Notes under the pieces: generated by a model
The model's database searches: none
Seen by the model: the letters and a program-made list of their open reading frames with translations, nothing else
Told to the model about the DNA's origin: nothing
Made by a program: the position numbers and the translations under genes
In this document: positions 1 to 38,492 of the stretch, one piece after another
How positions within the stretch are numbered: the stretch's first letter is position 1
Layout of the letters: every line of letters starts with the position of its first letter
IMG/VR virus record: IMGVR_UViG_3300022756_000003
From: a virus
Direction: 5' to 3' (one strand)
DNA: 38,492 nucleotides

Positions 1-127
1 CGCTTCCACACAGCGCCTCGTTACAATGAGGCCCCGGCCAGGTTGGAGCCTGCCGGGGCACGACACCGAAGGAGTGAACTTCGATGCCCGTCCATGTTAG
101 CCCACCCAAGTACCCCGGGAAGTCGCG
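1..127. repeat. Terminal direct repeat, copy 1 (identical to 38366..38492)
   Basis: Bases 1-127 (cgcttccacacagcgcctcg...gggaagtcgcg) recur exactly as the last 127 bases, so the unique unit is 38365 bp. 127 is also a common maximum assembler k-mer, so this most likely marks a circular assembly path rather than a measured physical end. Confidence 0.95.
22..27 (+). promoter_or_regulatory. Candidate -10 hexamer TACAAT upstream of HNH gene 84..494
   Basis: TACAAT is a rare AT-rich hexamer in the 72-bp divergent spacer between the minus-strand start at position 11 and the plus-strand ATG at 84. An AAGGAG RBS lies at 69..74. No convincing -35. Confidence 0.3.
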
Positions 128-494
128 GCCGGGCAAACTCCGCGATGGCGACAAGGCTCGTGCGCACCGGCGCATCTGGTACCTCATCAGCGTCGGGCGC
201 CTCCCCAGTCCCCGCGCGTTTGCGTGCATGGACTGCGGGGCACCGGCTCGAGACTACGACCACTACCTCGGGTACGCGGTCATCCACCACCTGGACGTGG
301 AGCCGGTCTGCCACTCCTGCAATATCAAGCGCGGCTTCGCCCGGGGGGAGTTCCGCTCGCGCAAGGGCCAGGGGCAGAAGACCTTTGCCTGCCGCGTCTG
401 CGGGCGGGAGGAAGGCCCGTTCCGGCATGGCCGCTGCAACCGGTGCCGCCAGTACTTCGACGTCCACGGCGCTGACCGTCTCGGCCCCCCCTAG
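84..494 (+). CDS. HNH endonuclease with C-terminal Cys4 zinc ribbon
   Basis: 136 aa. ATG 84 preceded by AAGGAG. High third-position GC. Motifs CMDCGAPARDYDHYLGY...HHLDVEPVCHSCNIKR (HNH-type) and CRVCG...CNRCRQY. The start lies inside the terminal repeat. The gene is opposite in strand to both neighbours. Confidence 0.85.
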   Translation: MPVHVSPPKYPGKSRPGKLRDGDKARAHRRIWYLISVGRLPSPRAFACMDCGAPARDYDHYLGYAVIHHLDVEPVCHSCNIKRGFARGEFRSRKGQGQKTFACRVCGREEGPFRHGRCNRCRQYFDVHGADRLGPP

Positions 495-513
495 CTCCCG
501 GCGCACGGCATGG

Positions 514-660
514 CTACGGGCTGAACAGGAAGGCTAAGGCCAGGAAGCAGACCGCCGCCGACAGCAGGCTAAACCGGGGCGGCGCGGCGGGCACGTACAC
601 CGCCGCGATGGCCGCCAGGATGGCGGCGATGAGCAGCAGGATGAAGTGGATGCTGGGCAT
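514..660 (-). CDS. Small two-TM membrane protein, holin candidate (not in the ORF track, 48 aa)
   Basis: ATG 660 sits 7 nt after AGGAG and 11 nt downstream of the endolysin stop. Translation: MPSIHFILLLIAAILAAIAAVYVPAAPPRFSLLSAAVCFLALAFLFSP, two hydrophobic helices. Stop TAG at 514..516. Confidence 0.6.
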   Translation of the reverse strand: MPSIHFILLLIAAILAAIAAVYVPAAPPRFSLLSAAVCFLALAFLFSP

Positions 661-670
661 CGGCTCGCTC

Positions 671-1558
671 CTATCCGTTCCAGCTCACCGGTTGCCCGGG
701 GAGCCACGCGGCGACGCCCAGTTCGAACGCCTGGAAGCGCCCCTCCGGCTTGTCCTCGCTCGCCGGGATGACCTGCTCTTCGCTGACCGGGCGGCCCCGG
801 TAGCGGCCGGCGATCCACTCGTCACGCCACGCCGTGGGGAGGGCGAAGCCGGGGTCGGTGGCGCGCCAGTAGTCCCCCCAGAGGGCCGCCTGGACGGCCG
901 CCTGCTGCGCTCCGGTCAGGATCACGAATACCTCCTGCGGCGGCGGGGCCGCCCCCAGCTCGTTCGCTCGTGCCACGCTCGCCCAGAACCAGTCCTGCGG
1001 GTCAAGGGTCACCGCCGCGACCTGGGCTTGCGACCACCCGGTTTGCCAGAAGTCCCACGAGCCGCCCGGCGGCACGTCGTGCCAGAGGGCCAGGTGCAGG
1101 TGGGCGTACGGTTGAAACCCTGACCTCCCGCACGTGCCCAGCTGTTCGCCGGCGACGACCCGTTGCCCGGGGATGACGGTCATGGTGTTGAGGTGCGCCG
1201 CGTGCAGATAGCACCGCTCGGCCGCACGCTCGTCGTCGAGGTACAGCGCGAGGTGGTTCCCGAACCCCTGGCTCACCCCATTCCACCAGAGGACGTCGGT
1301 GACGACCCCACCGAGCGGGGCGACCACCGCCGCGCCCAGATCTGCGTCTCCCCCGCCGAGGCTATTCGCATCAATCGCCTCGTGGAACGCGCCACCGGCG
1401 TCACTCCATTGCAAGTAGCTGTAGCCGCCCATGAGGACGGCCGCTTCGCCGCTGCCGGCGGTGACGCCCTGGAGGACGACGTAGACGCCCGACACCTGGT
1501 CCACGGCGGGGATGGTGGTCGGGGTGAACGTCGGCGGCAGGTCGTTGGGGTGGGGCAT
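671..1558 (-). CDS. M23 (LytM-type) zinc peptidase, probable endolysin
   Basis: 295 aa, ATG 1558. Motifs HEAID (HxxxD), YLHAAHL, GQRVVAGEQLGTCGRSG and AHLHLAL (HxH). About 110-aa C-terminal domain of unknown type. A small TM ORF follows directly. Confidence 0.9.
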   Translation of the reverse strand: MPHPNDLPPTFTPTTIPAVDQVSGVYVVLQGVTAGSGEAAVLMGGYSYLQWSDAGGAFHEAIDANSLGGGDADLGAAVVAPLGGVVTDVLWWNGVSQGFGNHLALYLDDERAAERCYLHAAHLNTMTVIPGQRVVAGEQLGTCGRSGFQPYAHLHLALWHDVPPGGSWDFWQTGWSQAQVAAVTLDPQDWFWASVARANELGAAPPPQEVFVILTGAQQAAVQAALWGDYWRATDPGFALPTAWRDEWIAGRYRGRPVSEEQVIPASEDKPEGRFQAFELGVAAWLPGQPVSWNG

Positions 1559-1559
1559 C

Positions 1560-1805
1560 TCACGCCTTCGGCGCCACCGGCTCCAAGTGCGCCTCAGAAA
1601 TAACCAGGGTGTACTCCTGCCCCTCGGGGACGCCGCTGGTCTCCAGCAGGGCCAGCAGCACCACGCCCATGCTGCGCTCGAGCTGGGCGGCGAACTGCTG
1701 CCGCGTGCGCGGGCCGATCACCAGCCACTGCCCGGGGGGGCGGTCGGGCGGGAGCGGGGCCACGGCCTGCCCGTTGGCGGGGGGCGCTTCGGGGAGCGCG
1801 GCCAT
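1560..1805 (-). CDS. Hypothetical protein (81 aa)
   Basis: Only the 3' part of track ORF 1560..1961 looks coding: MAALPEAPP...TLVISEAHLEPVAPKA. ATG 1805 lies 2 nt after the upstream stop. Tightly packed in the late operon. Confidence 0.65.
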   Translation of the reverse strand: MAALPEAPPANGQAVAPLPPDRPPGQWLVIGPRTRQQFAAQLERSMGVVLLALLETSGVPEGQEYTLVISEAHLEPVAPKA

Positions 1806-1807
1806 CC

Positions 1808-2083
1808 CTAACTCCCCCAGGTCTTCGACAGCCATTCCAGGGCCTGCACCGCGTCCGTGATGGACGGGATCTCGCCGCACGCGGACTTGAAGAGGTTGGC
1901 CTCCTCCGGGCTGTACCCGTAGAGGTCGGTGAGCTGCTCGGCGGTGTACGCCGCCTGCCACTCGTAGAGGCTCGCCAGCCCGGCGGCGGACTTCTTCAGG
2001 GTCTGGGCGTTCCCGCCGATGGCGGCGTCCAGACTCGCCTTGTTGACCGGGACGCCGACCTGGGGCGGGCTGCTTGCGGCCAT
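1808..2083 (-). CDS. Hypothetical protein (91 aa) downstream of the tail fibre
   Basis: Balanced composition (…LYEWQAAYTAEQLTDLYGYSPEEANLFKSACGEIPSITDAVQALEWLSKTWGS). The ATG overlaps the tail-fibre stop (TAATG). Confidence 0.8.
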   Translation of the reverse strand: MAASSPPQVGVPVNKASLDAAIGGNAQTLKKSAAGLASLYEWQAAYTAEQLTDLYGYSPEEANLFKSACGEIPSITDAVQALEWLSKTWGS

Positions 2084-3315
2084 TACGCTGCTCCTTCTAG
2101 GCTCTGCACACGCTGATCGAGCTGCTGCAAGGCAGCCAGTAAGACGCCGATTGAGCTACCGGGGCTGGTCTGCCCCTCCCCCACCAGAAAGAGGGGGTCG
2201 CAGTCCTCCGCAATGAAGCCGTGCTGGTGGAGGGCGGCGGCCACCAGGGGCGCCGCCGTCAGGCGCTGCTGGAGCACCGCCTCGGCCTGCTCCGGATCCT
2301 CCGGCAGGTCGTACCACTCCGGCCCCCGCCTGGGGGCCACGTAATCGAAGGTCACGGCGGGCGTGTCCCTGACCGCTTGCATCGCTCGCGCCGGGTCGAG
2401 GGGGGTGATGCCCTCCTTGGCGTCACGGGATGACGTGTTGATCGCCCCGGCCACGGCGGCCACGAGCACCCATCGGGTGGAGGGGTGCCCGCAGTACGCC
2501 TGGTTATCGAGCGTCGGCCCAAACCCCCAGGCGTTGTTGGCTTGGACGGCCCAGTTGCTGCTCATATCCTGGTGCGGTCGGAGGTACACCACGCCGACCC
2601 CGCTGCCGCCCGCTCCGAGGTCGAGGTTGTTCGTGGCCGACCGGATGGCCGCCTGTCCCCCATCCGGGGACAGGGTAAGTGTCCCGGTGGGGGCGAGCTT
2701 GAACCGCTCCACGCCCAGGCTGACCGGGTTCGCCCCGGCCGGGGCGCTGTTCATCGTGATCTGCCCGCCGCCGATGGTGAGCATCGCCGCCGGGCTGCCG
2801 GTCGCGTCCCGCACCCAGTTGGTGCCGTCGTGCCAGATGTTGCTCGTGAGGTCGAGGCGTTCGCCGCCCGCGATCTGGCCGATCCGTGCCGGAGACGGGG
2901 AGCCGGTTGACCACATCGCCAACGAGGCCCGCGTGCCGTCCACCCGCAGCGCCCCCGCCCCCGTGCGCTGCAGGGTGGCGTCGGCCACGCCCGCCGGCTT
3001 CGCCCCGAAGTAGAGGTGGTCGCGGATGATGGCGTCGCTGTTCATCGCCACCTGCCCCGTGAACGGCTTGCTCCCGTCCACCAGGGCGTAGGGCAGCAGC
3101 ACGGCCGGGTCGAGCTTGTCCACCGTGATCGACCCGGGCGGGATGGAGGCCACGGAGATGGGGGCGCCGTTCACGCCCCCGGTGTGGTTGTGGTCGCTCA
3201 GGCGGCGCAGCGCCGTCCACAACCCGCCGTCGGGCAGGGTGCCCGTCTCGTAGCGGCGGATACTGTCCCCGTCCACCGGGGCGGGCACGCTCATCACGCC
3301 AAGGGCGACCGTCAT
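2083..3315 (-). CDS. Tail fibre/spike protein with S74 intramolecular-chaperone C-terminal domain
   Basis: Only the last 410 codons of track ORF 2083..4962 are credible (MTVALGV…; ATG 3315 after AAGGA). The upstream part is an Arg/Pro/Gly shadow overlapping gene 3327..5477. C-terminus NTSSRDAKEGITPLDPARAMQAV..FDYV..HGFIAEDCDPLF..IGVLLAALQQLDQRVQSLE fits the autoproteolytic chaperone domain of phage fibres. Confidence 0.85.
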   Translation of the reverse strand: MTVALGVMSVPAPVDGDSIRRYETGTLPDGGLWTALRRLSDHNHTGGVNGAPISVASIPPGSITVDKLDPAVLLPYALVDGSKPFTGQVAMNSDAIIRDHLYFGAKPAGVADATLQRTGAGALRVDGTRASLAMWSTGSPSPARIGQIAGGERLDLTSNIWHDGTNWVRDATGSPAAMLTIGGGQITMNSAPAGANPVSLGVERFKLAPTGTLTLSPDGGQAAIRSATNNLDLGAGGSGVGVVYLRPHQDMSSNWAVQANNAWGFGPTLDNQAYCGHPSTRWVLVAAVAGAINTSSRDAKEGITPLDPARAMQAVRDTPAVTFDYVAPRRGPEWYDLPEDPEQAEAVLQQRLTAAPLVAAALHQHGFIAEDCDPLFLVGEGQTSPGSSIGVLLAALQQLDQRVQSLEGAA

Positions 3316-3326
3316 TCCCGCGTCCT

Positions 3327-5477
3327 TTACAAGTCGTCGGCGTCGAGGTACGTGAACGTATCGGCCAGGTCGGAGTACACCCGCTCGAAGTAGCGGCTGA
3401 ACAGCCCCCTGACCTGGTTGGTGCGGTAGGCCACCAGGGTGACGTCGATCAGGCCGCTCAGCCCGTAGCGGCGCCCCCTGCCGCTCTGGGGCATCCGGTC
3501 CTGGTAGGTGACGAAGGTGAAGTCGCCGGCGGTCTCGTCCGGCAGCACCAGGCGCACCGTGCTCGGCGCGTCCGCCGCCTCCACCAGCAGCGCCCGGATG
3601 GCGCCGGCGGTCAGCCGCGAGGTGGCGCCGTCCCGGCGGGGGGCCCAGTCCGTCGCCCGGAGGGTGAGGGCGTACTCGGCCCGGAAGGCCGGGCGCAGCT
3701 GCTCGCGGAGGATGAGGGAGGCGACCACCGGCGTCTGCAGCTTCGTCCACTCGGCCAGGGTGGGGCCCGGGGGGTACGGGCCCGGCTGCGGGCCCGGGGC
3801 GGCGGGGGGCGCCTGGGCCCCGTACAGCTCCCGCACCTCCACCACCTTGCCGAGGGTGGGGGCGGGGAACATGACCCGCTCGGCGGTCTGCCACAGGGGC
3901 CGGGCGAGCTGGTTCCAGGGCGCCGTCTCCCCGTCCGGGTCGACGCGGTACTGCACGTCCACCCAGCGGTAGGGGTCGAGGTAGGGCCCGGTCACGTCCG
4001 CGGACAGGTAGCCCTTCAGGTCGGCCGGGGCGTCCATGCTGTGCCGGGGCCAGCGCAGGAAGGACAGGGCGGTGGTGTACTCGTAGCCGCTGTTGGGGTC
4101 GAAGGGGTTGGGGCCGCTGCGGGGCTGGGTGATCCACCCGTACCCGCCGTCGGCGAAGCCGGCGTACAGCCGGGGCACGGCGGTGGCGGGGTCGCTGCCG
4201 GCCACGCTGGGGGTGTTGACGTACTTCAGGGAGGTGATCTCCCGCCCCTCCCAGACCACCTGCGCCCCGTCGTAGGCGTCGACGAACTGGGCCGCGCCCT
4301 CCTCGTCCCCCTCGGACGGGGCCCAGTTGCCGTACCGCAGCAGGAAGCTGCAGGGGCCCACGAACCCGTCCGGCGCGGTGCAGGCGGGGTTGTACTGGCC
4401 GGCGAAGGCGTAGTAGCCCAGGGCGCCGGCGAAGGCGCCCACGGGCCCCCGCACGGGGGAGGTGTTGGTCTGCACCCGCTCCGGGCCGATGGGGTCGAAC
4501 TGGGCGGTCTCGGTGCCCGTCAGGCGGTAGAAGCTGTTGCCCGAGCGGAAGTAGAGCTGGTTGAGCCAGGGGGTCGGGTTGCGCCCGTTGCGGGGGTCGC
4601 GGGTGCTCTCCAGGCCCCGGAAGAGGCAGACCGTGGTGGTGTCCGCCTGCATGGCCCACACCAGCCCGTCGTCGGTGAAGAAGTACATCCGCCCGGCCAC
4701 GTCGGCCATCCCGCTGATCGGCGCGAGGCCGTCGCCGCAGGACACCGGGAGCGTCCAGTCCGCGTTGGCGGACGGGTCGCCCTCGCACTTGGTCACGAAC
4801 TGCCCGTCGGCGCCCCACAGCTCGTCCCGCGTCGTCCACAGGAGGGAACGGGTGCCGATGGTGGTGACCTGGTTCCACACGCTGCCGTTGTAGCGCCAGA
4901 TGCGGGACAGGTTGTCCGTGACGTACAGGTGCTCGAGCGGGGAGGGGCCCCGGGTGCGCCACCGCGCGGCGCTCCGTGCGTAGTTACCGGCCCCCAGGTC
5001 GAGGGAGACGGGCTGCTGCCCGGGCAGGTCGCCGGCGTGGCGCCGCACGTAGCGCCCGGCCAGGATGAACAGGGCCGAGGCCCCCGCGTGGGTGCCCTCC
5101 ACGAAGCCCAGCACCGCGCCCTCGGCGACGCCCCCGGTGTCTGCCGGGTGCCACGCCGGGCCCCGCCCCCGCATGGTCAGATAGGTCTGGCAATTCCAGC
5201 CGTAGAAGTACCTGGGCGTGGTGCTCCCGTTCTGGGTGCGCTCCCCCATGCCGAGGTAGGGGCGCCGGTAGACGAACGCGCGCTCCTTGTAGACGTCCGA
5301 GGTGGCGTACTCCTGGCTCTCCGGGAAGGTGTTCGCCCCCAACGGATCGACCCGGCGCGAGACGTGGCCGTCGTTCGTCATCAGCCCGTACTCGCGGCCC
5401 GCATCGCCCGGGTTCACCGGGTCGCCCTGGGGGTCGAAGACCTGCCCGCCGCCGGGGCCACCGAGGGCGGGCGCCAC
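3327..5477 (-). CDS. Large tail protein, beta-propeller-like (nozzle / tubular-B-like candidate)
   Basis: 716 aa, GTG 5477 (alternative ATG 5381). High GC3. Recurring aromatic beta-strand-like blocks (IWRYNGSVWNQV, LLWTTRDELWGADG, MYFFTDDGLVWAM, LYFRSGNSFYRL). Lies just upstream of the tail fibre. The function is inferred from position only. Confidence 0.8.
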   Translation of the reverse strand: MAPALGGPGGGQVFDPQGDPVNPGDAGREYGLMTNDGHVSRRVDPLGANTFPESQEYATSDVYKERAFVYRRPYLGMGERTQNGSTTPRYFYGWNCQTYLTMRGRGPAWHPADTGGVAEGAVLGFVEGTHAGASALFILAGRYVRRHAGDLPGQQPVSLDLGAGNYARSAARWRTRGPSPLEHLYVTDNLSRIWRYNGSVWNQVTTIGTRSLLWTTRDELWGADGQFVTKCEGDPSANADWTLPVSCGDGLAPISGMADVAGRMYFFTDDGLVWAMQADTTTVCLFRGLESTRDPRNGRNPTPWLNQLYFRSGNSFYRLTGTETAQFDPIGPERVQTNTSPVRGPVGAFAGALGYYAFAGQYNPACTAPDGFVGPCSFLLRYGNWAPSEGDEEGAAQFVDAYDGAQVVWEGREITSLKYVNTPSVAGSDPATAVPRLYAGFADGGYGWITQPRSGPNPFDPNSGYEYTTALSFLRWPRHSMDAPADLKGYLSADVTGPYLDPYRWVDVQYRVDPDGETAPWNQLARPLWQTAERVMFPAPTLGKVVEVRELYGAQAPPAAPGPQPGPYPPGPTLAEWTKLQTPVVASLILREQLRPAFRAEYALTLRATDWAPRRDGATSRLTAGAIRALLVEAADAPSTVRLVLPDETAGDFTFVTYQDRMPQSGRGRRYGLSGLIDVTLVAYRTNQVRGLFSRYFERVYSDLADTFTYLDADDL

Positions 5478-5538
5478 GAAGGCGAGGCGGACGTCGTACG
5501 GGTGCGGGCGCGTCCTCGAGGGGGGGATGGCGCGGCTC

Positions 5539-6516
5539 CTACCAGGCCCCGTAGGGGTCGTTCTGATTCACGACCGCGCCCGCCAGTGCCCCGGTCCCGC
5601 CCAGGCCGCTCGGGCTGCTCGAGGCGCTGCGACCCCAGGGGGCGCGCGGGCGGTCGGGGCGCTCGTTGCTGGGCCGGAACAAGAAGTCGGCGTAGATGGA
5701 CGCGCAGCGGGTGGCCTCGGCGGCGGCCTCCTCGTGGGTGGGGAAGCGCCCCTCCGCGGCGCTGGCCTCCAAGCGGTCGCGGTGGCGCCGCCAGCACTCG
5801 GCGTGGGCCAGCGCGGCGACGTAGTCCAGGGGCACCGCCAGCTCGTCGGCGTCCTCCGCGGGCCCGGCGGGCGCGTCGAGGTCGTCGACCAGCCCGAAGG
5901 CGTCCCGGTAGGCCCGCACGGTCAGCCCGGCCGCGGGCACCCCGGCGGGGAGCGCCAGGTAGAGGCGACCGCGGGTGGCGTAGCACGACCAGCCCCCCGG
6001 CCCGGGGTCACCGTACCGCCCCGGCGGGGCGACCCCCGTCCCCCCCGCGGCGACGGACAGCACCTGGCGGGGGGCGGTCAGCCAGAACGCCTGGGCGGTC
6101 AGGTCGAGCAGCACCCCGCCCTGCGGGGGCACCACGGGGACGGCCGGCGCGACGACCGGCAGCTCGTCGACGACGTAGCAGCGGCGCAGGCCGGCGCGCA
6201 CGTCCGCCCGCAGCTGCAGGTCGGGGTGCAGGTGGTGCAGCTCGACCGCCTCGCCGGGGGCGGGCGTCCCGGTGTACGGGTAGTCGACCAGCAGGCCGCC
6301 GCTCGGGCCGTCGACGCGGTCGACGGTGCGCACCCGGTCGGTGGCCTGGGTGGCGTCCCGGCGCAGCAGGTAGAGGCCCTCGTAGCCCCCCAGCTCGGCG
6401 CTGGTGCGCAGCCCGGCGACGACCACCGCGTCGGCGGTGCCCCCGGTGGCGGTCAGGGCGTAGAAGGGCCCGACCCGGCTCGCGGTCTCGGCCTCGGCCT
6501 CGGCGAGGGTTACCAT
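5539..6516 (-). CDS. Virion structural protein (adaptor / tubular-A-like candidate)
   Basis: 325 aa, ATG 6516. Normal composition. Lies between the head-decoration genes and the large tail protein. No recognisable motif. Confidence 0.8.
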   Translation of the reverse strand: MVTLAEAEAETASRVGPFYALTATGGTADAVVVAGLRTSAELGGYEGLYLLRRDATQATDRVRTVDRVDGPSGGLLVDYPYTGTPAPGEAVELHHLHPDLQLRADVRAGLRRCYVVDELPVVAPAVPVVPPQGGVLLDLTAQAFWLTAPRQVLSVAAGGTGVAPPGRYGDPGPGGWSCYATRGRLYLALPAGVPAAGLTVRAYRDAFGLVDDLDAPAGPAEDADELAVPLDYVAALAHAECWRRHRDRLEASAAEGRFPTHEEAAAEATRCASIYADFLFRPSNERPDRPRAPWGRSASSSPSGLGGTGALAGAVVNQNDPYGAW

Positions 6517-6520
6517 CGGG

Positions 6521-7135
6521 TCAGGCCGTCAGGAAGGTCTGCAAGCCGCCCACCGTCGCGCCCCCGACCACCCCGGGCTGGACGATCCGGTAGTAGTACC
6601 GCGTCGCCGTGGTCAACCCGGTCAGCGGGCGCGTGTGGGTGGTCACGGTGCCGCCCGTCTCGGTGGCGCTCAGGAGGGGCGACAGGCTGGGGCTCACGCT
6701 GTACTGCACCGTCCCCGGCGGCTGCGCGGGGCTGGTCGTCCAGTTGATCGTCGCGGTGGTCGCCGCCAGCCCGGTGATGGGCTGGTTGACGATGGTCGGC
6801 CCCGGGGGCACGTCGTCCGGGGGCTGGGTGAACGTGTAGTCCTGGCTGTACGTCGGGGTCGGGACGTCGGTGGGGTCGGTCGCCTTCACCCGGAAGTGGT
6901 AGTAGCCCCCCGGGGTCAGCCCGCTCACCGGCATGGCGTGGTAGCCCGCCGTGGGCGTCCGCGGGGTCGTCGTGCCGTAGGCCGCCGTGGTGCCGTACTC
7001 CACCTCGATGTAGCAGGGCGTGGCCGCCCGCCCGGTGTAGCAGGTGACCACGGCCTCGGTGACGCGCCCCTCGCTGCCGGCGGCGCCGGAGCGGGGGACG
7101 GTGAGCTGCACGTCGCGCAGCAGGGGGGCGGCCAC
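6521..7135 (-). CDS. Protein with two fibronectin type III-like domains
   Basis: 204 aa, GTG 7135. Two copies of the FN3 signature (…VSGLTPGGYYHFRVKA… and …LTGLTTATRYYYRIV…), each preceded by a W/Y core. Confidence 0.85.
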   Translation of the reverse strand: MAAPLLRDVQLTVPRSGAAGSEGRVTEAVVTCYTGRAATPCYIEVEYGTTAAYGTTTPRTPTAGYHAMPVSGLTPGGYYHFRVKATDPTDVPTPTYSQDYTFTQPPDDVPPGPTIVNQPITGLAATTATINWTTSPAQPPGTVQYSVSPSLSPLLSATETGGTVTTHTRPLTGLTTATRYYYRIVQPGVVGGATVGGLQTFLTA

Positions 7136-7137
7136 CG

Positions 7138-7410
7138 CTACGCCGCCTCCGGGGGCGGGTCGAACTGGCCGGGGATGATGGTCGGGTCGAGCGGCCCGCC
7201 GGGGAGGGCCGAGACGGCCCCCTCGGTGGTGTAGGCCACGTGCCCGGTCTCCAGCAGGATCGTCCCGCCCGCCTGCTCCCCCGTCACCGTCACCGGCGTG
7301 GTGGTGAGCCGCGGGTCGGAGGAGAGCTTCGGGGTCGCCCCCAGCGTGCCCACGATGGGGCGTAGGGTGCCCGCGTCCTTCTCGTGCTCGGCGTCCTTGC
7401 GCGCGGCCAC
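7138..7410 (-). CDS. Hypothetical small virion-module protein (90 aa)
   Basis: GTG 7410 overlaps the upstream stop by 1 nt. High GC3. No motif. Confidence 0.7.
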   Translation of the reverse strand: MAARKDAEHEKDAGTLRPIVGTLGATPKLSSDPRLTTTPVTVTGEQAGGTILLETGHVAYTTEGAVSALPGGPLDPTIIPGQFDPPPEAA

Positions 7411-7718
7411 TACTTCTTTCCGCCCTTCTTGTACCCGCCCTTGGGCTTCTCAGCCATCTCTTTGAGCGTGCTCTCGCTCATGCCGGTGCGGGTCTTCTGG
7501 CCCTTCTCGGCGCGGGCCAGGTCGGCTCCGAAAAACTTCTGTTGTTTGGCGCTCTTTGCCGGGGACACGTCAACCTCCGGTTCCCGCGGGGCGAGGCGAT
7601 AGGGGGGCTCGTTGAACGGCGGCAGGCCGACAAGGAAGTCCAGCTCGTCGTCCGTGAGCGTGGAGGGAGGGGCCAGCTCCGGCCACCGGCGGCGGTCGTA
7701 CCTCCACTCCACGCTCAT
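7410..7718 (-). CDS. Small basic protein with DUF3008-like C-terminus
   Basis: 102 aa, ATG 7718. C-terminal SAKQQKFFGADLARAEKGQK…MSESTLKEMAEKPKGGYKK resembles the DUF3008 pattern (KAQQR.FGAA.A.K.G…MS..EL..FA). Confidence 0.75.
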   Translation of the reverse strand: MSVEWRYDRRRWPELAPPSTLTDDELDFLVGLPPFNEPPYRLAPREPEVDVSPAKSAKQQKFFGADLARAEKGQKTRTGMSESTLKEMAEKPKGGYKKGGKK

Positions 7719-7722
7719 CGTC

Positions 7723-8877
7723 CTAGCTGGTGCGCGCGTCCCGGGCGTCGGTCGTCGCGCGGCGGGCGGTCGCGCGGGACGCGCCGTCGTCGGCCCGGTC
7801 GCCCGAGGCCAGGGCGCGCTGCGCGTTGGCCTCGAGCACCCGCGACTTGTCGCCCGAGAGGGCCAGGGTCTCCTCCTCCGTGGCGCCCAGCGCCCCGACG
7901 AAGGTGCCCTGGGTCAGCACGGCGGCCGGGTAGCTCGCCGCCCGCGAGGGCTGCTGGAGCGTCACCGGGTTGGCCGCGACCCACGCAAGTCTAAAGGTCA
8001 CGCGGAGCGCCTTCAGGTCCTGCTGCATCAGGTTGGCCACGACCAAACCGCCGGCGTCGGTGATGACCCCCTCGGTAAAGATCCGCATGTTGATATCGTC
8101 CCGCACGGCAATCTTGAAGCAGGACGTGTCGAGGGCGAACGCGAGCGCGTTGGCCGCGCCGGCGGCGAAGCCGGTGAGCCCCATCTTGGAGACCTTGGCG
8201 GGGATGTTCCACACCTCCCCGGCCCACTTCCCGCTCTGGGCGCCGCTGGCGGCGGGCCCGGCGTTGGGGTAGAGGAACCCGCGGTTGCCGTCGCGGGCGT
8301 TCCGCAGCACCCCCCGCATGGTCTGCCGGAGCAGCCAGGCGTCCGCCTCGTAGCCGTCGCTCTCCAGCAGCATGAGCGCCGCGTTGAGGTCGTCGAAGAT
8401 GTCGTGGGTGGCGCTGGCCACCGCGCCGGTCACGACGTTGCCCGCGGAGGTGGCGTCGGTCAAAATTCCGTTCGGCCACAACGAGGGCTTCCCCGTCCCG
8501 AAAAGCACGGCCCCATCAATAGCCGCCCCCATGCTCTCGGTGATCTGCGGCTTCAGGAGCGTCCAGAGGTCGTAGTCGGCGTCGTCGTAGATGGTGTCCG
8601 GGATGGGCACCAACACGGCCAGCTCCTCGGCGTTCAGGTAGAGATTGTCGAATTTGGCGTCGGACGTCTGCTTCAGTCCCGAGTCACCATTGACAAAGTA
8701 AGCCAGCGGCTTCCGGTCCAGGATGGGCAGGCGGCGCTGCTTGCGGGACATCGGCACCCGGTCGAACGTGGAGAGGGCGAAGGACTTCTCGGTGGTGGCG
8801 GTGATGATCTCGTGGGCGGCGTCTTCCGGGATCAGCGGGCCCGCTTCGGTCCGGTCGATCATGGCGCTGTACGACAT
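7723..8877 (-). CDS. Major capsid protein, HK97 fold
   Basis: 384 aa, ATG 8877. Typical N-terminal block LIPEDAAHEIITATTEKSFAL..RVPMSRKQRRLPILD..AYFVNGDSGLKQTSDAKFDNLYLNAEELAVLVPIPD..DDADYDLW…ITESMGAAIDGAVLFG. No delta domain. About 55-aa charged C-terminal extension. Confidence 0.95.
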   Translation of the reverse strand: MSYSAMIDRTEAGPLIPEDAAHEIITATTEKSFALSTFDRVPMSRKQRRLPILDRKPLAYFVNGDSGLKQTSDAKFDNLYLNAEELAVLVPIPDTIYDDADYDLWTLLKPQITESMGAAIDGAVLFGTGKPSLWPNGILTDATSAGNVVTGAVASATHDIFDDLNAALMLLESDGYEADAWLLRQTMRGVLRNARDGNRGFLYPNAGPAASGAQSGKWAGEVWNIPAKVSKMGLTGFAAGAANALAFALDTSCFKIAVRDDINMRIFTEGVITDAGGLVVANLMQQDLKALRVTFRLAWVAANPVTLQQPSRAASYPAAVLTQGTFVGALGATEEETLALSGDKSRVLEANAQRALASGDRADDGASRATARRATTDARDARTS

Positions 8878-8928
8878 ATCGGGCTACCTTCGGGGGCGCA
8901 CCCCCAGGGGGTCAGGGGCCGGGGGCGT

Positions 8929-9939
8929 CTACCGTTTGGTCAACTCGCCTCGCAGCCAATCGTTCATGGAGGGCACCCCGTTGCGTCCCCGCCCGATACC
9001 GGCGACCAGCTCGGGTTCTCCGTCGTCTTCGGCGCGCTGGGCCCGGCGCTGCGCGTTGTCGCGCTTGCGCTGGGGCCCCCCGCGCAGCTTGCGCGCCTCG
9101 TCGGCGCGCCACACCTGCTCGAGCCGGCGCAGGGCGGCGCGCACCAGCTGCAGCCGCCCGTCGAGGCCCTCCGGCAGGTCGGCCAGGAGGGGGGCGCGGT
9201 CGGCCTCCGGCAGGGCACTCATGATCGGGTCAATCGATACCCGGTCGTAGTGCTCGACCAGCCCCCGGACGAAGCCCTCCTGCTGCTGCAGGGCGTCGAC
9301 CTGCTCCTCCAGCTCGGCCGCCTTGTAGACGTCCGTCTGGCGCAGCTCCCGCGCCTGCTGCTTGAGCCCCTCCACCCGCTGCTGGCGCGTGAACCGGCCC
9401 TGCTCGTCGCGCTGCTTGTTGGCCCGCGCCACGCGCCGGTCGATCTCGCTCTGGATGGCCCGCGAGAACGGGCCGTCCGCCTGGGCCAGCTCCTGCAGCT
9501 CGTCCCCGGAGAGGGACGCCAGCTGCTGGCTGATCGCCCCGGCCCGCTCGCTCAGGGGTTGAGCGGGGGGCGCGTCGGGGCGTGGGGGGGAGGGCTCCCG
9601 GCCGTCTGCGTCGGGGCGCGAAGCGGGCTCACTCCGCGGGCCCTCCGGCGCGCCGGCCGCCCCGTCGCTGCGAACCCCCTGCCGACCGAAGAGGCGGTGC
9701 AGGAAGTCCGACGCCGGTGACGCGCGCTCCGCGGGGCCCTCGGCACCGCTCTCGGCCCGCCCGTCGGCGGGGGGAGGGGGAGGGTTCGGGGAGCCACCCG
9801 CAGAGCGGCCGTCCTGAGGGCGGCTCGGCGGCCGCCACCCGGTGTCGGGGGTGCGCGAACGCGCCGGTTCCGGCGGCGCTTGGCCCGCTTGGGGCGCTGG
9901 GGCTGCCGGTGCGGCCGCGTCCTGACCCGTCTCGCTCAC
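8929..9939 (-). CDS. Scaffolding protein candidate
   Basis: Directly upstream of the capsid gene. Pro/Ala/Gly-rich N-terminal half, then a long charged helical half (ELQELAQ…RQQRVEGLKQQARELRQTDVYKAAELEEQVDALQQQE…). GTG 9939 is preferred because the track start (9993) lies inside the predicted promoter. Confidence 0.7.
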   Translation of the reverse strand: MSETGQDAAAPAAPAPQAGQAPPEPARSRTPDTGWRPPSRPQDGRSAGGSPNPPPPPADGRAESGAEGPAERASPASDFLHRLFGRQGVRSDGAAGAPEGPRSEPASRPDADGREPSPPRPDAPPAQPLSERAGAISQQLASLSGDELQELAQADGPFSRAIQSEIDRRVARANKQRDEQGRFTRQQRVEGLKQQARELRQTDVYKAAELEEQVDALQQQEGFVRGLVEHYDRVSIDPIMSALPEADRAPLLADLPEGLDGRLQLVRAALRRLEQVWRADEARKLRGGPQRKRDNAQRRAQRAEDDGEPELVAGIGRGRNGVPSMNDWLRGELTKR

Positions 9940-9964
9940 GGTTGCGGTGGGCTCCCTGCGGGCG

Positions 9965-9993
9965 ATGGTAGGCCCTGTCAAGCAAGTAGTCAA
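9965..9993 (-). promoter_or_regulatory. Candidate promoter for the scaffold-capsid genes (TTGACT-N17-TACCAT)
   Basis: Minus strand reads aTTGCTTGACtacTTGCTTGACagggccTACCAT. -35 TTGACT = 9993..9988 and -10 TACCAT = 9970..9965, spacer 17. A 9-mer TTGCTTGAC occurs twice, 12 nt apart. This is the lowest-GC spot between two long genes. Confidence 0.45.
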
Positions 9994-10031
9994 GCAATGC
10001 GACTGAGCGTGTAAAGAACGGGGACCACCGG

Positions 10032-10063
10032 AACGCCCCCGGCGGGAGGTCGCCGGGGGCGTT
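10032..10063 (-). terminator. 13-bp GC-rich hairpin 30 nt downstream of gene 10094..11866
   Basis: AACGCCCCCGGCG-ggaggt-CGCCGGGGGCGTT. Perfect stem, but no clean U-tract on the minus strand (weak TTT on the plus strand). It could be a terminator or an RNA-processing element. Confidence 0.4.
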
Positions 10064-10093
10064 TAGGCCAAACGCGGGGGGCTGCGGCGGGCG

Positions 10094-11866
10094 CTAGCTC
10101 TGGGGGATATCCCAGTCCTGGTAACGACCATTGGACCAGACGGTGCGGGCCCGGCCCGGCTGCCCGGACGGCCCCAGGTCTTGCGCCGCGATCTCCGGCA
10201 CCTCGCTCTGGGGCGCCGCGGACAAGGGCCCGGAGTAGCGCACCTGGTTCATCAGGCTCGTCAGGTCCGGCCCGGTGGGCAGCGCCGGCAGGGGGACGTT
10301 GACGTCGCGCGCCGTGGCGGGGCTGACCCGGGCCAGCAGGCGGTTCACGGCGGCGTCGGCCAGCTCGTTGACGTTGGGCACCACCTTGCGGAAGTTGGCC
10401 GGGTCGAACGCCCCCGCGCTGAACTGGAACGGCGCCGCGGCGTTGGGGCCGCCCATGGGCCCGGCCGCCATGCGGTTGGCCAGCCCGCCGAGGTCGCTGA
10501 TGTACTCGGTGGCCCGGGTGCCCTGGCCCAGGGTGATGGCCTCCTGGCGGCCCGCCTCGCCCGCCGCGTGCGCCAGCTGCTCCCGCTGCCGGTTGAGGGT
10601 GTCGACCCGCCCCTGCTCGGCGGTGGTGCGGGTGAGGTTCTCCTGCTCGAGCTTCCGGCGCTCCTCCTCGGCGGCGGCCTTGTAGCCGGCGAGGGGGCCC
10701 TCCACGTTGAGCTGCATCCAGCGGTCGAACTGGGCCTCGGCCTGGTCGGGGCTGATCTGCCCGGACTTCTGGAGGTCGGTGAGCCGCTTCAGCTCCGTGC
10801 GGGCCAGGTCCTGCCGGCGGGACGCCTCCGCCTGGTACTGGGCCCCGGCGCCCCCGAACTTGGGCTGGTTGGCCAGCTCGGCCGCCTCCACGGTGGCCTT
10901 CTGCAGGCGGTCGGCCAGGGCCCGCCCCTCGGGGGTCTGGGTGTCGAGGTTGAAGATCTGCTGCCCGGTGCGCTTGTCGTAGCCCACCAGGCGGCCGTCG
11001 GTCGTCTGGAGGGTCTGGGGCAGGCTCTCGAAGAGCTTCTGCCCTTTGGTGCCGTCCGGCTTCTGGAGGTAGACGCTGCCGTCCGGGTCGGTGACGGTCT
11101 TGGCCGCGGCGGCCGGGCCGTTGATGGCCGTGATCTGCTTGGTGTAGGGGTCGAAGGCCCAGTAGGCGCCCTGCCCGTCGGTGATGACGCTGCTCGAGGT
11201 GCCCGGCCCGGAGGGCTGCCCGAGGATGCCCGTGTCCGGCTTGGCGCTGCCGGGGACGTAGCTCCACTGGCCGTTGTTGTAGGTCTCGGTGATGACCGCC
11301 GTGTAGTCCCGCCCCTGGGCGTCCTTCCAGGTGGTGCGGGTGGTGCGGCTGTCCCCGTTCTTGGCCTTGTCCTTCTCGGCCGCCTTGGCCTTCTCGTCGT
11401 CCCGGATGCGGTTCTCCTCGGCCGCGATCTGGGCGGTGACGGTGGTCAGGAGGGTGCGCAGGGCGGGGAGGGCCTTGCTGGCGTTGACGCCCGCCTCGGA
11501 GTTGGGGTCGGCGGAGATGGCCGCCTCGGCGGCGGCGATGGCGTTCTCCACGTCCCCGCGCTGCTTGTTGAAGTGCTCGAGCGTGGACGGGGGCGTCGCC
11601 GGCGCGCCCGGCGCGGCCGCCGCCGCCGCGGGCGCCGCGTCGGGCGCGGCCGGGGGGCGACCCAGCTCGGTCGTGCTGCCGCCGCTCCCGCTCGGCGCAG
11701 CGGGCGGCGCGGGCGGGGGCACGTAGCCGGGGGCGCCGGGGGGCGTCGACCCGGGGAGGATCGCCTCGCCCCCCCGGTTGAGGGCGCCGGCGCCGGCGGC
11801 GCTCGTGCGGTTGAGCCAGTCCGCCGCCGCCCGGCTCAGGCTGCCGATCTCGTCCCACCAGGCCAT
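10094..11866 (-). CDS. Internal virion / ejection-type protein (590 aa)
   Basis: ATG 11866 abuts the upstream stop. Pro/Ala-rich N-terminal part, then charged coiled-coil-like blocks (AEENRIRDDEKAKAAEKDKAK; EEERRKLEQENLTRTTAEQ). No enzymatic motif. Confidence 0.85.
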   Translation of the reverse strand: MAWWDEIGSLSRAAADWLNRTSAAGAGALNRGGEAILPGSTPPGAPGYVPPPAPPAAPSGSGGSTTELGRPPAAPDAAPAAAAAAPGAPATPPSTLEHFNKQRGDVENAIAAAEAAISADPNSEAGVNASKALPALRTLLTTVTAQIAAEENRIRDDEKAKAAEKDKAKNGDSRTTRTTWKDAQGRDYTAVITETYNNGQWSYVPGSAKPDTGILGQPSGPGTSSSVITDGQGAYWAFDPYTKQITAINGPAAAAKTVTDPDGSVYLQKPDGTKGQKLFESLPQTLQTTDGRLVGYDKRTGQQIFNLDTQTPEGRALADRLQKATVEAAELANQPKFGGAGAQYQAEASRRQDLARTELKRLTDLQKSGQISPDQAEAQFDRWMQLNVEGPLAGYKAAAEEERRKLEQENLTRTTAEQGRVDTLNRQREQLAHAAGEAGRQEAITLGQGTRATEYISDLGGLANRMAAGPMGGPNAAAPFQFSAGAFDPANFRKVVPNVNELADAAVNRLLARVSPATARDVNVPLPALPTGPDLTSLMNQVRYSGPLSAAPQSEVPEIAAQDLGPSGQPGRARTVWSNGRYQDWDIPQS

Positions 11867-13669
11867 CTACCCTGTCCTTCCCAGCTGCAGCAGGTCGCGC
11901 ACCCAGGCCGGCATGGGCCCGGCGTCGCCCGCGGGGGCGCCCGCGCCCGGGGCCACCGTACCACCCCGGCCGGCGGCGATATCGACGAAGTGCCCCGGAC
12001 GGTCGAACTTCTCGGCGTCCAGGTGCGGGCCGGTGGTGTTCCCCGACACGCCCACCTGCTGCAGCCGCTGCCCTTGCTCCACCCGCTGTCCGGGGCGGGT
12101 GGCGATGGAGCCCGGCTGGGCGTGGGAGAGCCGGTAGTAGTAGCCGTTGTCGCCCCGCAGGAGGGTCATCCCGCCCCAGCCGTGGTTGGCGTTGCGGTCG
12201 CGCTCGTCGGGCGCGTCGAAGACCTCCACGACGGTGCCCGAGACGGGGGCCACCACCGGCGCGCCGTAGGGCGCGGTCAGGTCGGCGCCCACGTTGCTCG
12301 AGGGCAGGGCCACCGTGGCGCCGGCGCTGCGCGCCTGGGTGCCCCCGAACGGGTTGTTCACCGCCCCCCACTTCTGGCCCGCGACGGGCCACACCTCGTC
12401 GGTCTGGGTCGCCCCGCCCGCCTCCGGTCCACCGGCGCCGCGGCCGGCCGCCAGCAGGTCGCGCACCCAGGGGGGCGCGTCGCCGGGCGCCGCGGGGGCG
12501 GCGGACGTGAGGCGGCCCCGTTCGGGCGCGTCCGGGGCCACGGGGGCGGCGCCGGTCAGGGTCGACCGCAAGTAGGACACGGCGTCGAAGTTGCGGCCCA
12601 GGCCCCCCTGCGCCCCGGCGCCGGTCTGGATGCCCTCGCCGATCCCGATGTGCAGGTGCGCGGGCGTCCCCGCCGCGTTGCCCGTGCGCCCCACGTCGCC
12701 GAGCTGCTGCCCGGCGCCCACCCGCTGGCCGGTCTTCACCTGGGGGGCATTCTTGAAGTGGGCGTAGTAGTACGTCCGACCGTCGTCCCCCAGCACGCCG
12801 ACGTTGTTGCCCCCGAGGGCGTCGTCCGTGCTCGCCCACTGCACCACCCCGGGCACCATCGCCACCACCGGCGTGCCCTCGGGCGCGAACAGGTCGCTCC
12901 CGCCCACCCCGGCCTCGGCCCCGTGGTGCAGCTCGACCTTGCCCGTGTAGCCCGCCACCGGGAACACCGCGCGGGGCGCCGCCCCCGCCTCCGCCCCCCC
13001 GCGGCGTCCGCCGCTCGCGGGGACGGGGGCCTCGGACGGTGCGCCGCCGGAGAGCAGATCGCGCACCCACGGCGGGGCGTCGCTCGGGGCGTCCGCGGCC
13101 GGGCGGGCGGCGGGGGTGGGCGCGGAGCTGGCCCCCGAGGTGCCGAACAGGTCGCGCACCCACGGGGGCGCATCGGGCGGCGCGGCGCCGCCGGGGGCGC
13201 CGGCGTCGACCGGTGCCGAGCCGATGCCCTGGCGCCCGGTGACGCCGACGGTGCGGGCCCCGTACCAGGCGCCCCAGCCGTTCTTCGCCGCCGCGTCGAG
13301 CGCGTAGTCGGTGGCGGCGCGCCACGCGGCGGGGTCGCCCGGCTGGTAGCCGGTCTGCGCCGTGAAGGCGTTGCCCATCCCGGCGGTGGTGCCGAACTGC
13401 TCGTACCCCGGCCCGCCGTAGTGGAGCTGGTACGGCCAAAAGGACTTGCCCGTGGCGAACGACCCGGTGCGGTTGGGCACCAGCCCGCCCTCGCTCTGGG
13501 CCACCTTGATGGCCACCTCGGGGTCGATCCCCCGCTTGCTCGCCGCCGCCCGGATGTAGCCTTCTACGTCGTCGCCGCCGGTGTCGCCGCCCCGCTGCTC
13601 GGGCGCGCGGTAGCTCGTCGCGCTCGAGCCCAGCAGATCGGCCACCCACGGCGGTGTGGCCGCCATCAC
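11867..13669 (-). CDS. Virion-associated polyvalent peptidoglycan hydrolase: transglycosylase-like domain plus two M23 domains
   Basis: 600 aa (GTG 13669 / ATG 13666 after GGGAG). N-terminal GIDPEVAIKVAQSEGG…FWPYQLHYGG is transglycosylase-like. M23 domain 1: LHHGAEAGVGGSDLFAPEGTPVVA…YYYAHF…GTPAHLHIGI. M23 domain 2: VGADLTAPYGAPVVAPVSG…YYYRLSHA…GPHLDAE. A motif PPWVRDLL occurs five times. Confidence 0.9.
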   Translation of the reverse strand: MMAATPPWVADLLGSSATSYRAPEQRGGDTGGDDVEGYIRAAASKRGIDPEVAIKVAQSEGGLVPNRTGSFATGKSFWPYQLHYGGPGYEQFGTTAGMGNAFTAQTGYQPGDPAAWRAATDYALDAAAKNGWGAWYGARTVGVTGRQGIGSAPVDAGAPGGAAPPDAPPWVRDLFGTSGASSAPTPAARPAADAPSDAPPWVRDLLSGGAPSEAPVPASGGRRGGAEAGAAPRAVFPVAGYTGKVELHHGAEAGVGGSDLFAPEGTPVVAMVPGVVQWASTDDALGGNNVGVLGDDGRTYYYAHFKNAPQVKTGQRVGAGQQLGDVGRTGNAAGTPAHLHIGIGEGIQTGAGAQGGLGRNFDAVSYLRSTLTGAAPVAPDAPERGRLTSAAPAAPGDAPPWVRDLLAAGRGAGGPEAGGATQTDEVWPVAGQKWGAVNNPFGGTQARSAGATVALPSSNVGADLTAPYGAPVVAPVSGTVVEVFDAPDERDRNANHGWGGMTLLRGDNGYYYRLSHAQPGSIATRPGQRVEQGQRLQQVGVSGNTTGPHLDAEKFDRPGHFVDIAAGRGGTVAPGAGAPAGDAGPMPAWVRDLLQLGRTG

Positions 13670-13691
13670 ACTCGCTCCCGCAGAGGCGCCC

Positions 13692-13697
13692 TATACT
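13692..13697 (+). promoter_or_regulatory. Candidate -10 hexamer TATACT for the opposite-strand membrane gene
   Basis: TATACT lies 14 nt upstream of ATG 13712, with GGGAG between them. The same hexamer precedes ATG 34006. Confidence 0.35.
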
Positions 13698-13711
13698 CGA
13701 CGGGAGACCCC

Positions 13712-14017
13712 ATGACCACCGCTCGCGTCCCCCGCCCCCGCCCCGAGGCGTACACCGCCCCGGTGAGCCCGCTCCTCCCGGGCGCACCCGGGCGCCTCGA
13801 GACCGCCGTCGCCCTGCTGTACCTGCCCGTCGGCGTCTTCGCCGTGTTCGGGGGGGCCATCTCGTTCCTCGTGCTGACCGCGGTGGGGATCGACGTGATG
13901 GGCGGCGCCGGGTGGTGGGAGCCCGCCCCCTTCGTCATGTGGTTCGGGGGCACGCTGGGGTTCTCCTGGGGCGTTGGCCGGCTCGAGCGGTGGCTGCGCC
14001 GCGTCATCCGAGGCTGA
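13712..14017 (+). CDS. Membrane protein (101 aa) encoded antisense to the structural operon (moron candidate)
   Basis: 3' end of shadow ORF 10181..14017. ATG 13712 follows GGGAG. Very high GC3 in this frame. Hydrophobic helices TAVALLYLPVGVFAVFGGAISFLVLTAVGI and APFVMWFGGTLGFSWGVG. It fills the 334-nt gap between two minus-strand genes. Confidence 0.7.
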   Translation: MTTARVPRPRPEAYTAPVSPLLPGAPGRLETAVALLYLPVGVFAVFGGAISFLVLTAVGIDVMGGAGWWEPAPFVMWFGGTLGFSWGVGRLERWLRRVIRG

Positions 14018-17000
14018 CCCCGTACTTCTTCTCGATGGCCTTGCGCTGACGGGCGAGCGCATCGGCATCGCGCCGCGTCTTGTTGACCAGGGCGAAGGCG
14101 TCCGGCTCCTCCTCGCGCAGCTTGGCCCGCCAGCCCCCCTCACCGTACTTCTTCTTGTACTCCGTCTCGAGCGACTGGGCCCGGGAGATGGCCGCGTTCT
14201 GGGTGCGCACCTCGTCCGGGGTGCCCTGCACCCCCACGTACTTGGGGACGGCGTCCCACTCCCGCTGGGCCTGCTGCTTGGTGCCCCGGGTCACGCCCTC
14301 GCCCAACACCACGTCGGCCCGGTCGGCGGCGGTGCGCAGCGCGTCCTGCAGCGCGCTCTTCTTGCCCGCGTCGTCGAGCTTGGCGTACCCCGGCTTGGCC
14401 ATCGCCTCCCGCACGGTTTTGCCGGTCTCGCTCCCCAGGGCGCGCTGCGCGGCCCGGCGCTGTTCGGGGGTCGGCTTCGCCCCCTCGTACGCCTCGGTGC
14501 GCCCCAGCACGCGGGGTTGGAGGCCGAGGCGGGCCAGCTCGAGGCCCTCGTCGGTCTGCACGTCACCCCGCTCGCCCCAGTACCGGGAGAGGCCGGTCCC
14601 TTCCCGGCGCTGGTCCTCCCCCGTCACCGGGTCGATGCGGGTGGGCACCAGCGCCCGCAGCCCGGTGCGGCTCGCCACCTGCTCGGGGAACGTCTCCGCC
14701 TGGCGCTCGTAGGGGTCGGCGGCGCCGATGATGGTGGTGAGGGGCCCGGTGAAGCGCGAGGGCTGGCCGGCCAGGAGCGACCGGGTGGCCCCCGCCGCGC
14801 CCTGGGGGCCGTTGACGGCGTCGACGAAGTCGACCATGTCAGACAGGTAGCTGGCCTTCAGCCCCCACCGCCAGGCCGCGTTGTAGCCGTTCTCGAGCAC
14901 CGCGCCGGGGTCGCCCCCCTCCGCCTGCGCCTTGCGCGCGGCGTCCAGCGTGGTGGCGATGGCGCTGGCCTGCATCCCCAAGGAGCCCAGGTAGCGGCTG
15001 GGGATGCGCTGCCCGGTCGGCGTCGCGACCGTGTTCCACTGCTCGCCCTGGGCCTCCCGGCGCCGGCGCTCGTTGGGGTCGGCCGGCGGGTCGCCGGTGA
15101 CGCCGCCGTTGAAGTAGGCGATGGTCAGGGCCGTGGTCGCCGCCATCCCGGCCGCGGCCCGCCCGGCGAACTCCCGCGCCGCGGCCGTGTCGCCCCGCTT
15201 GAGCGCGCGCACGAGGCCGACCCCCGCCTCCGCCGGCACCAAGGAGCCGATGGTGGCCCGCAGCAGCCGTTCGGGCATCAGCACGTAGGGGGCCATGCTG
15301 GTCACGGCCGCGGCGACGCCCTTATCCAGCAGGCTGGCGTTCGGGTCGCGGATGGCCCCCTTCAGCTCGGTCAGCTTCTTGGCCACCGCCGAGTTGGGCC
15401 CGCCCCAGGTGGCGAAGTCGCCGGCGGACTGGGTCATCCGGGCCGTGTCGGCGGCCCCCAGCCGGTGGCGGGCGGCCCGGGCGCCGGCGCCGGCCTCGTT
15501 GACCGTGCGCCAGAACTCGTCCAGGGCGGCGTTGGCGCGGGTGCCGGCGGTGAGGACGGTGGGGGCCAGCCCGCCCCGGGAGAGCAGGTCGCCGCTGGTC
15601 TGGGCGCCGGTCATCCCGGGGTTGAACTGGGTGGGGCCGGCGCCGAACGCCTCGCGCACCTTGCGGCCCGCCCCGGGGAGGGAGCGCACCATCCCGCCGA
15701 GGTCGACGAGGGCGTCGATGGGGCGCCCCTCGAACGCCACGCCCGCAACGCGCTCCACCGTCCGGGCCATCCCGGAGGTGAAGTTGGCGAGCTGCGACGT
15801 CGGCGCCGCCAGCGGGATCGCCCCCATCAGCTCGGGGATGTCCCCGAGGGTGATCCGGCCCCGTCCCGGCGGCGCCCCCCGGCCCGCGGCCCCGGCGGCG
15901 GCCCCCAGCACGTCGTCCGCCAAGGTGCCGGAGGCGACCCGCCCCAGCTGGCGCAGGTTGGCCCCGCCCAGGGCGCCCGCGGCCGACCCCAGGGCGAAGC
16001 GCCCGGCCCGCTCCTGCCACGTGGCGTCCTCGTCCGCCGTCGCGGCGGCGGCCACGCCCCCGGCCGTGCCCGCCGCCAGGTCGAAGGCCCGCTCCCCGGT
16101 CGTCTGCGCCCCCCGGGCCAGGAAGGGGTCGGTGGCGCGCGTGGCCGCCCCGAGGAGGCCGTCGCCGGCAGCGGCGCCCTCGGGCACGACCCCGGCGGGC
16201 AGCACGTCCTCCAGCCCCTTGGCGGCGAGGTACTCCCGCGCCGCCCGCTCGCCCTCCGCGCCCTTGCCCACGGCCAGCAGGCGCAGGTCGTCGGCCGCGG
16301 CCTCGCCGTCGGCCCCGCGGCGCCAGAGCCGCTGGATGGCGTCGAACACCCGCTGCTCGGCCTCGCCGTCCACGGCGCGCTGCGCCTGCTGCTCCGGCGT
16401 GAGCCGGGGCATGCGGAAGCGTTGCCCGCTGCGGATGCCCAGCCCGCCGGCCTCGTCCGCTTCCGCCGCCGCCGCCTGCCCGAAGCGGTACGGGACGCGC
16501 CCCAGGACGTCGCCCACGCCGCTCAGCACCTGGGGGGCGGCCGTGGCCAGCTCCCCCACGCCCGCGCCCATGTTGGCGCCCTCGAAGCCCCGGGTGACCA
16601 CCCCCGCCGGTGGGGCGCCGGCCGCGATCCCGGTGCCGATCCCGAGGGCCGCGCCGGCGGGGGCGAGGGCGGCGGGAGCGGCGCGCAGCCAGCTGGGGGC
16701 GTTCGCCGCCAACCCGCCCTCGATGGAGCCGATGGTGCCCCCCGGCCCCACCGTCGACATGACGCCCTGCGCCGCGGCCTGCGTCTCCGGGAGCCCGCCG
16801 GCCGCCCCGGCCAGCTCGCTCGCCACCTCCCCCGGCGCCGTGAAGGGGGTCGTGCCCACCTGGAAGGCGCCCGCGGCCTGGGCCGGCAGGTCGGCCCCCT
16901 GCGGGCCGAACCCGGTCATCGCCTGGACGGCCTGCCCGGTCTTGTTCTGTACCCGCCCGAGGCCCTGCCACGCCTCACCCCCGGCGCCGGCCAGCACGCC

Positions 17001-17396
17001 CAGGGGCATGGGCAGGTCGGGGCGCTCGGCGGCGTAGCGGTCGGCGGTGGCGTTCAAGTTCGCCGCCTGCCGGTCGGAGAAGTCCTGCAGCCCGGCGGCG
17101 CTGGGGATGGCCCCGGCCACGTCGCTGCCGATCTGCCCGATGCGCGCCAGGGCCCCCTGCGCCCAGTCCCCCACCCCCTCGAGCGGGGAGGGGGCCGGCA
17201 GGGGCGGCGGGGCGGGCGGCGGCGGTGGAGGCGGGAGGTCCGGCACCAACCCGTCGAGGGCGGAGGTGGCCCGGCCGATCCAGTCCCCCGCGGTGGCCCC
17301 GGCCGCGGCGATGCGCTGCCGGGCGACCTGCTCGGCCCGGCGGCGCTGGAAGTCGAGCCAGCTCCCGGCGTCTACGGGCGGTAACGCGCCGTCCAT
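14004..17396 (-). CDS. Very large internal virion / ejection-type protein (1130 aa)
   Basis: ATG 17396. Ala/Gly-rich N-terminal third with a poly-Pro tract, and a more complex C-terminal half (…YFNGGVTGDPPADPNERRRREAQGEQWNTV…LVPTRIDPVTGEDQRREG…). The function is inferred from size and position. Confidence 0.9.
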   Translation of the reverse strand: MDGALPPVDAGSWLDFQRRRAEQVARQRIAAAGATAGDWIGRATSALDGLVPDLPPPPPPPAPPPLPAPSPLEGVGDWAQGALARIGQIGSDVAGAIPSAAGLQDFSDRQAANLNATADRYAAERPDLPMPLGVLAGAGGEAWQGLGRVQNKTGQAVQAMTGFGPQGADLPAQAAGAFQVGTTPFTAPGEVASELAGAAGGLPETQAAAQGVMSTVGPGGTIGSIEGGLAANAPSWLRAAPAALAPAGAALGIGTGIAAGAPPAGVVTRGFEGANMGAGVGELATAAPQVLSGVGDVLGRVPYRFGQAAAAEADEAGGLGIRSGQRFRMPRLTPEQQAQRAVDGEAEQRVFDAIQRLWRRGADGEAAADDLRLLAVGKGAEGERAAREYLAAKGLEDVLPAGVVPEGAAAGDGLLGAATRATDPFLARGAQTTGERAFDLAAGTAGGVAAAATADEDATWQERAGRFALGSAAGALGGANLRQLGRVASGTLADDVLGAAAGAAGRGAPPGRGRITLGDIPELMGAIPLAAPTSQLANFTSGMARTVERVAGVAFEGRPIDALVDLGGMVRSLPGAGRKVREAFGAGPTQFNPGMTGAQTSGDLLSRGGLAPTVLTAGTRANAALDEFWRTVNEAGAGARAARHRLGAADTARMTQSAGDFATWGGPNSAVAKKLTELKGAIRDPNASLLDKGVAAAVTSMAPYVLMPERLLRATIGSLVPAEAGVGLVRALKRGDTAAAREFAGRAAAGMAATTALTIAYFNGGVTGDPPADPNERRRREAQGEQWNTVATPTGQRIPSRYLGSLGMQASAIATTLDAARKAQAEGGDPGAVLENGYNAAWRWGLKASYLSDMVDFVDAVNGPQGAAGATRSLLAGQPSRFTGPLTTIIGAADPYERQAETFPEQVASRTGLRALVPTRIDPVTGEDQRREGTGLSRYWGERGDVQTDEGLELARLGLQPRVLGRTEAYEGAKPTPEQRRAAQRALGSETGKTVREAMAKPGYAKLDDAGKKSALQDALRTAADRADVVLGEGVTRGTKQQAQREWDAVPKYVGVQGTPDEVRTQNAAISRAQSLETEYKKKYGEGGWRAKLREEEPDAFALVNKTRRDADALARQRKAIEKKYGVSLG

Positions 17397-17417
17397 GGTG
17401 CCCTCGCTGGCGCTCCC

Positions 17418-19445
17418 TTACCGCTGGAAGAAGTTGTAGGACGCGCTCGAGGCCCCGGCCGCGCGGGGAGCGGCGCCCTTCATCAGGTTCTCGACGTCGT
17501 TGGCGTCCCAGCCCTGGTCCTCGTACTGGCCGAGGATCATCTCCCGCTGGGAGGGCTGCATCCGGGCCCAGTTGGAGAGGTCGGCCTGGCGCGGGTTGCC
17601 CAGCGTCTGCTGCGCGGCGGGGTCCTGCCCGTAGGTGCCGGAGAGGATGTCCCCGGCCAACCCGGCGGCGCTGGCCCGGCCGCCCTGCGCCTGCCCCTGG
17701 GCCCCCTGCCCGGTCGGCAGCTGGTAGCGCCCCTGGTAGGCCGCCAGCACGTCCTGCAGCCCCTGGGGGGTGGCCCCGAAGGTGGACTGGTAGCGCGCGT
17801 AGTCGCGGGGCCCCTTCATGCTGGCCTGGAGGCTGAGCAGGTACTGCGCCTGGGCGTTCTCCTGGGCGATGGCCTGCTGCGTCTTCTGGCCGTTGTACAT
17901 CCCCGTCAGCCCCGCCTCGCTGACCCCTTGGGCAAACCGCTGCTGCTGCATCGACTGCGTGTCCGCCCCGCCGAACTGCCCGGTGAGGCCCGCCGTCTGG
18001 TACGCCTTGCTCCAGGCGTCGCGGGCCTCTTCCAACGCGATGCGGGTGTCCCCCTGGCGCAGAAGGGCCTGCTGGTACGCCCAGTAGGCGGCCCGGTCGG
18101 CGGCGTCCGCCGCGTTCTTGTTGGCGATGGCGTCCTCGGTGCTGCTGCCCGTCCCCGGCGCCCCGCCCGGCTGGACGTTCCGCCCGCCCAGGGCGGCCCC
18201 GCCGATCTGCTGCTGGGTGAGCCCCGTCTTCTCCTGGATCATCTGCCACGCCTGCGGGTCCTGGACGAAGATGCGCCCGGCGCGGATCTCGTCGAGCAGC
18301 CCCTGCCACATGGCCGGCGGCGCCGACCAGGCGGGGGTGCCGATGCCGGTGGGCGTGTCCGAGCGCAGGAAGAGGGTGGCGAGGTAGTCCTTGCCCGCCG
18401 TCTCCGGGGTCTGCCCCCAGTTGGACGTCACCGTCGACCCGAAGAAGCCGCCGCCCATCCCGCCCCCACCGCCGCCCGTCGGCGCGTAGGCGTAGGGGGG
18501 CGCCGCCGCGGCCAGGGCCGGGTCGAAGCCCCCGCCGCCCCCGCCCAGCCCGTGCTCCCGGCGCCACCGCGCGTCGCCCTGCAGGGCCTGCGTGCCGTCG
18601 GTGGCCTTCCCGGTGATCCACCGCTGCGGGGTCTGCACCTCGGCGCCCGTGGTCGGGTCGCCCGTGCCCCCCAGCCCGTACCGGCTGTTGACGACCTCGT
18701 TCCCGATCTTCTGGAACAGCCCCTGCGGCGCGCCGGGGAACCGGGGCGTCTGGTCCTGGGTGTTCAGAGCGAACTGGTTGTAGGTGCCGCTCCCCGGGAT
18801 GTAGCCCGGGGCCAGCTTGGGGTCGAAGAGGTAGGGGAGGTCGGCCTCGTTGATCTTGATGGGGGCCTGGTTGAAGCCGGGCACGCCCCAGCCGTAGGGC
18901 TGGCCCTCCGTGCCGGCGCCGATGGTGCCCCAGCCGGCGCCGCGCCCCTGGGTGGGGTCGGCCGCGTTCCAGGTCGACGGGGCCACCGTCGAGCCGAACG
19001 GGACGTCCGTCGGCCGCCCCGGGACGGTCTGCCCGGGCATGGCGCCGGGGTAGCGCCCCGTCCCGGGGCGGGTGGGGCCGTAGTTGAAGTCCTCGCCCGG
19101 GCGCCCCGTGCCCACCGGGCCGGTCGGCGCGCGGGGGTTCACCGGCGCACCGGGCGCCGCCGGGCCCGCGGCCGGGGGCGCGCCCTGGAGCTGGGGCGGC
19201 GGGTTGGCGATGTCGAAGGCGGTGAGGCTGCCGTCGGGGTTGATGACGGCGGCGCGCCCGCCCCCCAGGTCGGCGGGGTCGGGGCGCCCGGGGTTGATGT
19301 AGGCGACCTCCTGCTCCGTGTTCGCGTCCCAGACGACGTAGCTGCCGTCGCTGTAGCGCGTGCCGATGAGCCAGCGCCCCTGGGCGTCGCGCCCCAGGTC
19401 GAGCGCGTCGTAGTCCGTGACGGGGGTGGCGCCGGGTGCGGGCAT
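17418..19445 (-). CDS. Large virion protein (675 aa)
   Basis: ATG 19445. Gly/Pro/Gln-rich with aromatic islands. No recognised motif. In the portal-proximal structural block. Confidence 0.9.
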   Translation of the reverse strand: MPAPGATPVTDYDALDLGRDAQGRWLIGTRYSDGSYVVWDANTEQEVAYINPGRPDPADLGGGRAAVINPDGSLTAFDIANPPPQLQGAPPAAGPAAPGAPVNPRAPTGPVGTGRPGEDFNYGPTRPGTGRYPGAMPGQTVPGRPTDVPFGSTVAPSTWNAADPTQGRGAGWGTIGAGTEGQPYGWGVPGFNQAPIKINEADLPYLFDPKLAPGYIPGSGTYNQFALNTQDQTPRFPGAPQGLFQKIGNEVVNSRYGLGGTGDPTTGAEVQTPQRWITGKATDGTQALQGDARWRREHGLGGGGGGFDPALAAAAPPYAYAPTGGGGGGMGGGFFGSTVTSNWGQTPETAGKDYLATLFLRSDTPTGIGTPAWSAPPAMWQGLLDEIRAGRIFVQDPQAWQMIQEKTGLTQQQIGGAALGGRNVQPGGAPGTGSSTEDAIANKNAADAADRAAYWAYQQALLRQGDTRIALEEARDAWSKAYQTAGLTGQFGGADTQSMQQQRFAQGVSEAGLTGMYNGQKTQQAIAQENAQAQYLLSLQASMKGPRDYARYQSTFGATPQGLQDVLAAYQGRYQLPTGQGAQGQAQGGRASAAGLAGDILSGTYGQDPAAQQTLGNPRQADLSNWARMQPSQREMILGQYEDQGWDANDVENLMKGAAPRAAGASSASYNFFQR

Positions 19446-19448
19446 GGC

Positions 19449-20090
19449 CTACTCCTCTTCCTGCGTCCCGGGCGGCACCAACGCGCCCGGGCCCGGCTGT
19501 CCCTGCGGGGTGAGCGCCGGCCAGCCGCCGGCGGGCGTGGTGTCGACGACGCCGCCGGGCGTGGGGCCCACGGGCGTCTCCTGGAAGCGGGACACCGGCA
19601 GCGCCACCGGCAGCCCGTGCTGGCGGCGCCAGGCGGCCCCGCCGTTGATGGCCGTGGCCAGCCCCTCCGGCCCGAGGCGCTGGTACTCGGCCCACCACTG
19701 CTTGGGGTCGACCTGGCCCTGCGGGGTGAACAGGGTCTCGCCGTAGTAGCGGGCCTGCTCCTGGGGCGACACCCGGGCCGAGAAGGGCGCGTACACCCCG
19801 TCCATCATGGCCCCGGCCACGTCCTGCGCCGTGCTCTCGACCCAGTGGGTGACGTCGTCCGCCACGCTCTCCAGGCTGTTGGGCGCGACCCGGGGCGCGC
19901 CGCCGCCCGGCCACGCCCCCGTGCGCCGGCGGTTGCCGCTCGAGCGCGCCCGGCCGATGGTCGCCGGGGGGCCGCCCAGCACCTCTTGTGCAGCCGCCGG
20001 CGCGTCCTCTCCCAGCGGCCCGGGCATCCCCTCGGGCAGCCCCACGGGCTCGGACGGGACACCGTTGGCGGGGGACTCGGGGGCGGCCAC
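19449..20090 (-). CDS. Hypothetical virion-module protein (213 aa)
   Basis: GTG 20090 abuts the portal stop. Central region has normal composition (…DVTHWVESTAQDVAGAMMDGVYAPFSARVSPQEQARYYGETLF…). Confidence 0.8.
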   Translation of the reverse strand: MAAPESPANGVPSEPVGLPEGMPGPLGEDAPAAAQEVLGGPPATIGRARSSGNRRRTGAWPGGGAPRVAPNSLESVADDVTHWVESTAQDVAGAMMDGVYAPFSARVSPQEQARYYGETLFTPQGQVDPKQWWAEYQRLGPEGLATAINGGAAWRRQHGLPVALPVSRFQETPVGPTPGGVVDTTPAGGWPALTPQGQPGPGALVPPGTQEEE

Positions 20091-22307
20091 CTAGGTGCCC
20101 ATCTGCTGGCCCGGGAGGGGCCGCATGTTCGGCGGCGGCCCCTGCACGTTCGGTCCCCCGCCGGGGTTGCTCGGCAGGCCCCCGGGCGCCATGTTCGGCC
20201 CGGTGCTGCCGGCGCCGCCGACGCTGCCCGGTGGGGGCGGCGCGAAGGGCATGCCTTGGCCGGGGGCCATGGCGTCCGGCGCGCCGAGCTGCAGCCCCCC
20301 CGGCCCGGGCATCCCGGGCGCCATCCCTGGGGGGGCACCCGGGGGCATCCCGGGCGGCCCCGGCGGACCGGGGGCGCCGCCCAGCTCTTCCATGGCCTGG
20401 GCCTGCTGGATGCCCAGGAGCTGGAAGATGCGGTCGGTCAGGCGCTTCTGGATCTCCGGGCTCCGCTTGAGGTTCTCCACCAGGAGCTGCCGCTCGACGG
20501 CGCCGGGGTCCTGCCCCAGCTCCTCCATGGCCTGCGTCCGGGAGGTGAGCCCCGCCTGCAGCATCTCGACCTGGGTGCGCACCTCGAGCACGCGGTTGGA
20601 GGGCACCTCCGCGTCCAGGGCCACCCGGTAGCGGTGCACCCCCTTCAGCTCGTCGGGGCCCACCGCCAGCCAGCCCTCCCGCGCGCCCCGGACGCCGGGG
20701 TTGTACCCGCGGCGGGGGGACACCGTGGGCAGGTTGCCCCAGCAGTACACCTTCTCCCCGATGCACTCGTCGATCAGGTAGCTCTCGAAGCCCACCCGCT
20801 CGCTCAGGGCGAACTGGGCGTTCCCCAGCAGGGGCGAGTAGCGCAGGCTCCCCAGGTAGGCGCTCTGGTTGAGGGCGTAGCCGCTGGCCCCGGTGTCGGC
20901 GCCGGCGAGCGCGTCGGGCAGGATGCGCTTGAAGATGTTGACCGTGTCCTCCTTGGCCTGCTGGAGGTCGATCCCGGTGCGGGGCGGCTCGATGGGGGAC
21001 ACGTCGAAGGGCAGCACCTCGCCGGGCACCACCTGCACCGGGCGCTGGGCGTCCCGCTCCCCGCCGTCGATGCCGAAGGGGGCCACGCCCGGGCCGGCCG
21101 CGGCGCCGATGGCGCTCACCATGTTGGCCCCCGGCGGGGCGTTGCGCTTCCAGGAGGGGAAGCCCGTCATGAACGCCGCGTTCGAGGTGAGCGTGAGCAG
21201 CTGGTCGTAGAGCTGGAACAGGTTCAGGTAGCCGAAGAGGACGCCCAGGGACATCAGCTCGGGCTCGCGCTGCCCGGTGGTGATGCCCCCGGCCCGGAAG
21301 TAGGGGCCCCGCAGGGTGCGCGTCTCCGCGACCCCGTAGTGGTGGCGCACGCTCTTGACGATGGTGCCCTTCCCCAGCGCGGCCCCGCCGCGGGAGGCGC
21401 CCTGCCCCGGCCCCACCAGCGAGTAGTGCACGTCCTGCCAGTCCCACAGCTCCACCAGATCGAGGCTGGCGACGCCGGACATGACCTGGCCCCACTGGGA
21501 GCGGGGCAGGCCCAGGTGCTCCTCGGGGACGACGCGGCCCCCGGAGCCCAGCCCGGCGCCGAAGCGGGTGAGCGCCTCGAGGTAGGGGATGGACTTGATC
21601 TCCGCCGCCAGGGTCATCCCGCCGGCCTCGGAGGCCCAGTGGTAGAAGGTGCTGGGGGGGATGTCCGTCGACTTGATGGGGTAGGCCGCGGCCCGCTTGG
21701 CCTCGTCGGTCAGCTGGTCGTACGCCTGCTCCCGCTGGTGGGCCTTGCCCCGCCCGTCGGCGTACTCGCCGTACTCGGCGTCCTCCGGGTCACGCATCCG
21801 CCGGTCGAGGTCGCGCACCGTGCGGGAATACGCACGCCACGCGGATTGACTCCGTTCGACGGTCTTCATGATCGCTTCGCCGTAAGCGACCAGCGACCAC
21901 ATGTAGCTGCGGAAGAGCTGCCGGCCCGCCTCCTGCTCCTGGCGCGTCCACGACGCCGAGAAGAATTTCTCTCTGAGCTCGGCGTTGTTCTGCGCCTCGC
22001 TCCCGCTGGCGACCGGCTCGAAGTTGACCTCCGGCGCGTTCACCGTCAGGGCCGCGGTGATGGAGTTCACCATGTCCAGCGCCAGGGGCGCCTTGGTGAC
22101 GATGGTGCTCTCCTCGTACGCCTTGGGCACCTTGACGTCGTAGCGCCCGAAGAGCACCCGCTCCGTGGCCTGGAGGTTCTTGTCCCGCAGCGCGAAGTCG
22201 CTGAGCAGCTGCTGGGCGACGTCGGTGACGTAGCCCTCCGCGGCGGGCACGTAGGACTTGCCGCGGCCGCGGACGCGCTCGTCGTCCGGGCGCTTGCGTT
22301 GGGCCAT
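20091..22307 (-). CDS. Portal protein candidate (738 aa) with Pro/Gly/Met-rich C-terminal tail
   Basis: ATG 22307 (MAQRKRPDDE…). The track ORF extends further upstream through shadow sequence. Called from its size, its place as first gene of the structural operon, and its divergence from terL. The last ~95 aa are a PGM-rich low-complexity tail in a high-GC3 frame. Confidence 0.75.
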   Translation of the reverse strand: MAQRKRPDDERVRGRGKSYVPAAEGYVTDVAQQLLSDFALRDKNLQATERVLFGRYDVKVPKAYEESTIVTKAPLALDMVNSITAALTVNAPEVNFEPVASGSEAQNNAELREKFFSASWTRQEQEAGRQLFRSYMWSLVAYGEAIMKTVERSQSAWRAYSRTVRDLDRRMRDPEDAEYGEYADGRGKAHQREQAYDQLTDEAKRAAAYPIKSTDIPPSTFYHWASEAGGMTLAAEIKSIPYLEALTRFGAGLGSGGRVVPEEHLGLPRSQWGQVMSGVASLDLVELWDWQDVHYSLVGPGQGASRGGAALGKGTIVKSVRHHYGVAETRTLRGPYFRAGGITTGQREPELMSLGVLFGYLNLFQLYDQLLTLTSNAAFMTGFPSWKRNAPPGANMVSAIGAAAGPGVAPFGIDGGERDAQRPVQVVPGEVLPFDVSPIEPPRTGIDLQQAKEDTVNIFKRILPDALAGADTGASGYALNQSAYLGSLRYSPLLGNAQFALSERVGFESYLIDECIGEKVYCWGNLPTVSPRRGYNPGVRGAREGWLAVGPDELKGVHRYRVALDAEVPSNRVLEVRTQVEMLQAGLTSRTQAMEELGQDPGAVERQLLVENLKRSPEIQKRLTDRIFQLLGIQQAQAMEELGGAPGPPGPPGMPPGAPPGMAPGMPGPGGLQLGAPDAMAPGQGMPFAPPPPGSVGGAGSTGPNMAPGGLPSNPGGGPNVQGPPPNMRPLPGQQMGT

Positions 22308-22316
22308 GTGGCCCCC

Positions 22317-22322
22317 ATCATA
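22317..22322 (-). promoter_or_regulatory. Candidate -10 hexamer TATGAT 9 nt upstream of the portal ATG (leaderless-type)
   Basis: Minus strand reads gtggcgTATGATgggggccacATG. No good -35. Confidence 0.35.
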
Positions 22323-22333
22323 CGCCACATTGT

Positions 22334-22452
22334 TTGACAATCGAGCGGCGATTGCTTTACAGGATGACGCGATGACCACCGCTGCGCCGCCGCTGCCCGC
22401 CGCGTCCTGGGACGCCGTCGCGCTCGAGCTGGCCCGGCGGCGTCCGGAGGCG
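22334..22452 (+). pseudogene. Remnant copy of the terL promoter, leader and first ~26 codons
   Basis: TTGACA-N18-TACAGGATGACGCGATG, then MTTAAPPLPAASWDAVALELARRRPEA. This parallels TTGACG…TACAGGGTACGCATG and MAVTVAAEAPSWEAVALELARRDPAC of terL. Similarity ends at the HNH stop codon (22453). Confidence 0.55.
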
Positions 22453-22956
22453 TTACTCCCCGAGCATCTCCATGTACTGCCGCCGTGCTTCAACCGCCTC
22501 CTCAAGGGTGTCGAAGCGGCCGATATGGACCTGCTTGTACATGACGTGGACGCGAGCAATCCAGCGACCGTTCGGGGTCTGTCGCACCCCAACGAACCCA
22601 CTTCTGCCTCGCGCGTCCTGGTTCCGCATGTTGGTGGGGTGGCTCACCAGTCGCAGGTTGCTGCGCCGGTTGTCCAGCTTGTCGCGGTTGATGTGGTCAA
22701 CCACGAGGTCGCCGCGGCGCCAGACGCGCAGGGGCTGCTCAGGCAAGCCCAGAACCTCGCGGTGCATGTAGACGACCCATTGGCGCACGACGCCCGGGGC
22801 GACCGCCCGCGTAATGCGCCGCGCGGCGTACCCGCTCCCCTGGAAGTACCACCGATGCGCCAACAGCCGGCGGTAATCGGCCGCGTCGACCAGGGCGTAC
22901 TTCCCTCGGGTGAGGGGGATCACGCAGGGGCCGAGGGTAAACTTAGGCGGCGCCAT
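22453..22956 (-). CDS. HNH homing-type endonuclease with AP2 DNA-binding domain
   Basis: 167 aa from ATG 22956 (GGAGGA RBS). YMHREVLG…DLVVDHINRDKLDNRRSNLRLVSHPTNMRNQ is HNH_3-type. SGFVGVRQTPNGRWIARVHVMYKQVHIGRFDTLEEAVEARRQY is AP2-type. Confidence 0.9.
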   Translation of the reverse strand: MAPPKFTLGPCVIPLTRGKYALVDAADYRRLLAHRWYFQGSGYAARRITRAVAPGVVRQWVVYMHREVLGLPEQPLRVWRRGDLVVDHINRDKLDNRRSNLRLVSHPTNMRNQDARGRSGFVGVRQTPNGRWIARVHVMYKQVHIGRFDTLEEAVEARRQYMEMLGE

Positions 22957-22995
22957 GGGAGCTGGTCCTCCTGTGGTGAAGTGGGCGGCGGGGTG

Positions 22996-23025
22996 TTGAC
23001 GCACCTCGCCGCCTGCGCCTCTATT
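22996..23025 (+). promoter_or_regulatory. Candidate terL promoter (TTGACG-N18-TCTATT)
   Basis: TTGACGCAC at 22996, then the AT-rich tctatttta at 23020..23028, 20 nt before ATG 23046. Read on the other strand, the same AT patch gives TAAAAT upstream of the HNH-AP2 gene. Confidence 0.35.
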
Positions 23026-23045
23026 TTACCGGCTACAGGGTACGC

Positions 23046-24554
23046 ATGGCCGTGACGGTGGCCGCCGAGGCGCCCTCGTGGGAAGCGGTCGCGCTCGAGT
23101 TGGCGCGCCGCGACCCCGCTTGCTACGCCCTTGTGGCGCACGGACTGCGCCCGGCGCCGCACCACCGGCGCTGGCTGGCGGCGCTCAGAGAGACGGTGGA
23201 GACGCCCGGGGGGCGGCTGCTGCTCATCGCGCCGCCGGGGACGGCGAAGAGCACGTACACCAGCCAGGTGCTGCCCCTGTGGTATCTGGGCAACCACCCC
23301 GACCGGGCGGTGTTGGCCACCACCAGCAGCGACGTGATGGCCAGCGAGTTCGGCGGGGTGATCGACCTGGCCCTGCGCCAGAACGAGGCGCACGGCGCGG
23401 TGTTCCCGGACGGGGCGTGCCGGCCGGACCCGGCGCGGGGGTGGAGCAGCGACGGGCTGTACCTCAAGGGCGTCCCGCCGGAGACCAAAGACCCCAGCTA
23501 CCGGGTGGCCGGGCTGGGCTCGAGCGTCATCGGCTCCCGGTGCCACCTGCTGCTGCTCGACGACCCGGTGACCCAGGAGACGGCCCAGAGCGAGGCGGAG
23601 ATGCGCCGCACCCGGCGCTACCTCGACCTGACCCTGCTGACCCGGCTGCACCCCGGGGGCAGCGCCGTCGCCATCATGACCCGGTGGGGCGAGGCGGACG
23701 TGGCCGCCCACCTCATCGCCCAGGGGTGGCGCGTGGAGGTGTGGCCCCAGCTCTCGGAGGACTACGCGGGGGACGAGCGGGACGGGGAGGGGCGCGCCGC
23801 GCTGTGGCCGGGGCGGTACCCGCTGGCCTGGGTGCAGGCGGAGCGCCAGCGGCTGGGGACGGCGCAGTTCGAGCTGATCCACCAGGGCAACCCCTTGCTC
23901 ATGGGGGGCGCGGTGTGGCGCGCCGCCGGGTGGTTCCGCGATCTGCCCCCGCACACGCAGCAGCTCACCGCGCGGGGGACGCCCTTCCTCGAGGAGTGCG
24001 TCCGCTGCACCTACATCGACACGGCGTGGAGCGAGAAGCAGACCGCGGACTGGACGGCTGCCGTCACGTGCGCCTACCACCCGAGCGACCCGGCGCGCTG
24101 CCTGTACGTGCTGGGGGCGTGGCGCCGGCGGGTGGACGAAGACGGGCTGGCGGAGGCCCTGGCCGAGCACCTGCTGGCGGTGCGCCCCCACGTGGTGGGG
24201 GTGGAGCAGGCGGCCTACAAGCAGGCGGCCACCGGCGCGCTGGTGCAGGAGCTGGTGTACCGCACCAACGGCCGGCTGGCGACCACCGTGCGGGCCATCC
24301 CCAGCGTGGTGGACAAGGTGACCCGCGCCCGGCCGGCGGCGGCCAAGGGCGAAGCGGGGCTGCTGTGCGTCGACCGCGACGTGCCCGAGATGGAGGCACT
24401 GATCCGGGAGTGCCTGGCGCTGCCCGTGGGCGCCCACGATGACCTCTGCGACGCCCTCTCGGGGGCGGCGGCCATGTGCCTCTACGGGGCGGAGACGCTC
24501 ACCGCGGGGCAGGTGACGGCCGGCGGGCCGCCGCAGCGGCTGCGCTTCGGGTAG
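23046..24554 (+). CDS. terL: Terminase large subunit
   Basis: 502 aa. Walker A LLIAPPGTAKST, Walker B HLLLLDDP, and a C-terminal RNaseH-like nuclease half with acidic motifs (YIDTAWS, GVEQAAY, AHDDLCDAL). Confidence 0.95.
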   Translation: MAVTVAAEAPSWEAVALELARRDPACYALVAHGLRPAPHHRRWLAALRETVETPGGRLLLIAPPGTAKSTYTSQVLPLWYLGNHPDRAVLATTSSDVMASEFGGVIDLALRQNEAHGAVFPDGACRPDPARGWSSDGLYLKGVPPETKDPSYRVAGLGSSVIGSRCHLLLLDDPVTQETAQSEAEMRRTRRYLDLTLLTRLHPGGSAVAIMTRWGEADVAAHLIAQGWRVEVWPQLSEDYAGDERDGEGRAALWPGRYPLAWVQAERQRLGTAQFELIHQGNPLLMGGAVWRAAGWFRDLPPHTQQLTARGTPFLEECVRCTYIDTAWSEKQTADWTAAVTCAYHPSDPARCLYVLGAWRRRVDEDGLAEALAEHLLAVRPHVVGVEQAAYKQAATGALVQELVYRTNGRLATTVRAIPSVVDKVTRARPAAAKGEAGLLCVDRDVPEMEALIRECLALPVGAHDDLCDALSGAAAMCLYGAETLTAGQVTAGGPPQRLRFG

Positions 24555-24879
24555 TCGCCCGCTGCCGGCGGCGCTCCCGGATGGCCCGGGCGGCCCGGGT
24601 GACGGGGTCGAGGCACTCGAAGTTGCGCTGGTGGGAGGCGATGAGGTGGCCGCAGCGCGGGCAGGCGAAGGCCTCCCGCTCGAGGCGCGCCCGCAGGGCC
24701 AGCACCTGCTCCCGGGTGGCGGTGATGACGGCCTGCGCCGCCGTGCAGCAGGGCAGGGCGCAACAGGGGCGGGCCGCCTCGGGATCGAGGGTGGCCCACA
24801 GGCGGCGCCGGGTGGGGCAGGTGCAGCGCACCGCACCGGCGGGGGCCGCCCGGTTCCAGCCGCCCCGGGGGGTGGTCAC
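24499..24879 (-). CDS. Cys-rich small protein (about 126 aa)
   Basis: GTG 24879 overlaps the upstream stop (GTGA). High GC3. Cys clusters RCTCP…PCCALPCC…CPRCGH…FEC. The 3' end overlaps the terL 3' end by 56 nt in convergent orientation, so the true stop and extent are uncertain. Confidence 0.55.
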   Translation of the reverse strand: MTTPRGGWNRAAPAGAVRCTCPTRRRLWATLDPEAARPCCALPCCTAAQAVITATREQVLALRARLEREAFACPRCGHLIASHQRNFECLDPVTRAARAIRERRRQRATTRSAAAAAARRPSPAPR

Positions 24880-25208
24880 GGCAACAGCCACCAGGGGTGC
24901 TTCCCGCGGAGCGCGGCGCCGGCCGCCGGCTCCCCTCCCCTCCAGGCAGGACGATACGGGAAGTGCCGACGGATCTCGGCCATCCCCCCTGCCCCGAGGC
25001 CCCGCGTCGCCCTGAGGACCGCGTCCGGGGTCGTCGTGACCTCCGCCGCGCTGAAGTACCCCCCACGGGCGAGGGTGTTCGCCGTCCGCGCGCTCAGCCG
25101 CTCCAGCAGCACGCGCTCGACCGGAGGCCACGCCCAGTGCCCCCCGCCTCCGTCGAACGCGCCATGGACCCACCGCGCATGCCGGTCGGCAGGTAACGCC
25201 CCGGCCAC
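24876..25208 (-). CDS. Small protein with RNA polymerase alpha-subunit C-terminal-domain-like helix-hairpin-helix
   Basis: 110 aa from GTG 25208, 2 nt after the upstream stop. LLERLSARTANTLARGGYFSAAEVTTTPDAVLRATRGLGAGGMAEIRRHF aligns by eye with alpha-CTD [11 protein letters not shown]…IGDL……LLK.PNLGKKSL.EIK..L. Confidence 0.65.
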   Translation of the reverse strand: MAGALPADRHARWVHGAFDGGGGHWAWPPVERVLLERLSARTANTLARGGYFSAAEVTTTPDAVLRATRGLGAGGMAEIRRHFPYRPAWRGGEPAAGAALRGKHPWWLLP

Positions 25209-25209
25209 G

Positions 25210-25497
25210 CTAGTGCCCGCCCTCGTCGGCCCCCTGCTCAGCGTCCAGCGTCCCCAAGCACCAGCCGTCGGCATACCCGGCGCAGTAGTCGCAGACGAAG
25301 CGCGCCCCCTCCGGGAACCGCTCGCGCCACTCCAGGGCGGTGCCCCGCTCCCAGGGGGGCACATCCGCCCGCCAGGTGCACGCTGCGAGATCGCGGTCAT
25401 CGCCGGGGAAGCCGGGGCGGACGACGTGCCAGAGCGCCACGCGGGCGCCGTTCAGCGCCCGCCGCCGCGCCCAGCGAGGGGCGGCCTGGCTACCCAT
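25210..25497 (-). CDS. Hypothetical protein (95 aa)
   Basis: ATG 25497 overlaps the upstream gene by 8 nt. High GC3. Trp- and Cys-containing (…FVCDYCAGYADGWCLG…). Confidence 0.7.
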   Translation of the reverse strand: MGSQAAPRWARRRALNGARVALWHVVRPGFPGDDRDLAACTWRADVPPWERGTALEWRERFPEGARFVCDYCAGYADGWCLGTLDAEQGADEGGH

Positions 25498-25840
25498 CGT
25501 CGGCCCCCAGCAGGGCGCGGGTGAGGCGCTCGACGTCGGCCTCCTCGACGTGGGCGCGGAGCAGCTCCCGGTGGGTCACCTGGGCGTCGACGGTGATGTC
25601 CGCCTCGAGCACGGCGACGGCCTTGCCGAACCCGCGGTCGGCCAGCCACTGCGCGGCGGCCATGCGCAGGGCGGTGGGCTGCTTGGGGTGGCGCAGGACG
25701 TTCAGCATGTACGCCACCAGCTCGGCGCCCTCTCGGGTCTCCTCCCGCACCAGCGCGGCCAGGCCCTTGGGGCGACCCCCGGGGTTGGGCGACGGCCGGC
25801 CGGGGAGGAAGCGACCTGATGGCCCCCTGTTCTCAGGCAT
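25490..25840 (-). CDS. DUF5681-like protein (possible small terminase / DNA-binding protein)
   Basis: 116 aa from ATG 25840. N-terminal GRFLPGRPSPNPGGRPKG matches the G.F.PG.SGNP.GRPKG signature common in phage proteins near packaging genes. The terS assignment is speculative. Confidence 0.7.
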   Translation of the reverse strand: MPENRGPSGRFLPGRPSPNPGGRPKGLAALVREETREGAELVAYMLNVLRHPKQPTALRMAAAQWLADRGFGKAVAVLEADITVDAQVTHRELLRAHVEEADVERLTRALLGADDG

Positions 25841-26267
25841 CACCGACCAACCCCTCGCGCAGGAACGTCCGCAGCCGCCCCAAGCACGGCAGGTCCTCCC
25901 GTGGCCCAAACTGCAGCAGCTCGGCCACGTCCTGCCGGTCGGAGGGCCAGACGAGGTAGGCCTCGTTGCCGGCCTCGAGGAGGTCGAGGAGCCAGCCGTC
26001 CTGCCCGTCCCGCCAGCGCCCGTTCACCTTGCGGCGGCGGGTGGGCCACTTCCCCTCCCGCTTCAGCTCCATCCAGACGGTGCGCCCCTGGCCCGGGTGC
26101 AGCAGCGTCAGGTCGGGGTAGCCGCTGTCCGACCCGATACTGTACTTCTCGTGGTGGACGCGCCAGCCCAGCAAGCGGGCCGTCCGGCGGACGAACGCCT
26201 GCAGGTCGGCCTCGCTTACCTGCGCGAGCAACCAGGTGGCGGGGTCGGCGGGCGCGGCGGCGGTCAC
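25833..26267 (-). CDS. VRR-NUC domain nuclease (PD-(D/E)xK)
   Basis: 144 aa, GTG 26267 (GTGA overlap). EADLQAFVRRTARLLGWRVHH…SGYPDLTLL…VWMELKREGK…GQDGWLLDLLEAGNEAYLVW matches the VRR-NUC pattern. Confidence 0.85.
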   Translation of the reverse strand: MTAAAPADPATWLLAQVSEADLQAFVRRTARLLGWRVHHEKYSIGSDSGYPDLTLLHPGQGRTVWMELKREGKWPTRRRKVNGRWRDGQDGWLLDLLEAGNEAYLVWPSDRQDVAELLQFGPREDLPCLGRLRTFLREGLVGDA

Positions 26268-26512
26268 GCGGCCACCTCCCCCTCCTCGGGCAGCAGGGGC
26301 AGCTGGTACGCGGGTTGGGCTTCGACGGCGAGCAGCAACCTGACCACGGCGTCACCGCTCAGCGTACACCGTTCCGTGCACCGGAGGGGCTCGTCCACCC
26401 AGACGCTGCGGCGCCAGAAGGGGCCGTCGCGCCACTCCCGCTCGTGGACGACCACGCCGCTGAGGAGGCAGCGGGGGCAGCGCACGGAGCGGCCGGGAAG
26501 CAGCAGCGTCAT
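26264..26512 (-). CDS. Hypothetical small Cys-containing protein (82 aa)
   Basis: ATG 26512 (ATGA overlap with the upstream stop). MTLLLPGRSVRCPRCLL…LRCTERCTL…. Translationally coupled within the operon. Confidence 0.65.
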   Translation of the reverse strand: MTLLLPGRSVRCPRCLLSGVVVHEREWRDGPFWRRSVWVDEPLRCTERCTLSGDAVVRLLLAVEAQPAYQLPLLPEEGEVAA

Positions 26513-26766
26513 CGCCGCTCCCGCTTGGGGCGCGTCCCGCGGCCCGACCACGCGCGGCCCATCGGGCGGGTCTGCCGCCGGGAGCCCTCGGCGTGCAGGA
26601 GCCCCGTGATGAGGGCGAGGTAGTGCCGCTCGCACAAGCGGTAGGTGAACCCGTAGGGGTCGACGTACAGGCGCAGGTTGGTGGGCAGGGGGTGGTGGTT
26701 GTCGATGCGCCCCAGCTCGCAGCAGGCGTCCGGGGCGTGTTCGGCGTGCACGTCCCCGGTGGGCAT
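26509..26766 (-). CDS. Hypothetical protein (85 aa)
   Basis: ATG 26766 (ATGA overlap). MPTGDVHAEHAPDACCELGRIDNHHPLPTNLRLYVDPYGFTYRLCERHYL…. The remainder of track ORF 26509..27150 is shadow. Confidence 0.65.
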   Translation of the reverse strand: MPTGDVHAEHAPDACCELGRIDNHHPLPTNLRLYVDPYGFTYRLCERHYLALITGLLHAEGSRRQTRPMGRAWSGRGTRPKRERR

Positions 26767-27155
26767 CAGCACCACTGCCAATGGCGGAGTCCGCCCGTCC
26801 AGGGGTGCGCGATGGTGAAGGCCGCCACGTGCGCCGCCGCCCACGGGTCGTACGGCGAGGCGCCCTCGTAGCCCGCCCAGCGGGAGAGCGTCCGCCAGGT
26901 CGACGGGAGGTACTGCATCAGCCCGGCCGCCCCGCTGCTCCGGTTGGTCGCCCACGGCTGGTAGCGGCTCTCCCGGTAGGCGATGCGGTAGAGGCACCCG
27001 ACGCTCACCCCCTGCTCGGCGGCGGCGTGCTCGAGGGCGTAAACCACCTCCTCGGACTGGGCGTTGCCGTCGCTGCAGCTCAGCATCACGTAGCTGGCGA
27101 GCACGCAGCCCGCGGCGAAGCCCCACAGCCAGTTGGTCCAGGCGCGCCACCTCAT
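26766..27155 (-). CDS. Lytic transglycosylase (SLT domain) with N-terminal signal/anchor
   Basis: 129 aa. Hydrophobic N-terminus WTNWLWGFAAGCVLASYVMLSC, then the SLT motifs AYRESRYQPWATNRSSGAAGLMQYLPSTW. Confidence 0.9.
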   Translation of the reverse strand: MRWRAWTNWLWGFAAGCVLASYVMLSCSDGNAQSEEVVYALEHAAAEQGVSVGCLYRIAYRESRYQPWATNRSSGAAGLMQYLPSTWRTLSRWAGYEGASPYDPWAAAHVAAFTIAHPWTGGLRHWQWC

Positions 27156-27583
27156 GCGCTCACCTCCTCGTCGTCGTCGTCCGCTGCGGGCGCGAGCAGG
27201 ACGTCGTGCGCCCAGCGGGCCAGGTAGGGGTGCGGGAGGTTCCGGCCCCGCTCGGCCTCGGCGACGGTCGAGCGGGACAGCCCCAGCGCCGCGGCCAGGT
27301 CGCGCTGGGAGAGCTTCGCCTTCCGCCGCGCTCGGAGGAGCAGGTCGGTGCTCACCCGCGGGGGCGGGGGCTCCCCGGGCCGGTGGCCGGGGCGCAGCTC
27401 GGCCGCCACCCGGCGGGCGTTGTCCGCCAGCAGCCCTTCCTTGAGGGCCTGCGCCCGCACCTTGAAGTCGTAGGCCTGGCGCTGCACGGCCGCCGCCTGC
27501 CGGTGCAGCTCGGTCAGGTCGGCCACCGTCTCGACGCGCACGATGCGCAGCCCGTCCGGCTCCCGCTGCCAGCGGATGGTCAT
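27152..27583 (-). CDS. XRE-family HTH protein (143 aa)
   Basis: ATG 27583 (ATGA overlap). C-terminal LLLRARRKAKLSQRDLAAALGLSRSTVAEAERGRNLP, then an acidic tail DDDDEE. Confidence 0.8.
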   Translation of the reverse strand: MTIRWQREPDGLRIVRVETVADLTELHRQAAAVQRQAYDFKVRAQALKEGLLADNARRVAAELRPGHRPGEPPPPRVSTDLLLRARRKAKLSQRDLAAALGLSRSTVAEAERGRNLPHPYLARWAHDVLLAPAADDDDEEVSA

Positions 27584-28005
27584 GGGGTCACCCCCGCGGC
27601 GATGCTGTAGCGGTAGGGTTTCGCCGCCGTTCGGGTGACCCGCCCCGTGCGGCACAGGATGGTCAGGCGGGCGGAGACGGTCCCCTGGATGATCCCCGTC
27701 GCTGCCGCGATGTCGTAGGAGGTGCAGCGGGGGTGCGCCGCGATGGCGGTCTCGATGCGCTCCACCAACAACCGCGGCCGGCGGGCGAGGGCCTCGGCCA
27801 GGTCGCGCTCCTGGCGCGCCCGGTTCGCCGCGCGCCGCGCCAGCAGGGGGGCCACGTTGTACGTCCGCTTCGGCGGCGCCGCGGCGGGCGGGGGCGCCGC
27901 CCGCGGGACGTCGCGCTCCCGGGGCGGCGAGGCGACGGGGTCGAACGCGACGACGGTGCCGGCTTCCTCGACGGTGACGCGGTGCCCTACAATCGGTTCG
28001 GTCAT
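27580..28005 (-). CDS. Winged-helix-like DNA-binding protein (141 aa)
   Basis: ATG 28005 after AGGAGG. C-terminal CTSYDIAAATGIIQGTVSARLTILCRTGRVTR resembles a MarR/wHTH recognition segment. Confidence 0.7.
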   Translation of the reverse strand: MTEPIVGHRVTVEEAGTVVAFDPVASPPRERDVPRAAPPPAAAPPKRTYNVAPLLARRAANRARQERDLAEALARRPRLLVERIETAIAAHPRCTSYDIAAATGIIQGTVSARLTILCRTGRVTRTAAKPYRYSIAAGVTP

Positions 28006-28028
28006 CGGTGCCTCCTGCGCGTGATCGG

Positions 28029-28056
28029 GCCGCCGCCGGTGCCCGCCGGCGGCGGC
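28029..28056 (-). promoter_or_regulatory. 11-bp GC hairpin in a 64-nt intergenic gap of the early operon
   Basis: GCCGCCGCCGG-tgcccg-CCGGCGGCGGC, between stop 28070 and the RBS of gene 27580..28005. No U-tract. Possibly an attenuator or processing site. Confidence 0.35.
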
Positions 28057-28069
28057 GCCGTCTGGGGGC

Positions 28070-28315
28070 TCATTCCCCGGCGTCCCGCCGGGCGCGCCCG
28101 TACATCCCCTCAAGCACCTGCTTCGCGGTGTCCTCCCCGGCCGAGGCGAGGATCAGCTTCTCGTCCCCGCCCTGCAGGCGGTTCTCCCGCCAGAGCCGGA
28201 CGCGCCAGATCCGGCCGTCCGCGCCGAGGCTCTTGTAGACGTCCCCGACCGCGATGCCGCCGGCGAAGAGGGTCGGCCGGCCGTACACCTGGTGCCACTC
28301 CATCGCGTCGCTCAT
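28070..28315 (-). CDS. Hypothetical protein (81 aa)
   Basis: ATG 28315 (ATGA overlap). MSDAMEWHQVYGRPTLFAGGIAVGDVYKSLGADGRIWRVRLWRENRL…. Confidence 0.7.
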   Translation of the reverse strand: MSDAMEWHQVYGRPTLFAGGIAVGDVYKSLGADGRIWRVRLWRENRLQGGDEKLILASAGEDTAKQVLEGMYGRARRDAGE

Positions 28316-28725
28316 CACCGCTTCCTCCGTGCCCGCAGCTTCTCCGGCAGGGAGAGCCGGGCCTTGAGCTTGGCCGCCTCCACCTTGTCCTCCGCCGCCC
28401 GCCGCTCGTCGTCCGTGGGCGGCGCCGGCGGGGGCAGCCGGCGGTGCCGGCTGCGCGCCTCCCGCTCCAGCTCGTCCGCCGCCGCCTGGCAGTAATCGAG
28501 GAAGACGGCCGAGGGGGGCAGGAACGGCCCGGGGTGCTTCCAGCGCACCTCGTGCACCGCCCGCCGGAACACGTCCTCCGTCACCCAGGCATGGGCCTCG
28601 ATCAGCTCGCGCCAGGCCGTCTGCCGGGCGGCGATGGCCGTCTTGTCCGCGAAGGACGCCGGGAACTCCAGCGACAGCTTGCCCACCGCCCAGAGCAGGA
28701 GCTGCTGCCCCGTCAGCGTCGCCAT
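28315..28725 (-). CDS. G39P-like helicase-loader candidate (136 aa)
   Basis: ATG 28725 after GGAGGTG. MATLTGQQLLLWAVGKLSLEFPASF…AWRELIEAHAWVTEDVFRRAVHEV…PFLPPSAVFLDYC resembles the SPP1 G39P-type loader N-domain pattern (…AYPNF…W…L.D…v..A……kfPPs.aei). Basic/acidic helical tail. Confidence 0.7.
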   Translation of the reverse strand: MATLTGQQLLLWAVGKLSLEFPASFADKTAIAARQTAWRELIEAHAWVTEDVFRRAVHEVRWKHPGPFLPPSAVFLDYCQAAADELEREARSRHRRLPPPAPPTDDERRAAEDKVEAAKLKARLSLPEKLRARRKR

Positions 28726-29366
28726 GTGGAGGGCACCTCCGGGGGATGCTCGAGCGAGTACTCCAGGACGCGCCCGACCGCGCTGCGCACGCCGCCCTCC
28801 AGCAGCGGGTGCTTCGCCGGCTGAGGCGCACCGGCCGCGGCGTCCCGCTCCCGCTTGCGCACCCAGTTGCCGACGAAGGCGCTGCTGCACGGGCGCGCGC
28901 CGTTCTCCGGCCGCAGCAGCCAGTCCGCCGCCTCCAGCACCGCCGCGTGGAAGGCGCCGACGGAGACGTGGGGGCACTCCGAACGCAACACCTCAAGGTA
29001 GCGCCGACTGGGCGTCTTCCCGCGGACGGCGAACGGCGCCACCACCTCGAGCAGCTCCGCCAGCACGTCTTCGGGCTCCCCGGGTTCCCCCGCACCCCCT
29101 CCCACTGTCGTAGACAGTGGGTAACTCTCTTCTCTCTTCGAAGAAGAGAGTTCCGGGCTGCGGGCGTCCGCGTGCTCGTGCGTGCGTGCGGGAAGTGGTC
29201 GGGGGTTAGCTAACACGGTTGCGTTAGCTAACACCGGTTGGCTAACGGGTGAGCTAACGGCTTTCCGTTCGGCCCGGAGCCGGGCCATCGCCAACCGCGA
29301 CTGCTCCCGCCGCCGCTCTGTCCGTGCAAGGGCGTCCTCCGGCGTGAGGTGCTGCTTCGCCGGCAT
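28713..29366 (-). CDS. Replication organiser/initiator candidate (DnaD-like C-terminus) containing the putative origin
   Basis: 217 aa from ATG 29366. C-terminal …YLEVLRSECPHVSVGAFHAAVLEAADWLL…AFVGNWVRKRERD resembles DnaD/replisome-organiser ends (…ilrnW.k.g). The low-complexity middle is encoded by the iteron and palindrome cluster. Confidence 0.75.
   Translation of the reverse strand: MPAKQHLTPEDALARTERRREQSRLAMARLRAERKAVSSPVSQPVLANATVLANPRPLPARTHEHADARSPELSSSKREESYPLSTTVGGGAGEPGEPEDVLAELLEVVAPFAVRGKTPSRRYLEVLRSECPHVSVGAFHAAVLEAADWLLRPENGARPCSSAFVGNWVRKRERDAAAGAPQPAKHPLLEGGVRSAVGRVLEYSLEHPPEVPSTWRR
29101..29258. repeat. Putative origin of replication: two hairpin-forming palindromes plus four iterons
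   Basis: CCCACTGTC-gta-GACAGTGGG (29101..29121). AACTCTCTTC…GAAGAGAGTT with inner palindrome TCTTCGAAGA (29123..29152). A (CGTG)n run at ~29170..29191. Perfect 10-bp palindrome GTTAGCTAAC at 29205 and 29223, with variants GTTGGCTAAC (29237) and GTGAGCTAAC (29249). This is the lowest-GC patch of the early region. Confidence 0.55.
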
Positions 29367-29512
29367 CAGCGCCAGCGCCCCAGGTCGTCGCGCTCCTCGG
29401 TCGGCAGGTCCTGGCCGGCCGCGAGGACGACCCCGATGAGCCCGATCACGATGACGCCGCACGCGACGGCAGCGGCCACCACGATCCAGAAGACGACGCC
29501 GCTCACGTTCAC
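29366..29512 (-). CDS. Single-TM micro-protein (48 aa, not in the ORF track)
   Basis: GTG 29512 (GTGA overlap), 8 nt after AGGAGGAGGA. VNVSGVVFWIVVAAAVACGVIVIGLIGVVLAAGQDLPTEERDDLGRWR. The stop overlaps the next ATG by 1 nt. Confidence 0.55.
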   Translation of the reverse strand: MNVSGVVFWIVVAAAVACGVIVIGLIGVVLAAGQDLPTEERDDLGRWR

Positions 29513-29679
29513 GGCGCGTCCTCCTCCTGGAGCGCCTCGACCATGCGCCGGGCGACGTGCTGCCAGTCGACCGGCAGTCCCCCCTGCCAGGTGGCGTCCC
29601 CGATGTGGTAGTGGTCGAGCGCGTCCTGGATGCGCCGCTGCGCCCGCTGGAACAGGAGGGCGAACACCGCAGCGTTCAT
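29509..29679 (-). CDS. Hypothetical protein (56 aa)
   Basis: ATG 29679 after GGGGAGG (ATGA overlap). MNAAVFALLFQRAQRRIQDALDHYHIGDATWQGGLPVDWQHVARRMVEALQEEDAP. Confidence 0.65.
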   Translation of the reverse strand: MNAAVFALLFQRAQRRIQDALDHYHIGDATWQGGLPVDWQHVARRMVEALQEEDAP

Positions 29680-30089
29680 GGCGCCTCCCCCTCGTCCGGG
29701 AGATCGCGCACCCACCGCCGGGCCGGGGCGCTGGCGCCGGTGGGCCAGGAGCTGACGAGCACCGCGCCGTCCGGGGCCGTGATGGGCGCCCGGCGCAGCA
29801 CCCGCTCCACCACGAACCAGCCGTTGAGCTGCCGGCCTCGCACCAGGAACCAGCCGTTGCGCATCTGCGCCGCCTTGCTCACGCCCAGGTCGCGCACCAG
29901 CACGTCGGCGGGGAAGGCCACCGTCCAGCCGCCCCCGCACCAGCCCCGGGCGCAGGGCACCTCCCCGCTCCCGGCGTCCCCGGGCTCGGCGACGACGCCC
30001 GAGGCGTCCAGGAACTCCACCACCAGCAGGCGGACGTCGGTCGGCGCGGTCGTGGGCGGCGCGTGGGCCGCGAGCAATGCAGTAGCCAT
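29676..30089 (-). CDS. Hypothetical early protein (137 aa) with tandem NGWF motif and C-terminal WVRDL
   Basis: ATG 30089 after GGGAGGGG. …MRNGWFLVRGRQLNGWFVVERV…APARRWVRDLPDEGEAP. Confidence 0.8.
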   Translation of the reverse strand: MATALLAAHAPPTTAPTDVRLLVVEFLDASGVVAEPGDAGSGEVPCARGWCGGGWTVAFPADVLVRDLGVSKAAQMRNGWFLVRGRQLNGWFVVERVLRRAPITAPDGAVLVSSWPTGASAPARRWVRDLPDEGEAP

Positions 30090-30178
30090 CCCCCACCCCT
30101 CCCTGGGTGTGTCGTGGTCGTTTCGTTCGGCAGGCAGGGCTCACCGGCACCGGCGGGTCACCGCCGGGGGCGAGCCGC

Positions 30179-30532
30179 TCAGTTCTCGGGCGGGCGGGCC
30201 TCCCGCGCCCGCCGCAGCTCCCGCCGGTCCTGCTCCGCGAGGAGCCGCAGCCAGAGCCCCTCCCACCGCGCGTCGTGGTCGAACAGCGCCACCATCCGGC
30301 GCCCCTGCTTGGGGGGCACCGGCACCAGCCCCCGTTTCCACTTCGACCAGGCGCCCGCATCGACGCCCAGCCACTGGGCGTACAGCGCGTCGGTCGGGAT
30401 CGCCATGCGCCGGCCCTCCCGCTCGTGCGCCGCCACCCAGGCCCGCAGCGCCGGTCTGTCCTCCAGGTCCGCCGCCGCCGTGCCCATCGCCACCGGGGGC
30501 CCCTCGCCCCGGACCGTTACCGCCATCGTCAT
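30179..30532 (-). CDS. Cro/YdaS-like HTH regulator
   Basis: 117 aa (ATG 30532; alternatives 30526 and 30487). MAIPTDALYAQWLGVDAGAWSKWKRGLVPVPPKQGRRMVALF fits the Cro/YdaS HTH pattern. Divergent from the CI-like gene. Confidence 0.75.
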   Translation of the reverse strand: MTMAVTVRGEGPPVAMGTAAADLEDRPALRAWVAAHEREGRRMAIPTDALYAQWLGVDAGAWSKWKRGLVPVPPKQGRRMVALFDHDARWEGLWLRLLAEQDRRELRRAREARPPEN

Positions 30533-30577
30533 GCGCGCTTCCCCCCCGCGCTCCGGGGCCCCGTCACCCCGGCCGTC

Positions 30578-30610
30578 GGCACAATCTTGAGCCGTTCTTG
30601 AGAATGTGCC
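30578..30610. promoter_or_regulatory. Operator-like element O1
   Basis: GGCACAATCTTGAG-ccgtt-CTTGAGAATGTGCC. Outer inverted arms GGCACA/TGTGCC, inner direct CTTGAG x2. It covers the predicted start region of the Cro-side transcript. Confidence 0.4.
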
Positions 30611-30613
30611 GGA

Positions 30614-30643
30614 ACGGTACAGCCGCCTTGCAGCGTGCGTCAA
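30614..30643 (-). promoter_or_regulatory. Candidate early (Cro-side) promoter TTGACG-N18-TACCGT
   Basis: Minus strand reads tcTTGACGCACgctgcaaggcggctgTACCGTtcc. It shares the 9-mer TTGACGCAC with the terL-side promoter. Confidence 0.4.
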
Positions 30644-30706
30644 GACCGTTTCGCCAGAGATAGCGCGCTTTTTTGTACCGCCGCCCGTTGCTGTTCTCTG
30701 GCCTGC

Positions 30707-30735
30707 TTGTATTTCAGCACAATTCGTGGTATGCC
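30707..30735 (+). promoter_or_regulatory. Candidate repressor promoter TTGTAT-N17-(TGg)TATGCC
   Basis: TTGTAT at 30707..30712. TATGCC at 30730..30735, preceded by an extended -10 TG. It lies 35 nt upstream of ATG 30770, with GGGAGAAGGG between. Confidence 0.4.
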
Positions 30736-30745
30736 AGAATGGCAC
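30716..30745. promoter_or_regulatory. Operator-like element O2
   Basis: AGCACAATTCgtggtatgcCAGAATGGCAC. It shares GCACAAT with O1 and with a third site at 33494, and overlaps the spacer and -10 of the repressor promoter. Confidence 0.35.
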
Positions 30746-30769
30746 GGGCGGGCCGGTGAGGGAGAAGGG

Positions 30770-31381
30770 ATGCTGCTCATGACCGAGACGGAGCGCACGC
30801 TGCCGGGGCCCGAGCCGCCGGCGGAGGAGGACGGCAACGGGCACGGGGACGGGGGCGAGGACGGGCCGTCGCCGTACGAGCGGGCGCAGCGGCGGCTGCG
30901 GGTGGACGGGGTGGTATTCGGCAAGGCGCTCACCCGGTTGCGGGAGGCGGAGGGCTGGTCGGTGCGGACGCTCTCCCGCAAGAGCGGGGTGCCGCTGACC
31001 ACGCTGGCCAAGCTCGAGCGGGGCGAGACGCCGAAGCCGGACGTGGAGGTGGCCTGCGCCCTGGCCCTCACGTTCGGCTACGGCAGTCCCGGGGCCATGC
31101 TGGGCGCCGGGTCCACCCGCGGCCCGGCGGGGCGCGGGGGCGGCCGGTACGCGGCCGACGTGCCGGCGGCCCTGACGCTGGAGCGGCTGGTGGAGAGCCT
31201 CCTGCGCGGGATCTGGGCCGCCAACGACGCCCGCCCCGGCGGGGCCCTCGTTACCGAAGCGCTACCGGAGGGGGAGCCCGGCGAGCGGGTGAGCGAGGCG
31301 CTCCGGCGGGTGCCCGGCCCGCCGGGGATGAACCTCTACGTCCCGCTCGTGGTGCTGGTCGAGCCCCGCACGGTGGGCTAA
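30770..31381 (+). CDS. CI-like repressor (XRE HTH)
   Basis: 203 aa from ATG 30770 (alternative 30779). FGKALTRLREAEGWSVRTLSRKSGVPLTTLAKLERGETPKP. Divergent from the Cro-like gene. No obvious S24 peptidase motif in the C-terminal half. Confidence 0.85.
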   Translation: MLLMTETERTLPGPEPPAEEDGNGHGDGGEDGPSPYERAQRRLRVDGVVFGKALTRLREAEGWSVRTLSRKSGVPLTTLAKLERGETPKPDVEVACALALTFGYGSPGAMLGAGSTRGPAGRGGGRYAADVPAALTLERLVESLLRGIWAANDARPGGALVTEALPEGEPGERVSEALRRVPGPPGMNLYVPLVVLVEPRTVG

Positions 31382-33249
31382 GCGGCGTGCAGGAGAAGCC
31401 CGCCGCCGGGGGCCACCGCCAGGTAGACGGCGGGCGGGACGGACGTACGCGCCAGTGGGAACGACCAGACCTGGTCGTGTCCGCTCGTGCCCACGGCGGC
31501 CAGCAGGGCGCGCACCGCCTCCGGCACCGCCGGCGGGAACCCCACCTCCACCCGGTCGCCCGTCCCCAGCCAGGGCCGGTCCGGGTCGGCCCGGTTCGCC
31601 GGGTGCACCACCGCCCGGGGCCGGAACAGGGCCACCGCCTGGCGGAAGAGCCGGGGCGCCGCGTCCGGCGCCGCGAGCAGGTCGACCAGCTGCCCCGCCT
31701 GGGCCGCGAACCCGCGCACGTTGGCCAGCACCTCGTCCACCTCGGCCAGCCGGGCCTCCGCCGTCCGCAGGTCGGCCAGCAGGCCGTCGCGGTGGCGCCC
31801 CTTCTCGTCCAGCTTGCGGGCGAGCACGTCGCGGCCGTAGCCGGCGGGCGTGACCGCGATCTGCTCCGCGAGGTTGTCCGCCTCGCCCTCGAGGTCGGCC
31901 AGCGTGGCCCGGATGGCCTCCCGCTCCGCCCCGGCCCGGAGCCGGTCGGCCTCCGAGACGCCCCCGGCCTCGCGGTACTCCCGCAGCAGCCGCTCCACCT
32001 CCGCCGGTTGGTTGAGGACGCCGAGCAGGGCCAGGAAGACCTCGCGCTCGAGCGCCTCCCGGCCGATGCTCACCGGGTGGGCGCAGACCCGCTCCCCGTA
32101 GCGGTTGGCCTTGCAGTCGTAGCGGGGCGTGCGCCGCCGCTGCCCCGTCTCCGGGTCGGGCTGGCCCCACCGGGCGTAGTGGGCCCGCAGCTCGCCCCCG
32201 CACAGCCCGCAGACCGCGTAGCCGCCGAGGAGCTGCCAGTCGCTCTGGGGCGCTCCTCCCGCACGCCGCGTGCCCCGGTGCGCCGCCTGCCGCGCCGCGT
32301 TGGCGTCCAGCGCCGCCTGCGCCGCGTCGAACTCCTCCGGGGTCACGGGCGGGCGGCCCTCGGGGGCGCGCAGGTCGGGGCCGGCGCCCGCCGGGGTGAG
32401 CACCTGCTTGCGCACCCGGCGCCCGAGGCGCTGCTCCACGTCGTTGCGGTAGCGCAGGCCCTTGGGCTCGCCGCAGTACAGCGGGTTGCGGAGCAGCAGG
32501 CTGAGGCTGCGCTGGTACCAGACGGCGCCGCCCATGGGGGCGGGCACCCGCCGGCGGGTGAGGGCGCTGGTCACCGCGTTCTGGCCCTGCCCGGCGATGA
32601 CGTCCAGGAAGGCGGAGCGGAGCACCTGCCACTCGCCGTGCTCCGGCGGGAGGAAGCGGTAGTGGGTGTGGGCGTCGTCGGCCCAGACGGTGCCGTAGGG
32701 CGTCTTCGGGCCGTGCAGGGTGCGCCCCGCGTCCAGGCGGGCCCGCTTGTTGCGGCTGAACTGCTCCTTCAGGCTCTCGATGCGCAGCGTGTTGAACTCC
32801 ACCATCACGGTCTTGCCGATGCGCCCGATGGGGTTGTCTTCGAACGCCTGCTGCACGAACGCCAGGCGGGCGCCGTACCGCTCGAGGAGGTGCTCCAGGG
32901 CGCCCACCTGGGTGCTGGTGCCCCCCAGGCGCTCCGTCTTCAGGCAGAGCACGACGCCGACCGCGCCGGCCACGACGGCGTCCCGCAGGCGCGCCAGCTC
33001 GGGGCGCTCCCAGAACGCCTGGGAGGAGTAGATCTCGCGGTAGACCGCGGCGATGAACCAGCCGGGCCGGGCCGCGGCGTAGGCCCGGCCCTCCTGCTCC
33101 TGGGTGTCGAGGCTGCGCTTGACGTCGCGCTCGCGGTCGTCCTTGTTCCGCTTCACCCGGACGGGGCGCCCGTCCGGCCCGACGTCGAAGTCCTGGTCGG
33201 GGGAGGACACCCGCAGGTAGAGGTGGACGGGGACGGGCTCAGCGGCCAT
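31378..33249 (-). CDS. Large serine recombinase (integrase)
   Basis: 623 aa. Resolvase-type catalytic N-terminus VHLYLRVSSPDQ, recombinase domain, Cys cluster CGLCGGEL…RYDCK…VCAHP, then a long coiled-coil segment. Confidence 0.95.
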   Translation of the reverse strand: MAAEPVPVHLYLRVSSPDQDFDVGPDGRPVRVKRNKDDRERDVKRSLDTQEQEGRAYAAARPGWFIAAVYREIYSSQAFWERPELARLRDAVVAGAVGVVLCLKTERLGGTSTQVGALEHLLERYGARLAFVQQAFEDNPIGRIGKTVMVEFNTLRIESLKEQFSRNKRARLDAGRTLHGPKTPYGTVWADDAHTHYRFLPPEHGEWQVLRSAFLDVIAGQGQNAVTSALTRRRVPAPMGGAVWYQRSLSLLLRNPLYCGEPKGLRYRNDVEQRLGRRVRKQVLTPAGAGPDLRAPEGRPPVTPEEFDAAQAALDANAARQAAHRGTRRAGGAPQSDWQLLGGYAVCGLCGGELRAHYARWGQPDPETGQRRRTPRYDCKANRYGERVCAHPVSIGREALEREVFLALLGVLNQPAEVERLLREYREAGGVSEADRLRAGAEREAIRATLADLEGEADNLAEQIAVTPAGYGRDVLARKLDEKGRHRDGLLADLRTAEARLAEVDEVLANVRGFAAQAGQLVDLLAAPDAAPRLFRQAVALFRPRAVVHPANRADPDRPWLGTGDRVEVGFPPAVPEAVRALLAAVGTSGHDQVWSFPLARTSVPPAVYLAVAPGGGLLLHAA

Positions 33250-33451
33250 CGTCGCTCTTCGGCTGGCGGGCCTTGGTCTGCCGGATGTAGCGCTCGAGGG
33301 CCACGACCACCAGGCGGTTCAGCGAGCTGCGTTGCTCGCGGGCGAGTTCGACCGCTTGGGCGTGGATGTCCTGCGGCAGGCGGGTGGTCACGCTCACGAA
33401 GGCGTCTCTTGTCACGGCGTCAGTGTAGTTGCGGTGCGGTTGTGGTGTCAT
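33239..33451 (-). CDS. Ribbon-helix-helix (CopG/Arc-like) protein upstream of the integrase
   Basis: 70 aa. FVSVTTRLPQDIHAQAVELAREQRSSLNRLVVVALERYI is a typical RHH beta-alpha-alpha. It overlaps the integrase start by 11 nt. Confidence 0.85.
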   Translation of the reverse strand: MTPQPHRNYTDAVTRDAFVSVTTRLPQDIHAQAVELAREQRSSLNRLVVVALERYIRQTKARQPKSDDGR

Positions 33452-33559
33452 GCCAGATGCCTACTATGGTGCTTTTTTCACACTGCTGACAGTAGCACAA
33501 TGATACCATCTGAGTGCCGGCGGGGATGACCCCGCCGCACTGCAGAAAGGGACACCGCC

Positions 33560-33871
33560 ATCATCCGCACGCTCCGCACCCTCGCCCTCGGCCTCACGGG
33601 GGCCGCCCTCGCCGGCGTGGTCGCGCTCACCGGGAGCGCGACGGCCGTCCACGCCGACAGCTACGTGGGCGGGTACACCCGCTCCAACGGTACCTACGTC
33701 GCCCCGCACTACCGCTCCAGCCCCAACGGCACCACCTCCGACAACTGGAGCGCCTCGGGTAACTACAACCCGTACACCGGCGTGCAGGGCTCGAAGTCGT
33801 ACGACCCGGCGTATCCCAGCTACAGCGGCTCGAGCGGGTACGGCGGGTACGGCTCGTCGTCCTGGCGTTAG
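33560..33871 (+). CDS. Secreted Tyr/Ser/Gly-rich small protein (moron candidate); start codon uncertain
   Basis: The frame is open from 33530. IIRTLRTLALGLTGAALAGVVALTGSATAVHA|DSYVGGYTRSNGTYVAPHYRSSPNGTTSDNWSASGNYNPYTG… forms a complete Sec-type signal peptide only if initiation is at ATC 33560/33563, 7 nt after AAAGGGA. The first canonical start (GTG 33617) truncates it. Confidence 0.65.
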   Translation: MIRTLRTLALGLTGAALAGVVALTGSATAVHADSYVGGYTRSNGTYVAPHYRSSPNGTTSDNWSASGNYNPYTGVQGSKSYDPAYPSYSGSSGYGGYGSSSWR

Positions 33872-33898
33872 CCGCTTCTCCCACCCCGCCGCGCCCCC

Positions 33899-33940
33899 CA
33901 ACCACCCCCTGGCGAAGACGCCAGGGGGTGGTTGCTTTTT
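33899..33940 (+). terminator. Rho-independent terminator
   Basis: Perfect 16-bp stem CAACCACCCCCTGGCG-aaga-CGCCAGGGGGTGGTTG followed by CTTTTTCTCC, 28 nt after stop 33871. Confidence 0.9.
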
Positions 33941-33993
33941 CTCCACCTCTGGGGAATAGCGTCATAGTGGTGGTAAACAGCTACCAGATGGTG

Positions 33994-33999
33994 TATACT
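33994..33999 (+). promoter_or_regulatory. Candidate -10 hexamer TATACT, 6 nt upstream of ATG 34006 (leaderless-type)
   Basis: ggtgTATACTctaatcATG, in a low-GC patch directly after the terminator. Confidence 0.4.
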
Positions 34000-34005
34000 C
34001 TAATC

Positions 34006-34146
34006 ATGAAGAACGAGGGCGGGGCGGGGGTAGCGTGCCGGCTGGTGCTGCCGGACGGGCGCGTGGTGGAATGGGTGATGGATGGCCCCTTGGTGGCCAT
34101 GCCCGTCAAGGCGACGAAGAAGGGGGGGCGGCGCGATGGCCGCTGA
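34006..34146 (+). CDS. Hypothetical small protein (46 aa)
   Basis: MKNEGGAGVACRLVLPDGRVVEWVMDGPLVAMPVKATKKGGRRDGR. First ORF after the promoter-like patch. It overlaps the next ATG by 11 nt. Confidence 0.55.
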   Translation: MKNEGGAGVACRLVLPDGRVVEWVMDGPLVAMPVKATKKGGRRDGR

Positions 34147-34873
34147 GGTGGTGGACGCCCCGGTGTTCGGGGAGCTGGCGATCCCGCGGGAGTACACCAT
34201 CACCCAGCAGGGCCGGGAGTACATCCTGAGCGACGGCCTGCTCGTGGGGCTGGTGCAACTCTCCCGGGGGTTCTACGACCTGGCCACGGAGGTCGTGCAG
34301 CTGCCCACGGCGGAGAACGCCCAGACGGCGGTCTGCACGGCCAAGGTCACGGTGTTCGAGCCGGAGACGGGGCGCGTCCTGCGCACGGCCACGGGCATCG
34401 GGGACGCCAGCCCGGCGAACGTGGGGCGCATGGTCGCCATCCACGTGCTGCGGATGGCGGAGACGCGGGCCGTCGCCAGGGCACTGCGGCACCTGCTGGG
34501 CGTTGGGCTCACCGCGCTCGAGGAATTGGGCCAGGGCGGGGCGGAACCGGCCGCGGACGAGCGCACCCCCACCGCTGCACCGAAAACGCGCCCTGAGCCA
34601 TCCTGGGGCCAGCCGGCGCCTTCTCCCGCACCCGCGGAGAGCATCCAGGTCGACGGGCGGGCGTTCTCGCGGGCCCAGGTGCTCGACGTCTACCACGCCC
34701 GGCTGCGGGAGGCGGACACGGCCGGGCTGGCGCTGGCGCCCATCGGGGAGCAGGGGGGCCCGCCGCCGGACGACGCCCCGCTGCTCGCCCTCGTCGGGTT
34801 CTCCCAGTCCATCAAGCGCCGGCTGGACGCCCGCTCCGGCGCCGTCCACGCCAACGGCTCGAGCGGAAAGTGA
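34136..34873 (+). CDS. Hypothetical protein; weak resemblance to Rad52/Sak-type single-strand annealing proteins
   Basis: 245 aa. …TATGIGDASPANVGRMVAIHVLRMAETRAVARALRHLLGVGLTALEELG recalls the A.(S/T)DA.KRA…G.G motif of Rad52-like annealases. A Pro/Ala linker and C-terminal domain follow. The function is tentative. Confidence 0.8.
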   Translation: MAAEVVDAPVFGELAIPREYTITQQGREYILSDGLLVGLVQLSRGFYDLATEVVQLPTAENAQTAVCTAKVTVFEPETGRVLRTATGIGDASPANVGRMVAIHVLRMAETRAVARALRHLLGVGLTALEELGQGGAEPAADERTPTAAPKTRPEPSWGQPAPSPAPAESIQVDGRAFSRAQVLDVYHARLREADTAGLALAPIGEQGGPPPDDAPLLALVGFSQSIKRRLDARSGAVHANGSSGK

Positions 34874-34879
34874 CGGACG

Positions 34880-35020
34880 GTGAAGGCCGACTGGAAGGTC
34901 TGGCTGCTGGTGGTCGGCTGGGCGGTGGCGGTGGGGTGCGCGTTCTGGCTGCTCGTGGCGGCCCCGTCGGCGGGGCGCGAGCGGGTGCGGCCCTTCCCGA
35001 CCACGGTGGGGGGCCGCTGA
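34880..35020 (+). CDS. Single-TM micro-protein (46 aa, not in the ORF track)
   Basis: GTG 34880. VKADWKVWLLVVGWAVAVGCAFWLLVAAPSAGRERVRPFPTTVGGR. The stop overlaps the next ATG (TGATG). Confidence 0.5.
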   Translation: MKADWKVWLLVVGWAVAVGCAFWLLVAAPSAGRERVRPFPTTVGGR

Positions 35021-35501
35021 TGCCGGTGGGACGGCCGCTCGACCCATGGGATCGCTTCTGGCGCCGCGTCGATCCGAACGGCCCCATCCCCGAAGCGTGC
35101 CCCGAGCTGGGGCCGTGCTGGCTCTGGACGGGGAGCCTCAACCAGTTCGGGTATGGCACCTTCACCGTCGTCTTCAAGCCAAAGCGCCGGGCCACGCCAC
35201 CGCACCGCACCGCTGGCTCTACGAGCAGGTCAGCGGCGAGCCGATTGCGGAAGGCTACGAACCCGACCACCTGTGCCGCGTCCGCAACTGCGTCAACCCG
35301 GCGCACCTGGAGCCGGTGACCCGGCGCGAGAACGTCTTCCGCGGGATCGGTAACCCGACGGTGGAGAACGCCGGGAAGACCCACTGCCCCCAGGGGCACC
35401 CCTACGACGAGGCCAACACCTACCACCGCGCCTACGACCACTCCCGCCAGTGCCGCGCCTGCAACCGGGAACGGGCCAGGGCGTGGAAGCAGCGGCATTA
35501 A
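35020..35501 (+). pseudogene. HNH endonuclease gene interrupted by a frameshift at a (CACCG)3 repeat
   Basis: Frame 1: MPVGRPLDPWDRFWRRVDPNGPIPEACPELGPCWLWTGSLNQFGYGTFTVVFKPKRRATPPHR. Frame 3 from ~35208: HRWLYEQVSGEPIAEGYEPDHLCRVRNCVNPAHLEPVTRRENV…CPQGHPY…CRACNRER. Removing one CACCG unit joins them into one typical HNH_3-type ORF. Confidence 0.8.
35198..35212. repeat. Pentanucleotide tandem repeat (CACCG)x3
   Basis: Read directly: gccacgc-caccg-caccg-caccg-ctgg. Confidence 0.95.
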
Positions 35502-35506
35502 GTTGC
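35495..35506. repeat. 12-nt direct repeat GCATTAAGTTGC, copy 1
   Basis: Identical to 36341..36352. It is AT-rich for this genome and contains the stop codon of the broken HNH gene. Confidence 0.9.
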
Positions 35507-35545
35507 CTATCTTATTCCGCCTTAGCACACGAGAAACGCGGTTCC

Positions 35546-36082
35546 ATGCGCATTGCCTACGCCGACCCACCGTATCCCGGCTGCTCGAAGCTCTATCCGG
35601 AGAAAGAGGAGGTCGACCACGTCGCCCTGATCCGCCGGCTCAACGCCGACTATCCGGACGGCTGGGCGCTCTCGACCGGGTCGAAGCAGTTGCAGTACGT
35701 CCTGGCGCTCTGCCCGCCGGACGTGCGGGTCGCGGCCTGGTGCAAGACCTACGTGAGCCTCCAGCGGCCCGGCGCCGCCTACGCCTGGGAGCCGGTCATC
35801 TGGCGCGGGGGGCGCAAGCACCGAACGACGCCTCCGGTATTCGACTGGCTGCGCGGGATGCCGTCGATGACGAGGCACCAGGCCGGCTTCCCCGGCGCCA
35901 AGCCGGCCGACTTCTGCCACTGGCTCTTCGCGGTCATGGGGCTGATGGCGGACGACGAGCTGGTCGACCTGTACCCCGGCACCGGCGCCGTGACGCGGGC
36001 CTGGGAGACGTGGCGTCGGCAGACGGTGCTGCCGCTGGGTAAGCGGCCACGCCTCCAGCCGAAGCTGCTTGACGCAAGTTAA
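35546..36082 (+). CDS. DNA methyltransferase, DPPY type (probable N6-adenine; motif IV before motif I)
   Basis: 178 aa from ATG 35546. MRIAYADPPYPG near the N-terminus and ELVDLYPGTGAVTRA (F.G.G-like AdoMet motif) near the C-terminus. Confidence 0.85.
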   Translation: MRIAYADPPYPGCSKLYPEKEEVDHVALIRRLNADYPDGWALSTGSKQLQYVLALCPPDVRVAAWCKTYVSLQRPGAAYAWEPVIWRGGRKHRTTPPVFDWLRGMPSMTRHQAGFPGAKPADFCHWLFAVMGLMADDELVDLYPGTGAVTRAWETWRRQTVLPLGKRPRLQPKLLDAS

Positions 36083-36156
36083 CTCGCAATAGGTTCGGGA
36101 CGATCTGGTGAGAGACGGTCGCCTACACCCGCTGCGCTCGCTGGCGCCGACACCGC

Positions 36157-36228
36157 AGCCCCCACCGGGACTCGAACCCGGAACCTCCGACTTCGCGCGC
36201 CGGTACTCTGCCATTGAGCTATGGGGGA
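36157..36228 (-). tRNA. tRNA-like gene; predicted anticodon GCG (Arg) in a non-canonical loop
   Basis: Minus strand: TCCCCCA-TA-GCTC-AATGGCA-GAGT-A-CCGGC-GCGCGAA-GTCGG-AGGTT-CCGGG-TTCGAGT-CCCGG-TGGGGGC-T. The D arm and T arm/loop are canonical. The anticodon loop has no U33, and positions 1:72 are a T:C mismatch. No CCA is encoded. Confidence 0.6.
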
Positions 36229-36338
36229 AGCGGGCGGCGCCTCCGAGCTGCGGCACCTTCGCCCCGTCGGCCGGGGCTCCCACATTCCACCGGGAGCGAC
36301 CCGGCGCCCTCGGCGACCGCCGCTCCAGTCTAGCGCGC

Positions 36339-36369
36339 GCGCATTAAGTTGCGCATCGTAACAGCGCAT
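36339..36369. promoter_or_regulatory. Three phased GCGCAT boxes
   Basis: GCGCAT at 36339, 36351 and 36364 (spacing 12 and 13 nt) in a low-GC intergenic patch: gcGCGCATtaagttGCGCATcgtaacaGCGCATaaactgcgtg. Confidence 0.4.
36341..36352. repeat. 12-nt direct repeat GCATTAAGTTGC, copy 2
   Basis: Identical to 35495..35506. Confidence 0.9.
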
Positions 36370-36422
36370 AAACTGCGTGAGCAGGGCGCCGGCGCTGTGG
36401 GTGGGATACACCACGGGTAGTT

Positions 36423-36448
36423 CCGCCCGAGCAACCCCGCTCGGGCGG
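36423..36448. promoter_or_regulatory. 10-bp perfect hairpin in the non-coding region
   Basis: CCGCCCGAGC-aacccc-GCTCGGGCGG, 75 nt downstream of the minus-strand gene ending at 36523. No U-tract. Confidence 0.4.
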
Positions 36449-36522
36449 CATCCCGCCGGGACACGCCAGCCCCCCGGACCTCCCACGCTCAAGGGTGGGT
36501 ATGCTGCGGCGCCGTCCCCAGT

Positions 36523-36813
36523 CTACCCGGGCGCGTCGTCCTCGGCGCGGTGGTGCTCGAGCACGGCGCGGGCGACGGTGGCCGCGGCGGACGGGCCCGG
36601 CCGGTAGATCAGCTCCGCGGCGTTTAAGCCCAAGGCGTAGCCGAGCACCCCGGTGCCCAATGCGTGGACCCAGAGCCCGAGGCTGTACGTGCCCGTCAGA
36701 AGTTCCCCCGCGAAGAGGAATAACCACCCGACCACGAAGACGAGCGCGACCGTCTCTCTGATGAGCCACACCGCGAACGATGCGTTTGGCGGTGGGGGGT
36801 TCACGTTACTCAC
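36523..36813 (-). CDS. Membrane protein (96 aa, 2-3 TM, charged C-terminus); second holin-like candidate
   Basis: GTG 36813. …FAVWLIRETVALVFVVGWLFLFAG…LGLWVHALGTGVLGYALGL…EHHRAEDDAPG. Confidence 0.75.
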   Translation of the reverse strand: MSNVNPPPPNASFAVWLIRETVALVFVVGWLFLFAGELLTGTYSLGLWVHALGTGVLGYALGLNAAELIYRPGPSAAATVARAVLEHHRAEDDAPG

Positions 36814-36820
36814 CGTTTGT

Positions 36821-36826
36821 TATCAT
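36821..36826 (+). promoter_or_regulatory. Candidate -10 hexamer TATCAT, 10 nt upstream of ATG 36837
   Basis: ccgtttgtTATCATccagaacggcATG, in the 23-nt divergent gap. Confidence 0.35.
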
Positions 36827-36836
36827 CCAGAACGGC

Positions 36837-37286
36837 ATGACTAGTGGGAGAGCGGCGGCGAGGAAGACCCTGCGGACGTGCCACCAATGTGGCAGTACGT
36901 TCCTGGCGACCCTCTACGATGTCGCCCACGGGCGGGGGCTGTACTGCTCTCGGAAGTGCACCGCGCGGTCGCGGACGGGGGCACGAAACGCCGGATGGCG
37001 GGGCGGCGTGCGTCGGGCGCCCGACGGGCGGATCATCGCCCTGGTGCCGGACCACCCGCGGGCGAACAACAAGGGCTACGTCTTCCGCGCCATCCTGGTG
37101 ATGGAGCGGCTGCTTGGCCGGCATTTGCTGACGAACGAGCACGTCCACCATCTCAACGGGGTGGTAGACGACGACCGGCAGGAGAACCTCGCGGTGATGG
37201 AGGCGAGTGCGCACCTCCGCATGCATCGGCTTGCAAAGCCGAACCCCCGCGATCCCGTCACCGGGCGGTTCCTCGCCGCTCAGTAA
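36837..37286 (+). CDS. HNH endonuclease (HNH_3-type) with N-terminal Cys motif
   Basis: 149 aa from ATG 36837. CHQCGSTF…YCSRKC, then GYVFRAILVMERLLGRHLLTNEHVHHLNGVVDDDRQENLAVMEASAHLRMH. Confidence 0.9.
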   Translation: MTSGRAAARKTLRTCHQCGSTFLATLYDVAHGRGLYCSRKCTARSRTGARNAGWRGGVRRAPDGRIIALVPDHPRANNKGYVFRAILVMERLLGRHLLTNEHVHHLNGVVDDDRQENLAVMEASAHLRMHRLAKPNPRDPVTGRFLAAQ

Positions 37287-37356
37287 GCGTCCGCACCCAG
37301 CCTAGGGCGAAGCCCGCCGCCGCGCTGGCCAGCAGCACCATCACCGCCTGAGTCAC
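37258..37356 (-). CDS. Possible 32-aa single-TM micro-ORF
   Basis: GTG 37356 (GTGA overlap with the upstream stop). VTQAVMVLLASAAAGFALGWVRTLTERRGTAR. Weak RBS. It overlaps the convergent HNH 3' end by 29 nt. Confidence 0.3.
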   Translation of the reverse strand: MTQAVMVLLASAAAGFALGWVRTLTERRGTAR

Positions 37357-37679
37357 CGCGTCGCCAGCACCAGCAGGACGGCCTGGAACAGCACCACCGC
37401 CAGCAGGCCCCCCACCAGCAGCTGGAGGGCTGCCACCTCCGGGCCCTGCGGTCGCTCCCGGGGGAGCCCCCCCAGGCGGTCCAGGAGCCGTTGCCACCAC
37501 CGCAGGTACCGGAGCCGGAGGTGGGCTCGGAACCGTCGCCACCACGGTCGCGCTGGGGGTCTCCGTTGGCGGGGGAAGGGGTAGGGCATCCGGGGTTCCG
37601 GTTGGTAGCGGGCTGGGGGCAACCGCCACGGCAGGGAGGGGGGGCGTTGGGAGGGCCAGCGGTGGGGCGGGCGGTCCAT
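37353..37679 (-). CDS. Arg/Trp/Pro-rich protein with C-terminal TM anchor (108 aa)
   Basis: ATG 37679, 5 nt after AGGAGGAG. GC3 is very high in this frame only. …RPWWRRFRAHLRLRYLRWWQRLLDRLGG…AALQLLVGGLLAVVLFQAVLLVLATR. Confidence 0.7.
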   Translation of the reverse strand: MDRPPHRWPSQRPPSLPWRLPPARYQPEPRMPYPFPRQRRPPARPWWRRFRAHLRLRYLRWWQRLLDRLGGLPRERPQGPEVAALQLLVGGLLAVVLFQAVLLVLATR

Positions 37680-37720
37680 CTGGCTCCTCCTGCGCCTCAG
37701 GCGCCTCAGGCGCCGCGGGC

Positions 37721-38182
37721 TCAATGGGCGTGGTCGTCGTGGTAGGCGCGGTCGTCGCGGAGCGTGGCGTGGGTATGGGGGTGGGTGTGGTCGTACCGCT
37801 CGAGGGGGGGGCCGTCCCAGCCGGGGAGGACGTTGCGGGGACCGCCGTGGTGGGCGTGGCGGTGGAGGTGGCCGCCGTCGGGGACGAACTGGCCGGGGGC
37901 GGGGGCGTTGCGGTACGGGGCGGGGGTGACGGCGTCGGACTCGGGACGAAGGGGCAGCATCCCGTCCCCGGAGGCGACGAGGCGGAGGGCGACGACGCGC
38001 CACCACCCCCGGTAGGGCTCGCCGTCGAGGACGGTGTAGAGGTGGCCGTCGAGGGCGGCGAGGCGGAGGGTGGGGTCGGGGGCGTCGGTGTCGAGGGTGC
38101 GGGTGTCGCCTGCGTGGACGCCGCCGTCCGGGAAGGGGGCGGCGGTGCGGTCGGTTGCGTCGAGGCGCTCGTCGGGGTCCAT
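37721..38182 (-). CDS. His-rich protein (153 aa from ATG 38182; may start further upstream or be fused to the segment above)
   Basis: Codon-position GC is about 95% at position 3, 45% at position 2 and 75% at position 1 in this frame. MDPDERLD…LYTVLDGEPYRGWWRVVALRLV…HLHRHAHHGG…HTHPHTHATLRDDRAYHDDHAH. Confidence 0.75.
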   Translation of the reverse strand: MDPDERLDATDRTAAPFPDGGVHAGDTRTLDTDAPDPTLRLAALDGHLYTVLDGEPYRGWWRVVALRLVASGDGMLPLRPESDAVTPAPYRNAPAPGQFVPDGGHLHRHAHHGGPRNVLPGWDGPPLERYDHTHPHTHATLRDDRAYHDDHAH

Positions 38183-38376
38183 ACGGCCGTTACCGTACCG
38201 CAGGCGCCCGGCTCCAGCGTCGGGGCCTGGCTCCCCGGCGGGGGCGTCCGGTCGCACTGTCCGGGAGGCGCCCCTTGCCCCAGGGCCGGGCTGGTGAGCA
38301 CCCAGTAGGCGAGGGCCACCCCCGCGAGGAGCCAGAGGGCCAGCAGCAGCCAGCGCAGGGCTTCGCGCTTCCACAC
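38183..38376 (-). CDS. 5' coding segment for an N-terminal signal-anchor peptide, in a different frame from 37721..38182 and with no stop of its own
   Basis: GTG 38376 (equals window position 11, inside the terminal repeat). VWKREALRWLLLALWLLAGVALAYWVLTSPALGQG… with high GC3 and mixed GC2. Further downstream, the same frame becomes a position-2 GC-saturated shadow. Confidence 0.5.
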
Positions 38377-38492
38377 AGCGCCTCGTTACAATGAGGCCCC
38401 GGCCAGGTTGGAGCCTGCCGGGGCACGACACCGAAGGAGTGAACTTCGATGCCCGTCCATGTTAGCCCACCCAAGTACCCCGGGAAGTCGCG
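38366..38492. repeat. Terminal direct repeat, copy 2 (identical to 1..127)
   Basis: Exact 127-nt match to the window start. Confidence 0.95.

Follow-up and report, generated by a model that had tools for sequence, protein, structure and literature searches.

A 600-residue open frame on the minus strand of a 38,492-nucleotide viral DNA (IMG/VR record IMGVR_UViG_3300022756_000003; this whole stretch is called the window below) encodes a cell-wall hydrolase arranged like beads on a string. The GC content at third codon positions of the frame is 0.96. Three domains, one divergent SLT-like and two M23, alternate with five copies of the short motif P-[PA]-W-V-[RA]-D-L-[LF]. The features of the gene are the following.

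11867..13669, minus strand: CDS (open frame) of the cell-wall hydrolase, 600 residues; start GTG at 13669 or ATG at 13666, stop TAG at 11867-11869
13631..13654, minus strand: motif copy 1, PPWVADLL, residues 6-13, N-terminal; predicted helix 7-15
13220..13573, minus strand: divergent SLT-like (lysozyme-like) domain, residues ~33-150; pLDDT >93, aligned by hhalign to PF01464-type domains
13145..13168, minus strand: motif copy 2, PPWVRDLF, residues 168-175, first of two in the SLT-M23 linker; predicted helix 169-174
13052..13075, minus strand: motif copy 3, PPWVRDLL, residues 199-206, in the same SLT-M23 linker; predicted helix 200-206
12554..12967, minus strand: first M23 domain (M23a), residues ~235-372, HLH motif present
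12452..12475, minus strand: motif copy 4, PPWVRDLL, residues 399-406, between both M23 domains; predicted helix 400-408
11954..12412, minus strand: second M23 domain (M23b), residues ~420-572, family-defining, with a non-canonical site
11888..11911, minus strand: motif copy 5, PAWVRDLL, residues 587-594, 6 residues before the C-terminus; predicted helix 588-598

A preliminary description of the window had claimed five copies of the motif, placed at both termini and at the domain boundaries of a three-domain wall hydrolase and each followed by a Gly/Ala-rich stretch. All five were recovered, the mapped positions bear out this placement, and direct reading of the protein shows a stretch rich in Gly, Ala, Ser and Pro after every copy. 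By chance, 1e-6 matches are expected in a 600-residue protein of equal composition, and none of 20000 shuffled hydrolase sequences contained even one. No further true copy was found in any frame of the window. When a relaxed pattern was searched in the six frames of 108 related loci (1.4 Mb, 67% GC), matches occurred in hydrolase orthologs only. Because of this restriction, the motif is no generic linker of high-GC proteins, the alternative against which the preliminary description had asked that its proposal be checked. Broader searches were less informative. A degenerate DNA pattern for PPWVRDL gave no match in IMG/VR, and a profile of three concatenated copies gave none in 5.8 billion proteins; since this profile missed the known family members too, that search was too weak. 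The repeated motif is a real feature of the protein.

Both M23 assignments are borne out by Pfam, where PF01551 (Peptidase_M23) matched two stretches (E 9e-33), and by Foldseek, which gave a probability of 1.00 to many M23 structures. In M23b, NVGAD replaces HxGxD and PHLD replaces HLH, and two canonical His ligands are missing. The earlier statement of two M23 domains therefore needs a qualifier, because the metal site of the second is non-canonical. The N-terminal domain, previously called transglycosylase-like, is 38-42% identical to domains in virion proteins of Ochrobactrum, Rhizobium and Sulfitobacter phages. Its sequence has no match in Pfam or PDB, and a poor model built from a shallow 12-sequence alignment (pLDDT 63) found no Foldseek match. 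In homologs, PF01464-type domains replace it. Profile-profile alignment to these with hhalign (83.5%, E 8e-6) placed Glu60, the candidate catalytic residue within SEGG, opposite the catalytic Glu; this alignment is the sole support for the name.

AlphaFold2 returned three confident domains and five short isolated helices located exactly at the motifs. The pLDDT of these helices is about 45-66 as compared to >90 for the folded domains, and it drops below 50 in the surrounding segments, which correspond to disordered Gly/Ala/Pro linkers; the overall arrangement of the domains carries no confidence (pTM 0.40). The family consensus is A-P-x-W-h-x-x-h-h, where h is hydrophobic, and reads PPWVRDLL in the window protein. 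The model predicts a Pro-capped amphipathic helix of about two turns, placed in disordered linkers and at both termini. As expected of a short linear motif, a conserved island of 3-12 residues stands within disorder and its position is kept among orthologs.

Homologs occur in an uncultured clade of high-GC phage contigs of about 40-45 kb, with no cultured relative among GenBank phages. At least three motif copies are present in 51 of these proteins, 189 copies altogether. A copy lies within the first 12 residues in 38/51 and within the last 16 residues in 48/51, and each linker holds one or two. In P0020, P0038, P0039 and P0041, three C-terminal copies are found in tails without an intervening domain. 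The copies of one protein resemble each other (identity 0.60) far more than those of different proteins (0.27, or 0.29 when the same terminal position is compared), and in 2000 permutations the within-protein identity never came up to the observed one. The same variant flanks M23b, M23a, NlpC/P60, SLT-like and two PF01464-type SLT domains. As with cargo peptides, one short peptide with disordered flanks is shared by proteins with different domains, here of at least five catalytic families. Motif similarity is weakly correlated with the identity of the catalytic domains (r = 0.34 and 0.21): the M23b domain of P0008 is 93% identical to that of the window, yet P0008 carries a WY variant. Other variants include EPWAEDLL, DPQWYRDYL and PDWWSAV, and several are net acidic. 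Overall, the data show that the copies evolve in concert and that the motif is independent of the type of catalytic domain while being restricted to the hydrolase family. Gene conversion among repeats of 23 nucleotides could account for the concerted evolution as an alternative to a shared binding site. Taken together, these observations support a genuine, selected short linear motif.

The hydrolase gene belongs to a block encoding large proteins, between a putative portal gene on one side and scaffold-like and capsid genes on the other. The neighbours that matter here are listed below.

671-1558, minus strand: separate M23 gene, likelier to be the endolysin
10094..11866, minus strand: downstream gene of a 590-residue internal-protein candidate (gp590), a candidate docking partner
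14004..17396, minus strand: upstream gene of a 1130-residue protein, matching the PHROG 'internal virion protein'
19449..20090, minus strand: gene of a 213-residue protein (gp213) beside the putative portal gene, a candidate docking partner

The PHROG match of the 1130-residue neighbour places the hydrolase in a block of internal or ejection protein genes. The stop codon of the hydrolase abuts the ATG of gp590 in the window, and in relatives the two codons likewise abut or overlap. As is the case for ejected hydrolases, the gene stands in the structural module among internal-protein genes, apart from the lysis genes. Gene context and structural similarity suggest that the hydrolase is a virion-internal (ejected) protein.

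The preliminary description had offered two functions for the motif, sites of polyprotein processing or docking sites for a capsid-interior or ejection partner. Docking fits the evidence best, and the most likely role of the motif is to keep the enzyme attached within the virus particle, not to mark sites of cleavage. Specifically, we propose that it is a multivalent docking tag which tethers an exchangeable hydrolase cargo non-covalently to the internal (ejection) protein complex, a reading to which we give slightly less than an even chance. Several weak helix-in-groove contacts would hold the hydrolase to another protein of the ejection complex, with gp590, whose start abuts the hydrolase stop, and gp213, beside the putative portal gene, as candidate partners. 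The tethered enzyme would be packed into the procapsid and exit together with the ejection proteins. With a tag on either side of each domain, a catalytic domain could be swapped for another and the enzyme would still be incorporated.

Relatives lacking the motif bear on this proposal. Residues 69-149 of gp213 are found fused to an SLT-like domain in related proteins: P0099, P0105, P0108, P0109 and P0114 join a gp213-like module to such a domain (blastp E 7e-13 to 1e-8), and none of the five contains the repeated Trp motif. At locus L105, a 1533-residue protein without the motif consists of SLT and M23b domains followed by a tail that ends in the C-terminal signature of gp590, a link spanning only 47 residues (E 3.5e-5). 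P0035 and P0058, which also looked like gp590 fusions, were discounted as assemblies with probable frame errors. These sequence comparisons suggest that covalent fusion to neighbouring internal proteins may take the place of the motif, which counts for docking. Also counted for it are the gene context, the predicted helices, the positional conservation, the concerted evolution, the independence from domain type, the valency, the gene coupling and the acidity of some variants. From all of these we infer binding, a partner, and a role in packaging or ejection.

Co-variation did not single out a partner. Across about 10 genomes, the similarity of the motif was compared with that of neighbouring proteins and none stood out (Spearman 0.04-0.34). 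The types of N-terminal helix in gp590 showed no co-variation with the motif variant, and no hydrolase fusion was seen among 28 close gp590 homologs. Neighbouring proteins do not contain the repeated hydrolase motif; gp675-like and large proteins do have Trp-containing sequences, but these are conserved as part of those proteins and show no co-variation with the motif. If the capsid-interior partner of the preliminary description is taken to mean the shell itself, it is disfavoured, because the motif variant changes among genomes whose capsid proteins are 78-82% identical (Spearman -0.21 between motif variant and capsid protein).

Some readings were tried and rejected. The end of the scaffold-like protein (..SMNDWLRGEL) resembles the C-terminal copy PMPAWVRDLL. 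Docking to shell or scaffold was nevertheless dropped as the main reading, since the MNDWLR tail hardly changes in 8 of 9 loci, no matter which motif variant the hydrolase carries, and since the capsid protein shows no co-variation either. Net-acidic variants ruled out a membrane anchor as the main reading; acidic forms such as EPWAEDLL fit protein-protein contacts better than anionic membranes. The motif also resembles the C-terminal peptide of FtsZ (D-x-P-x-F-L-R). Mimicry of this peptide was rejected, the variants EPWAEDLL, DPQWYRDYL and PDWWSAV diverging far beyond what a conserved host target allows.

Alternatively, the helices may bind one another within or between chains and thereby compact or oligomerise the hydrolase, as stickers separated by spacers. 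Such self-association implies that the copies must match each other and not an external partner. This would agree with their homogeneity within a protein, with a variant whose distribution follows neither the catalytic domains nor any of the neighbours tested, and with short helices spaced by long disordered segments. We nonetheless consider it unlikely: AlphaFold2 gave low-confidence helices and no confident arrangement, helices of 8 residues are short to form a stable bundle, and the fusions found in place of the motif suggest association with a different protein.

Somewhat less probable still is a role after ejection, in which the helices would bind a component of the host envelope or a host protein after the enzyme has entered the cell wall, so that the variant would track the host and not the phage. 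Variants do change between phages with very similar virion proteins, as the capsid comparison illustrates, and the catalytic domains change as well, as expected in adaptation to the host wall. However, a helix of 8-10 residues is no known wall-binding module, and net-acidic variants argue against binding to anionic membranes. Moreover, the motif is absent where the domains are joined covalently to a virion protein, which would be unexpected if the motif addressed the host.

The other option of the preliminary description was a polyprotein, with a protease cutting at or beside each motif to free separate enzymes. The placement of motifs at domain boundaries, followed by flexible Gly/Ala stretches, is what such a scheme would predict, and head proteases that trim internal proteins exist in T4 and giant phages. 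However, no protease family was found by Pfam or PHROGs in the 31 ORFs scanned in the window. As several of these ORFs gave no match at all, the absence of a protease is not proven. Ahead of the capsid gene stands a scaffold-like gene of its own, and in the capsid protein the match to Phage_capsid starts at residue 13. Sites are not confined to places where cleavage would separate functional units: with the copies starting at residue 6 and ending 6 residues before the C-terminus, cutting at the terminal ones would release nothing, two copies stand in tandem in one linker, and three occur in the domain-free tails of homologs. The conserved residues also describe the face of an amphipathic helix and not an extended cleavage consensus. 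A processing role is therefore quite improbable, given the lack of a protease gene and the terminal and tandem copies.

At the DNA level, the five copies form a 23-nt repeat with 87-91% identity. Val is always GTG, Arg is always CGC, and copies 1 and 3 have in common the rare Asp codon GAT (5% usage). Mosaicism is pervasive in the family, the identities of two conserved domains being uncorrelated (r = 0.09). One could thus view the copies as nothing but recombination junctions, scars or substrates of domain shuffling kept alike by gene conversion and devoid of peptide function. Against this, the copies use different synonymous codons for Pro, Asp and Leu yet preserve the peptide, and the Trp with its hydrophobic pattern at i+1, i+4 and i+5 persists across variants with unrelated DNA. 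Terminal copies lack a domain on one of their sides, and no identity extends into the flanking DNA, ending instead at the motif edges. We judge this reading a shade less probable again than proteolysis. Least probable of all is an autoinhibitory latch, each helix blocking the active site of the enzyme beside it up to the moment of ejection: occluding segments regulate some M23 enzymes (structures of LytM and ShyA are among the Foldseek matches), but the same variant sits beside unrelated catalytic folds, different variants sit beside near-identical domains, and the motif helices do not share the confidence of the folded domains.

Returning to the docking tag, a wider statement is possible but doubtful, namely that a large clade of uncultured phages, temperate, podovirus-like and rich in GC, loads exchangeable hydrolase domains onto the ejection complex by means of a portable address tag in several copies, a Pro-capped Trp helix on either side of every cargo domain. 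If true, a tag sequence specific to each lineage and uniform within each protein would serve as a code for assembly. In a phage ejectosome, such a tag would correspond to the cargo-loading peptides of encapsulins. It could also serve as a tool for filling phage heads with foreign proteins that are then delivered to cells. How procapsids take up ejection proteins and keep them at the portal is poorly understood; the few pre-ejectosomes with a solved structure have large folded interfaces. With a short tag that is multivalent and transferable, recruitment would follow a simple rule. Such a tag would also explain the free swapping of wall-hydrolase domains between phages and give a handle for annotating internal proteins of metagenomic phages. 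A motif that changes in concert at 3-5 sites of one protein, and independently of the domains beside it, is moreover a clean case for the co-evolution of linear motifs.

Among known systems, gp16 of T7 and other virion-associated peptidoglycan hydrolases of podoviruses carry a wall-degrading domain inside the particle, among the internal core proteins, and act at entry. In T7, gp16 is one large protein whose N-terminus bears a single transglycosylase domain, and it is not known to contain a repeated linker motif. The best Foldseek match of the window protein in both PDB and BFVD, and the best PDB sequence match of M23b, is gp28 of cyanopodophage A4 (A-4L; PDB 9k2v). This SLT and M23 internal protein was located in the pre-ejectosome, where helices of neighbouring proteins inserted into clefts hold it in the capsid (PMC12002296). 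The window protein, probably internal as well, similarly combines M23 domains with a putative lytic-transglycosylase-like domain. In gp28, however, the hydrolase domains are covalently fused to four helical bundles that build the complex, a half that the window protein lacks. Unlike gp28, the window protein contains two M23 domains, its disordered linkers carry five short repeated helices, and its M23b lacks the canonical HxGxD and HLH that gp28 retains.

The capsid targeting sequence (CTS) of T4 is present as a single N-terminal copy and is removed by the prohead protease. It is the sole feature common to diverse internal proteins, which it sends to the core of the prohead, and foreign proteins can be loaded by means of it as well (PMC3012670). 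The motif described here is likewise a short conserved peptide on cargo with otherwise different domains. Unlike the CTS, it occurs 3-5 times in each protein, also at internal and C-terminal positions, has no sequence similarity to the CTS and is accompanied by no detected protease gene. Encapsulin cargo-loading peptides, including GPTGLGTSAAR of geosmin-synthase-like cyclases, are also short motifs in disordered Gly/Pro/Ala-rich regions that bring cargo to a compartment of HK97 fold. Binding to the shell is known or proposed for those peptides, whereas the motif variant in the window family does not follow the capsid protein. Finally, the encapsulin peptide is extended and Gly-rich, whereas the window motif is predicted to be a Trp-containing helix on what is probably a phage ejection protein.

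The ORF at 11867..13669 (-) is open and encodes a 600-aa protein, here called the hydrolase, with a GC3 of 0.96 in a window of 74% GC. The pattern P-[PA]-W-V-[RA]-D-L-[LF] matched this protein five times, at residues 6-13, 168-175, 199-206, 399-406 and 587-594, and the five motif copies reported in a preliminary description were all located at their core coordinates. The chance expectation in a protein of this composition is 1e-6 matches, and none arose in 20000 shuffles.

A protein search returned 202 homologs, many of them on contigs of 38-46 kb, and the best 120 of the 202 were examined. Among these, the usual homolog has about 400 residues, with one wall-glycosidase-type domain at the N-terminus (an SLT-like domain or either of two PF01464 types) and one peptidase at the C-terminus (M23b, M23a, NlpC/P60 or others). 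The window hydrolase has one more domain, M23a, and one more motif copy. At least three copies of the Trp motif were present in 51 of the 120 (189 copies in total). A copy lay within 12 residues of the N-terminus in 38/51 and in the last 16 residues in 48/51, and the linker carried one or two. The consensus is [GA][GAD]-A-P-[PAD]-W-[VAYWL]-[RQK]-[DEA]-[LVFY]-[LVA]-[AGS]. The motif is uniform inside each protein and variable across proteins, with versions such as PPWVRDLL, PDWVRDLM, EPWAEDLL, DPQWYRDYL, PDWLQQAW, GDWVSAFR, PxWWxAV and PDWFKGYV. Motif identity was 0.60 within proteins, a value that 0 of 2000 permutations reached, as compared to 0.27 between proteins and 0.29 between copies at the same terminal position. 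Motif similarity correlated weakly with the identity of the M23b domain (r = 0.34) and of the SLT-like domain (r = 0.21), the identities of these two domains being themselves uncorrelated (r = 0.09). In the homolog P0008, M23b is 93% identical to that of the window, yet the copies are of the DPQWYRDYL type. By these comparisons, the motif variant is independent of the domains that it flanks. The preliminary description had also considered a generic linker of high-GC proteins. A relaxed pattern, run in six frames on 108 related loci (1.4 Mb, 67% GC), matched only in these hydrolases, which speaks against such a linker.

The AlphaFold2 model of the hydrolase (51-sequence alignment, mean pLDDT 73) contains three confident domains, at residues about 33-150, 235-372 and 420-572. 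Five short helices are predicted exactly at the motif sites (7-15, 169-174, 200-206, 400-408 and 588-598), with modest confidence and with flanking segments of pLDDT <50. With Foldseek, the best PDB match was the cyanophage A4 pre-ejectosome, the other listed matches being M23 peptidases, and the best BFVD match was an internal protein of Anabaena phage A-4L (314 columns). Pfam matched Peptidase_M23 twice (E 9e-33), as first described, but the C-terminal domain M23b (11954-12412 (-)) departs from active enzymes, with NVGAD for HxGxD and PHLD for HLH; the first and last Zn-ligand His are replaced by Asn and Asp, respectively. This subtype is the best-conserved part of the hydrolase family, and its signature (VNNPFGG.Q, N.G.D, GPHLDYE) also occurs in proteins of 2765 and 3194 aa on two contigs of 41% GC (L106/L107). 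M23b may represent a separate, virion-specific M23 subfamily whose metal site is altered; alternatively, it may be activator-like and non-catalytic. M23a (12554-12967 (-)) keeps HLH; at the site of HGGSD in relatives such as P0071 it has GVGGSD, which suggests that its first metal ligand may be missing as well. The N-terminal domain had no match in Pfam, nor in the PDB by sequence. However, its profile matched the PF01464-annotated domains of the same slot in homologs (hhalign 83.5%, E 8e-6) with Glu60 on the catalytic Glu, so the earlier label "transglycosylase-like" is plausible but not secure.

The genes of the region are listed in transcription order on the minus strand of the window.

20091-22304 (-), portal-sized protein, named by position and size; adjoins the divergent large terminase gene
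19449..20090 (-), 213-aa protein (gp213), after the portal-sized gene
(-), 675-aa protein (gp675)
14004-17396 (-), 1130-aa protein (gp1130), PHROG internal virion protein
11867..13669 (-), hydrolase
10094-11866 (-), 590-aa protein (gp590); its ATG abuts the hydrolase stop codon
8929-9993 (-), scaffold-like protein
7723-8877 (-), HK97-type capsid protein
(-), fn3-like protein, then larger tail-candidate proteins

The product of 20091-22304 had no Pfam or PHROG match and is a putative portal by position and size. Its C-terminal ~110 codons encode a long low-complexity tail rich in Pro, Gly and Met (..GPPGPPGMPPGAPPGMAPGMPGPGG..), which recurs in relatives. The C-terminus of the scaffold-like protein reads G-R-G-R-N-G-x-P-[ST]-M-N-D-W-L-R, the remainder being 34-66% identical among relatives; this tail probably serves to bind the capsid or the portal. 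Short Trp-containing amphipathic segments also lie within low-complexity sequence at the N-termini of gp1130 (PPVDAGSWLDFQRRR, GDWIGRA and GDWAQGALARIG, first ~300 codons) and gp590 (MAWWDEIGSL and ADWLNRT, first ~25 codons), and short Trp helices may be general among these internal proteins. The 334-bp gap between the gp1130 and hydrolase genes is occupied by a 101-aa ORF (13712-14017 (+)) with an ATG start, GGGAGA upstream, a GC3 of 0.95 and two hydrophobic helices. At this position, gene calls in relatives give small reverse-strand ORFs: a 60-aa hydrophobic protein in L017, 61 aa in L014, 74 aa in the P0031 contig, and a Cys/His-rich product, HNH-like by eye, in L018. The site looks like an inserted accessory-gene slot within the structural operon.

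The capsid protein shares ~37% identity with its counterparts in Arthrobacter, Bifidobacterium and Mycobacterium phages. In loci L005, L016 and L017 it is 78-82% identical to that of the window and the portal-like and internal proteins are 32-52% identical; L018 shows the reverse. The structural module (7723-8877 vs 10094-22304) is mosaic. At the far end of the structural block, a third M23-domain gene (671-1558 (-), 295 aa, Pfam E 1.4e-9) is the likelier candidate for the endolysin. A large serine recombinase gene (31378-33249 (-); Resolvase, Recombinase and Zn_ribbon_recom domains), with two HTH regulators nearby (27152-27655 (-) and 30635-31381 (+)), indicates that the phage is temperate, and the window probably covers its whole genome or nearly so. 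No near relative was found among 50,697 GenBank phage records.

The preliminary description had proposed that the motif marks either processing or docking sites. The motif is best explained as a multivalent docking tag, whose copies would link the hydrolase with the complex of internal (ejection) proteins. This reading is favoured by motif anatomy (positions and helices) and by covalent fusions that stand in place of the motif in relatives. In P0099, P0105, P0108, P0109 and P0114, a module homologous to gp213 residues 69-149 is joined by a Pro/Gly linker to an SLT-like domain, and the repeated Trp motif is absent from all five. Likewise, a 1533-aa protein of the 56-kb contig L105 has SLT, M23b and a long tail ending in the gp590 C-terminal signature (a short link of 47 residues, E 3.5e-5), and no Trp motif. 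The docking-tag reading is further favoured by the hydrolase and gp590 genes, which touch or overlap both in the window and in its relatives; partners produced in matching quantities are commonly encoded in this way. The SLT-like-domain fusion proteins P0105, P0108, P0114, P0079, P0103 and P0116 share a conserved GGVVTQPT(L/V)ALIGE(A/Q)GPEAVVPL between Pro-rich linkers.

Across about 10 genomes, motif similarity was weakly correlated with that of every neighbour (Spearman: portal 0.16, gp213 0.34, gp675 0.34, gp1130 0.04, gp590 0.33, scaffold 0.26, capsid -0.21). The N-terminal helix types of gp590 did not track the motif variant, and none of 28 close gp590 homologs carried a hydrolase domain. 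Two rival explanations therefore remain. In the first, the motifs are homotypic stickers, whose copies need to match one another. In the second, gene conversion among the repeats homogenises the copies, and a tolerant partner reads a generic P-x-W-h-x-x-h-h. As DNA, the copies form a 23-nt repeat of 87-91% identity, the likeness ending at the motif edges, and some copying history is still visible. All copies use GTG for Val and CGC for Arg and differ in their codons for Pro, Asp and Leu, so the motif peptide has been kept more closely than recent DNA copying would account for. Copies 1 (13631-13654) and 3 (13052-13075) carry the Asp codon GAT, which is rare in structural genes (5% usage) and creates one GATC site in each.

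Docking to the capsid shell is disfavoured: motif versions with WW or WY occur in genomes whose capsid protein is 78-82% identical to that of the window, and 8/9 loci keep the scaffold tail ..MNDWLR.. almost unchanged, whichever variant they carry. Processing sites are unlikely. None of the window ORFs scanned with Pfam or PHROGs matched a protease family, and cuts at the near-terminal copies would free just a few residues. In addition, copies occur in tandem in one linker and three together in domain-free tails (P0020, P0038, P0039, P0041), and the conserved Pro cap, W, i+1, i+4 and i+5 form a single helix face. An autoinhibitory latch is unlikely because motif variant and domain type assort independently, and so, at least as a general role, is a membrane anchor, given the net acidic charge of several variants.

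Overall, the motif forms a robust and widespread pattern that is unusual in its evolution; the virion location of the hydrolase and the binding and function of its motif are inferred. In a literature search, no ejection protein was described as carrying such a motif. As an enzyme, the hydrolase belongs to the known virion-borne wall hydrolases, assuming this location. The closest solved example is A4 gp28, which has a lytic-transglycosylase-like and an M23 domain, within a layered complex on the portal where clefts receive helices from adjacent proteins (PMC12002296). Ejection proteins can thus be held by helices in their neighbours' clefts. As a putative tag, the motif resembles the T4 capsid targeting sequence, the only element conserved among internal proteins that differ in all else (PMC3012670), and encapsulin targeting peptides, of which one lies between the two geosmin-synthase-like cyclase domains and is repeated at the C-terminus (PMC8346489). 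Unlike these, the hydrolase motif occurs in three to five copies bracketing every domain, is Trp-based and predicted helical, lacks an associated protease and does not co-vary with the shell protein.

Follow-up and report, generated by a model that had tools for sequence, protein, structure and literature searches.

How can an endonuclease gene come to lie within the reading frame of an essential phage gene and yet leave that gene whole? This question is raised by a viral DNA of 38,492 nucleotides (IMG/VR record IMGVR_UViG_3300022756_000003; the whole stretch that was analysed, referred to here as the window), in which a reverse-oriented HNH gene is bracketed by two versions of the start of the large terminase gene, terL. 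According to the original prediction, made from the letters of the window, the endonuclease had arrived together with a donor terL 5' end, leaving the resident end stranded. Empty sites in relatives and the identities of the two copies to those relatives support this proposal, and we consider it probable that the locus holds an end-replacement homing cassette inside terL. The features of the locus are collected in Table 1; all coordinates and letters quoted in the original prediction were verified.

Table 1 Features of the terL locus, with positions in the window
Feature	Position	Strand	Basis or remark
738-aa structural gene, left neighbour and long left homology arm	20091..22307	-	ORF and gene call
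Resident intergenic region and old terL leader	22308..22371		Aligns lengthwise with the 63-nt intergenic region of L060
Copy A, stranded resident terL start, codons 1-27	22372..22452	+	Cut exactly after ..RRRPEA
Inserted block of 671 nt, made up of the next three features	22453..23123		Absent from HNH-free lineages
HNH_3 + AP2 endonuclease gene, 167 aa	22453..22956	-	Pfam and PHROG matches
Control region carried by the cassette, 89 nt	22957..23045		Between HNH gene and copy B
Copy B, substitute terL codons 1-26, present working N-terminus	23046..23123	+	Ends ..RRDPAC, not ..RRRPEA
Resident terL body from codon 27, right homology arm	23124..24554	+	90-95% identity to L060/L075

Copies A and B are diverged copies of the terL start. 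The ATG of copy A (22372..22374) closes TACAGGATGACGCGATG, and its codons 1-27 read MTTAAPPLPAASWDAVALELARRRPEA; their last nucleotide, 22452, abuts the reverse-strand stop codon (TTA) of the HNH gene, which begins at 22453, with no spacer between them, in keeping with the predicted placement of the endonuclease gene directly against the repeat. Copy B, which opens at 23046 as MAVTVAAEAPSWEAVALELARRDPAC, is in frame with the terL body, and terL is uninterrupted from this position; a match to phrog_38 (E 6.5e-73) confirms the gene as terL. A codon recount returned the same values as originally given, with 13 of 16 aligned residues identical and different synonymous codons at eight of those 13. 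Local alignment of the whole regions scored 47, whereas dinucleotide shuffles gave 19.3 +/- 2.8 and the best of 2000 attained no more than 33, and the coding parts by themselves scored 43 against 17.9 +/- 2.9 (0 of 3000 shuffles as high), so that chance similarity fails as an explanation. A repeat search placed a 35-nt core at 22405-22439 and 23076-23110, with 83% identity and a spacing of 671 nt, and the copies are ~55% identical overall. Among the 107 loci compared, the motif W[DE]AVALELARR occurs twice only in the window phage.

The duplication had also been claimed to take in the terL promoter and leader, and this part did not survive: the upstream noncoding stretches (22308..22371 versus 22957..23045) align at a score of 14 against 12.9 +/- 2.1 for shuffled sequence, a score reached by 1018 of 3000 shuffles and by 37% of other genome windows, and no sigma-70 consensus promoter was found on either the resident or the cassette side. 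The resident intergenic region contains TTGACA at 22334..22339 and the motif TTGCTTTAC at 22352..22360, and the motif TTGCTTKAC is enriched in the window. The control region carried by the cassette comprises a conserved block (22974..23027; TGGTGAAGTGGGCGGYGGGGTGTTGACGCACC), a hairpin and then TCTATTTT. The 16-bp GC hairpin (22981..23016), with TTGACG at 22996..23001 in its loop region, folds at -45 kcal/mol (z -2.7) and is flagged as terminator-like on the + strand, 30 nt ahead of the terL ATG. The hairpin is retained, with a bulge, in L061, a second phage bearing the HNH gene, where 50 of 54 nt of the control block are identical (93%) against only 70% of the HNH coding sequences; the block has no match in IMG/VR. 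Judged by this 50/54-nt identity, the region upstream of copy B is homologous to the control region of the L061 HNH cassette. Promoter B belongs to the cassette, and the assignment of the promoter that drives terL is one that we infer.

The identity proposed for the endonuclease gene was borne out by matches to PF13392 HNH_3 (37 bits, cut-off 24.8) and phrog_99 (E 5e-30), while its AP2 match (PF00847, 28.8 bits) lies under the cut-off of 33.3. The putative AP2 part also matches the TEM1 AP2 domain by sequence in the PDB (E 0.006) and an AP2 fold at an rmsd of 0.9 A over 36 columns. The predicted structure (pLDDT 83) has the AP2 domain and I-HmuI (1u3e) as its best folds, the latter with a Foldseek probability of 1.00 and an E-value of 0.019, within a weak range of 0.01-0.02 for the fold searches. 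A ribosome-binding site, GGAGGA, is the complement of 22966..22971, and the catalytic columns D87-H88..N96..N100..N109/N112 are invariant among six homologues. The gene (GC 66.5%) looks foreign and intact, because its GC3 is 85% against 97% in its neighbours, its catalytic motif is preserved and its fold resembles I-HmuI and AP2; a homologue that is 48% identical (P0077) is located in an unrelated low-GC context. A group I or II intron or an intein was rejected as an alternative: Rfam intron families gave nothing at E <= 1 over 21800..23800, the HNH gene lies on the strand opposite to terL, and terL is uninterrupted.

Relatives free of the HNH gene were sought, as the original prediction had proposed, and empty sites were found. 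Five HNH-free lineages (L060; L086/L087; L088; L089/L090; L094) have the 738-aa gene divergent from terL across a gap of 63-82 nt. In L060 and in L075 the copy-A sequence runs straight on into terL (..RRRPEA/YALVAHG.., the slash marking the insertion point here and below). Copy A is 92% and 94% identical in nucleotides to the terL 5' ends of L060 and L075, respectively, whereas copy B reaches only 55-64% in all sampled relatives; copy A is therefore the copy that matches, and its interpretation as the start of an independent conserved gene was rejected, since relatives have it as the start of terL. The terL body is ~90% identical to that of L060 and 95% identical to that of L075. Because copy A and the terL body match relatives and copy B does not, the resident terL is seen to have received a 671-nt block precisely at the boundary of codons 27 and 28, and the length of this block equals the repeat spacing. 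Five of the 17 mismatches to L075 in 340 nt of the terL body cluster at 23141..23156, and on the strength of these five sites the first ~35 nt of the body (to ~23156) may represent a donor co-conversion tract. The left neighbour, called portal from its position only and without a match in Pfam or PHROG searches, is 94% identical in amino acids in L060.

The boundaries of the insertion are exact to within one ambiguous T. The left junction reads ..CCGGAGGCG/TTACTCCCC and the right junction ..CCCGCTTGC/TACGCCCTTGTGG, compared with ..GAGGCG/TACGC.. at the empty site and, for the L060/L075 type, ..GAGCTGGCCCGGCGGCGYCCSGAGGCG/TACGCSYTKGTGGCGCA... A candidate microhomology of 1-3 nt (T or TAC) is present at the junctions. 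An assembly artefact, which would have undone the original prediction, was rejected, since the same arrangement recurs in contigs of ENA, JGI and Logan, at least 22 in number, whose assemblies are independent and represent various samples and assemblers; positions 22000..23400 are identical in all nine of these contigs whose DNA was compared. The window form is clonal, with 99.9-100% identity between contigs.

These identities also bear on whether the terL start was duplicated locally in tandem, diverged in place and later received the HNH gene between its copies. The copies are indeed direct repeats that share strand and order, as such a history would produce. It predicts, however, that the working copy should stay near the relatives while the dead copy drifts; the reverse is observed for copies A and B, and their upstream regions are unrelated. 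In-place duplication and drift was accordingly rejected on the polarity of the identities, and we regard it as hardly credible. Part of the divergence of copy B may nonetheless be ordinary, because terL is hypervariable in its first ~10 codons throughout the family. Neither a copy-B-type N-terminus nor a donor was found among 74 terL homologues, where the best score was 77 for copy B as compared with 132 (P0001) for copy A.

GenBank phages include no close relative (best terL match 31% aa), the GenBank DNA search gave a single match of 53 nt inside another HNH gene, and the genome collection yielded only one distant MAG. Relatives in IMG/VR are all at most 69% identical and have the canonical gene order; in canonical relatives the 738-aa gene follows terL on the same strand. 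A metagenome scan with the terL alignment, whose patterns were too general, found at least 24 loci, with L075 among the matches listed. In L102, which belongs to the same phage group, an insertion is bracketed by duplicated gene ends and contains no obvious nuclease.

The variable occupancy of the locus bears on the function of the HNH protein. Lying between a gene in the portal position and terL, it could be a non-mobile accessory of terminase packaging, like HK97 gp74, with the terL start remodelled for co-expression; HNH proteins beside terminase genes are reported to serve in some cases as packaging factors (Kala et al. 2014). Such a role appears very unlikely here. The locus is without an HNH gene in relatives whose terL is 83-94% identical, and in L075 this intergenic position is taken instead by a GIY-YIG endonuclease gene that is unrelated to it. 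Moreover, the family is HNH_3 plus AP2, the I-HmuI-like fold is typical of homing enzymes, and the codon composition of the gene is foreign. A protein of the HK97 gp74 type would be expected to be a conserved terminase partner with a small stand-alone HNH domain, a description that does not fit this gene.

The HNH gene is present or absent among collinear close relatives, and L061 constitutes a second cassette-bearing lineage beside the window phage, the two being the only carriers found. The HNH protein of L061 is 65% identical to that of the window, and its left junction is the same, CCGGAGGCG leading into the stop codon and then CTCCCCGAG; of copy A, L061 retains no more than a short, degenerate remnant. 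The residues RRRPEA/YA (GAGGCG) are conserved in nearly all HNH-free relatives, including ones just 55% identical. The carriers read RRDPAC (window) and RRSPAA (L061) at the junction, with GAGGCG altered in both. The HNH-free L092 and L074, however, read RRRPAA, so that the putative immunity signature is imperfect.

With only two HNH-bearing lineages, a single accident must be weighed, in which one illegitimate or homeologous recombination, by one crossover within terL and one non-homologous join at codon 27, patched in the HNH gene, a promoter and a terL start that were then passively inherited, the HNH protein having no role in their spread. The clonality of the window form, the lack of a donor among the 74 homologues, the possible junction microhomology and the existence of L102-type insertions in the same phage group would all suit such an event. 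Against it, the left junction is common to two lineages whose HNH proteins differ by 35% and whose flanking genes differ by ~12-16%, copy A is fresh in the window and decayed in L061, and the insertion lies in a highly conserved stretch that is altered in both HNH-bearing alleles. Because of the shared left junction and the contrast between a fresh and a decayed copy A, repeated transfer into new recipients is easier to envisage than one old accident, which we consider unlikely.

The state of copy A raises the further possibility that it has been kept for a function, either because its promoter drives antisense RNA across the HNH gene and so holds the nuclease in check, or in upstream control of the 738-aa gene. 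In the window, copy A is intact together with its ATG and upstream region, without excess divergence; its frame remains open through the antisense HNH gene to 23055, and the terminator-like hairpin lies at the point at which an antisense transcript of this kind should stop. DNA of 74% GC, however, is expected to contain long shadow ORFs, and the search for a consensus promoter found none. Copy A appears dispensable in its coding part, because this part has mostly decayed in L061, in which HNH and terL are intact. Retention for a function is thus improbable in our judgement.

The foreign block thus carries three parts, namely the reverse-oriented I-HmuI-like HNH + AP2 gene, the 89-nt control region and a substitute terL start consisting of leader, ATG and 26 codons. 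Since a start comes with the block, terL remains a single intact ORF without an intron or intein, and what the resident gene had before the insertion point, its intergenic region, leader and opening 27 codons, is left upstream as copy A. Under the favoured end-replacement homing reading, we infer cleavage, its site, homing and the immunity of the carrier. The HNH enzyme would nick or cut an HNH-free terL at or near the conserved ..CGGCGnCCnGAGGCG/TAyGC.., and repair would copy the cassette from an HNH-bearing genome during co-infection, with copy A and the 738-aa gene as the left arm and the terL body as the right. The carrier would be immune to its own enzyme because its copy A is truncated at the site and the corresponding bases of copy B are changed (GAGGCG to GCTTGC).

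If this is correct, a selfish nuclease has become established inside the ORF of an essential phage gene with no recourse to splicing, by carrying a replacement start, and the case is documented by natural empty sites and a decayed sister copy. Tentatively, and taken jointly with the proposals that follow, this could be a third route for phage homing endonucleases into an essential ORF, besides introns or inteins and gene splitting. The element may be a self-sufficient start-replacement cassette that is equipped with a control region, a start codon and the N-terminal codons; each homing event may make a fresh stranded copy of the start of the host gene; and the cassette could drive modular swapping of the terL N-terminus in this phage family, a possible explanation for mosaic terminase N-termini. 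In addition, antisense transcription from the stranded promoter may moderate the nuclease. The locus is also a warning to annotation and phylogeny that the first 26 codons of terL, and possibly ~35 nt more, differ in history from the remaining gene, and that the short fragment upstream of the HNH gene is a gene remnant and not a new small gene. With sequences to hand for the predicted target, the putatively immune allele and the recipients, the system lends itself to direct testing.

Several known systems resemble parts of this arrangement. Integrative elements whose target is the end of a protein, tRNA or tmRNA gene can carry a replacement end, and there too direct repeats of the gene end bracket the element, one copy working and one a displaced fragment. 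Such elements depend on an integrase acting at short att cores that are identical, whereas the terL block has diverged repeats and no recombinase; the integrase closest to it, at 31378..33249, is a serine recombinase and serves the phage as a whole.

Free-standing phage homing endonucleases capable of intronless homing include SegF, SegG and MobE of T4, and I-HmuI-type HNH nickases are also known (PMC2988022, PMC2790892). These systems share with the terL case a free-standing nuclease gene whose presence varies among close relatives, which adjoins a conserved essential gene and is found in a carrier that differs at the presumed target, with co-conversion of the flanks expected. Genes of these systems, however, lie between genes, split a gene into two polypeptides or reside in introns or inteins, while the terL nuclease gene lies within the ORF and comes with a substitute start. 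The T4 review makes no mention of gene-end duplication or replacement.

The closest parallel is found in fungal mitochondria, so that the configuration, put forward as undescribed for a terminase gene, is not wholly new. Fungal mORFs consist of an endonuclease gene and a foreign gene C-terminus, and have been reported for atp6 of Allomyces macrogynus, for atp6, atp9, cox2 and nad3 of Glomus, for atp9 of Rhizopus and for cox2 of Mortierella (PMC3630166); partial duplications of atp6 and cob, with GIY-YIG or LAGLIDADG ORFs at their flanks, have been described as well (PMC6279837). In both systems an endonuclease inside an essential ORF brings a replacement gene end, the gene stays whole, and a diverged direct repeat is what remains of the stranded native end. 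This end matches close relatives at 91% in the mORF case (PMC3630166) and at 92-94% in terL, where the foreign end, which is in frame, does not group with relatives; the two copies are far apart in each, at 63.5% identity for the mORF (PMC3630166) and at ~55% overall and 83% in the core for terL. The nucleases differ, being LAGLIDADG or GIY-YIG enzymes fused in frame or encoded downstream in mORFs, and an HNH_3/AP2 enzyme on the opposite strand in terL, as do the hosts, fungal mitochondria on the one hand and the large terminase gene of a high-GC temperate phage on the other. The terL element replaces the 5' end where mORFs replace the 3' end, and because of this it must bring expression signals and a start codon. 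The terL cassette is thus best read, by analogy, as the mirror image of the fungal mORF elements, which would extend a mechanism of 3' end replacement in mitochondria to phages and to 5' ends.

The terminase locus of this 74% G+C window is laid out in the table below. Near the insertion, terL (the large terminase gene) is encoded on the + strand and all other genes on the − strand. The HNH gene has a GC3 of 85%, against 97% in terL and the 738-aa gene.

Features of the terL locus, with window positions
Feature	Coordinates	Strand	Remarks
738-aa gene	20091..22307	−	matches no Pfam or PHROG family; termed "portal" solely because it follows terL in canonical relatives
64-nt intergenic stretch	22308..22371	.	
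Copy A, ATG + 26 codons	22372..22452	+	
HNH_3 + AP2 gene, 167 aa	22453..22956	−	stop-codon complement begins at the base right after copy A
89-nt noncoding stretch	22957..23045	.	
terL	23046..24554	+	phrog_38, E 6.5e-73

According to the original prediction, the terL promoter, leader and first ~25 codons are duplicated around the reverse-oriented HNH-AP2 gene. All letters and coordinates quoted there proved correct on re-reading, as did the counts of 13 identical residues among 16 and of different synonymous codons at eight of these 13. Similarity between the two diverged terL starts, copy A upstream and copy B downstream of the HNH gene, exceeds that of dinucleotide shuffles (whole-region alignment score 47 vs 19.3 ± 2.8, reached by 0 of 2000). 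The coding parts alone hold the entire signal (43 vs 17.9 ± 2.9; 0/3000 shuffles), with a repeat core of 35 nt at 83% identity and a spacing of 671 nt. The noncoding upstream parts scored 14 vs 12.9 ± 2.1, a value reached by 1018 of 3000 shuffles and matched by 37% of other genome windows, and the TTGAC..TACAGG resemblance between them was not above chance by either comparison. The duplication therefore spans the first 26–27 codons, and the promoter is not demonstrably included. An assembly artefact was ruled out: the exact terL protein is present in 27 blocks of a public collection, 22 contigs were read (ENA megahit, JGI and Logan assemblies), and the nine for which DNA was obtained match the window letter for letter over 22000..23400 and are 99.9–100% identical overall.

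A protein search yielded 74 terL homologues. The nearest, P0001 (94% identical), starts MTTAAPPLPATSWDAIALELARRRPEAYALVAHG, which is copy A continuing directly into terL. Its contig, L060, lacks the HNH gene, and its 738-aa gene (−) and terL (+) are separated by 63 nt that align with the region upstream of copy A. The same divergent, HNH-free arrangement occurs in four further lineages (L086/L087, L088, L089/L090 and L094). In a multiple alignment of terL 5′ ends, copy A shares 92% identity with L060 and 94% with another relative, L075; copy B reaches 55–64% with every relative. Past the junction, window terL is again 94% identical to L075 and 90% to L060, with 17 mismatches over 340 nt by direct count against L075. 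These identities uphold the proposal that an endonuclease arrived with a donor terL 5′ end and stranded the resident start, as HNH-free relatives carry the copy-A-type start. Duplication in place followed by drift is excluded by the same polarity, since the dead copy A resembles the relatives' working genes and the working copy B looks foreign.

Comparison with the relatives delimits the inserted block to 22453..23123 (671 nt; junction ambiguous by one T). The left junction reads ..CCGGAGGCG/TTACTCCCC, the right junction ..CCCGCTTGC/TACGCCCTTGTGG, and the empty site of HNH-free relatives ..GAGGCG/TACGC.. (slash, junction). A foreign block entered terL at codon 27/28, bringing its own control region and a substitute start and leaving the resident start upstream. 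The stretch ..ALELARRRPEA/YA.. is among the best conserved of the family, being kept even in relatives only 55% identical overall. Both HNH-bearing alleles are altered exactly at the hexamer preceding the junction, from GAGGCG to GCTTGC (RRDPAC) in the window and to GCCGCC (RRSPAA) in L061, a second lineage carrying the cassette. This has the appearance of homing endonuclease self-immunity at a putative recognition site; it is no proof, because HNH-free L092 and L074 read RRRPAA there. Five of the 17 mismatches to L075 cluster at 23141..23156, which might loosely fit a short donor co-conversion tract.

The terL of L061 is 88% identical to that of the window at the amino acid level, and a 164-aa HNH_3 gene occupies the same place and orientation, with 70% nt and 65% aa identity between the HNH coding sequences. 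Both loci share the left junction: CCGGAGGCG, a stop codon and CTCCCCGAG. Between the HNH and terL starts, 50 of 54 nt are identical; this noncoding block (22974..23027; L061 1885..1937) is 93% conserved, and the flanking coding DNA is 70–84% identical. Within it, a 16-bp GC hairpin (22981..23016), whose loop region includes TTGACG, precedes TCTATTTT. Situated 30 nt ahead of the terL ATG, the hairpin was flagged as terminator-like on the + strand in a scan, folds at −45 kcal/mol (z −2.7) and is preserved in L061 with one bulge. Possible roles of the block are those of an operator or attenuator, or the termination of transcripts reading through from the stranded promoter; a sigma-70 consensus promoter was found on neither side. 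In L061, copy A has been reduced to a short, degenerate stretch that separates the 738-aa gene from the HNH stop; its coding part is thus not required and erodes over time. Copy A of the window has diverged no more than its neighbours, which points to a recent arrival of the cassette in this lineage.

Six homologues show no variation in the catalytic D-H..N..N columns. For an AlphaFold model of the HNH protein (pLDDT 83), the top Foldseek matches were I-HmuI (1u3e), an HNH homing endonuclease, and an AP2 domain superposed at rmsd 0.9 Å over 36 columns; each had probability 1.00 but a weak E-value (0.01–0.02). The gene is antisense to terL, and no intron RNA family is present at the locus, so that an intron-borne gene and an intein are both excluded. 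We propose that the enzyme would nick or cut alleles lacking the HNH gene, in or close to the conserved sequence at the junction, and that repair would proceed from an HNH-bearing genome, with copy A and the 738-aa gene as left arm and the terL body as right arm. Every event would copy the block and turn the start already present in the recipient into a fresh copy A. Such repeated copying would explain one common junction together with a copy A that is fresh in the window yet decayed in L061; the main rival, one illegitimate recombination passively inherited thereafter, appears rather improbable. The HNH protein is unlikely to act in packaging as HK97 gp74 does, given the absence of the HNH gene from near-identical terL loci, the homing-type architecture of its product and an unrelated GIY-YIG gene (PF01541, E 5e-8) at the same locus in L075. 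Copy A retains its ATG, and its frame is open antisense through the HNH gene up to 23055. The corresponding 265-aa ORF (22258..23055, +) crosses the whole HNH gene and ends 10 nt into terL. At 74% GC, this is probably a shadow ORF. The stranded upstream region might conceivably have an antisense or regulatory role.

Genes of different endonuclease families have inserted in the gap that separates the 738-aa gene from terL, which is a hotspot for such insertions. In L075, a GIY-YIG + HTH ORF (264..785, +) fills the gap, its stop overlapping the terL ATG; in L092, the gap holds an unknown 98-aa ORF (7724..8020, +). L092 is a related prophage full of frameshifts, located in a 363-kb contig beside a PASTA-kinase gene. 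The motif TTGCTTKAC occurs paired, in either orientation, in this intergenic region of most relatives (L061, L075, L086, L088, L089 and L092). In the window it forms a tandem pair at 9977..9997 (−) and recurs at 22352..22360 (+) and, with one mismatch, at 22329..22337 (+); the three exact hits compare with 0.13 expected, and the motif is a candidate promoter or operator specific to the phage.

Across the family, terL has a modular N-terminus of ~30 residues, whose boundary matches the point of cassette insertion. Instead of the WDAVALELARRRPEA module, P0007, P0013, P0017, P0021, P0024, P0027 and L093 have an alternative one, ..YSDTDAEYAEALEAARLNPALYALLAHG.., whatever identity the rest of terL shows. 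With a LAGLIDADG_3 domain (PF14528) and coverage of just 41% of the query, P0074 may be an intein-bearing terL; P0058, P0070 and P0073 are also partial matches. In L102, the terS-like gene and terL are separated by ~1 kb of extra ORFs (1562..3001). The last inserted one (2597..2956) has the terminal sequence EADVERLTRALLGADEERG, which duplicates the C-terminus encoded by the terS-like gene, EEADVERLTRALLGNDDG; this is a further insertion flanked by a duplicated gene end in the phage group, without a recognisable nuclease.

In the window clade (window, L060, L061, L075, L086–L090, L092 and L094), terL is the sole + strand gene among − strand neighbours, whereas in more distant relatives (L001, L062, L093 and L095–L102) the terS-like gene, terL and the 738-aa gene share one strand; the clade thus shows an in-place inversion of terL alone. 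Between terL and the terS-like gene (25490..25840) lie three small genes (24499..25497). The first, a convergent 126-aa gene (24499..24879, −), shares 56 nt (24499..24554) with the terL 3′ end, an overlap annotated likewise in L060 and L094. That the phage is temperate is indicated by a large serine recombinase gene (31378..33249, −; Resolvase, Recombinase and Zn_ribbon_recom domains).

A full-text literature search of limited coverage, and hence no proof of novelty, found no phage precedent. For endonucleases inside or against genes, a term search of a review of T4 mobile DNA (PMC2988022) found split genes only, and neither duplication nor pseudogenes nor remnants were mentioned. Among described systems, the nearest are fungal mitochondrial mobile ORF elements, in which endonuclease genes carry a foreign C-terminus of atp6, atp9, cox2 or nad3 and push the native C-terminus downstream (PMC3630166; see also PMC6279837). 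In Glomus atp6, the native end is 91% identical to a relative and the two copies share 63.5% identity; according to the same paper, biochemical work demonstrated that the endonuclease of such hybrids drives element mobility (PMC3630166). The terL case is the mirror image: the 5′ end rather than the C-terminus is replaced, so that expression signals must accompany it, the enzyme is an HNH/AP2 protein encoded on the opposite strand, and the host is a phage whose large terminase gene is the target.

What the first reader, a model, noticed from the sequence alone, without database searches (positions are those of the whole stretch)
36157..36228. Phage tRNA-like gene with canonical D and T arms but an anticodon loop lacking U33
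The cloverleaf folds cleanly. It has D arm GCTC/GAGT with a GG loop, T arm CCGGG-TTCGAGT-CCCGG and a 5-nt variable loop.

The 7-nt anticodon loop is GCGCGAA. It contains no U at all, so the near-universal U33 is a C and position 32 is a G. The acceptor stem ends in a T1:C72 mismatch. Read conventionally, the anticodon is GCG (Arg, codons CGC/CGU), and CGC appears to be the dominant Arg codon in this genome.

Three readings are possible. It could be a decaying pseudo-tRNA. It could be a functional tRNA whose altered loop escapes anticodon-loop nucleases; loop-altered phage tRNAs that resist tRNA-targeting defences have been reported in other phages. Or it could be a tRNA-shaped decoy or regulatory RNA.
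Basis: partly seen in the sequence, partly recalled or inferred. Interest (0 to 1): 0.65.

Follow-up and report, generated by a model that had tools for sequence, protein, structure and literature searches.

The report
Phage tRNA-shaped gene, swappable anticodon arm
A soil phage carries a real tRNA-shaped gene built on an asparagine-tRNA body with a rule-breaking anticodon loop; the only relative found keeps the body almost unchanged but has a completely different anticodon arm, so it probably does not work as an ordinary arginine tRNA.

Summary
The gene lies on the minus strand (36228->36157). ARAGORN calls it tRNA-Arg(GCG); Rfam tRNA scores 50.3 bits (threshold 29). The loop is GCGCGAA (G32, C33), with a U1·C72 mismatch and U73. 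The sequence is identical in nine independent assemblies, so it is not an error.

It is not a normal tRNA-Arg. It lacks A20, and with the loop masked the body is tRNA-Asn-like (53/65 identical to actinophage tRNA-Asn, 44/65 or less to tRNA-Arg). It sits in a ~470-bp accessory cassette that a close relative replaces with two protein genes.

A related phage (L166, integrase 73% identical) has a homologous ~124-nt unit at a different locus. Leader, trailer, U1·C72, U73 and the D and T arms are shared, and two stem pairs changed on both sides. The anticodon-arm tip is unrelated: 10/13 positions differ against 3/59 elsewhere (p=1e-7). Its 'anticodon' AAU matches a codon that phage uses once in 3,935.

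Best reading (0.42): a tRNA-derived RNA selected for its body, not for decoding. Rivals: an odd but working tRNA, a relic, or a cis or DNA-level element. Only two lineages were found and function is untested.

The parts
36157..36228 (-). 72-nt tRNA-shaped gene. The scaffold is Asn-type. It has a U1·C72 mismatch and U73, and no CCA is encoded.
   Evidence: ARAGORN; Rfam RF00005 50.3 bits; stem-by-stem pairing; identical in nine assemblies.
36192..36198 (-). Anticodon loop GCGCGAA: G32 C33 G34 C35 G36 A37 A38.
   Evidence: Read directly from the sequence and from the Rfam alignment. It breaks the near-universal Y32 and U33 rules.
36189..36201 (-). Hypervariable tip of the anticodon arm (tRNA positions 29-41).
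   Evidence: 10 of 13 positions differ from the L166 homolog, against 3 of 59 elsewhere; Fisher p=1.3e-7. Identity of 3/13 is at the random level.
36229..36240 (-). Conserved 5' leader (...CGCCGCCCGCU), with U at -1.
   Evidence: The 11 bases next to the tRNA are identical in L166. They pair with the trailer in the predicted folds. Inverted repeat I6.
36116..36156 (-). Conserved 3' trailer: GCGG, then a variable hairpin region, then the block GCGCAGCGGGUGUAGGC(G/C)ACCG.
   Evidence: blastn homology window 36239-36116 to L166 5958-6079; alignment A5; consensus fold with a downstream hairpin.
36070..36540 (.). Accessory cassette of about 470 bp between the convergent ends of the methyltransferase gene and the 82-aa ORF.
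   Evidence: The close relative L156 (82-94% nucleotide identity in the flanks) has two protein genes here instead: a 133-aa ORF and a DUF6610 protein.
36423..36448 (.). Perfect 10-bp hairpin (CCGCCCGAGC-aacccc-GCUCGGGCGG) between the 82-aa ORF and the tRNA. It is probably a terminator.
   Evidence: Inverted repeat I14. The terminator role is an inference.
35546..36082 (+). Neighbour gene: putative DPPY-motif DNA methyltransferase, convergent with the tRNA.
   Evidence: Motif read from the translation. No Pfam hit. Exact protein found on 22 contigs read.
36523..36771 (-). Neighbour gene: 82-aa ORF of unknown function, upstream of the tRNA on the same strand.
   Evidence: Called gene in all assemblies. 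Conserved in L156, which has no tRNA.
31378..33249 (-). Large serine integrase. It was used to find related phages. The tRNA unit is not its attP.
   Evidence: Pfam Resolvase, Recombinase and Zn_ribbon_recom. Relatives L167-L170, L172 and L174 carry the integrase but no tRNA unit in the sequence held.

Best explanation
The gene is a tRNA-derived, tRNA-shaped RNA gene carried as an accessory (moron-like) cassette by an uncultured temperate high-GC phage, probably an actinophage.

It descends from a phage-type tRNA-Asn scaffold. Selection now maintains the tRNA body and its flanks:
- the acceptor, D and T arms;
- the U1·C72 mismatch, U73 and U at -1;
- an 11-nt leader and a trailer of about 45 nt, which can pair to extend the acceptor helix.

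The tip of the anticodon arm is free to change or is actively swapped.

Proposed mechanism (inferred, not shown): the RNA is transcribed from the minus strand and folds into the L-shape. It acts in trans through the parts of a tRNA that are read without the anticodon. Those parts are bound by RNase P, RNase Z, the CCA-adding enzyme, and host toxins or defence enzymes that act on the acceptor end or elbow. On this reading it is a mimic or decoy, or a tRNA-like module inside a longer RNA of about 130 nt. It does not deliver arginine at CGC codons.

Shown: the cloverleaf, the Asn-type body, cassette presence/absence, and the conserved-body/variable-arm pattern.

Inferred: transcription, processing, trans action, and the binding partner.
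For: (1) Real, error-free tRNA shape.

(2) Body is Asn-type, not Arg-type. Loop-masked identity is 53/65 to the Alone3 and DatBoi tRNA-Asn and 44/65 or less to tRNA-Arg. 17 of the 20 blastn hits in 50,697 phage records are tRNA-Asn. All 10 listed hits for the L166 homolog are tRNA-Asn.

(3) Identity elements of both candidate isotypes are missing (PMC9976931 Table 1):
- C20 instead of A20, and U73 instead of A/G73, for Arg;
- no GUU anticodon and no G73 for Asn.

(4) Homolog in L166:
- it scores 52.7 bits with the Rfam tRNA model;
- about 124 nt are shared, including leader, trailer, U1·C72 and U73;
- positions 29-41 differ at 10/13 against 3/59 elsewhere (p=1.3e-7).

(5) Body identity of 56/59 far exceeds the 65.5% identity at synonymous-type third positions of the integrase (P=7e-8). 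The arm, at 3/13, is at random level.

(6) Changes on both sides keep pairs 7:66 and 29:41. The consensus fold recovers the cloverleaf, a leader-trailer helix and a 3' hairpin.

(7) There is no consistent decoding logic:
- GCG matches the commonest Arg codon in the window phage;
- AAU matches ATT, used once in 3,935 codons in L166;
- both are anticodons bacteria normally lack (established knowledge; Alone3 carries ACG and GAU instead).

(8) The unit sits at two different convergent-gene junctions next to unrelated genes. It is absent from the sibling phages L156 and L170. This argues against a cis role tied to one gene.
Against: - Only two lineages are known, so 'hypervariable' rests on one comparison.
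- Recent lateral transfer of the cassette could explain the high body identity without purifying selection.
- No expression, processing or binding data exist, and no promoter was detected by the consensus scan.
- The leader-trailer helix is only modestly better than shuffled sequence (z = -2.4 and -1.8). Inverted repeats are common in this GC-rich DNA (18 pairs in 700 bp).
- The L166 loop UUAAUGA obeys the Y32, U33 and R37 rules, so that copy could still decode.
- C33 is tolerated in some natural tRNAs (eukaryotic initiators; own knowledge). The window copy has C35 and G36, which are Arg determinants.
- No partner protein or target was identified. No antisense target for either arm was found.
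Confidence: 0.42

Rival explanations
1. It is a working, if unusual, decoding tRNA that reads CGC/CGU as arginine (or as another amino acid). Its altered loop may resist an anticodon nuclease. Within the family, the anticodon arm is re-targeted to different codons.
For: - Perfect cloverleaf with all tertiary-interaction nucleotides (G18G19, U54U55C56, A58), scoring 50.3 bits.
- C35 and G36 are Arg determinants, and C3-G70 and U73 appear in the bacterial Arg row of the identity table (PMC9976931).
- CGC is the commonest Arg codon.
- The anticodon stem stays paired through changes on both sides.
- Phage tRNAs with loop changes that evade nucleases are documented (PMC10264068, PMC11555353).
Against: - A20, the main ArgRS determinant in bacteria, is absent (C20).
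- The body is Asn-type.
- G32 and C33 break two near-universal loop rules, and the 1:72 pair is mismatched.
- GCG is not a standard bacterial anticodon, so there is no host tRNA of that anticodon to replace.
- The homolog's AAU has essentially no codons to read: ATT occurs once in 3,935 codons.
- Documented escape tRNAs keep the host anticodon and occur in tRNA-rich lytic phages.
Confidence: 0.2
2. It is a non-functional relic: a phage tRNA-Asn gene that lost its anticodon and acceptor identity and is drifting under GC-biased mutation. Its similarity to the L166 copy reflects recent shared ancestry or lateral transfer of the cassette.
For: - Four of the six differences from the Asn consensus at identity positions are AT-to-GC changes.
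- The score is about 15 bits below a bona fide actinophage tRNA-Asn.
- The gene is dispensable, since the sibling phages L156 and L170 lack it.
- No promoter match was found.
Against: - Divergence is extremely non-uniform: 10/13 positions differ in the arm tip against 3/59 elsewhere, p=1.3e-7.
- All other A/U-rich conserved loop positions are intact.
- Two stem pairs changed on both sides and stayed paired.
- The odd U1·C72 and U73 are themselves conserved in both copies.
- The body is far more conserved than synonymous-type sites.
Confidence: 0.18
3. It is a cis-acting or DNA-level element rather than a trans-acting RNA. Options are a tRNA-like processing or 3'-end stability signal (RNase P/Z 'punctuation') with a terminator at convergent gene ends, or a small mobile element with inverted-repeat ends.
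For: - Both copies lie exactly between convergent gene ends. In L166 the copy lies 62 nt after the integrase stop codon, on the same strand.
- The trailer hairpin is conserved.
- A 14-nt inverted repeat flanks the tRNA (I6).
- The unit occupies two different loci in related genomes.
Against: - The upstream genes are unrelated in the two phages, and their homologs function without the unit in sibling phages.
- There are no target-site duplications and no transposase. The two cassettes share only the unit of about 124 nt.
- Inverted repeats of this size are frequent by chance in this DNA.
Confidence: 0.12
4. tRNA-dependent lysogeny: integration destroys an essential host tRNA gene, and the phage copy replaces it.
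For: - The phage is temperate (serine integrase, HTH repressor) and carries a single tRNA.
- In L166 the tRNA lies directly beside the integrase gene, as in some described cases (PMC10865867).
- Serine integrases do not rebuild their target (own knowledge).
Against: - All described cases use tyrosine integrases and standard, cognate tRNAs.
- Here both anticodons are non-standard and differ between phages with related integrases.
- L170 has an integrase gene 88% identical in nucleotide sequence to that of L166, but no tRNA in the 13.6 kb held.
- No integrated relative was found, so attB is unknown.
Confidence: 0.04

Closest known systems
Lone tRNA-Asn genes of actinophages (for example Streptomyces phages Alone3 and WheeHeim, Gordonia phage DatBoi, Mycobacterium phage Luchador)
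   Same: The scaffold matches. Shared features are U1, the C-rich 5' acceptor strand, D arm UAGCUCAAU(U)GGCAGAG, variable loop AGGUU and T arm CC(U/G)GG-UUCGAGU-CC(A/C)GG. Loop-masked identity is 53/65.
   Different: Those genes have the canonical loop CUGUUAA, a U1-A72 pair and G73. This gene has GCGCGAA, U1·C72 and U73, so every Asn identity element (anticodon and discriminator) is gone.
Nuclease-escape phage tRNAs (van den Berg et al. 2023, PMC10264068; retron/PARIS-evading tRNAs, PMC11555353)
   Same: These are phage-encoded tRNAs whose anticodon loop differs from the host version. The changes concentrate in the anticodon loop.
   Different: - Those keep the host tRNA's anticodon and carry changes at the cleavage or recognition site. 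They are found mainly in tRNA-rich lytic phages.
- Here the whole arm tip is different and U33 and Y32 are lost.
- The anticodon is one bacteria do not use, and it is not conserved in the homolog.
Dual-identity tRNA-ProX family of Streptomyces and Kitasatospora (Schuntermann et al. 2023, PMC10404621)
   Same: A conserved scaffold of one isotype carries swapped anticodons, including A34 types that bacteria do not normally use. It occurs in high-GC Actinomycetota.
   Different: - The ProX tRNAs keep a proline-tRNA structure and sit next to a dedicated ProRS isoform.
- Here the scaffold is Asn-type with a mismatched 1:72 pair, and no synthetase gene was recognised in the window.
- Charging is untested.
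Bacillus cereus tRNA-Other, a pseudo-tRNA within a larger regulatory RNA (Rogers et al. 2012, PMC3399842)
   Same: It is a tRNA-like gene associated with mobile DNA that does not function in translation. It is proposed to act as a tRNA-like structural element inside a longer transcript. Here, too, the conserved flanks suggest a unit larger than the tRNA.
   Different: - The lineage and host are different, and that example is chromosomal rather than phage-borne.
- No transcript mapping or phenotype exists here.
- There is no sequence relationship.
tRNA-dependent lysogeny tRNAs (Guerrero-Bustamante & Hatfull 2024, PMC10865867)
   Same: A single tRNA gene in a temperate actinophage, sometimes next to the integrase gene, and variably present among close relatives.
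   Different: Those are standard cognate tRNAs paired with tyrosine integrases that target tRNA genes. Here the integrase is a serine recombinase and the anticodons are non-standard and non-conserved.

Membership tests
tRNA (Rfam RF00005, structural family) | Cloverleaf with 7/4/5/5-bp stems that scores above the family gathering score | tested here: met
   50.3 bits against a gathering score of 29, full-length model. 20 of 21 stem pairs are standard.
tRNA (Rfam RF00005, structural family) | Elbow nucleotides G18G19 and the T loop U54U55C56...A58 | tested here: met
   D loop AAUGGCA and T loop UUCGAGU.
Canonical decoding (elongator) tRNA | Anticodon loop with pyrimidine-32, U33 and purine-37 | tested here: not met
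   The loop is G32 C33 G34 C35 G36 A37 A38; only R37 is satisfied.
Canonical decoding (elongator) tRNA | Paired 1:72 at the top of the acceptor stem | tested here: not met
   U1·C72 mismatch, conserved in the L166 homolog.
Canonical decoding (elongator) tRNA | Anticodon conserved among orthologs and matched to codon use | tested here: not met
   GCG in the window and AAU in L166. ATT occurs once in 3,935 codons in L166.
Canonical decoding (elongator) tRNA | Expressed, CCA-tailed and aminoacylated | not testable with these tools
   No expression or charging data. CCA is not encoded.
Bacterial tRNA-Arg | A20 in the D loop (main ArgRS determinant) | tested here: not met
   Position 20 is C (D loop AAUGGCA). 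Criterion from PMC9976931.
Bacterial tRNA-Arg | C35 and G/U36 | tested here: met
   Anticodon G34 C35 G36.
Bacterial tRNA-Arg | A/G73 discriminator | tested here: inconclusive
   The discriminator is U73. The review text gives A/G73, but its Table 1 also lists U73 for bacteria.
Bacterial tRNA-Arg | Body resembles tRNA-Arg genes | tested here: not met
   44/65 or less identical to the actinophage tRNA-Arg genes, against 53/65 to tRNA-Asn.
tRNA-Asn | Anticodon GUU | tested here: not met
   The anticodon is GCG.
tRNA-Asn | G73 discriminator and U1-A72 pair | tested here: not met
   U73. U1 is present but faces C72.
tRNA-Asn | Scaffold similarity | tested here: met
Nuclease-escape phage tRNA | Same anticodon as a targeted host tRNA, with changes at the cleavage or recognition site | tested here: not met
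   The arm tip is wholly different between homologs and the anticodon is non-standard. The host tRNA set is unknown, so a direct comparison was not possible.
tRNA-dependent lysogeny | Tyrosine integrase whose attB overlaps a host tRNA of the same isotype | tested here: not met
   The integrase is a large serine recombinase. attB is unknown.
tRNA-dependent lysogeny | The tRNA accompanies the integrase in relatives | tested here: not met
   L167-L170, L172 and L174 have the integrase but no tRNA in the sequence held.
Dual-identity (mistranslating) tRNA, ProX type | Adjacent dedicated aminoacyl-tRNA synthetase | tested here: not met
   No synthetase domain in the proteins scanned from the window or in the called genes of its assemblies.
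Dual-identity (mistranslating) tRNA, ProX type | One scaffold carrying different non-standard anticodons | tested here: met
   GCG and AAU on bodies that are 95% identical.
Phage attP site of the resident integrase | Present wherever the integrase is present | tested here: not met
   Absent next to closely related integrases (L170 is 88% identical in nucleotide sequence to L166).

The most novel reading that the evidence does not exclude
These are members of an unrecognised family of phage-borne tRNA-Asn-derived scaffolds. The acceptor end is deliberately non-canonical (U1·C72, U73), and the anticodon arm is exchanged as a module. Two functions are possible. They could be dual-identity tRNAs that insert a scaffold-determined amino acid at arbitrary codons, giving phage-programmed mistranslation or recoding. 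Or they could be 'programmable' decoys that soak up defence nucleases or toxins that act on tRNA anticodon arms or acceptor ends.
Probability: 0.12. Interest if true: 0.85.

Novelty: new variant of a known kind. Interest (0 to 1): 0.55.

Why it matters
Phage tRNAs are currently explained by codon supply, by replacement of tRNAs cut by host defences, or by complementing a tRNA gene destroyed on integration. All three explanations require a conserved, usable anticodon.

A phage tRNA-shaped gene that keeps its body, its flanks and even an odd acceptor-end mismatch, while its anticodon arm is unrelated between relatives, would point to a fourth use of the tRNA fold. That use would be a mimic, decoy or structural module read through the acceptor and elbow.

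It would also be a caution for annotation. ARAGORN and Rfam report it as 'tRNA-Arg' and its homolog as 'tRNA-Ile', and neither label is likely to describe what it does.

The claim is directly testable, because the RNA is small and its two natural variants differ in a single 13-nt patch.

Tried and rejected
- **Sequencing or assembly error.** Rejected: the sequence is identical in nine assemblies.
- **Host tRNA at a prophage junction.** Rejected: the contig is a circular assembly with no host flank.
- **Parent tRNA in 185,579 reference genomes.** A scan with the D and T arms fixed gave 47 hits, nearly all tRNA-Lys, with at most 54/72 identity. The arms are generic and no parent was found.
- **JGI metagenome scan.** It returned two unrelated tRNA-Ile(UAU) genes. 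The pattern required A7 and U16, so it would have missed L166-type members. That was the only metagenome scan available.
- **IMG/VR pattern scans (five).** They returned nothing or chance hits. The integrase has no IMG/VR relative.
- **Related loci without the tRNA.** 48 methyltransferase-related loci, the terminase relative L049, and the contigs of P0001, P0002 and P0005 carry no tRNA.
- **attP hypothesis.** Rejected on presence/absence among integrase relatives.
- **Antisense 'seed' hypothesis.** No complementary target for either arm in the sequence held.
- **Transposon hypothesis.** No target-site duplications and no shared ends beyond the unit.
- **Microdiversity test.** The assemblies are 99.6-100% identical, so it is uninformative.
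- **Weak ZTP riboswitch hit at 36376-36453.** 19.8 bits against a gathering score of 39, so it is chance.
- **Sigma-70 promoter scan.** No hit. The scan is not tuned for Actinomycetota.
- **Plasmid collection.** Only generic tRNA similarity.

Full report
**1. The observation**

The feature is real and matches the description. It must be read on the minus strand, from 36228 (5' end) to 36157.

- ARAGORN finds one tRNA in the 38.5-kb window, at these coordinates: tRNA-Arg, anticodon GCG.
- The Rfam tRNA model matches end to end at 50.3 bits against a gathering score of 29, E=4.8e-8.
- All stems pair except U1·C72. The anticodon loop is GCGCGAA (G32, C33). The discriminator is U73, and no CCA is encoded.
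- CGC is the commonest Arg codon, 395 of 800.
- The same phage was assembled independently at 38.4-38.5 kb in JGI, ENA and Logan samples. Nine such loci carry an identical tRNA and an identical 440-bp intergenic region. The loop is therefore not an error.
- The loci run across the window's ends, which overlap by about 129 bp. This is a complete circular assembly with no host flank.
- With the same model, 27 bona fide tRNAs of a cultured actinophage score 36-75 bits (median about 63; its tRNA-Asn 65.5). This gene is clearly tRNA-shaped but penalised.

**2. Context**

The window is a 74% GC temperate phage.

- It encodes a capsid, terminase, M23 peptidases, a large serine integrase and an HTH repressor.
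- The nearest cultured phages are actinophages, at only about 37% capsid identity. No nucleotide match exists in 50,697 phage records.
- The tRNA lies in the gap between a putative DPPY-motif methyltransferase gene (35546-36082, +) and an 82-aa ORF (36523-36771, -). HNH endonuclease genes flank this block.

**3. It is not a tRNA-Arg by body**

- Among phage records, 17 of the 20 blastn hits are tRNA-Asn genes.
- With the loop masked, it is 53/65 identical to the Alone3 and DatBoi tRNA-Asn and 44/65 or less to tRNA-Arg.
- It has C20 where bacterial tRNA-Arg has A20, the main ArgRS determinant (PMC9976931).
- Compared with the Asn scaffold, the differences fall on identity positions. The loop CUGUUAA has become GCGCGAA, and A72-G73 has become C72-U73.
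- A genome-wide scan with the D and T arms fixed found only generic matches, nearly all tRNA-Lys, with at most 54/72 identity. No parent tRNA was found.

**4. It is an accessory cassette**

- L156 is 82-94% identical in the flanking genes and is syntenic on both sides.
- In place of window ~36070-36540 it carries two protein genes, a 133-aa ORF and a DUF6610 protein.

**5. The homolog**

The integrase search gave relatives at 57-89% identity, plus one distant one at 37%. All are metagenomic. One of them, L166 (integrase 73% identical), has a tRNA 62 nt after the integrase stop codon. ARAGORN calls it tRNA-Ile(AAU), and Rfam scores it at 52.7 bits.

It is plainly homologous to the window gene:

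- About 124 nt align: window 36239-36116 with L166 5958-6079.
- The 11-nt leader is identical.
- U-1, U1·C72 and U73 are the same, and the D and T arms are identical.
- A trailer block, GCGCAGCGGGUGUAGGC(G/C)ACCG, is conserved.
- Pairs 7:66 (A:U to G:C) and 29:41 (G:C to U:A) changed on both sides and stayed paired.

Positions 29-41 are the exception. They differ at 10 of 13 positions, against 3 of 59 elsewhere (Fisher p=1.3e-7). The arms are CCGGC-GCGCGAA-GUCGG and CCUGG-UUAAUGA-GCAGG.

The yardstick is identity at synonymous-type third positions of the two integrase genes, which is 65.5%.

- The body (56/59) is far more conserved than that (P=7e-8).
- The arm tip (3/13) is less conserved than that (P=0.002) and sits at the random level.

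L166's sibling L170 is 88% identical on both sides. It has 15 bp where L166 has a 462-bp insertion made of the tRNA unit and an unrelated 80-aa ORF. So the unit sits at two different convergent-gene junctions and is missing from close siblings of both phages.

**6. Decoding logic**

- L166 uses ATT once in 3,935 codons, and ATC 85 times. An AAU anticodon has almost nothing to read.
- The window's GCG matches the commonest Arg codon.
- Both triplets are ones bacteria normally lack (established knowledge: ICG from ACG reads CGU/CGC/CGA, and GAU reads AUU/AUC; Alone3 carries ACG and GAU).
- No single decoding rationale covers both members.

**7. Structure of the unit**

- Single-sequence folds and the two-sequence consensus fold place the cloverleaf at the tip of a leader-trailer helix. 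They add a downstream hairpin. Inverted repeat I6 corresponds to the leader-trailer helix.
- Support is modest. The z-scores are -2.4 and -1.8, there are only two sequences, and the DNA is GC-rich.

**8. Interpretation**

- A uniformly decaying pseudogene does not fit the sharply non-uniform divergence, the compensatory changes or the conservation of the odd acceptor end.
- A working tRNA-Arg that escapes nucleases does not fit for four reasons:
  - the body is Asn-type;
  - A20 is missing;
  - the anticodon is non-standard and not conserved;
  - documented escape tRNAs keep the host anticodon (PMC10264068).
- tRNA-dependent lysogeny (PMC10865867) uses tyrosine integrases and standard cognate tRNAs. 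Here the relatives that share the integrase lack the tRNA. The same absence argues against the unit being the attP site.
- Best reading, at 0.42 confidence: a tRNA-derived RNA selected for its body and flanks, acting through anticodon-independent recognition as a mimic, a decoy or a module of a longer RNA.
- The closest functional precedents are the B. cereus pseudo-tRNA 'tRNA-Other' (PMC3399842) and, for 'one scaffold, swapped odd anticodons', the Streptomyces tRNA-ProX family (PMC10404621). That family always has a dedicated synthetase gene next door, which is absent here.

**9. Limits**

- Only two lineages are known.
- The metagenome pattern was too strict to catch L166-type members.
- The host is unknown, so its tRNA-Arg genes could not be compared.
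- There are no expression data.
- Recent lateral transfer of the cassette would weaken the purifying-selection argument. It would then make the arm-tip divergence the anomaly that needs explaining.

**10. Verdict**

- The Arg reading is not supported.
- The gene is best filed as a new variant of a known kind: a phage tRNA-derived, probably non-decoding, tRNA-like gene.
- Interest is moderate. It would rise sharply if a wider census confirms a family with a conserved body and swappable anticodon arms.

Noticed in passing
window 1-129 and 38364-38492: The two ends of the window overlap by about 129 bp, and independent assemblies run straight across the junction. The window is a complete circular (or circularly permuted) phage genome of about 38.36 kb.
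   Followed up: partly
window 36780-37286 (+): This HNH endonuclease gene is absent from the close relative L156, where the flanking sequences are contiguous. It is called as 92 aa instead of 168 aa in another assembly of the same phage (JGI 3300043313). It looks like a mobile or decaying homing endonuclease.
   Followed up: partly
L156 1031-1885: The close relative L156 carries an extra N6_N4 DNA methyltransferase gene between the HNH gene and the DPPY-motif methyltransferase. The window lacks it. This whole stretch is a hot spot for gene gain and loss.
   Followed up: no
window 33239-33451 (-): The 70-aa ORF that overlaps the start of the integrase gene has a HicB-family (antitoxin or DNA-binding) hit. 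The relative L169 has a HicA-toxin-like gene in the same neighbourhood.
   Followed up: no
window 36423-36448: A perfect 10-bp GC-rich hairpin with a 6-nt loop lies between the 82-aa ORF and the tRNA. It is probably a terminator without a U tract. Downstream of it on the minus strand is an AT-richer block (36330-36380) with a possible -10 element, TAGACT, on the minus strand at 36332-36327.
   Followed up: partly
window 36116-36137 (-) and L166 6058-6079: A 22-nt trailer block, GCGCAGCGGGUGUAGGC(G/C)ACCG, lies about 20 nt downstream of the tRNA. It is as conserved as the tRNA body itself, and its role is unknown. The two exact 17-mer matches in IMG/VR were chance hits in coding DNA.
   Followed up: partly
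window 36074-36087: The palindrome GCAAGTTAAC/GTTAACTCGC (which contains GTTAAC) overlaps the stop codon of the methyltransferase gene. It sits at the left edge of the cassette, next to a TTGACG...TAGGTT promoter-like string.
   Followed up: no
L166 6112-6354 (-): The L166 cassette carries an 80-aa ORF with no Pfam hit and no counterpart in the window. The two cassettes share only the tRNA unit.
   Followed up: partly
phage records H17, H48, H50 (Luchador, WheeHeim, ChiliPepper): tRNA-Asn genes turn up in several small actinophages, including the 18-kb Streptomyces phage WheeHeim. They may be the pool from which this scaffold came. Whether each is the only tRNA in its genome was not checked.
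   Followed up: no
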